DNA of 64,000 nt from the NCBI RefSeq assembly GCF_006345805.1, contig NC_043014.1, positions 46,190,001 through 46,254,000 of the forward strand, written 5' to 3'. This DNA comes from Octopus sinensis (lineage: Eukaryota). Positions within the stretch are counted from its first letter, which is position 1; each line of letters starts with the position of its first letter. The notes beneath the pieces are model-generated. The model saw only the letters and a list, made by a program, of their open reading frames with translations. It did no database searches and was not told where the DNA came from. Both the position numbers and the translations under genes were made by a program. This document shows positions 1 through 64,000 of the stretch, in pieces.

Positions 1-3000
1 TTTGATGCTATCCAAGGATTCAGGAGGCTGGTAGTTCAGCAGCAACAACTATGATGTAGTGGATTTGATGCTATCCAAGATTCAGGAGGCTGGTAGTTCA
101 GCATCACACTATGATGTAGTGGATTTGATGCTATCCAAGGATTCAGGAGGCTGGTAGTTCAGCAGCAACACTATGATGTAGTGGATTTGATGCTATCCAA
201 GGATTCAGGAGGCTGGTAGTTCAGCAGCAACACTATGATGTAGTGGATTTGATGCTATCCAAGGATTCAGGAGGCTGGTAGTTCAGCATCAACACTATGA
301 TGTAGTGGATTTGATGCTATCCAAGGATTCAGGAGGCTGGTAGTTCAGCAGCAACACTATGATGTAGTGGATTTGATGCTATCCAAGGATTCAGGAGGCT
401 GGTAGTTCAGCAGCAACACTATGATGTAGTGGATTTGATGCTATCCAAGGATTCAGGAGGCTGGTAGTTCAGCATCAACACTATGATGTAGTGGATTTGA
501 TGCTATCCAAGGATTCAGGAGGCTGGTAGTTCAGCAGCAACACTATGATGTAGTGGATTTGATGCTATCCAAGGATTCAGGAGGCTGGTAGTTCAGCAGC
601 AACACTATGATGTAGTGGATTTGATGCTATCCAAGGATTCAGGAGGCTGGTAGTTCAGCATCAACACTATGATGTAGTGGATTTGATGCTATCCAAGGAT
701 TCAGGAGGCTGGCAGTTCAGCAGCAACACTATGATGTAGTGGATTTGATGCTATCCAAGGATTCAGGAGGCTGGCAGTTCAGCAGCAACACTATGATGTA
801 GTGGATTTGATGATGCTATCCAAGGATTCAGGAGGCTGGCAGTTCAACAGCAACACTATGATGTAGTGGATTTGATGCTATCCAAGGATTCAGGAGGCTG
901 GTAGTTCAGCAGCAACACTATGATGTAGTGGATTTGTGCTATCCAAGGATTCAGGAGGCTGGTAGTTCAACAGCAACACTATGATGTAGTGGATTTGATG
1001 CTATCCAAGGATTCAGGAGGCGTAGTTCAACAGCACACTATGATGTAGTGGATTTGATGCTATCCAAGGATTCAGGAGGCTGGTAGTTCAGCAGCAACAC
1101 TATGATGTAGTGGATTTGATGCTATCCAAGGATTCAGGAGGCTGGTAGTTCAACAGCAACACTATGATGTAGTGGATTTGATGCTATCCAAGGATTCAGG
1201 CTGGTAGTTCAGCAGCAACACTATGATGTAGTGGATTTGATGCTATCCAAGGATTCAGGAGGGTCTGGTAGTTCAGCAGCAACACTATGATGTAGTGGAT
1301 TTGATGCTATCCAAGGATTCAGGAGGCTGGTAGTTCAGCAGCAACACTATGATGTAGTGGATTTGATGCTATCCAAGGATTCAGGAGGCTGGTAGTTCAG
1401 CAGCAACACTATGATGTAGTGGATTTGATGCTATCCAAGGATTCAGGAGGCTGGTAGTTCAGCAGCAACACTATGATGTAGTGGATTTGATGCTATCCAA
1501 GGATTCAGGAGGCTGGTAGTTCAACAGCAACACTATGATGTAGTGGATTTGATGGATTCAGAGGCGGGGGGTAGTTCAGCAGCCACTATGATGTGTGGAT
1601 TTGATGCTATCCAAGGATTCAGGAGGCTGGTAGTTCAGCAGCAACACTATGATGTAGTGGATTTGATGCTATCCAAGGATTCAGGAGGCTGGTAGTTCAG
1701 CAGCAACACTATGATGTAGTGGATTTGATGCTATCCAAGGATTCAGGAGGCTGGCAGTTCAACAGCAACACTATGATGTAGTGGATTTGATGCTATCCAA
1801 GATTCAGGAGGCTGGTAGTTCAACAGCAACACTATGATGTAGTGGATTTGATGCTATCCAAGGATTCAGGAGGCTGGCAGTTCAACAGCAACACTATGAT
1901 GTAGTGGATTTGATGCTATCCAAGGATTCAGGAGGCTGGTAGTTCAACAGCAACACTATGATGTAGTGGATTGATGCTATCCAAGGATTCAGGAGGCTGG
2001 CAGTTCAACAGCAACACTATGATGTAGTGGATTTGATGCTATCCAAGGATTCAGGAGGCTGGCAGTTCAACAGCAACACTATGATGTAGTGGATTTGATG
2101 CTATCCAAGGATTCAGGAGGCTGGCAGTTCAACAGCAACACTATGATGTAGTGGATTTGATGCTATCCAAGGATTCAGGAGGCTGGCAGTTCAACAGCAA
2201 CACTATGATGTAGTGGATTTGATGCTATCCAAGGATTCAGAGGCTGGTAGTTCAGCAGCAACACTATGATGTAGTGGATTTGATGCTATCCAAGGATTCA
2301 GGAGGCTGGCAGTTCAACAGCAACCTATGATGTAGTGGATTTGATGCTATCCAAGGATTCAGGAGGCTGGCAGTTCAACAGCAACACTATGATGTAGTGG
2401 ATTTGATGCTATCCAAGGATTCAGGAGGCTGGTAGTTCAGCAGCACACTATGATGTAGTGGATTGATGCTATCCAAGGATTCAGGAGGCTGGCAGTTCAA
2501 CAGCAACACTATGATGTAGTGGATTTGATGCTATCCAAGGATTCAGGAGGCTGGTAGTTCAGCAGCAACACTATGATGTAGTGGATTTGATGCTATCCAA
2601 GGATTCAGGAGGCTGGCAGTTCAGCAGCAACACTATGATGTAGTGGATTTGATGCTATCCAAGGATTCAGGAGGCTGGCAGTTCAACAGCAACACTATGA
2701 TGTAGTGGATTTGATGCTATCCAAGGATTCAGGAGGCTGGTAGTTCAGCAGCAACACTATGATGTAGTGGATTTGATGCTATCCAAGGATTCAGGAGGCT
2801 GGCAGTTCAACAGCAACACTATGATGTAGTGGATTTGATGCTATCCAAGTATTCAGGAGGCTGGCAGTTCAGCAGCAACACTATGATGTAGTGGATTTGA
2901 TGCTATCCAAGGATTCAGGAGGCTGGCAGTTCAACAGCAACACTATGATGTAGTGGATTTGATGCTATCCAAGGATTCAGGAGGCTGGTAGTTCAGCAGC

Positions 3001-6000
3001 AACACTATGATGTAGTGGATTTGATGCTATCCAAGGATTCAGGAGGCTGGCAGTTCAGCAGCAACACTATGATGTAGTGGATTTGATGCTATCCAAGGAT
3101 TCAGGAGGCTGGTAGTTCAGCAGCAACACTATGATGTAGTGGATTTGATGCTATCCAAGGATTCAGGAGGCTGGCAGTTCAGCATCAACGCTATGATGTA
3201 GTAGATTTGATGCTATCCAAGTATTCAGGAGGCTGGCAGTTCAACAGCAACACTATGATGTAGTGGATTTGATGCTATCCAAGGATTCAGGAGGCTGGCA
3301 GTTCAGCATCAACGCTATGATGTAGTAGATTTGATGCTATCCAAGGATTCAGGAGGCTGGCAGTTCAACAGCAACACTATGATGTAGTGGATTTGATGCT
3401 ATCCAAGGATTCAGGAGGCTGGTAGTTCAGCAGCAACACTATGATGTAGTGGATTTGATGCTATCCAAGGATTCAGGAGGCTGGCAGTTCAACAGCAACA
3501 CTATGATGTAGTGGATTTGATGCTATCCAAGGATTCAGGAGGCTGGCAGTTCAACAGCAACACTATGATGTAGTGGATTTGATGCTATCCAAGGATTCAG
3601 GAGGCTGGCAGTTCAGCAGCAACACTATGATGTAGTGGATTTGATGCTAACCAAGTATTCAGGAGGCTGGCAGTTCAGCAGCAACACTATGATGTAGTGG
3701 ATTTGATGCTATCCAAGGATTCAGGAGGCTGGCAGTTCAGCAGCAACACTATGATGTAGTGGATTTGATGCTATCCAAGGATTCAGGAGGCTGGCAGTTC
3801 AACAGCAACACTATGATGTAGTGGATTTGATGCTATCCAAGGATTCAGGAGGCTGGTAGTTCACAGCAACACTATGATGTAGTGGATTTGATGCTATCCA
3901 AGGATTCAGGAGGCTGGTAGTTCAGCAGCAACACTATGATGTAGTGGATTTGATGCTATCCAAGGATTCAGGAGGCTGGCAGTTCAGCAGCAACACTATG
4001 ATGTAGTGGATTTGATGCTATCCAAGGATTCAGGAGGCTGGCAGTTCAACAGCAACACTATGATGTAGTGGATTTGATGCTATCCAAGGATTCAGGAGGC
4101 TGGTAGTTCAGCAGCAACACTATGATGTAGTGGATTTGATGCTATCCAAGGATTCAGGAGGCTGGCAGTTCAGCAGCAACACTATGATGTAGTGGATTTG
4201 ATGCTATCCAAGGATTCAGGAGGCTGGCAGTTCAACAGCAACACTATGATGTAGTGGATTTGATGCTATCCAAGGATTCAGGAGGCTGGTAGTTCAACAG
4301 CAACACTATGATGTAGTGGATTTGATGCTATCCAAGGATTCAGGAGGCTGGTAGTTCAGCAGCAACACTATGATGTGGTGGATTTGATGCTATCCAGGAT
4401 TCAGGAGGCTGTAGTTCAGCAGCAACACTATGATGTAGTGGATTTGATGCTATCCAAGGATTCAGGAGGCTGGTAGTTCAGCAGCAACACTATGATGTGG
4501 ATTTGATGCTATCCAAGGATTCAGGAGGCTGGTAGTTCAGCAGCAACACTATGATGTAGTGGATTTGATGCTATCCAAGGATTCAGGAGGCTGGTAGTTC
4601 AACAGCAACACTATGATGTAGTGGATTTGATGCTATCCAAGGATTCAGGAGGCTGGTAGTTCAGCAGCAACACTATGATGTAGTGGATTTGATGCTATCC
4701 AAGGATTCAGGAGGCTGGTAGTTCAGCATGAACACTATGATGTAGTGGATTTGATGCTATCCAAGGATTCAGGAGGCTGGTAGTTCAGCAGCAACACTAT
4801 GATGTAGTGGATTTGATGCTATCCAAGGATTCAGGAGGCTGGCAGTTCAGCAGCAACACTATGATGTAGTGGATTTGATGCTATCCAAGGATTCAGGAGG
4901 CTGGCAGTTCAGCATGAACACTATGATGTAGTGGATTTGATGCTATCCAAGGATTCAGGAGGCTGGTAGTTCAGCAGCAACACTATGATGTAGTGGATTT
5001 GATGCTATCCAAGGATTCAGGAGGCTGGCAGTTCAGCAGCAACACTATGATGTAGTGGATTTGATGCTATCCAAGGATTCAGGAGGCTGGTAGTTCAGCA
5101 TGAACACTATGATGTAGTGGATTTGATGCTATCCAAGGATTCAGGAGGCTGGCAGTTCAACAGCAACACTATGATGTAGTGGATTTGATGCTATCCAAGG
5201 ATTCAGGAGGCTGGTAGTTCAGCAGCAACACTATGATGTAGTGGATTTGATGCTATCCAAGGATTCAGGAGGCTGGCAGTTCAACATCAACACTATGATG
5301 TAGTGGATTTGATGCTATCCAAGGATTCAGGAGGCTGGCAGTTCAGCAGCAACACTATGATGTAGTGGATTTGATGCTATCCAAGGATTCAGGAGGCTGG
5401 TAGTTCAGCATGAACACTATGATGTAGTGGATTTGATGCTATCCAAGGATTCAGGAGGCTGGCAGTTCAACAGCAACACTATGATGTAGTGGATTTGATG
5501 CTATCCAAGGATTCAGGAGGCTGGTAGTTCAGCAGCAACACTATGATGTAGTGGATTTGATGCTATCCAAGGATTCAGGAGGCTGGCAGTTCAACAGCAA
5601 CACTATGATGTAGTGGATTTGATGCTATCCAAGGATTCAGGAGGCTGGTAGTTCAGCAGCAACACTATGATGTAGTGGATTTGATGCTATCCAAGGATTC
5701 AGGAGGCTGGCAGTTCAACATCAACACTATGATGTAGTGGATTTGATGCTATCCAAGGATTCAGGAGGCTGGTAGTTCAGCAGCAACACTATGATGTAGT
5801 GGATTTGATGCTATCCAAGGATTCAGGAGGCTGGCAGTTCAACAGCAACACTATGATGTAGTGGATTTGATGCTATCCAAGGATTCAGGAGGCTGGTAGT
5901 TCAGCAGCAACACTATGATGTAGTGGATTTGATGCTATCCAGGATTCAGGAGGCTGGCAGTTCAACATCAACACTATGATGTAGTGGATTTGATGCTATC

Positions 6001-9000
6001 CAAGGATTCAGGAGGCTGGTAGTTCAGCAGCAACACTATGATGTAGTGGATTTGATGCTATCCAAGGATTCAGGAGGCTGGCAGTTCAACAGCAACACTA
6101 TGATGTAGTGGATTTGATGCTATCCAAGGATTCAGGAGGCTGGTAGTTCAGCAGCAACACTATGATGTAGTGGATTTGATGCTATCCAAGGATTCAGGAG
6201 GCTGGCAGTTCAACAGCAACACTATGATGTAGTGGATTTGATGCTATCCAAGGATTCAGGAGGCTGGTAGTTCAGCAGCAACACTATGATGTAGTGGATT
6301 TGATGCTATCCAAGATTCAGGAGGCTGGCAGTTCAGCAGCAACACTATGATGTAGTGGATTTGATGCTATCCAAGGATTCAGGAGGCTGGTAGTTCAGCA
6401 GCAACACTATGATGTAGTGGATTTGATGCTATCCAAGGATTCAGGAGGCTGGCAGTTCAACATCAACACTATGATGTAGTGGATTTGATGCTATCCAAGT
6501 ATTCAGGAGGCTGGCAGTTCAACAGCAACACTATGATGTAGTGGATTTGATGCTATCCAAGGATTCAGGAGGCTGGTAGTTCAGCAGCAACACTATGATG
6601 TAGTGGATTTGATGCTATCCAAGGATTCAGGAGGCTGGCAGTTCAGCAGCAACACTATGATGTAGTGGATTTGATGCTATCCAAGGATTCAGGAGGCTGG
6701 CAGTTCAACAGCAACACTATGATGTAGTGGATTTGATGCTATCCAAGGATTCAGGAGGCTGGCAGTTCAGCAGCAACACTATGATGTAGTGGATTTGATG
6801 CTATCCAAGGATTCAGGAGGCTGGTAGTTCAGCAGCAACACTATGATGTAGTGGATTTGATGCTATCCAAGGATTCAGGAGGCTGGCAGTTCAACATCAA
6901 CACTATGATGTAGTGGATTTGATGCTATCCAAGGATTCAGGAGGCTGGCAGTTCAGCAGCAACACTATGATGTAGTGGATTTGATGCTATCCAAGGATTC
7001 AGGAGGCTGGCAGTTCAGCAGCAACACTATGATGTAGTGGATTTGATGCTATCCAAGGATTCAGGAGGCTGGTAGTTCAGCAGCAACACTATGATGTAGT
7101 GGATTTGATGCTATCCAAGGATTCAGGAGGCTGGCAGTTCAACATCAACACTATGATGTAGATTTGATGCTATCCAAGGATTCAGGAGGCTGGCAGTTCA
7201 GCAGCAACACTATGATGTAGTGGATTTGATGCTATCCAAGGATTCAGGAGGCTGGCAGTTCAGCAGCAACACTATGATGTAGTGGATTTGATGCTATCCA
7301 AGGATTCAGGAGGCTGGTAGTTCAGCAGCAACACTATGATGTAGTGGATTTGATGCTATCCAAGGATTCAGGAGGCTGGCAGTTCAGCAGCAACACTATG
7401 ATGTAGTGGATTTGATGCTATCCAAGGATTCAGGAGGCTGGTAGTTCAGCAGCAACACTATGATGTAGTGGATTTGATGCTATCCAAGGATTCAGGAGGC
7501 TGGCAGTTCAACAGCAACACTATGATGTAGTGGATTTGATGCTATCCAAGGATTCAGGAGGCTGGTAGTTCAGCAGCAACACTATGATGTAGTGGATTTG
7601 ATGCTATCCAAGGATTCAGGAGGCTGGCAGTTCAACAGCAACACTATGATGTAGTGGATTTGATGCTATCCAAGGATTCAGGAGGCTGGTAGTTCAGCAG
7701 CAACACTATGATGTAGTGGATTTGATGCTATCCAAGTATTCAGGAGGCTGGTAGTTCAGCAGCAACACTATGATGTAGTGGATTTGATGCTATCCAAGGA
7801 TTCAGGAGGCTGGCAGTTCAACAGCAACACTATGATGTAGTGGATTTGATGCTATCCAAGGATTCAGGAGGCTGGTAGTTCAGCAGCAACACTATGATGT
7901 AGTGGATTTGATGCTATCCAAGGATTCAGGAGGCTGGTAGTTCAGCAGCAACACTATGATGTAGTGGATTTGATGCTATCCAAGGATTCAGGAGGCTGGC
8001 AGTTCAACAGCAACACTATGATGTAGTGGATTTGATGCTATCCAAGGATTCAGGAGGCTGGTAGTTCAGCAGCAACACTATGATGTAGTGGATTTGATGC
8101 TATCCAAGGATTCAGGAGGCTGGTAGTTCAGCAGCAACACTATGATGTAGTGGATTTGATGCTATCCAAGGATTCAGGAGGCTGGCAGTTCAGCAGCAAC
8201 ACTATGATGTAGTGGATTTGATGCTATCCAAGGATTCAGGAGGCTGGTAGTTCAGCAGCAACACTATGATGTAGTGGATTTGATGCTATCCAAGGATTCA
8301 GGAGGCTGGCAGTTCAGTAGCAACACTATGATGTAGTGGATTTGATGCTATCCAAGGATTCAGGAGGCTGGCAGTTCAGTAGCAACACTATGATGTAGTG
8401 GATTTGATGCTATCCAAGGATTCAGGAGGCTGGCAGTTCAGTAGCAACACTATGATGTAGTGGATTTGATGCTATCCAAGGATTCAGGAGGCTGGCAGTT
8501 CAACATCAACACTATGATGTAGTGGATTTGATGCTATCCAAGTATTCAGGAGGCTGGCAGTTCAACATCAACACTATGATGTAGTGGATTTGATGCTATC
8601 CAAGGATTCAGGAGGCTGGCAGTTCAACATCAACACTATGATGTAGTGGATTTGATGCTATCCAAGGATTCAGGAGGCTGGCAGTTCAGTAGCAACACTA
8701 TGATGTAGTGGATTTGATGCTATCCAAGGATTCAGGAGGCTGGCAGTTCAACATCAACACTATGATGTAGTGGATTTGATGCTATCCAAGGATTCAGGAG
8801 GCTGGCAGTTCAGCATCAACACTATGATGTGGTGGATTTGATGCTATCCAAGGATTCAGGAGGGTGGCAGTTCAGTAGCAACACTATGATGTAGTGGATT
8901 TGATGCTATCCAAGGATTCAGGAGGCTGGCAGTTCAGTAGCAACACTATGATGTAGTGGATTTGATGCTATCCAAGGATTCAGGAGGCTGGCAGTTCAAC

Positions 9001-12000
9001 AGCAACACTATGATGTAGTGGATTTGATGCTATCCAAGTATTCAGGAGGCTGGCAGTTCAACATCAACACTATGATGTAGTGGATTTGATGCTATCCAAG
9101 GATTCAGGAGGCTGGTAGTTCAGCAGCAACACTATGATGTGGTGGATTTGATGCTATCCAAGGATTCAGGAGGCTGGCAGTTCAACAGCAACACTATGAT
9201 GTAGTGGATTTGATGCTATCCAAGGATTCAGGAGGCTGGTAGTTCAGTAGCAACACTATGATGTAGTGGATTTGATGCTATCCAAGGATTCAGGAGGCTG
9301 GCAGTTCAGTAGCAACACTATGATGTAGTGGATTTGATGCTATCCAAGGATTCAGGAGGCTGGCAGTTCAGTAGCAACACTATGATGTAGTGGATTTGAT
9401 GCTATCCAAGGATTCAGGAGGCTGGCAGTTCAGCATCAACACTATGATGTAGTGGATTTGATGCTATCCAAGGATTCAGGAGGCTGGCAGTTCAGCAGCA
9501 ACACTATGATGTAGTGGATTTGATGCTATCCAAGGATTCAGGAGGCTGGCAGTTCAGTAGCAACACTATGATGTAGTGGATTTGATGCTATCCAAGGATT
9601 CAGGAGGCTGGCAGTTCAGCATCAACACTATGATGTAGTGGATTTGATGCTATCCAAGGATTCAGGAGGCTGGCAGTTCAGCATCAACACTATGATGTAG
9701 TGGATTTGATGCTATCCAAGGATTCAGGAGGCTGGCAGTTCAGTAGCAACACTATGATGTAGTGGATTTGATGCTATCCAAGTATTCAGGAGGCTGGCAG
9801 TTCAACAGCAACACTATGATGTAGTGGATTTGATGCTATCCAAGGATTCAGGAGGCTGGCAGTTCAGTAGCAACACTATGATGTAGTGGATTTGATGCTA
9901 TCCAAGGATTCAGGAGGCTGGCAGTTCAGTAGCAACACTATGATGTAGTGGATTTGATGCTATCCAAGGATTCAGGAGGCAGGCAGTTCAGCAGCAACAC
10001 TATGATGTAGTGGATTTGATGCTATCCAAGGATTCAGGAGGCTGGCAGTTCAGTAGCAACACTATGATGTAGTGGATTTGATGCTATCCAAGGATTCAGG
10101 AGGCAGGCAGTTCAGCAGCAACACTATGATGTAGTGGATTTGATGCTATCCAAGGATTCAGGAGGCTGGCAGTTCAGTAGCAACACTATGATGTAGTGGA
10201 TTTGATGCTATCCAAGGATTCAGGAGGCAGGCAGTTCAACAGCAACACTATGATGTAGTGGATTTGATGCTATCCAAGGATTCAGGAGGCTGGCAGCTCA
10301 GTAGCAACACTATGATGTAGTGGATTTGATGCTATCCAAGGATTCAGGAGGCAGGCAGTTCAACAGCAACACTATGATGTAGTGGATTTGATGCTATCCA
10401 AGGATTCAGGAGGCTGGCAGTTCAGCAGCAACACTATGATGTAGTGGATTTGATGCTATCCAAGGATTCAGGAGGCTGGCAGCTCAGTAGCAACACTATG
10501 ATGTAGTGGATTTGATGCTATCCAAGGATTCAGGAGGCTGGCAGTTCAGCAGCAACACTATGATGTAGTGGATTTGATGCTATCCAAGGATTCAGGAGGC
10601 TGGCAGTTCAGTAGCAACACTATGATGTAGTGGATTTGATGCTATCCAAGGATTCAGGAGGCTGGCAGTTCAGCAGCACAACACTATGATGTAGTGGATT
10701 TGATGCTATCCAAGGATTCAGGAGGCTGGCAGTTCAGTAGCACACACTATGATGTAGTGGATTTGATGCTATCCAAGGATTCAGGAGGCTGGCAGTTCAG
10801 TAGCAACACTATGATGTAGTGGATTTGATGCTATCCAAGGATTCAGGAGGCAGGCAGTTCAGTAGCAACACTATGATGTAGTGGATTTGATGCTATCCAA
10901 GGATTCAGGAGGCTGGCAGTTCAGCAGCAACACTATGATGTAGTGGATTTGATGCTATCCAAGGATTCAGGAGGCTGGCAGTTCAGCAGCAACACTATGA
11001 TGTAGTGGATTTGATGCTATCCAAGGATTCAGGAGGCTGGCAGTTCAGTAGCAACACTATGATGTAGTGGATTTGATGCTATCCAAGGATTCAGGAGGCA
11101 GGCAGTTCAGCAGCAACACTATGATGTAGTGGATTTGATGCTATCCAAGGATTCAGGAGGCTGGCAGTTCAGTAGCAACACTATGATGTAGTGGATTTGA
11201 TGCTATCCAAGGATTCAGGAGGCTGGCAGTTCAGTAGCAACACTATGATGTAGTGGATTTGATGCTATCCAAGGATTCAGGAGGCAGGCAGTTCAGTAGC
11301 AACACTATGATGTAGTGGATTTGATGCTATCCAAGTATTCAGGAGGCAGGCAGTTCAACATCAACACTATGATGTAGTGGATTGTATGCTATCCAAGTAT
11401 TCAGGAGGCTGGCAGTTCAACAGCAACACTATGATGTAGTGGATTTGATGCTATCCAAGGATTCAGGAGGCTGGCAGTTCAACATCAACACTATGATGTA
11501 GTGGATTGTATGCTATCCAAGTATTCAGGAGGCTGGCAGTTCAACAGCAACACTATGATGTAGTGGATTTGATGCTATCCAAGGATTCAGGAGGCTGGCA
11601 GTTCAGCAGCAACACTATGATGTAGTGGATTTGATGCTATCCAAGGATTCAGGAGGCTGGCAGTTCAACATCAACACTATGATGTAGTGGATTGTATGCT
11701 ATCCAAGTATTCAGGAGGCTGGCAGTTCAACAGCAACACTATGATGTAGTGGATTTGATGCTATCCAAGTATTCAGGAGGCTGGCAGTTCAACAGCAACA
11801 CTATGATGTAGTGGATTTGATGCTATCCAAGTATTCAGGAGGCTGGCAGTTCAGCATCAATACTATGATGTAGTGGGTTTGATGCTATCCAAGTATTCAG
11901 GAGGCTGGCAGTTCAACAGCAACACTATGATGTAGTGGGTTTGATGCTGTTCAAGGATTCAGGAGGATGGCAGTTCAGCAGCAACACTATGATGTAGTGG

Positions 12001-12130
12001 ATTTGATGCTATCCAAGTATTCAGGAGGCTGGCAGTTCAGCAGCAACACTATGATGCGGTGTGTAAGATGCTGTCCAAGTATTCAGGAGGCTGGTAGTTC
12101 AGCTGCAAAACTATAATGTAGTGACTGATG
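1..12130. repeat. 62-bp tandem satellite array, ~195 copies, truncated by window start
   Basis: Unit GATGCTATCCAAGGATTCAGGAGGCTGG(T/C)AGTTCAGCAGCAACACTATGATGTAGTGGATTT repeats with a 2-nt shift per 60-nt line. No ORF of 60 aa or more. Degenerates from ~11870 to 12130. Confidence 0.99.
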
Positions 12131-12534
12131 CCATTCGAAGTTACTTAGATTTCTAGGTTTATAAGTAACATCTTCATAAAAAATACACTACTAATGAAGT
12201 CACAGACATCTTTCCGTTCTTGAAAATTTTGTATTGGCATTAGGTATTTACATTTGTTCACGTTGGCTAAAATATATATCTATGCACAATAGTACAGTAA
12301 AATAAAACAATAATGACCAACGTTGGTTCAAATATAGTTTGATTTCAATATATATTTATTGTAGTGAGCTGGTAGAAACACCAGCACTCTTCTAGTGTTT
12401 TGCAAGGTACACAAGTCATTTTGGCTGTATTTTTCAGAGTTCACATCCTTTTGTCCTTGAGTTAGTGTTTTAAACACTTTTTGTGCAGCTTTGCAGCAAT
12501 TTGTTTGTACTTTCTTTCATTTGAGGAGTTAGCA

Positions 12535-14630
12535 ATGAAGAAATTTGTATTTTATTCAGACCTTAGTGGGTCTGAATTATCACCAGAAGAACTGCATAAA
12601 GCAGTAAGAAAAATGGATAGAAAAGCCAAGAAGAAAAGTAAAACTTCGCAGAAGCAACAAGACAAGAGGATATTGACATCAAGAGAATTAGAAATTTTAA
12701 AAATTTGTAGAGAGGTATGATGTGGAATTGGCCCCGTCAAAGGAGCTATTGGAAGGTATCAGGAGGAGAACAATTACATACAAAACATTTTTTACAAAGG
12801 CAGGCAGAATAGAGAACACACACAAGCCAAACAGGGAAGTGCTCAGGCCCATGTGGCACAATATAGTTTTTCTAAAGAGAGGAACAAGATTTGATACATT
12901 GGAGGTGAGAACAAAATGCAAAGAAACAGGCAGCAAAGACAAAGTGGTGTTGTTGCCCACTTATATGGGCAGATTGACAACTAGGATTAAAGTTGAAGGT
13001 ATTCCATCTGAAATAGATGAGGACTGGGTAGTGGCCACAGTCCTCAAAAGGAAGTGAGGAGGATATGGTGCTGTAGGCCACAGGAACCAGATGTGAGATG
13101 TGGAGGGGAAAGACACTTGAGATGACAGTGCAGGCATCAGCAGAAACCTTGCGACAGGTAGCAGAGATGGTCTTGTTTGACAAAGCAGAGATGAGGATCA
13201 AGGTGGAGGGCAGAGTCCCAAGATGTTACAAATGTGGTCTAAAACGGCCACATTAGAGTGGCCTGCCCTTCACTGCTGGAGGAAAAAAGTGGAACAGTCA
13301 AAAAAAGTAGAAGAACCTGCAGAGATAATAGAAAAGGTATGGAAGGTGGTTGGCAGAAAGAAAAAAGTAATTTGAACTCAGAACCCCAATCAACACCCAC
13401 CCCATCCATATGCTCTCAGACCCCACCCTTCTCCCACAGGCACCAAGCCTACTCATTCCCTCCGACACAAAAACAAAAGAAACACAAGAAATCTCAAACT
13501 CCCTCCCCCACAGACAAAAAAGAAATGTGCAGTAGTGATAATTGATGATTCAAAAATGAGGATTTGTGCCAAGGGCAGAAATGGGATGATTTTAAGGAAA
13601 TAGGAACCCGTGGTTCCGACAATGTTAGGCGTCACCTATTGTGCTGCCAATGAAAGAACATTTGGAGAGAATAGTGAAACAAAAGTGAATATGAGTGGTG
13701 GTGGGAGGTAGAGTTGGACAGAGAGGAACTAGCAGAATTTTCAATGTACGAGGTAATACCAGAACTATATGGGACAGATATTCTGGAAGGAATGGGATAC
13801 AAAAGGTGGGGATCACCCAGAAGTGGAGCTGAGTGGCTCCATTCCGGTGGTGGGAGGTAGAGTTGGACAGAGAGGAATTAGCAGAATTTTCAATGTACGA
13901 GGAAATACCAGAACTATATGGGACAGACATTCTGGAAGGAATGGGATACAAAAGGTGGTAAAGGGTAGAAATGGGATCACCCAGAAGTGGGGCTGAGTGG
14001 CTCCATTCCGGCAGTGGGAGGTAGAGTTGGACAGAGAGGAACTAGCAGAATTTTCAATGTACGAGGTAATACCAGAACTATATGGGACAGATATTCTGGA
14101 AGGAATGGGATACAAAAGGTGGGGATCACCCAGAAGTGGGGCTGAGTGGCTCCATTCCGGTGGTGGGAGGTAGAGTTGGACAGAGAGGAATTAGCAGAAT
14201 TTTCAATGTACGAGGAAATACCAGAACTATATGGGACAGACATTCTGGAAGGAATGGGATACAAAAGGTGGTAAAGGGTAGAAATGGGATCACCCAGAAG
14301 TGGGGCTGAGTGGCTCCATTCCGGTGGTGGGAGGTAGAGTTGGACAGAGAGGAATTAGCAGAATTTTCAATGTACGAGGAAATACTAGAACTATATGGGA
14401 CAGACATTCTGGAAGGAATGGGATACAAAAGGTGATAAAGGGTAGAAATGGGATCACCCAGAAGTGGGGCTGAGTGGTTCCATTCCATTTCTTCGTTGCC
14501 ATGTTATCATTCATCTTGGTCATACATTTGTTTTTTGATTTGTCATTGTGTGTCCCCCCCAACATGTGATGTGTTGTCCCCTCTATGTTACCCCCAACCC
14601 TAGTGGGCAATAACGAATCGAGAAACAATG
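12535..14630 (+). mobile_element. Decayed gag/ORF1-like retroelement remnant with CCHC zinc knuckle
   Basis: Broken ORFs 12535-12720, 12722-13057 and 13258-13545. Removing one base at ~13245 from 13224-13266 gives CYKCGLKGHIRVAC (C-x2-C-x4-H-x4-C). A Lys/Pro/Ser-rich tail follows. No RT ORF is seen downstream. Confidence 0.7.
13690..14485 (+). repeat. Tandem repeat of alternating 149- and 164-bp monomers (313-bp higher-order unit)
   Basis: GGGAGGTAGAGTTGGACAG starts at 13703, 13852, 14016, 14165 and 14329. The long monomer carries a 15-bp extra segment. Confidence 0.95.
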
Positions 14631-15116
14631 AACCTTTGCACAAGCAATTAAAAGAAAAAAAATTCATTAGTATAATTGGAAAAGTTATAAAAGATACCAT
14701 ATGGAAATTATCCCATAAAATGAAAGCATTTTACTGCTCTTCTTTGAAGAAACAGTTAACATTATAAGAGTTTAATTATTAAGAGGACAGGTGTTCTGGA
14801 TTTATATTCAAACTAGCACTATGACCTGGCAACGCCGGGTCATAGTGCTAGTGCAGGCAAATACAGCTGCGTGCGTGCACACATACACACGAGTACTGTC
14901 CAAATCTCTGACCAATTACATACGGCTAGCTGGCATTCAATTGGCGTATCAAGTTTTGGGCATTTTGACTGGGTTTTGGATAGAAAATTCACAAAAAAAT
15001 CACTTCTATTGATTTTTTAATGGCTTTGTGGGGTGACTGGGGAAATGTAAAGATGTGCATGACCACCCTTGGACGGTTTTAAATGACCACAGAAAGTGAG
15101 AGCCCTCTAACTGAAA

Positions 15117-15227
15117 AATTCATAAGAATTTTCCCCTCTTAGTGCTTGCTTTTTCCATGGGTATGAATAAGTATTTCACTTATATCTCACATATTTATCG
15201 CTGAAGAGGGGAAAATTCTTATGAATT
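15117..15227. mobile_element. Small MITE-like inverted repeat (24-bp perfect arms)
   Basis: AATTCATAAGAATTTTCCCCTCTT (15117-15140) is the exact reverse complement of 15204-15227. Confidence 0.6.
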
Positions 15228-15535
15228 AACCCCGAAATTGGGACCAATACGGTAATAACGGATTTTTTTAGAAATTTCTATCGGTTTGTTTCGAGATACA
15301 TAAATTATAATGGTTGACAATTTTGTCTTTTTTTCGGCATTAGAATTTTTCTTTTGCCCTTATTTTGTAAATTATTTATGTATATATCATCATCATCATC
15401 ATTTAACGTCCATTCTCCATGCTAGCATGGGTTGGACGGTTCGACCGGGGATCTGGGAAGCCAGAAGGCTGCACCAGGCTCCGGTCTTATCTGGCAATGT
15501 TTCTACAGCTGGATGCCCTTCCTAACACCAACCAC

Positions 15536-15594
<59 letters not shown>

Positions 15595-15604
15595 ATTAAA
15601 GCAA

Positions 15605-16440
15605 TGGCATCCTTTTGTTGGATCAAATATGAAGCAGGCAATCACAAACTTGAAGAAAAAAAAATTTAGATTAAGAGAACAATAAGTTTTAAGAATGAGG
15701 AGTTTGGTTAACTATCAAATCAACTAACGTCAAATAAATCACATCTGCCCAAAACTTGGACAAGGAGCATCACTTAAGTTACAGGGAGAGGCAAAGAAAA
15801 ATACTCAAATGAGTTGTACAAATGATTGAGTATCCTATTGTTGGAGCAAATATGATGTGGGCAATCACAAACTCGGGATCTTTTCGGTGTGACCGGCAGT
15901 TTTTGAAAATAATTTCCACGTAGCTAAACACTTTTAAACTTTGTATACTGGTAGAACGTGTTAATAAAACATCTTTTTCTCTTGGCTTTATTAGGAAAAT
16001 TCTATAGTTTGTAAGATATCTGTTGTTTTTTTTCTTCAGTTTCTACCAATCAATGATGTCTATTGAGGTAAAAACATTGTGCCGTATGAATATGTCCCTA
16101 GTTTAAGAAACAGATTGGGTTTATTTACATTTGTGAAGAGAAAAAAAAGATACCCTTCCCTCACCCTTAACCCTAAAACAGATTGAAATGCAATAGATAG
16201 ATACTAGGGTCATAATTATGGGTGACAATTTCATATGACACCACTAGAAAAAAACTGCCGTTCAAACCGAAAAGATCCCAAACTTGAAAAAATTTAGATT
16301 AAGGGATAGGAGGAGTTCAGTTAATAACTATCAAATCAACGCCAAATAAATCACATCAGCTCAAAAACTTGGACAAAGAGTATCACTTTTAAGTTGCAGG
16401 GAGAAGCAGAGAAAAATGCTACTCAAATGACATTGAGTAT
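15605..16440. repeat. ~230-bp local tandem duplication; second copy interrupted by a MITE
   Basis: CAATCACAAACTTGAA...ATTTAGATTAAG...AACTATCAAATCAAC...AAACTTGGACAA occurs at ~15640-15830 and again at ~15860-16430, split by the element at 15875-16279. Confidence 0.85.
15875..16279. mobile_element. Non-autonomous TIR DNA transposon (MITE), ~30-bp TIRs, 6-bp TSD
   Basis: Left end GGGATCTTTTCGGTGTGACCGGCAGTTTTT, right end AAAAACTGCCGTTCAAACCGAAAAGATCCC. Flanks AAACTC / AAACTT. Second, 5'-truncated copy at 27910-28306. Confidence 0.85.
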
Positions 16441-16507
16441 TACAGTTAAATATAGTCAGTTTGTTTTTCATGTATACCATAGGAAAGTATGAAGTCTTAT
16501 TTCTTAT

Positions 16508-16885
16508 GGAAGCACTCCGGTTACGACGATGAGGGTTCCGGTTGATCCGAATCAACGGAACAGCCTGCTCGTGAAATTAACGAGCAAGTGGCTGAGCACT
16601 CCACAGACACGTGTATCCTTAACGTAGTTCTCGGGGATATTCAGTGTGACACAGAGAGTGATAAGGCCGGCCCTTTGAAATACAGGTACAACAGAAACAG
16701 GAAGTAAGAGTGAGAGAAAGTTGTGGTGAAAGAGTACAGCAGGGATCACCACCATCCCCTGCCGGAGCCTCGTGGAGCTTTTAGGTGTTTTCGCTCAATA
16801 AACACTCACAACGCCCGGTCTGGGAATCGAAACCACGATCGTATGACCGCGAGTCCGCTGCCCTAACCACTGGGCCATTGCGCCT
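16508..16885 (-). mobile_element. tRNA-derived SINE family A, tail type 1
   Basis: Head GGAGGCGCAATGGCCCAGTGGTTAGGG...GGTTTCGATTCC (Pol III A/B boxes). Same element at 21823-22200 (+) and 44151-44538 (-). Confidence 0.85.
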
Positions 16886-17042
16886 TATTTCTTATAATCC
16901 ATTCAATAATGAACGCATTTTCAGCTACCATCAGTTGCATTACTTTCAATTAACTGGTACAGAAATTTAAATGTTAAATTTTTAGAGTTCTTGAAGCAAT
17001 CATTGTATTTCTTAATGCAATGTTCAGTTCAAGTTATAGAAC

Positions 17043-17320
17043 AGGCGCAGAAGTGGCTGTGTGGTAAGTAGCTTGCTTACCAACCACATGGTTCTGGGTT
17101 CAGTCCCACTGTGTGGCACCTTGGGCAAGTGTCTTCTACTATAACCGCGGGCCGACCAAAGCCTTGTGAGTGGATTTGGTAGACGGAAACTGAAAAGAAG
17201 CCCGTCGTATATATATATATATATATATGCGTGTGTGTGTTTGTGTGTCTGTCCTCCTAGCATTGCTTGACAACCGATGCTGGTGTGTTTATGTCCCCGT
17301 TACTTAGCGGTTCGGCAAAA
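17043..17320 (+). mobile_element. tRNA-derived SINE family C (partial)
   Basis: Head GTGGCTGTGTGGTAAGTAGCTTGC...GGGTTCAGTCCC and ACCTTGGGCAAGT core-like motif, with an internal (TA)n(TG)n tract. Confidence 0.85.
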
Positions 17321-17577
17321 GTAAAGAGTAATTGGGCTAACTGATGATTTGATGAATTATTAGTTCTACGTAATGTTGATATAGAGGAACAAGAAATATA
17401 TTTATAAAAATAGTTGTCTGAGTACACAACAGTAAAGTACAGGGTTCTATTTCTAATAAACTTGAATAACGAACATTTTCAACTATCCTCAGTTATTACT
17501 TTCAATTAATGGTAAATTAAAATTCTAACCAAATAATTTTTAGTTCTCGAAGTGATCATTGCATTTCTTAATACCTA

Positions 17578-17806
17578 TTTCTTTATTACCCACAAGGGGC
17601 TAAACATAGAGGAGACAAACATGGACAGACATAGGTATTAAGTCAATTACATCGACCCCAGTGCGTAACTGGTACTTAATTTATCGACCCCGAAAGGATG
17701 AAAGGCAAAGTCGACCTCGGCGGAATTTGAACTCACAACCTAACGGCAGCCGAAATACCGCTAAGCATTTCGCCCGACTTGCTAACGATTCTGCTAGCTC
17801 GCTGCC
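17578..17806 (-). mobile_element. SINE family B
   Basis: Reverse complement of GGCGGCGAGCTGGCAGAA...GAGTTCAAATTCCGCCGAGGTCGAC...GTAATAAAGAAATA. Other copies at ~18090-18235, 24268-24496, 30035-30205, 31678-31900, 39328-39930, 40450-40655, 58575-58750 and 60620-60760. Confidence 0.85.
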
Positions 17807-18277
17807 TTATTTCTTAATACCGTGTTCAGTTAACACAGCATTTTCATAAAATTAAAATGGGTTAATTGGTGATTTGCTACATGTGACAACGTATTCAGTC
17901 CATAGGGAGAAAGGGCACGTTCTAAGACTGTATCACAACACTTCAAGCAAACTATAATACCCTTCAAATACACATGTTCCTGTGTGCTGTAATAGGACAA
18001 CTTAAAGACTTGATGTCATGAAGGGAATTCTGCCTTACAAAAGAAATAAAGCCAAATACTCTTTACTCTAAGGCCCAAAATTTTTCGGGAGGGGGCCAAT
18101 TGATTAGATTGATCCCAGTATGCAACTGGTAATTTATCGACCCTGAAAGGATGAAAGGCAAAGTTGACCGTGGTAGAATTTGAACTCAGAATGTAAAAAC
18201 AGACAAAATACCGCTAAACATTTCACCTAGCTCGACGCCTTGAAATAAAGTCAAATATATAACATACGGGTGAGGTA

Positions 18278-18499
18278 CAGCTCAAAGTACATAGTGGGTT
18301 ATATTATGCCTTCTCTTTGAAATCTGGGGCATATGGTCAAAGTAAAAGGAGGGACTCCTTATGATTAAGTGCCCGCAGCCCTTATGGAAATGGGTAAATA
18401 AAAGGCTTTCCAAAGAGTGGTTCAACACTAGCCAGAATTAGAATGGTTAAAAGGTAACGAAGGAATTAAAGTAAGGGAGATGGTGAGGGGGAAGTTTAG
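18278..18499. repeat. Local dispersed duplication (partner 23750-24008)
   Basis: CAGCTCAAAGTACATAGTGGG...GGGGAAGTTTAG is present twice in the same orientation. The second copy has two extra segments. Confidence 0.9.
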
Positions 18500-19026
18500 A
18501 CAGTCATGGAACCAGCAAGGTTAAACAAGGTAACACTTGCAATATATCACTGATATGCTTATAAAAAAAAAAAAAAAAGAAAAGAAAAAAAAAAGGGGGG
18601 GGGGGAATGAAAAATTAGCCAAGGAAGCATTTTTGAACCTTGAGTGTGAATTGGTAATATTGGCACAAGGAAAATGTTCGGGTGAGAAAAACCAGGATTT
18701 AAAAATGTAGCAAATTCTAAATTATTCAATATTAGTATTTTAACCGAGTCTGTACAGTACAGAGTGTTTTGTTCAAAGCTCTTAATTATGCTTCCAGTTA
18801 ATTTGTGTAACATAAAAAAAAGGAAAAAAAAAGGAAAAGGAAAAAAAAAGGAAAAAAAAAAAGAAAAAAAAACTTTTGTACAAAGTGACTAAAAAAGAGG
18901 ATGATTACATACTGTGCAGTAAACTTTATGCCACAAATCCATATAGCAATGGTAAAAAAAAATCAGAGGGGAAGGAGAAAAAAAAAAAAAAAAAGCACAA
19001 AACAGCCAAATCCATTTTCTCTAATA

Positions 19027-19180
19027 TTAGAGACTTCTTCCAGTAAGGTTTTTATTCTGAGCTGAAGGGGTTTTCCGTTTCCTGCATTTAAACTGCTTTT
19101 GTTTTTTATAAGCTGGCTTTCCTTCGTATTTTCCATCTTCGGAATCCTCGTGGATGCTGCACTTCCCAGGAGCTTGATAC
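19027..19180 (-). CDS. RPP25L: RPP25-like terminal coding exon
   Basis: TTTTTCTAG|GTATCAAGCTCCT...; YQAPG motif, then a basic tail, stop TAA at 19029-19027. Confidence 0.9.
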
Positions 19181-22100
19181 CTAGAAAAAGAGAAAACACC
19201 AAACTAAATTCTAAACAGACCAAACTTTTAAGTCGGGGGATAACACCTTTAAATACTCTTTTACTTGTTCCAGTCATTTGACTGTGGCCATGCTGGAGCA
19301 CCGCCTTAATAGTCGAGCAAATCGATCCCGGGACTTATCCTTACGGGGACGTAAACACACCAGCATCGGTTGTCAAGCGATGTTGTGGGGACAAACTCAG
19401 ACACACAAACACACATATATATATATACATACATATATACGAAGGGCTTCTTTCAGTTTCCGTCTACCAAATCCACTCACAAGGCATTGTTCGACCCGAG
19501 GCTATAGTAGAAGACACTTGCCCAAGGTGCCACGCAGTGGGACTGAACCCTGAACCATGTGGTTGGTAAGCAAGCTACTTACCACACAGCCACTTCTACG
19601 CCTATATGATGCATTTTTGCTAGTTTATAACTGGTGTTGATTTTTTATTAACCCTAAAGGTCTTACACAGAGGGGACACCACAACACATTGGGGACACAA
19701 AACATCAAAATACACTCACATATGATGAGAAAAAAGGTGAAAAATGAGAGATGAAAGTGATGTTAGCTGCCCCATCAGTCAACATCAATCGTCCTTTTCT
19801 TTCCATTTTGCCATGAATTCCACAAAGTCCACAAATTCAACCTCATATATTTCTCCTAGTTCCTCCCTCCCTTCCGGTGCCAATCTTCCCTTTAAGAACA
19901 TCTATTCATCCTCAGGTTGCTTTTCAAGTTCTTTCTCCCGACTTTTTTTGACATTACCAATTCCATTTTCTGATGCCAGCCATCTGGCATTTCTATCTTT
20001 CCCCATATTTTCAATCTTTCGTATAAATGTTTGCTGTCAATAATACCTATACAATATTCTTCAGAGTGGGGGTTTTGTGTTATTGTTTGTTTTCTGTTTT
20101 CTTGTTGGTGGGGAGTGGGTGGGACACAATGGGTGAGGGTGGTGCTGCCTTTATTTGGACTACACATTAAAAGTAATGCAGAGTTAGCCAACAAAATAGG
20201 GTAGGAGAAGGCTCTTTAGTTCTCCTGCAAAGGGGGAGGACCTCTACTGCTGGTGGCACAACACTGAGCTGACCCATTTCTCAGTTGGTGTGACGCCAAC
20301 AACATCCAGGTCAGCATGGAAAAGGTGAAATTTGTTATCATCATCATCGTTTAACGTCCGTTTTTCATTTTAGCATGGGTTGGACGGTTCGACTGGGGTC
20401 TGGGAAGCCATGGAGGCTGCACCAGGCTCCAATCTTGATTTGGCAGAGTTTCTACAGCTGGATGCCCTTCCTAACACCAACCACTCAGAGTGTAGTGGGT
20501 GCTTTTACGTGCCACCGGCAGTACTGGCAACGACCTCGCTTGAATCTTTTTACACACACCACCAGCACAGGTACCAGTAAAGCGACGTTGGTAACGATCA
20601 TGCTCAAATGATGCCCTTTTACATGCCACCGGCACTGAAGCCGGTTAGCCGCTCTGTCAACAATCACCCTCGGATGGTGCTGTTGGCACCCTACTCGCAC
20701 CAGTGCCAGTAAGGTGACGCTGGTAACGATCACACTCGAATGGTGCCTTTTATTTGCCACTGGCATGGAAGCCGGTTAGCCGCTCTGTCAACGATCACGC
20801 TCGTATGGTGGTCTTTGCACCCCGCTAGTATGGATGCCAGTCATCGAATGTGATTTTAATTAAAATAGCTTAAGGAAATATCTTCCTCTTAGACAAATGC
20901 AACAACTGGACTTTACCACAATAGAATATACTAAGGGGTTCTGAAAAGTTCCTGGCTTTGGGTAAAAGAATATAAAGGAGGATCAGTTAATGATTTTATT
21001 CAACATATTCCCCTTGAAGATTCATACACTTATTGCAATAGTCCCTCAGTTTTCCTAAGCTCTGTAAGAACTTAGGTTAGGCGTCTAACCAGGCCTTGTG
21101 AGATACCCTTAACCCTTTTGTTACCAACCCGGCTGAAACCGGCTCTGTAGTACAAATGTCTTATTTTCAAAAGTTTTGAATTAAAATCTTCCACCAAACC
21201 TTAGTCACAATTTATGTTCCTAACACTAGCTGAATGATAACTAAGTTCATTTACTAAATTCTTTGTTACATTTAAAGTAATTGAAAGAAACACAGAGCAT
21301 CTCAAAATAAATACAGTAACGAATGGATTAAATATATAATAGAGAAACAATTCTTAACCCTTTTAATACCAACCCAGCTGAAACCACTTCTGGCTCTGTA
21401 GTACAAATGTCTTGTTTTCATAAGTTTTAAATTGAAATCTTCCACCAAACCTTAGTCACAATTTATGTTCCTAACACTAGCTGAATGGAAACTAAGTTAT
21501 TTTACTAAGTTCTTTGTTATATTTAAAGTAATTGATGAAACACAGAGCATCTAAAAAAAAATACAGTAATGAAAGGGTTAAAGCCAGGCAATTCTCAGCA
21601 CCACCTTATGAAGAACTTTAAAAATACAAACCCTGGTTCATTGACATCAAGCTGGTCTTTCGATAACAAAATCGAGATACACGGAATGTCACGGTTCACA
21701 ATTAACCTGTAAAATAAATTCGTACAAGTTGGAAAGAGATCAACTTCCTACGTATATAATGCAGGGCATTCATAAATTATCTTTACGACAACTTCAGTTT
21801 GTTGTATTGTAATTGTCTATATTGGAGGCGCAATGGCCCAGTGGTTAGGGTAGCGGACTCGCGGTCATAGGATCGTGGTTTCGATTCCCAGACCGGGCAT
21901 TGTGAGTGTTTATTGAGCGAAAACACCTAAAGCTCCACGAGGCTCCGGCAGGGATGGTAGTGATCCCTACTGTACTCTTTCACCACAACTTTCTCTCACT
22001 CTTACTTCCTGTTTCTGTTGTACCTGTATTTCAAAGGGCTGGCCTTGTCACTGTGTCACGCTGAATATCCCCGAGAACTACGTTAAGGGTACACGTGTCT

Positions 22101-25100
22101 GTGGAGTGCTCAGCCACTTACATGTTAATTTCACGAGCAGGCTGTTCCGTTGATCGGATCAACTGGAACCCTCGTCGTCGTAACCGATGGAGTGCTTCCA
22201 CAATTGTCTACATGTGTTGTGTGAAACTAATGGAGCCAACATTGAAGTGTTCTGATGTTTCTAATAAAACTGTTTTTGAGTTTGTTTTTCATCTGAGCTG
22301 CAAAAACTATGAACAACTTGTAAGTCTAGAATAAAACTCAAATGCATTAACGTTTAAGAAAGCTTGCCTCCACCATAAGGCCAAGTCAACCAAGCTGTAA
22401 TGTGGAAAAACAGTTATAATTAAGGTAGAACATCTCAGTAAGATGAGACCTTGTAGTGTAATGAATTTACAGGTAAGCTGCACAGTCATGCCTGCATTTA
22501 GCTTAAAAAAAAAAACTGTTTAACCCTTTCGTTACCAACCCGGCTGAAACCAGCTCTGGCTCTATAGTACAAATGTCTTGTTTTCAAAAGTTTTGAATTA
22601 AAATCTTCCACAACACCTTAGTCACAATTTATGTTCCTAACATTAGCTTAATGATAACTAAGTTATTTTACTAAATTCTTTGTTATATTTAAAGTAATTG
22701 AAAGAAATACAGAACATCTCAAAAATAAATACAGTAACGAATGGATTAAATATATAATAGAGAAACAGTTCTTAACCCTTTTAATACCAACCCGGCTGAA
22801 ACCACCTCTGGCTCTGAAGTACAAATGTCTTGTTTTCAAGTTTTGAATTAAAATCTTCCAAACCTTAGTCACAATTTATGTTCCTAACACTAGCTTAATG
22901 ATAACCAAGTTATTTTACTAAATTATTTGTTATGTTTAAAATTAATTAAAAGAAACACAGAGCATCTCAAAATAAATACAGTAATGAAAGGGTTAAAACA
23001 CTATTTTAATTGCATTAAATCTAACACAAATATTACAAATTAAATTATCGGTCGAAGAGGTTAGATGCCTTAATCCAAGAGTACAACAATGAGGTAAGGA
23101 TTGAACTAGCAAGACATTTAGTTGGACAAACCTCACAGTTACTGAGTATAAATACAATTAACTTACTTTTCAAGTCCTTTTATCTTGGGCAGCCAAGATT
23201 CTTTGACTCTAAAAATGAGAATTTGAAATACATTGAAACCTCACTCAAAGAATTACAAACGTATTTGGCAGTGGGATACGTAGAAAAATTACAAGTCATA
23301 CAGTGCAGGAAACAGCTCTAGTCAGTTTCTAAGCTATTTGAGAATTTCTCACCCAACTCAATATGAGACAAGGGGAAGAATTAACATCCAATAGAACAAA
23401 GAATCTACCGTTTACCTGTGAAAGGTGCTACATGCAAATTATTTTGGAACCAAAACATGTCCATCCCTTAATACCTACTTTCAGACTTATTTCAGCAGCA
23501 ATACTCTATGTAGCACAGTTAATACACACAAATGTATACATCATTTAACATCAGTTTTCCATGCCAGCAACCAGATGGCTGCACCAGGCTCCAGTCTTGA
23601 TCTGGCAGAGTTTCTACAGCTGGATGCCCTTCCTAATGCCAACCACTCCGAGAGTGTAATGGGTGCTTTTTACTTGCCACCGGCACGGGGGCCAGTCAGG
23701 CGGGACTGGCAATGACATCGCTCGAATCTTTTTACACATGCCACCGACACAGCTCAAAGTACATAGTGGGTTATATTATGCCTTCTCTTTGAAAGCTGGG
23801 ACATATGGTCAAAGTAAAAGGAGGGACTCCTTATGATTAAGCACCTGCAGCCCTTGTGGAAATGGGTAAATAAAAGGCTTTCCAAAGAATGTAGACACAA
23901 AAAAGTGGTTCAACACTAGCCAGAATTAGAGTGGCTATGTGTGTGTTGTACATGGCTAAAAGGTAACGAAGGAATTAAAGTAAGGGAGATGGTGAGGGGG
24001 AAGTTTAGCTACTTTAATGTATTGCACTGCTGACCATACAAACTTTACAACTAACCAATTCAGTTACACACAAATAGCATATTCTAACTGATGATCATAC
24101 TGGCCACTGCAGTGATTACAGTAGATCATAAATTAATCCAACAAGGGAAAGACAATTTTAAAAAACCACCCATACCAGAAAGAACTTGTATAAGCTGAGT
24201 GGATTACTAGAAACCGCCAAATCTACCTTTAAAGAAAGAAAAAAAAAAAAAACTTGGCTAATATAGGTTTCTTTATTACCCACAAGGGACTAAACATAGA
24301 GGGGACAAACAGGGACAGACAAAGGGATTAAGTCAATTACATCGACCCCAGTGCGTAACAGGTACTTAATTTATCGACCCCGAAAGGATGAAAGGCAAAG
24401 TCGACCTCAGCGGAATTTGAACTCAGAACGTAACGGCAGATGAAATATGGCTCTGCATTTCGCCCGGCGTGCTAACGTTTCTGCCAGCTCGCTGCCTAAC
24501 TTGGCTAATATAGTTATGGCTCCACACAATGTCCGTAGACTGTAGTCACAACTAGAATATCATCGACAGAATTAATCAGGAACAATCTAAGGTTAATGCT
24601 CCAATAAAAACTATTTTAACTGAACCTTTTCAAAGAGCTCATATTGAAAATTGAGTAAAGCAGAAATGGTAACAAAATTGTTAAGGTTTTCAGAAACATG
24701 AATTACATGAATAAACAATTTACCTTTCATATGCCAGTTTGTTCAATTGATGAAGGCCCTGAAAAAACAAAGTTTAAAAGATCCCTTAATAACAAGAATA
24801 TAAAAATTTAATAAAATTGCCATTTATAAAATTAAAATCTTTCTCAACCTCTATCTTGTGTTTCATAATCTCAGCACAGGTGATCGTCTTCGTGATTGCT
24901 GGACCACTTCCAGTCCAAACTATCCGTTTGGTATTGGAATTCTGCAACGATAAAAACAGAAATTAATAGAACTGCAAGCCAAGTTCTATCAGGATGCTTG
25001 ACAAAAACCTAAGGGAGCAGGATGCAAGTAGGCAATTCCAAAAATTCTTTAAAAGTCCACACTGCTATGGAAATGCACAATTCTAAGATTCAATTAATCT

Positions 25101-27531
25101 TAATTGGGAGTAATTTAAGATACTTATTTTTCATAAACTGATATTAATAGCTTTTGGAATACCACTTAAGATTCTTACATATATAATGTAAGGTTGGCAC
25201 ATCCATGCCAGTGGCACGTAAAAGACACCATTCGAGCGTGATCGTTACCAGCATCGCCTTACTGGCACCTGTGCCGGTGGCATGTGTAAAAGATTCGAGC
25301 CAGGTTGTTGCCAGTACTGCCTGACTGGCCCCGTGCTGGTTGCACATAAAAGCACCCGCTACACTCTCGGAGTGGTTGGCGTTAGGAAGGGCATCCAGCT
25401 GTAACTCTGCCAGATCAAGATTGGAGCCTGGTGCAGCCATCTGGTTCGCCAGCCCTCAGTCATTCGTCCAACCCATGCTAGCATGGAAAGCGGACGTTAA
25501 ACGATGACGGTTTTAATTTAAATATAGTCATTTTAAAATAAGCAGCTGAATATAACAATGAGGATTAATTTTAAAACAAGTCTAGACAACAATTAGTCCT
25601 ATTTTAAAAAGGATTTCATCAAAAACCTTATGAATAAAATCGTGTTCCAAGCCACTTTAATAAATGGCAAATTTTTACTAAGTTCATTATTTTCCAAATT
25701 GAAATCAAAAACCAAAATCAAATTCGATGACTGGCGTCCGTGCTAGCGGGATGCAAAGAGCACCATACGAGTGTGATCATTGACAGAGCGGCTAACCGGC
25801 TTCCGTGCCAGTAGCACTTAAAAGGCACCATTTGAGCGTGATCATTACCAGCGTCGCACTACTGGCACTCAAGCACCGTGCTTGTAGGGTATTAAGAGCA
25901 CCAACTGAGCGTGATCGTTGCCAGAGCGGCTATCTGGCCTCTGTGCCGGTGGCACATAAAAAAAACACCATTTGAGCGTGATCTTTATCAGCATCTCCTT
26001 ACTGGCCCCGTGCCGGTGGCACGTAAAAGCACCCGCTACACTCTCGGAGTGGTTGGTGTTAGGAAGGGCATCCAGCTGTAGAAACCGCCATTTCACTGGT
26101 TCGCCAGCCCTCAGTCATTCGTCCAACCCATGCTAGCATGGAAAGCGAACATTAAACGATGATGATGATGAAACAAAACCATTGCTCTTCAATAAGTATT
26201 AGGTCAAAGATGGAAAATTGACAGGGGTAGTATATTGAAGGGAAAGAACTAGTACAATTTCCAATTTATACCTTATGAAATTTGACAAACACTAGAGTCG
26301 ACCCGATAGCAACTACATGGTCACTCGATATGCTAGACATAGCAATCAAGTTTTCCTTAAATCACATCCAACTTAACAGCATGTTGAAAACCAAACTCAA
26401 TGATTGTAGCCAAAATATTTTTGGCATTCTTTCAGTTTGTGATCACAAAATGAAAGTGAAAGTAATGCTGTCACCCTGCTCTATTTCTTTGGGTTCCAAT
26501 ACTTTTAGGAATGGAAAGCACACTTTCACAAAAATGTTTATTTTCCCACCTCACAAACTTTTTTTGTAGAGGCTGGGCAATTCGATATTTGAAAATACAG
26601 ATGACTGAAAAAATTTCAAAATTTATTTCAGAAATATGGTAAAATATAGAGTGGTTGTATACTGTCAACATAACGTGACAGTCCCGTAAAGGGAATTACA
26701 CCACCGCTGTTTAGCCCTAGGAAGCATCAACACTTCCTGTCGGCCTTGACACATTTCCTGTGTCCTTATATATTTACGCTCCACCAGTCCTTTACTTGTT
26801 TCAGTCATTTGACTGCAGCCATGCTGGAGCACTGCCTTTAATCGAGCAACTCGACCCCAGGACTTATTCTTTTGTAAGCCCAGTACTTATTCTATCGGTC
26901 TATTTTGCCTTACATATCTCTGAGATATTTAGAAATTTAATATTTCTGATTTTGGTGATCAGTGAATAAACTTCACTGAAAATAAATAAAATAAAAATAT
27001 ACATATATATATATATATATATATTTACGAAGTCCAGACAGATATCTTCAGCTAGCAGGCCTTTGCTACTCTAGACTGATGATGGGCAAAGACCCAGAAA
27101 CATGCGTGTCTCTAGATGCAGGCCTAGCTATTGGGGGTATTTGTCTCCCCTTCGTAAATAAATAAGGACACAGTAAATGTGTCGAGGCCGACAGGAAGCA
27201 TTCGATGCTTCTTAGGGCTCAACAGCGGTGGTGTAATTCCCTTACGGGACTGTCACGTTAAGTTGACAGTATACAACCACTCTATTGCTCCACCACCGTA
27301 CATATCTCTATGGGGTATTTAGAAATACAATATTACTGATTTTGGTAAAATATATAATAGTAGAAAAAACAGAAAGCTACAAACCTGCATTTTGTTCAAA
27401 GCAAGTCCAATTAAATTACGTATCTTACTGCCATAGTGGACTGTCATAACAATATCGTCTTTCTGTAATTCCAAATGGGGGCCTTTAGACTCCTCGACAG
27501 TGACAACATCTCCTTTAGTGTAGTTTTCCAT
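19027..27531 (-). CDS. RPP25L: Alba-domain RNase P/MRP subunit p25-like protein, 181 aa, six coding exons: 27531-27385, 24941-24849, 24758-24724, 23208-23167, 21706-21632, 19180-19027
   Basis: All introns are GT-AG and phase-compatible; CDS is 546 nt. Translation MENYTKGDVV...VHYGSKIRNLIGLALNKMQ|NSNTKRIVWTGSGPAITKTITCAEIMKHKIE|GLHQLNKLAYER|VKESWLPKIKGLEK|LIVNRDIPCISILLSKDQLDVNEPG|YQAPGK...GRSL* matches the RPP25/RPP25L motifs GSKIRNL, GSG-A--K---CAEI, GLHQL and LLSRDPLD-NE-GYQ-PG. Confidence 0.93.
19258..19605 (-). mobile_element. SINE family C copy
   Basis: Reverse complement of the family C head and tail (tail CCAGCATGGCC...TGACTGGAACAAGTAAAA), internally deleted. Confidence 0.85.
19665..20250 (-). 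mobile_element. Diverged relative of the 3' part of the 12.5-14.6 kb ORF1-like element
   Basis: Minus-strand peptide EEYCIGIIDSK resembles KKCAVVIIDDSK at ~13520-13560. The 3' end TGTGTCCCC...GTGTCCCCTCTGTGTAA resembles 14550-14590. Confidence 0.45.
20338..20850 (-). mobile_element. 5'-truncated RTE LINE 3' end with (GAT)n tail
   Basis: GGTTGG(C/T)GTTAGGAAGGGCATCCAGCTGTAGAAA...CATGCTAGCATGGAAAACGGACGTTAAACGATGATG family. Other copies at ~15385-15535, 23533-23745, 25200-25510, 25715-26170, 37460-37700, 46725-46900, 50365-50630, 53290-53690, 53990-54375, 54914-55233 and 55338-55695. Confidence 0.75.
21109..21581 (+). mobile_element. piggyBac-like MITE tandem dimer (TTAA|CCCTTT...AAAGGG|TTAA)
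   Basis: TTAA flanks, CCCTTT/AAAGGG termini, two ~245-bp units joined by the linker ATATATAATAGAGAAACAATTC. Confidence 0.85.
21632..21706 (-). CDS. RPP25L: RPP25-like coding exon 5
   Basis: TTTTACAG|GTTAATT...CCAGG|GTTTGT; LIVNRDIPCISILLSKDQLDVNEP(G). Confidence 0.92.
22520..22996 (+). mobile_element. piggyBac-like MITE tandem dimer, second insertion
   Basis: Same structure and linker as 21109-21581 but different outer flanks. Confidence 0.85.
23167..23208 (-). CDS. RPP25L: RPP25-like coding exon 4
   Basis: TTTTTAG|AGTCAAAG...GAAAA|GTAAGT; VKESWLPKIKGLE(K). Confidence 0.9.
24724..24758 (-). CDS. RPP25L: RPP25-like coding exon 3
   Basis: TTTTCAG|GGCCTTCAT...GAAAG|GTAAAT; GLHQLNKLAYE(R). 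Confidence 0.92.
24849..24941 (-). CDS. RPP25L: RPP25-like coding exon 2
   Basis: TTGCAG|AATTCC...ATAGAG|GTTGAG; 93 nt. Confidence 0.92.
26646..27285 (+). mobile_element. Penelope-like element (PLE) remnant with inverted terminal segment and hammerhead ribozyme
   Basis: ~130-bp inverted arms 26646-26778 and 27153-27285. Starts next to a (TA)n run. Contains the hammerhead at 27050-27129. A flanking segment is duplicated (26778-26960 vs 27287-27347). Confidence 0.65.
27050..27129 (+). ncRNA. Type I hammerhead ribozyme, intact core
   Basis: Stem I TCTAGA (27070-75) / TCTAGA (27111-16); CTGATGA 27076-82; stem II TGGG-caaaga-CCCA; GAAA 27097-100; stem III AC-ATGCGT-GT; cleavage triplet GTC 27108-10. 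Stem I extends through bulges to AGCTAG/CTAGCT. Confidence 0.85.
27385..27531 (-). CDS. RPP25L: RPP25-like coding exon 1 (ATG; exon begins at acceptor 27550)
   Basis: ORF 27319..27531. Donor CAG|GTTTGT. Upstream acceptor TTCTCAACAG implies a further non-coding exon. Confidence 0.93.
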
Positions 27532-27909
27532 GTTTTGATATGGAAGAGAGCTGTTGAGAATAGGGAAAGCAAAAATTTAGTTTTGAATGAGAAAAGAGAA
27601 AAAAATCAGTTTTATAGGCACAAACATTGGTCGTGTGGTTAAGCAGCTTGCTTTGCAGGCATGCGATTTTGGGTTCAGTCTCAGTACACAGTACCTTTGG
27701 CAAGTGCCTTCGATAGCCCTGAGCCAACAAAATGCCTTGGTGAGTGAACTTGGCAGATGGAAACTGTGTAGAAGCCCGTTTGTGTGAGCACTGAAACTAA
27801 TATTGGTAATGAAAAACTCAAAATCAAATTCAAATTCGATGATTGGCGTCCATGCTAGCAGGGTGCAAAGAGCACCACCCGAGCATGATCATTGACAGAG
27901 CAGTTAACT

Positions 27910-28306
27910 GGTTTGAACGGCAGTTTTTTAAAATAATTTCCACATAACTAAACACTTTTAAACTTCGTATACTGGTAGAATGCGTTTATAAAACATCTTT
28001 TTCTCTTGGCTTTATTGAGAAAATTCTATAGTTTCTAAGATATTTGTTGTTTTTTCTTCTTCAATTTCTGCAATTTCAACCAATCACTGACGTCTATTGA
28101 GGTGAAAACATTCTGTGCCGTATGAATATGTCCCTTGTTTAAGAAACAGATTGGGTTTATTTACATTTCTGAAGAAAAAAAAGATACCCTTCCCCCCACC
28201 CCTAACACAGATTGAAATGCAATAGATCGATACTGGGGTCATAAATATAGGTGACAATTTCATATAACACCGCTAGAAAAAACTGCCGTTCAAACCGAAA
28301 AGATCC
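27910..28306. mobile_element. Second copy of the GGGATC-TIR MITE (left end truncated)
   Basis: High similarity to 15885-16279 throughout; ends ACTGCCGTTCAAACCGAAAAGATCC. Confidence 0.85.
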
Positions 28307-28401
28307 TTTTCCTTACCATAGGCCCAATATGTAGTCACTTCACTTGCTAGAAATCGGGACCAGATATCCTTGTAACTATATCAGTTAATCTAACAGCTAA
28401 A

Positions 28402-29211
28402 GGTGACCACTACTACATATTAAGTTTATCTCGGACTACAGGGTTTTAAGGGTACTATTTAAGAAGAGTGGTCCCGGTGCGCGTATCCGCGCTAGCCAGT
28501 CGTGACTAGTTGATCCTTACTTTGTGTTTTTGTTTTATTTACTTTGTTTTAAAAATTATTGGTGATCCTTCGGTATGCGTACCGTAAGTGCCAGAAGTGG
28601 CTTTGTTTACATTTCTGAAGATAACAGAAACCCTTTTCTCCCACCCCTAACCCCCATATATATAAATAAAAAACTTTCTTGAAATGTATCCAGTACTTCC
28701 GATACGTATACCGAAGTTACGCCAAATTACGCTAAAGCAGAGCTGAATAGCACTCATGGCAAACAAATAGCATCAAAGATCATTTGCTGTCTCTAAACAA
28801 ATAACATCTGCTGGTCTAAGAAAGTGAACGGAAAGCGATAAACAGCAGATACATGAATTCAAGATCAAATTTGAAGGAAGAAAGTCTACCAAGTGCGAAA
28901 ATAGTTCGAGTGATGAACAGTAAACAAAAGGAGGCAATAGCAAAATTCTCACCCCACGATCCACCCACCTCCTCTAAGGAAACCGCCGTATGTTCCTCAG
29001 ATTACATTTTATAATCTTAAAACAGGTACTATTTAAGAAGAGTGGTCCCGGTGCGTGCACTCGCGTTAGCTAGTCGTGACTAGTCGATCCTACAACGACG
29101 ACCTAGCAAAGTTAATTTTTTTTTTTTTTTACACAAAGTAAATAATTTTTTTAAAATAAAGTAAATAATTTGGCGTAACTTCGGTATACGTACCGGATAC
29201 ATTTCAAGAAA

Positions 29212-29258
<47 letters not shown>

Positions 29259-29699
29259 GTAAACAGTAAAATTAATTACAGACATGGACAAGAACATGAA
29301 ACACCACAGAGACGACACAAGAACCACAGGACGGGACATTCGAAGCCCTCGGTCATCAGTCAAGAACCAGATCATCTTAGCAATTTCGGCTGATTAATCT
29401 TGAGATTGCTCCGATATGGCCAGCCCGCCATATATATATATATATATATGGGGTTAGGGGTGAAAGAAAAAGGTTTCTGTTATCTTCAGAAATGTAAACA
29501 AAGTCACTTACAGTACGTATACCGAAGGATCCCCAATAATTTTTAAAACAAAGTAAATAAAACACAAAGTAAGGTAAAAACAAGTCACGACTAGCTAGCG
29601 CGGATACGCGAGTGCGCGCACCGGGACCACTCTTCTTAAATAGTACCCTTAAAACACTGTAGCCCGAGATAAACTTAATATATAGTAGTGGTGGTCACC
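28402..29699. repeat. Fold-back structure: ~330-bp inverted arms (28402-28730 vs 29168-29699)
   Basis: GGTGACCACTACTACATATTAAG...GAAGTTACGCCAAATTA is mirrored on the right. The right arm is interrupted by a ~180-bp insert between (TA)n runs. Third partial direct copy at ~29024-29090; related MITE at ~32660-32815. Confidence 0.85.
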
Positions 29700-30511
29700 G
29701 TTCCATCAAGTCGGAGCAAGTGGTTACCATATTCTTCAGATATATACACTTTTAAGCAAAACCAAGCCACTTGTTTTAAAAACGTCTAGTTTACTTCCGT
29801 CACATGTCTGTGGGGGTGAAATAAAAGGATAAAGGTCAAACTTCAGAAAGTTTTGTAACAAGGAAAAAACTGAGTACACACACAAAAAAAAAAAAAAAAA
29901 AGCATAGAGTTTATCTTTTTCTACCCATTTTGTTTGTTCACAGCCGATATTTCACTTTACTCCGTAGCTACAAAGTATCAAGTTTCGAATGAAATAAGTT
30001 CTCGTATGGTTGTCATTTCTTTGAGCCTAAACAATATTTATTTCTTTATTGCCCACAAGGGGCTAAACATAGAAGAGACAAACAAGGACAGACAAGGGGA
30101 TTAAGTCGATTACATCGACCCCAGTGCGTAACTGGTACTTAATTTATCGACCCCGAAAGGGTGAAAGGCAAAGTCGACCTCGGCGGAATTTGAACTCAGA
30201 ACGTTAGACTTTTCCCCCAAGCAAACTACTGACAAAGCCTATTGTATCTATTACAGAAAAGAAAAACAAAATTGAATAGTTCTTTCGACAATTCAAACAT
30301 GAACCCAATGTTTAGCGTTATATACCGTACCTAGGGGAGGAGTTTCGAAGCTAAGTGTCCAAGTAGGACAGCTTATTGCTCTCAATACGAACGGGCAAGA
30401 TAAGCAGGAAAGAATGCAAAGGGCATTTCAGGAAGTCCTGCGTACTTAAAGGAGCGACAAAACGATATAAGATGGTAGAGACAACAACTTAAGCTAAACC
30501 GAGAACTTTTG

Positions 30512-30601
30512 GGCGAAGGTAAAGAATACGCACACCACCCGTTTGTTTGGTGTTTAGGTTTACGCCGAAAACGGGTAGTGTGCGTATTCTTTGCCTCTGC
30601 C
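30512..30601. mobile_element. 90-bp MITE with 33-bp TIRs and 9-bp TSD (Mutator/Merlin-like)
   Basis: GGCGAAGGTAAAGAATACGCACACCACCCGTTT ... AAACGGGTAGTGTGCGTATTCTTTGCCTCTGCC, flanked by GAACTTTTG / GAACTTTGG. Confidence 0.75.
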
Positions 30602-30685
30602 GAACTTTGGTAAATCTATGCTAGGGTAGTATTCGGGTAGGACGTCACAAATATACGGTTTAACCCTTTAGCATTCAAGCTGCTG

Positions 30686-30717
<32 letters not shown>

Positions 30718-30719
30718 CA

Positions 30720-30858
30720 AAAACTGTCCGGCGAACGTGAAACTCAGAGTAACAGGGTTTGTTGAATTTTCTGCTGCTTTTAAATAAAGCATATTACTCT
30801 ACCCCTGGTATTTGAGTACTCTTTTTTCCACCTTGTTTCACATTTATGTGTTTACTCC

Positions 30859-30865
<7 letters not shown>
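30720..30865 (+). mobile_element. Short element inserted in (TA)n, possible PLE fragment (inverted partner 61135-61275)
   Basis: ~140-bp sequence shared in reverse orientation with 61135-61275; both copies are bounded by TA runs. Confidence 0.6.
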
Positions 30866-30891
<26 letters not shown>

Positions 30892-32053
30892 CAATTGCTG
30901 TTTTTACTGAGATCTCCCTTTTTAGTAGAAGAAATAGCTATAACCCTTTGACTGCTATTTCTAAATTCGGTATGTGGTAAGGCAATTCGTTGCTGAACCC
31001 TTATTGCTTAGTATATATATATATATATATATCCACATGGGTTTGAATTAACCATGCATTGCCTGGTTGCTTGGAGATTTTGACGAGGTGTTTGCTTATT
31101 TTTTTTTAGAATAACAATGAAGCATGGGTGCGAGAGACGGGATTTAATCGATTTGAACAATAAAACAGAATATTTTGATCGGATATTGCCGATATATATT
31201 ATATTATATTATATATACAGAGAGAAACAAAGCAGTAAGCAGTTATATTTGCGATACTTGTCTAATTTCTTAGTTGAAAGATATAGCTTTCAGATAAAAA
31301 AAAACAAAAAACTCTGTACTTACCATGCAATACCTACGGCAATGTCAGATATTGTCAGAACAGAAATACGAGGACAGTTGACAATTAATCTACACCTTGA
31401 TCAGGCCAACCATAGAAGTATGACCAAACCAGGACAAACACGTGGAAGAGACACAGAAAAAGTGGCTTTATAAAGGAAGATAACTCCCAGTACTCATATT
31501 AACACACGGGCACCTGGTAGATTATTTAACCGAGCACATTTATTCCTTTATTCATTCTTGGATATGTTTTTAGTCAGCGATTTATAACTATTTCTTTATT
31601 ACCCACCGGGGCCCCCAGACATAGAATGAAACAGAACAACTGATGGGATCAGTGAGACGATATGATTTTACGTTCAAAGGCGGCGAGCTGGCAGAAACGT
31701 AAGCACGCCGGGCGAAACGAGTATCCGTATTTCGTCTGCCGTTACGTTCCGAGTTCAAATTCCGCCGAGGTCGACTTTACCTTTCGTCCTTTCGGGGGTC
31801 GATAAATAAAGTACCAGTTTCGCACTGGGGTCGATGTAATCGACTTAATCCCTTTGTCTGTCCCCTCTATGTTTAGCCCCATGTGGGTAGTAAAGAAATA
31901 GATATGGTTTTACGTATAATATGGCTTTAAAAATTTAATACAATATATAAAAATCGAATGGAATAAACAATACAAATGAAGCGATGATCAGGCCACGCTC
32001 CGACCCCACAAGCCCCAATCTACCACTGGTACCTTCGTTTTTTTTCCTCCGGT

Positions 32054-33214
32054 CTATTCACACGGTTCCTTGCACGCCCAACACTCGTGCAACACGCTTC
32101 CATCTCTTTTGGAACGTACACTCCGACAGACACTTCTCCAGCCACAGCTTCCTTTTCAAATGAAAAGAAAAAAAAAAAAGGATCGTAAATTGTGACCAGA
32201 GATAAAGCTGCCTGTCTTAATTCCTTTTATCCTAGTCTTCCATACAGCCTCTTTTGCTATTGCTACAACCGTGAGAAAGCAATTCTTACCTTCGTTCGTT
32301 AGAACTCCCGGTGGGTCAATTTTTATAATTGACTCAGTCGACAATTCCACTCTTCCTTCTGCATAATCCTATTTCAGTTATAGTCAGCGATTTATAACAC
32401 AATTAGCGGTGTACAAAAATAAAAGTGGGGACATTAATTACATAAATTTACTTCGGAAACAGTTTTACCCGAAAGTCTACTATATGCTGGCATTGATATG
32501 CAAAATAATAATAAAAAATATATGAGATTAATTATAATTAAGAAACAGTCAGTTGAATCCACAAACGAGGTTCGATTCTTGGTTGTAGCTATTTCGTTTA
32601 TGTCTCTCTTGTTAAAAGAAATATTACAATAAAGCTCGCAAGTTTTTTTTTTTTTTTTTTGCGTAACTTCGGTATAAGTACCGGATACATTTCAAGAAAG
32701 ATTTTTTTTAATATATGGGGGGGGGATAGGGTTAGGGGGTGGAGAAAAGGGTTTCCCTTATCTTCAGAAATGTAAACAAAGTTACGTGTGTACCTATACC
32801 GAAGGATCGCCTTTAAAAAAAAAATTCTATGTTCATTGTAAAATTGCGGGGTTTTTTAATTTTAATTATTGTTTTGAAAGATCCTGTTGGCTGGTTAGTG
32901 AGGTGTTGTTTTCAAGAGTTTGCAGTCAATTGTATTCACCGCACCCTGAACAAGACGACTTAGTAATATATTTCCACGATATCGAACCCGATCGAAGAGT
33001 AAGTTAGCTTAGTGTGAAGGAACGTAGCTCGAGTGGAACTTACCAAAGTAAGGTTTATTTGGCTAGATATTGTAAAATAGCCGTTAAAAAAACAAAACAA
33101 TAAAAAACAACGACGGTGTTTCTTTTTTTTTTTTTTGGCATGGAATATATAATGCAGACGTAAATTTTGCATAACGGTTATTGAATATATGATGTCCTAC
33201 CCAGTTCACTATGG
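32054..33214 (-). other. Candidate unannotated spliced small ORF (exons 33214-33201, 33062-33044, 32358-32290, 32151-32054)
   Basis: AG/GT-bounded, phase-compatible blocks give (A)IVNWPNKPYFEGRVELSTESIIKIDPPGVLTNEGSCGWRSVCRSVRSKRDGSVLHECWACKEPCE*. No start codon and no recognised homology. Confidence 0.3.
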
Positions 33215-33346
33215 CTAATAGACAGGGTAAATGGAAGAATACTTTAAGCCGTGATTAAAGGACAAATTAACGCAGAACAATACATACATACATACATACA
33301 CACAACAAAATGATACACACACACACACACATATATATATATATTT

Positions 33347-33637
33347 GGGCCCTTTTCAAGCCTAGCCAGGCTCATGAGCCCAGTTTCTGTAGCGTATATG
33401 TTCCCCGCCAGCTGGACGGGATGCCAGTCCATCGCAGCGTTACTGGATGGAAGAGAGAGTGAGAGAAAGTTGGGGCAAAAGAGTACAACAGGGGTCGCCA
33501 CAACCCCCTGCCAGAGCCTTGTGGAGCTTTAGGTGTTTTCACTCAATAAACACACACAACGCCCGGTCTGGGAATCGAAACCGCGATCTTCCGACTGCAA
33601 GTCCGCTGCCCTAACTATTGGGCCATTGCGCCTCCAC
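33347..33637 (-). mobile_element. SINE family A, tail type 3
   Basis: Family A head plus tail ...GATGGACTGG...CATGAGCCTGGCTAGGCTTGAAAAGGG. Also at 44842-45144 and 51105-51406. Confidence 0.8.
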
Positions 33638-33910
33638 TGCTGTTACTACTGTTGTTGTGCCTGTTGCTGTTGTTGTTTGCGTCTATGGCATTCTTGTTCC
33701 TTTTTGGGGATTTATATATATGTGTGTGTGTTTTGCAAACAATTTGCACATGCAAGTGCTACCAGTCGAGAGCTCGGCATACTGGAAGCCAGCAAGTGTA
33801 TAGGATCATCAGGAGAGAATGCGTGCCGTTTCGAAGCCTACCTCTCAATGGCATCAATGCACACTGCCCCCCCACTCACTGATATGAGGACCCACTTGCT
33901 AGATCAACTA

Positions 33911-33960
<50 letters not shown>

Positions 33961-33964
<4 letters not shown>

Positions 33965-34752
33965 CGCACTTTAGGTCTCACCAAGGAAATGACTAGAGAC
34001 CGAGACCTATGGAAGTATGCTGAGCGTGAGAAGACCCGGCAAGACTAGTGAGACCATAACCCGTGGCCTCTACCTGGTATGTAGCCAGTCGACTTATATG
34101 TACCTTTCCTTCTTGGGACACAAAACTCCACTTGTGAAGACACATTGAGGCAAGTGGAAATCGAAATCAAAATCAAAATCAAATCAAACCAAATCAAATC
34201 AGATATCAGAAAGCAGAACCAAAATCGAAGTCGATCAACATCAATGGAAATTGCGGCTGTGATACCAGTGCCGGTGACAAGTAAGCGAACCATCCGATTG
34301 TGGCCGTTGCCAGCGCCGCCCCGACTGGCCTCCGTGCCGGTGACACGTAAAAAGCACCATCTGTTCGTGGCCATTGCCAGCCTCGCCTGGCCCCCGTGCT
34401 GGTGGCACGTAAAAGCACCATCTGTTCGTGTCCGTTGCCAGCCTCGCCTGGCCCCCGTGCTGGTGGCACGTAAAAGCACCATTCGTTCGTGTCCGTTGCC
34501 AGCCTCGCCAGGCACGTAAAAGTACCATCCGTTCGTGGCCGTTTGCCAGCTCCGTCTGGCTCCTGTGCGGGTGGCACGTAAAAAGCACCCACTACACTCG
34601 CGGAGTGGTTGGCGTTAGGAAAGGCATCCAGCCGTAGAAACACTGCCCGATCAGACTGGGCCTGATGCAGCCTTCTGGCTTCACAGACCCCAGTTGAACC
34701 GTCCAACCCATGCTAGCATGGAAAACAGACGCTAAATGATGATGATGATGAT
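33961..34752 (+). mobile_element. RTE LINE 3' end: ORF2 C-terminus, 3' UTR with tandem subrepeats, (GAT)n tail
   Basis: LRTLGLTKEMTRDRDLWKY...QD* (stop 34048) fits the RTE ORF2 C-terminal pattern L--LGL--EMA-DR--WR. It runs on into the GGTGGCACGTAAAAGCACC repeats and the GAT tail. Confidence 0.75.
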
Positions 34753-35010
34753 ATTATTCAAAGGAATTCAAACTCTGTCTGTTTTTTATGTTTTATTTAT
34801 ATTCTTTATAATATTAGTGTAGAATACAGAATATATAGTATAAATAGTATATATAGTATATATAGTATATATAGTAAAATGAAATGAAGTATTGATTGTC
34901 TTATTGAATAGATGAAATATTGTATATCAAATATTCTGTCTGTTTTTTATGTTGTATTTATATTCTTTATAATATTAGTGTAGAATATAGAATATATAGT
35001 ATAAATAGTA

Positions 35011-36444
35011 TTTTTTATTTTTTTTATTTTATCTAGTTTCAGCTCACGGACTGTGGCCATGCTGGGGCACTGCCATTTGGTGTTGCTACATGATTTTACT
35101 TCACAAATGCTTTTTATCAACTGCCATTTAGTGCATGAGAGAGTTTGATGCAGCTGCCCTCATCTGCACCTCCTGCCGTGAAGTTGGTTCATCTGGGACA
35201 CCTGATAGGAAGAGATCCAGTTTTATTTTAAACACATCTGCATCCACCCCATGCAGGTCTCTCAGGTTCTTCGAGAGGATATTGAAGATCTGTGGGCCTC
35301 GGAAGCCCAGGCTATCACAGTATCTTGTCCTACATCTTGATGGCAAATTTGGAGTCCTTGGCAACATGCAGTGGCGCCCAATTCTAGCATTTGTGTAACT
35401 CTCGATGCCAAAGTTTGGGACAAGTCCTTCTAGGATCTTCCAGATGTATATTATGGCATATCTTTCTCGCCTACGCTTTAAGGAATAGAGTCTTAATCTT
35501 TTGAGTCTTTCCCAGTAGCTTATATGCTGCACAGAGGCTATCTTCTTCGTGTAGCTTCGTTGGATCGCCTCAAGTTCTGTGATTAACTTGACACTGGATG
35601 GTGACCATAGCTGAGAGCAATAGTCAAAGTGGCTTAGGACAAGTGTCCTCCAGAGGACCATCACGGTTTCCTGGTCTCTTGTTCTAATGGTTCTAAGAAT
35701 CCATCCAGTTAGCCGCCTACATTTCATTGCCAATTTAGCAACATGCACATGAAAGGTTGCATCATCACTCATGTAAATACCCAGGTCGCGCACTGATTGT
35801 GTCTCTGGGATTGCAATCCCTCCAGGTCCAGTGTATTTATTGGGTATTGCATTTAGTTTTGCATGCTGATAGCATAAAGCTTGAAATTTTTCAGCATTGA
35901 ACTGCATGCTATTCTTTTCAGCCCACTTGTGTATTTTGTCCAGCTCACATTGCAGGTGCTTAGTGTCTCCAGGGTTCTGTATTGCCTGTGAAACTTTTGT
36001 ATCATCTGCATAACTTGTGATCGTGGCTCTCTGCATGGCTGAGGGCATGTCTGAGAGGGCCATTATGAACAGTAGTGGTCCCAAACCAGTGCCTTGCGGA
36101 ACACCGCTCACTATTTGCGTGTTAATGGAAGTGGCCCCATTGGCTACTACCACCTGACTTCTATCCTTTAGAAGTCATGAAGCCATTCTCCCAGTTTTCC
36201 AACTATGTTGAGATCACGCAGTTTGTGACATATCATTCCATGATCGACTTTATCAAAGGCCTTTGCAAAGTCGAGATATATGACTTCCACATTTGAGTGG
36301 TTGAGCAGTTGTTTCAACACCCAGTCATAGTGTTGTAGGAGCTGAGTTAAGCAGCTTCTTCCTGGTTGGAAACCATGTTGGGTGTCAGGCAGCAAGTAAT
36401 TTTCTTCAAGGAAGGTGATTAGTTTCCTTCTGACTATTCGTTCC
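35011..36444 (-). mobile_element. 5'-truncated CR1-clade LINE (RT), one frameshift, A-rich tail, 19-bp TSD
   Basis: QHGFQPGRSCLTQLL, YLDFAKAFDKVDH, SGVPQG-LGPLLF, YADDT. A 1-nt loss near 36170 separates the two ORFs (HDFL KDRSQVVVANG). TSD ATATATAGTATA(A/T)ATAGTA at 34992-35010 and 36445-36463. Confidence 0.93.
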
Positions 36445-36758
36445 ATATATAGTATATATAGTAAAATGAAATGAAGTATTGATTATCTTATTGAATAGAT
36501 GAAATGTTGAATATCAAATATTAAGGGACTAGTATACTTTCTTGCATTAAAGCAGTATTCAAGGTCCCAGGTTGTGACAGGAGTATTTCAACTGTGGTTG
36601 ACTGGCTGTCTTTTGTCCTTTATATACATTCCTGTGGACAGCAGTAGTAGCTATTAACAATTGAGGATAAAATCTTTAAAAGAAATTATCAGTAGTCAGC
36701 GTGAAAAACCTCGTAAGAGAAAAAATCCGTAAATTCTTCCTCTTTGAAACTATTCATT

Positions 36759-37105
36759 TATATTATAATGAGGGTACTACTATTAGTAGATACCAACACG
36801 CTAAGAGGGACCAATGCGGTCAAAACTACTAAAAATAAACAAAATATTACCGAATGCAAAACTTCAAAACACATCATTTTAAAAAAGAATTCAGTTACAT
36901 ATCACATGTGATTTCGCATTTAATGCAGAATATGCATATTCTGCATTAAATGCGAAATCACATGTGATATGTAACTGAATTCTTTTTTAAAATGATGTGT
37001 TTTGAAGTTTTGCATTCGGTAATATTTTGTTTATTTTTAGTAGTTTTGACCGCATTGGTCCCTCTTAGCGTGTTGGTATCTACTAATAGTAGTACCCTCA
37101 TTATA

Positions 37106-37110
<5 letters not shown>
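36759..37110. repeat. Perfect 352-bp palindrome, no spacer
   Basis: Centre ...GCAGAATATG|CATATTCTGC... between 36934 and 36935; the 176-bp arms match base for base by inspection. Confidence 0.95.
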
Positions 37111-37139
<29 letters not shown>

Positions 37140-37142
<3 letters not shown>

Positions 37143-37451
37143 GAGGCACAATGGCCCAGTGGTTAGGGCAGCAAACTCGCGGTCATAGGATCGCGGTTTC
37201 GATTCCCAGACCGGGCGTTGTGAGTGTTTATTGAGCGAAAACACCTAAAGCCCAACGAGGCTCCGGCAGGGGGTGATGGCGACCCCTGTTGTACTCTTTC
37301 ATTGCAACTTTCTCTCACACTCTTTCTTCTGTTGGCCTGCTCGCTTAGCCAGCGGGGTGGCGTTATTTGAAGGCTAAAACAATGCAAACGCATTGTGACC
37401 AGCGATGTGTAACTACATCTGATGGACTGGTCGGTCACATGATCACGTGAT
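37140..37451 (+). mobile_element. SINE family A, tail type 2
   Basis: Family A head plus tail ...GGGGTGGCGT...GGTCACGTGATA. Also at 50036-50323 (-) and 59496-59795 (+). Confidence 0.85.
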
Positions 37452-37696
37452 ATATATATCACGTAAAAAGCACCATCCGTTCGTGGCCGTTTGCCAGCTC
37501 TGTCTGGCACCTGTGCGGGTGGCACGTAAAAAGCACCCACTACACTCACGGAGTGGTTGGCGTTAGGAAGGGCATCCAACCGTAGAAACACTGCCAGATC
37601 TGACTGGGCCTGATGAAGCCTTCCGGCTTCACAGACCCCAGTTGAACCGTCCAACCCATGCTAGCATGGAAAACGGACGCTAAACGATGATGATGA

Positions 37697-37730
<34 letters not shown>

Positions 37731-37783
37731 GATGGGGAAGAGAGATAAAAACTGAACACACTGAAGCTAGCAATGAAATTATT

Positions 37784-37789
37784 TTTATT
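37784..37789 (-). promoter_or_regulatory. Candidate polyadenylation signal for CFAP91
   Basis: AATAAA on the minus strand ~250 nt downstream of the CFAP91 stop; not verifiable without transcripts. Confidence 0.35.
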
Positions 37790-38033
37790 CACATGTAATG
37801 TAGGGTATATAAAGATCATGTACGCAAAAAAATATATTCATAACTACATGTGAATGTGCATGTTTACATGTAATGCATGTATGTGTGTGTGTATGTGTGT
37901 CTGCGTGTGTGCGTGTGTTCAAATATATATGCATTTATCGACATGTGTGTATGTGTGATTGTGTATATATGTATATGTATGTGTGCGTATGTATGTATGT
38001 ATGTGTTTGCTTCTGCGCCTGTGTGCGTGTGCA

Positions 38034-61648
<23,615 letters not shown>

Positions 61649-61768
61649 CTGTAATATTAAAGACAAAGAGAAGACAAAGCTTTAATTTAGAGAAGCCAAT
61701 GAGGGAATTTCTATGCAGTCATTTGAGTTGCTAGAAATAGAAGTCAGATCTCACAAAAAACACACCCT

Positions 61769-62168
61769 AGGAGTGGCTGTGCCGTAAGTAGCTTGCTAAC
61801 CAACCACATGGTTCCGGGTTCAGTCCCACTGCGTGGCACCTTGGGCAAGTGTCTTCTACTATAGCCTCGGGCCGACCAAAGCCTTGTGAGTGGATTTGGT
61901 AGACAGAAACTGAAAGAAGCCTGTCGAATATATGTATATATATATGTGTGTGCGTGTATGTTTGTGTGTCTGTGTTTGTCCCCCTAGCATTGCTTGACAA
62001 CCGATGCTGGTGTGTTTATGTCCCCGTCACTTAGCGGTTCGGCAAAAGAGACTGATAGGATAAGTACTGGGCTTACAAAGAATAAGTCCCAGGGTCGAGT
62101 TGCTCGACTAAAGGCGGTGCTCCAGCATGGCCGCAGTCAAATGACTGAAACAAGTAAAAGAGTAAAAG
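61769..62168 (+). mobile_element. SINE family C, full length and little diverged
   Basis: Complete element with CpGs retained. A further copy at 63802-64000 runs off the window. Confidence 0.9.
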
Positions 62169-62380
62169 AAAGAGTATTGTCAGAAAAAAATGCAAGGATG
62201 CATTAGATAACATTATGTGGTTTTAGGTACGTGTTAAATATATTACATGGTCATGGGTGGAATGTGTTTGATCATAAATCTGCACAGTCAGAAATTAAGG
62301 AATAATGAGGGAAAAAAGGGACAGAATTCACTTATTTATTTAGTTATTTATTTATTATAACAACATCCAATAGTCTAGTC

Positions 62381-62599
62381 CAGTGGTTTTCAACCAGGGT
62401 TCCGCGGAACCTTAGGGTCCCACCAGTACAGTCCAGGGGTTCCGCAAGAAGTTACAAAACTGCTAAAATCGGCAGTAATTTCTAATACTCCTGTGCAGAT
62501 ATGTGTGCATAAGACTATTAAATTATTGCACAGGGATTCCCCGAGCCAGTGGAATGTTTCCTTGGGGTTCCGCTCCAGCAAAAAGTTTGAAAAGCACTG
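62381..62599. mobile_element. hAT-superfamily MITE with 8-bp TSD
   Basis: CAGTGGTTTTCAA...TTTGAAAAGCACTG flanked by GTCTAGTC on both sides. Confidence 0.9.
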
Positions 62600-62824
62600 G
62601 TCTAGTCAATCATGTGATCACATGAAATTGAACTCTAGTTATTTGTCCTGCTGATGCAGTATATGAACCCCTATAAAGGTCAGCTTGGGCACTTTGTGGA
62701 TGTGAAACCATTGGTCACTCTATGACCAGACATATATTTAACTACATGTAAATTCCTTTTTCTTTGTACTTTAGAATGTGCTTCTTTCTCAGATATGTGA
62801 TCCACTGACAATATATATACGTAT

Positions 62825-63305
62825 CACTCCTGTCACAACCTGGGACCTTGAAGACTGCTATAATGCAAGAAAGTCTACTAGTCCCTTAATATTTTATATT
62901 CAATATTTCATCTATTCAATAAGACAATCAATACATCATTTCATTTTATGATATATATAGTAAATCTCTGAGCGAGGTATAGACATTGTCGTGCGCTGAT
63001 AACGGGTAAATACCCAGAAACCCGGGTCCATGCGTATCACATAGGTTGACGATGGGAAGGATGGCTTCCCTTTGCAAATACCGATAGGGCACAGAAAGTG
63101 TGTCAACAGCCAGCTGGAGAAGATGTTCTCCTGGGGCTACAAGCAACAGTAACATCCACCCTTTGTGGTTAGCCACATTTAAGTGGCTAATATACTTCAC
63201 ATATATATATACTATTTATACTATATATCCTATATTCTACATTAATATTATTATAAAGAATATAAATAAAACATAAAAAACAGAGTTGGAATTCCTTTGA
63301 ATAAT
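62825..63305. repeat. AT-rich dispersed repeat; inverted copy is the LINE target at 34752-35010 + 36445-36600
   Basis: 62825-62960 mirrors 36445-36600 and 63200-63305 mirrors 34755-34850. This copy has an unrelated ~230-bp insert at 62960-63190. Confidence 0.75.
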
Positions 63306-63354
63306 ATATATCCCTCTATATACAATCATACAAACTCCTTTATATTTATATATA

Positions 63355-63405
<51 letters not shown>

Positions 63406-64000
63406 TATATATATATATATAATATATATATATATAGTATATATATATAAAAGAAAGGTAGGGGGCACTGAAAGGGGTCTCAGGGAGTAGCATCCCTGCC
63501 TTACTGAGCTAGTTTTCCATCACACTTCTTAAAAATCATGGTAGAGCCTTGGTCTCAGAACCACCCATGTCTAGAAAGTGACGTTGCAGGTAAGCAAGGG
63601 TATGCTCCCCATAGAAAATCCAGCTCCAAAAATGCCTCATGATAGCAAAGGAGAATGAGCACCAGCCAGCCCAAAGGTTGGGGTGGGATGTACCTGCCTA
63701 TCTCAGTTGCTATGACATTGAGGTAGATCTGCCCAACCCCGTTAACGAGGACAAAACCCAGATTTAAAACACTGGATGATGATGATGATGATGTATGTAT
63801 ACACAGGAGTAGCTGTGTGGTAAGTAGCTTGCTAACCAACCACATGATTCCGGGTTCAGTCCCACTGCATGGCATCTTGGGCAAGTGTCTTCTGCTATAG
63901 CCCCGGGCTGACCAATGCCTTGTGAGTGGATTTGGTAGACGGAAACTGAAAGAAGCCTGTCGTATATATGTATATATATGTATATGTATGTCTGTGTTTG

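What the first reader, a model, noticed from the sequence alone, without database searches (positions are those of the whole stretch)
27050..27129. Intact type I hammerhead ribozyme antisense in the first coding intron of the RPP25-like gene
Seen: every conserved hammerhead nucleotide is present (CUGAUGA, GAAA, GUC triplet), with a 6-bp stem I extended by bulged helices and a 4-bp stem II with a 6-nt loop. Stem III (ACAUGCGUGU) is too tight for a monomer (2-nt loop) but pairs fully with itself in trans (two G-U pairs). It is one CpG-type change away from the perfect palindrome ACACGCGUGU. Established: Penelope-like retroelements and retrozymes carry such hammerheads, and palindromic stem III versions cleave as dimers. 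Inference: this is a possibly still-active ribozyme of a cephalopod PLE/retrozyme family. It lies on the strand opposite the host pre-mRNA, so it would be tolerated.
Basis: partly seen in the sequence, partly recalled or inferred. Interest (0 to 1): 0.8.

Follow-up and report, generated by a model that had tools for sequence, protein, structure and literature searches.

The report
Hammerhead ribozyme in a retroelement copy
The motif is a real, apparently intact type I hammerhead ribozyme, but it sits in one stranded copy of a short ribozyme-carrying retroelement of a kind already known to litter animal genomes, so it is a sound but fairly ordinary find.

Summary
On the + strand, 27070-27116 has every catalytic-core nucleotide of a type I hammerhead. 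Helix I is 6 bp, helix II is 4 bp with a 6-nt loop, and helix III (ACAUGCGUGU) is nearly palindromic, with cleavage expected after C27110.

A covariance model built only from the validated Schistosoma-derived N79 ribozyme finds it as the sole significant hit in the window (30.8 bits; next best 11.1). My descriptor scan expects 0.005 such motifs per shuffled window. Rfam's own hammerhead models report nothing, and the usually conserved G10.1-C11.1 pair is U-A here.

The ribozyme is the 5' part of a ~262-nt structured, non-coding element (27024-27285). A diverged, decayed relative lies at 62960-63200, where the ribozyme block is the best-conserved part. An inverted 5'-truncated copy lies at 26646-26781.

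Three features resemble Penelope-like element or non-LTR retrozyme insertions: the inverted truncated copy, a ~60-nt direct duplication, and (TA)n at the 5' boundary. No RT/endonuclease ORF, tandem ribozyme pair or outside copy was found.

It lies antisense in intron 1 of an RPP25-like gene in an octopod-like genome. It is a new member of a known kind. Activity is untested, and a role at this locus is unlikely.

The parts
27050..27129 (+). Type I hammerhead ribozyme motif with extended, bulged helix I (the finding). Helix I 27070-75/27111-16; CUGAUGA 27076-82; helix II plus loop 2 27083-96; GAAA 27097-27100; near-palindromic helix III 27100-09; C17 = 27110, predicted cleavage 27110|27111.
   Evidence: Direct reading; descriptor scan against shuffles; N79-derived covariance model 30.8 bits; folds.
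27024..27158 (+). Long imperfect hairpin (rod) enclosing the ribozyme. The arms tttacgaag.../...cttcgtaaa extend helix I.
   Evidence: Inverted repeat I4. MFE of 27020-27295 is -109 kcal/mol, z = -7.7.
27153..27285 (+). Structured 3' module of the element, made of four hairpins. All three copies end at the same 3' position (..ccactctat).
   Evidence: Alignment and consensus fold of three copies: 34 pairs, 10 kept through changes on both sides. Copies found.
26646..26781 (-). Inverted, 5'-truncated copy of the element (3' module only, no ribozyme). It is 93-94% identical to 27153-27285 (JC distance 0.063).
26957..27023 (.). A/T-rich stretch ending in (TA)n, directly abutting the 5' end of the element.
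   Evidence: The diverged copy at 62960 is likewise flanked by (TA)n on both sides.
26779..26956 (+). Upstream copy (T1) of a ~60-nt direct duplication (ctccacca...ctgattttggt). It is interrupted by a later insertion of a 5'-truncated abundant SINE at about 26790-26909 on the - strand.
   Evidence: T1 against T2 local alignment score 70, shuffles reach at most 32.
27286..27346 (+). Downstream copy (T2) of the direct duplication, directly after the 3' end of the element. It is either a long target-site duplication or a PLE-style tail / partial tandem.
62960..63200 (+). Diverged, decayed member of the same element family (E2). It has CTGATAA (G8 to A), cggg/ccca (C.A at 10.1-11.1), loop 2 taaata, GAAA, the perfectly palindromic helix III ACCCGGGT, GTC, then the same hairpin module. 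It is embedded in (TA)n.
   Evidence: nhmmer E1 against the window E=5e-7; alignment; per-segment identity 22/25 in the core, helix II, loop 2 and GAAA block against 44% in the module; N79 model 11.1 bits.
27385..27531 (-). First coding exon of the host RPP25-like (Alba-type) gene. A GT donor follows at 27384, so the element lies in intron 1 on the opposite strand.
   Evidence: ORF list; tblastn with human RPP25/RPP25L sequences recalled from memory: exon 1 27531-27385, exon 2 about 24962-24852, exon 3 about 21705-21628.

Best explanation
The 27050-27129 stretch is a genuine canonical metazoan type I hammerhead ribozyme. It forms the 5' part of a ~262-nt non-coding, highly structured retroelement copy (27024-27285). 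The copy is a solo (monomeric) offspring of a short ribozyme-bearing non-autonomous retroelement family. That family is of the kind described as non-LTR retrozymes or PLE pseudo-LTR derivatives, and it resembles Schistosoma Sm-alpha.

Inferred life cycle:
1. Master copies elsewhere, probably tandem, are transcribed.
2. Two adjacent ribozymes pair through their palindromic helix III into a double hammerhead and cut the RNA to unit length.
3. The RNA is reverse-transcribed from a fixed 3' site by a Penelope-like RT/GIY-YIG enzyme supplied in trans.
4. It is inserted at (TA)n-like sites. This often leaves an inverted 5'-truncated copy plus a partial direct duplication.

The copy in the RPP25-like intron has only one ribozyme and lies antisense to the host transcript. 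It cannot cut the host pre-mRNA. By itself it could cleave only inefficiently as a monomer, or in trans with a second transcript. It most likely has no function at this locus.

Shown: the motif, its statistical significance, family membership within the window, the dimer thermodynamics, and its position and strand in the host gene. Inferred: PLE mobilisation, the tandem masters, and catalytic activity.
For: Motif:
- All core nucleotides and the three helices are present in type I topology.
- 0.005 such motifs are expected per shuffled window.
- A model built from the validated N79/Sm1 ribozyme (sequence from PMC12550524) gives 30.8 bits, full length. All 10 helix I and II pairs differ from Sm1 yet remain paired. 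The loop-1 'UAC' and loop-2 'CAAA.A' are retained. The null maximum is 12.5 bits.
- The architecture matches the published definition of canonical metazoan type I hammerheads: helix I 6 bp, helix II 4 bp, and a short helix III with a palindromic loop that works as a dimer (PMC4209133).
- The cofold MFE dimer is the double hammerhead, 11.9 kcal/mol better than two monomers.

Family:
- E2 at 62960-63200 is homologous (E=5e-7).
- The catalytic block is its best-conserved segment, 22/25 against 44% in the module.
- E2 has a different but again palindromic helix III.
- The 3' module keeps its hairpins through 10 compensatory pairs.

Insertion anatomy:
- An inverted 5'-truncated copy lies next to a direct partial duplication, with (TA)n at the boundary.
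- This matches the PLE insertion pattern described in PMC8557442, and the optional tail explained by two RT start sites in PMC11167929.
- All three copies share the same 3' end.
- Dispersed monomers of retrozyme families are common, and about 43% are intronic in Xenopus (bioRxiv 10.64898/2026.07.22.740005).
- PLEs are abundant in octopus genomes (PMC13282606).
Against: - Rfam 15 hammerhead models do not report the site at any threshold tried.
- The 10.1-11.1 pair is U-A instead of the 'highly conserved G10.1-C11.1' (PMC4209133).
- There is no second ribozyme in tandem, so the defining retrozyme arrangement is absent at this locus.
- There is no RT/GIY-YIG ORF. The longest stop-free stretch near either copy is at most 147 aa, and the only RT in the window is LINE-like.
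- The ribozyme is of the canonical type rather than the 'minimal' type reported for most metazoan PLE pseudo-LTRs.
- No copies could be retrieved from any public collection. Protein-space searches with translations found none, DNA patterns found none, and a module 19-mer gave only chance hits. Family size, tandem masters and covariation therefore remain unknown.
- The monomer MFE is an inactive fold in which CUGAUG pairs with the helix III strand.
- The ~60-nt duplication could be a target-site duplication or part of the element. It is not detectable next to the other two copies.
Confidence: 0.72

Rival explanations
1. It is the terminal part (solo pseudo-LTR or extreme 5'-truncated copy) of an autonomous Penelope-like element, not a member of a dedicated non-autonomous retrozyme/SINE-like family.
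For: PLE pseudo-LTRs carry hammerheads, and most genomic PLE hammerheads occur as single motifs from truncated PLEs, sometimes as pairs on opposite strands 100-700 bp apart (PMC4209133). Retrozyme consensus sequences are sister to PLE pseudo-LTRs. The insertion architecture here is PLE-like.
Against: E1 and E2 are very diverged, yet both begin about 40-52 nt upstream of the ribozyme core at a (TA)n boundary and have no ORF remnant upstream. That points to a discrete short unit rather than random 5' truncation. The ribozyme is the canonical 6-bp/4-bp type with Sm1-like loops, not the minimal type with a 7-8-bp helix II reported for metazoan PLEs.
Confidence: 0.2
2. It is a ribozyme-bearing SINE mobilised by a LINE (as proposed for Schistosoma Sm-alpha), unrelated to PLE machinery.
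For: It is a short non-coding unit with a defined 5' end and a common 3' end in three copies. LINEs and SINEs dominate this window and octopus genomes.
Against: The 3' end has no poly(A) or simple-repeat tail, and the module shows no similarity to the LINE in the window or to the abundant SINE. No tRNA-like part was found. The inverted truncated copy, long direct duplication and (TA)n boundary fit PLE insertions better.
Confidence: 0.1
3. It is a chance hammerhead look-alike inside a hairpin-rich repeat, with no ribozyme ancestry.
For: Rfam models are silent. At 0.005 per 64 kb, a genome of a few Gb would hold on the order of a hundred chance matches to my strict descriptor (extrapolated). G10.1-C11.1 is missing.
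Against: Several features outside the descriptor also fit. They are the Sm1-like loop-1 UAC and loop-2 CAAAGA, the palindromic helix III, and the exact 6/4-bp geometry. A homologous element 36 kb away keeps the same block as its best-conserved segment and also has a palindromic helix III. The score of 30.8 bits compares with a null maximum of 12.5.
Confidence: 0.04
4. It is a domesticated ribozyme with a role at this locus, for example processing an antisense transcript that regulates the RPP25-like gene. This would be analogous to the conserved intronic hammerheads of amniotes.
For: The core is intact although the sister copy of the 3' module has diverged by about 6%. Intronic hammerheads conserved in RECK, CTCL and DTNB are known (PMC6155905).
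Against: Those conserved examples map to host-gene introns, and a role in mRNA biogenesis has been suggested for them. This one is antisense to its host gene. Intactness is compatible with neutral drift: about 1.5 hits are expected in the ~39 constrained positions, and one (C to T in helix III) is visible (inference). The copy carries the marks of an ordinary insertion. No orthologous locus could be examined.
Confidence: 0.03

Closest known systems
Canonical metazoan type I hammerhead ribozymes (Schistosoma Sm-alpha/Sm1 and its engineered form N79; newt satellite 2; cave-cricket pDo500)
   Same: Identical catalytic core and the same geometry: helix I 6 bp, helix II 4 bp, 6-nt loop 2 of the form CAAA.A, and 'UAC' directly 5' of helix I. 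Helix III is short and (near-)palindromic, favouring a double-hammerhead dimer.
   Different: All helix I and II base pairs differ in sequence. The 10.1-11.1 pair is U-A instead of G-C. Helix I continues as a ~55-bp rod. It occurs as a single dispersed copy, not in a satellite or tandem array. Rfam hammerhead models do not pick it up.
Non-LTR retrozymes of animals (Cervera & de la Pena 2020, PMC7229834; Li et al. 2026 preprint)
   Same: A type I hammerhead in a short (150-450 bp class), non-coding, low-GC (0.39-0.47) and strongly structured unit. The flanking duplication is long. Dispersed monomers, many of them intronic, are part of the known picture.
   Different: There is no tandem repeat of units with one ribozyme each at this locus. 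No unit-length or circular RNA can therefore be made from it, and circRNA expression could not be examined.
Penelope-like elements (pseudo-LTR hammerheads; insertion architecture)
   Same: An inverted 5'-truncated copy lies next to a direct partial duplication. There is an optional extra 3' 'tail' in one copy but not in its inverted partner. A (TA)n microsatellite lies at the boundary, and a hammerhead is present.
   Different: There is no RT/GIY-YIG ORF. The ribozyme is of the canonical, not the 'minimal', type. The duplicated segment (~60 nt) is longer than the 30-40-bp tail described.

Membership tests
Hammerhead ribozyme, type I | Catalytic core C3 U4 G5 A6 N7 G8 A9 / G12 A13 A14 / A15.1-U16.1 / H17 | tested here: met
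   CTGATGA 27076-82, GAAA 27097-27100, U16.1 27109, C17 27110.
Hammerhead ribozyme, type I | Three helices around the core, with helix I open (5' and 3' ends in helix I) | tested here: met
   Helix I 6 bp, helix II 4 bp, helix III 3 bp as a monomer or 10 bp as a dimer. Aligned end to end with the N79 model.
Hammerhead ribozyme, type I | Highly conserved G10.1-C11.1 pair | tested here: not met
   U27083-A27096 here. E2 has C.A. The pair is described as highly conserved in PMC4209133.
Hammerhead ribozyme, type I | Loop 1 / loop 2 nucleotides for tertiary contacts as in Sm1 | tested here: met
   'UAC' lies 5' of helix I, and loop 2 CAAAGA compares with CAAAUA in N79. The contacts themselves were not modelled.
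Hammerhead ribozyme, type I | Score at or above the gathering threshold of an Rfam hammerhead model | tested here: not met
   No hammerhead family reported at gathering or at E<=10. The reason is unknown. A model built from one validated type I ribozyme gives 30.8 bits.
Hammerhead ribozyme, type I | Site-specific self-cleavage giving 2',3'-cyclic phosphate and 5'-OH | not testable with these tools
   Needs in vitro transcription and a cleavage assay.
Non-LTR retrozyme | Tandem repeats (two or more units), each with a type I hammerhead | tested here: not met
   There is only one ribozyme. The only direct repeat is the ~60-nt T1/T2 at a spacing of 390 nt.
Non-LTR retrozyme | Short non-coding unit (~150-450 bp) with low GC | tested here: met
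   262 nt at GC 0.47, or 390 nt at GC 0.39 with the A/T-rich stretch and T2. No ORF.
Non-LTR retrozyme | Expression as small circular RNAs | not testable with these tools
   No transcriptome data available.
Penelope-like element | ORF with telomerase-like RT and GIY-YIG endonuclease | tested here: not met
   The longest stop-free stretch within several kb of either copy is at most 147 aa. The RT ORFs at 35128-36446 are LINE-like: a YADD motif, the RVT_1 family, and a C-terminal region that I recall as typical of LINEs.
Penelope-like element | Insertion signature: partial tandem (pseudo-LTR), adjacent inverted 5'-truncated copy, optional tail, microsatellite target | tested here: inconclusive
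   All four features have a counterpart here. With one locus and no empty site, the ~60-nt duplication cannot be assigned to a target-site duplication or a tail.

The most novel reading that the evidence does not exclude
Octopod genomes carry a live family of short retroelements with Sm1-type hammerheads that have a U-A 10.1-11.1 pair. They would be mobilised by Penelope-like enzymes and possibly expressed as circular RNAs. Rfam-based censuses, such as the 235 'hammerhead 1' loci reported for the giant squid, would miss them altogether, so cephalopod ribozyme content would be strongly undercounted.
Probability: 0.3. Interest if true: 0.45.

Novelty: new member of a known kind. Interest (0 to 1): 0.3.

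Why it matters
This is a clean, checkable example of a canonical type I hammerhead in an octopod-like genome. It sits in an element whose anatomy links the retrozyme-type ribozyme to PLE-style insertion marks.

It also shows that standard Rfam annotation can miss such ribozymes completely, which matters for ribozyme censuses in molluscs. If the U10.1-A11.1 variant cleaves well, it would add a natural data point on tolerance at a position usually treated as conserved.

For the host gene it probably matters little, because the copy is antisense, intronic and solitary.

Tried and rejected
- **Rfam 15 scans.** The whole window at gathering score, and 901-nt and 101-nt stretches at E<=10, gave no hammerhead family. 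The low-score hits (nos_TCE, miRNAs, CRISPR-DR36) are noise.
- **Protein database with host exon 1.** No hit. An exact look-up of the exon-1 ORF found nothing on record.
- **Six-frame translations of the element used as proxies for DNA copies.** No hit. The exhaustive HMMER search of the module frame returned only repeat-translation junk.
- **DNA pattern scans for the ribozyme block.** Zero hits in metagenome, viral and prokaryotic genome contigs. A conserved module 19-mer gave 27 hits that do not extend beyond the pattern, so they are chance.
- **An Argonauta hians locus of 21 kb.** It shares SINE-like repeats but has no member of this element family and no hammerhead.
- **A possible fourth copy at 39013-39149** (nhmmer E=0.056). 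It is part of the abundant SINE and was rejected.
- **The idea that the ~60-nt duplicated segment belongs to the element.** It shows no significant similarity to the 3' flanks of the other two copies, so this stays open.
- **Helix I covariation from E2.** In the register that keeps GUC, 5 of 6 pairs form with a different sequence. An alternative alignment with an 8-nt insertion after GAAA is equally possible, so I do not count it as evidence.
- **tRNA-like parts.** None found.
Full report
**1. The observation**

On the + strand the sequence reads tctaga CTGATGA tggg caaaga ccca GAAA catgcgtg TC tctaga (27070-27116). This is a complete type I hammerhead.
- Helix I is 6 bp, and helix II is 4 bp closed by a 6-nt loop.
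- The core boxes CUGAUGA and GAAA are present.
- Helix III is ACAUGCGUGU, and the cleavage triplet GUC places C17 at 27110.

A helix-aware descriptor scan of both strands finds this site. It expects 0.005 hits of equal quality, or 0.055 with loose settings, per dinucleotide-shuffled window. The same scan finds no strict hit in 159 kb of unrelated DNA.

**2. An independent model test**

I built a covariance model from a single experimentally used ribozyme, the Schistosoma Sm1-derived N79. Its sequence is printed in PMC12550524. Searched without filters over the whole window, the model gives one significant hit: 27065-27121 at 30.8 bits, E about 1.5e-5, aligned over all 63 model positions. The next best hit in the window is 11.1 bits. 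The best in 93 kb of unrelated DNA is 12.5 bits.

In that alignment every one of the ten helix I and II pairs differs from Sm1 and is still a pair. The core, the 'UAC' directly 5' of helix I, and the loop-2 pattern CAAA.A are identical. The geometry is exactly what Cervera and de la Pena define as the canonical metazoan type I hammerhead. That is helix I of 6 bp, helix II of 4 bp, and a short helix III with a palindromic loop that is unstable as a monomer and active as a dimer (PMC4209133).

**3. Points against, or corrections**

- Rfam 15 reports no hammerhead family here, either at gathering score or at E<=10 on 901 nt or 101 nt. I cannot explain this. I suspect the seed is dominated by near-identical GUCC/GGAC helix II sequences, but that is inference.
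- The 10.1-11.1 pair, 'highly conserved' as G-C (PMC4209133), is U-A here. This may reduce activity.
- Helix III is not strictly impossible in a monomer. With 3 bp and a UGCG loop, the active fold lies only 2.0 kcal/mol above the MFE. That MFE is an inactive fold pairing CUGAUG with the helix III strand.
The RNAcofold minimum-energy homodimer is the double hammerhead with a 10-bp helix III, at -60.7 kcal/mol against -48.8 for two monomers.

**4. What the ribozyme sits in**

The ribozyme is followed by a 133-nt module of four hairpins (27153-27285). The whole 27020-27295 stretch folds at -109 kcal/mol, z = -7.7. The module recurs inverted at 26646-26781 with a JC distance of 0.063, cut off exactly at the base of the ribozyme rod.

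A much more diverged relative (E2) lies at 62960-63200 (nhmmer E=5e-7). It has the same order of parts:
- CTGATAA, that is G8 to A, which should be inactivating;
- cggg/ccca with loop taaata;
- GAAA, then a different but perfectly palindromic helix III (ACCCGGGT), then GTC;
- the hairpin module, with 10 of 34 pairs kept through changes on both sides.

Between the two elements, the block from CTGA to GAAA is 22/25 identical, while the module is 44% identical. The ribozyme is therefore the most constrained part of the family. All three copies end at the same 3' position. The two full copies begin 40-52 nt upstream of the core, at a (TA)n boundary. No ORF accompanies either copy: the longest stop-free stretch is 147 aa. 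This is a short non-coding retroelement family that carries a hammerhead. E1 (the 27024-27285 copy) has an intact ribozyme and E2 a decayed one.

**5. Insertion anatomy**

From left to right the locus reads:
- the inverted truncated copy (26646-26781);
- a ~60-nt segment T1, starting at 26779 and later split by a 5'-truncated abundant SINE at about 26790-26909;
- an A/T-rich stretch ending in (TA)n (26957-27023);
- the full element (27024-27285);
- a second copy of the ~60-nt segment, T2 (27286-27346).

T1 against T2 is highly significant. T is not detectable next to the other two copies. A 12-mer, TGGTAAAATATA, flanks the whole composite (p about 0.05). So T is either a long target-site duplication or a PLE-style tail / partial tandem.

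Three features match the descriptions of Penelope-like element insertions in PMC8557442: an inverted 5'-truncated copy next to a partial direct duplication, an optional extension at one end, and microsatellite targets. They also match the two RT start sites that explain the tail in PMC11167929. That is the basis, and the only basis, for linking this element to PLE machinery.

**6. Host and genome**

tblastn with human RPP25 and RPP25L sequences (recalled from memory) places exon 1 at 27531-27385 on the - strand. Exon 2 falls near 24962-24852 and a further exon near 21705-21628. The element is thus antisense in intron 1.

A LINE RT ORF in the window has its best named relative in Argonauta hians at 61% amino-acid identity. 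Several SINE-like repeats are 80-85% identical to an A. hians locus. 'Cephalopod' is therefore supported, more precisely octopod-like. PLEs are a sizeable and recently active repeat class in Octopus vulgaris (PMC13282606).

**7. How it most likely works**

The family's masters, probably tandem copies elsewhere, would be transcribed. They would be cut to unit length by double hammerheads formed between neighbouring units. The RNA would then be reverse-transcribed from a fixed 3' site and inserted by a PLE-type RT/endonuclease.

The copy studied here is a solitary offspring. It cannot form a cis dimer and cannot yield a unit-length or circular RNA. It cannot touch the host pre-mRNA, because the ribozyme is on the other strand.

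Its intact core needs no selection at this locus. With about 3% divergence per copy since the duplication, about 1.5 changes are expected in the roughly 39 constrained positions. One, the helix III C to T, is visible. This estimate is inference.

Dispersed monomers of retrozyme families, about 43% of them intronic in Xenopus, are already described (preprint 10.64898/2026.07.22.740005).

**8. Comparison and novelty**

The ribozyme works like, and by structure is, a canonical type I hammerhead of the Sm1, newt and retrozyme type. It departs at 10.1-11.1 and in failing the Rfam models.

The element resembles a non-LTR retrozyme unit but fails the tandem criterion at this locus. It resembles a PLE pseudo-LTR but has no ORF and carries a canonical rather than a minimal ribozyme.

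Hammerheads in PLEs and retrozymes number in the thousands in many animals. Rfam found 235 'hammerhead 1' loci in the giant squid (PMC6962438). I rate this a new member of a known kind.

The most novel reading still open is that octopods hold an active, Rfam-invisible family of such elements.

**9. Limits**

No copy outside the window could be retrieved from any collection available. Family size, covariation across many copies, tandem masters, the empty site and transcription are therefore all untested. Catalysis needs the bench.

Noticed in passing
window 62960-63200 (+): A diverged, decayed second member of the same ribozyme-bearing element family. It has G8 to A, C.A at 10.1-11.1 and a palindromic helix III ACCCGGGT, and it is embedded in (TA)n.
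   Followed up: yes
window 15201-15249 (+), with inverted repeat 15117-15140 / 15204-15227: A second motif passes the hammerhead descriptor. It has CTGAAGA, helix I of 6 bp, helix II gggg/cccc with a long extension, the near-palindromic helix III AUUGGGACCAAU, and cleavage UA|C. Its cofold dimer is a double hammerhead (-40.9 against 2 x -14.6 kcal/mol). However, it scores only 8.6 bits with the N79 model (noise level) and folds no better than shuffles (z = -0.64). A perfect 24-nt inverted repeat overlaps it.
   Followed up: partly
window 60079-60143 (-): A weak hammerhead-like match (GGUAAC GCAUG CUGAAGA ... GAAACCAGUC) at 9.4 bits with the N79 model. This is within the noise range, so it may be a decayed relic or nothing.
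   Followed up: no
window 1-12123: A satellite array with a 62-bp unit, 196 copies and 96% matches. It has strong GC skew (+0.25) and no ORF of 70 aa or more.
   Followed up: no
window 13701-14486: A tandem repeat with a 164/313-bp period (2-4 copies, 91-98% matches), giving a series of near-identical overlapping ORFs on both strands.
   Followed up: no
window 38252-38373, 38811-38930, 62041-62161, 56525-56637, 57004-57123, 58894-59013, 19257-19342, 26788-26909: An abundant SINE with an internal microsatellite that ends ...gtcaaatgactgaaacaagtaaaagagtaaaag. One 5'-truncated copy has inserted into the duplicated segment next to the ribozyme element. Other SINE-like repeats in the window are 80-85% identical to an Argonauta hians locus (L029).
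   Followed up: partly
window 35128-36446 (-): LINE-type reverse transcriptase ORFs (RVT_1), 61% identical at the amino-acid level to a hypothetical protein of Argonauta hians. This is not a Penelope-like RT.
   Followed up: partly
window 27040-27140, 15150-15300 and the whole window: Rfam 15 reports no hammerhead family anywhere in the window. This holds even for the motif that a single-sequence model of the Schistosoma-derived N79 ribozyme scores at 30.8 bits. It may be a blind spot of the curated models for this kind of type I hammerhead.
   Followed up: partly
window 46426-46662 (-) and 58095-58520 (-): Two ORFs that look like real coding exons, possibly of a ciliary/flagellar protein gene on the - strand, judged by eye only.
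   Followed up: no
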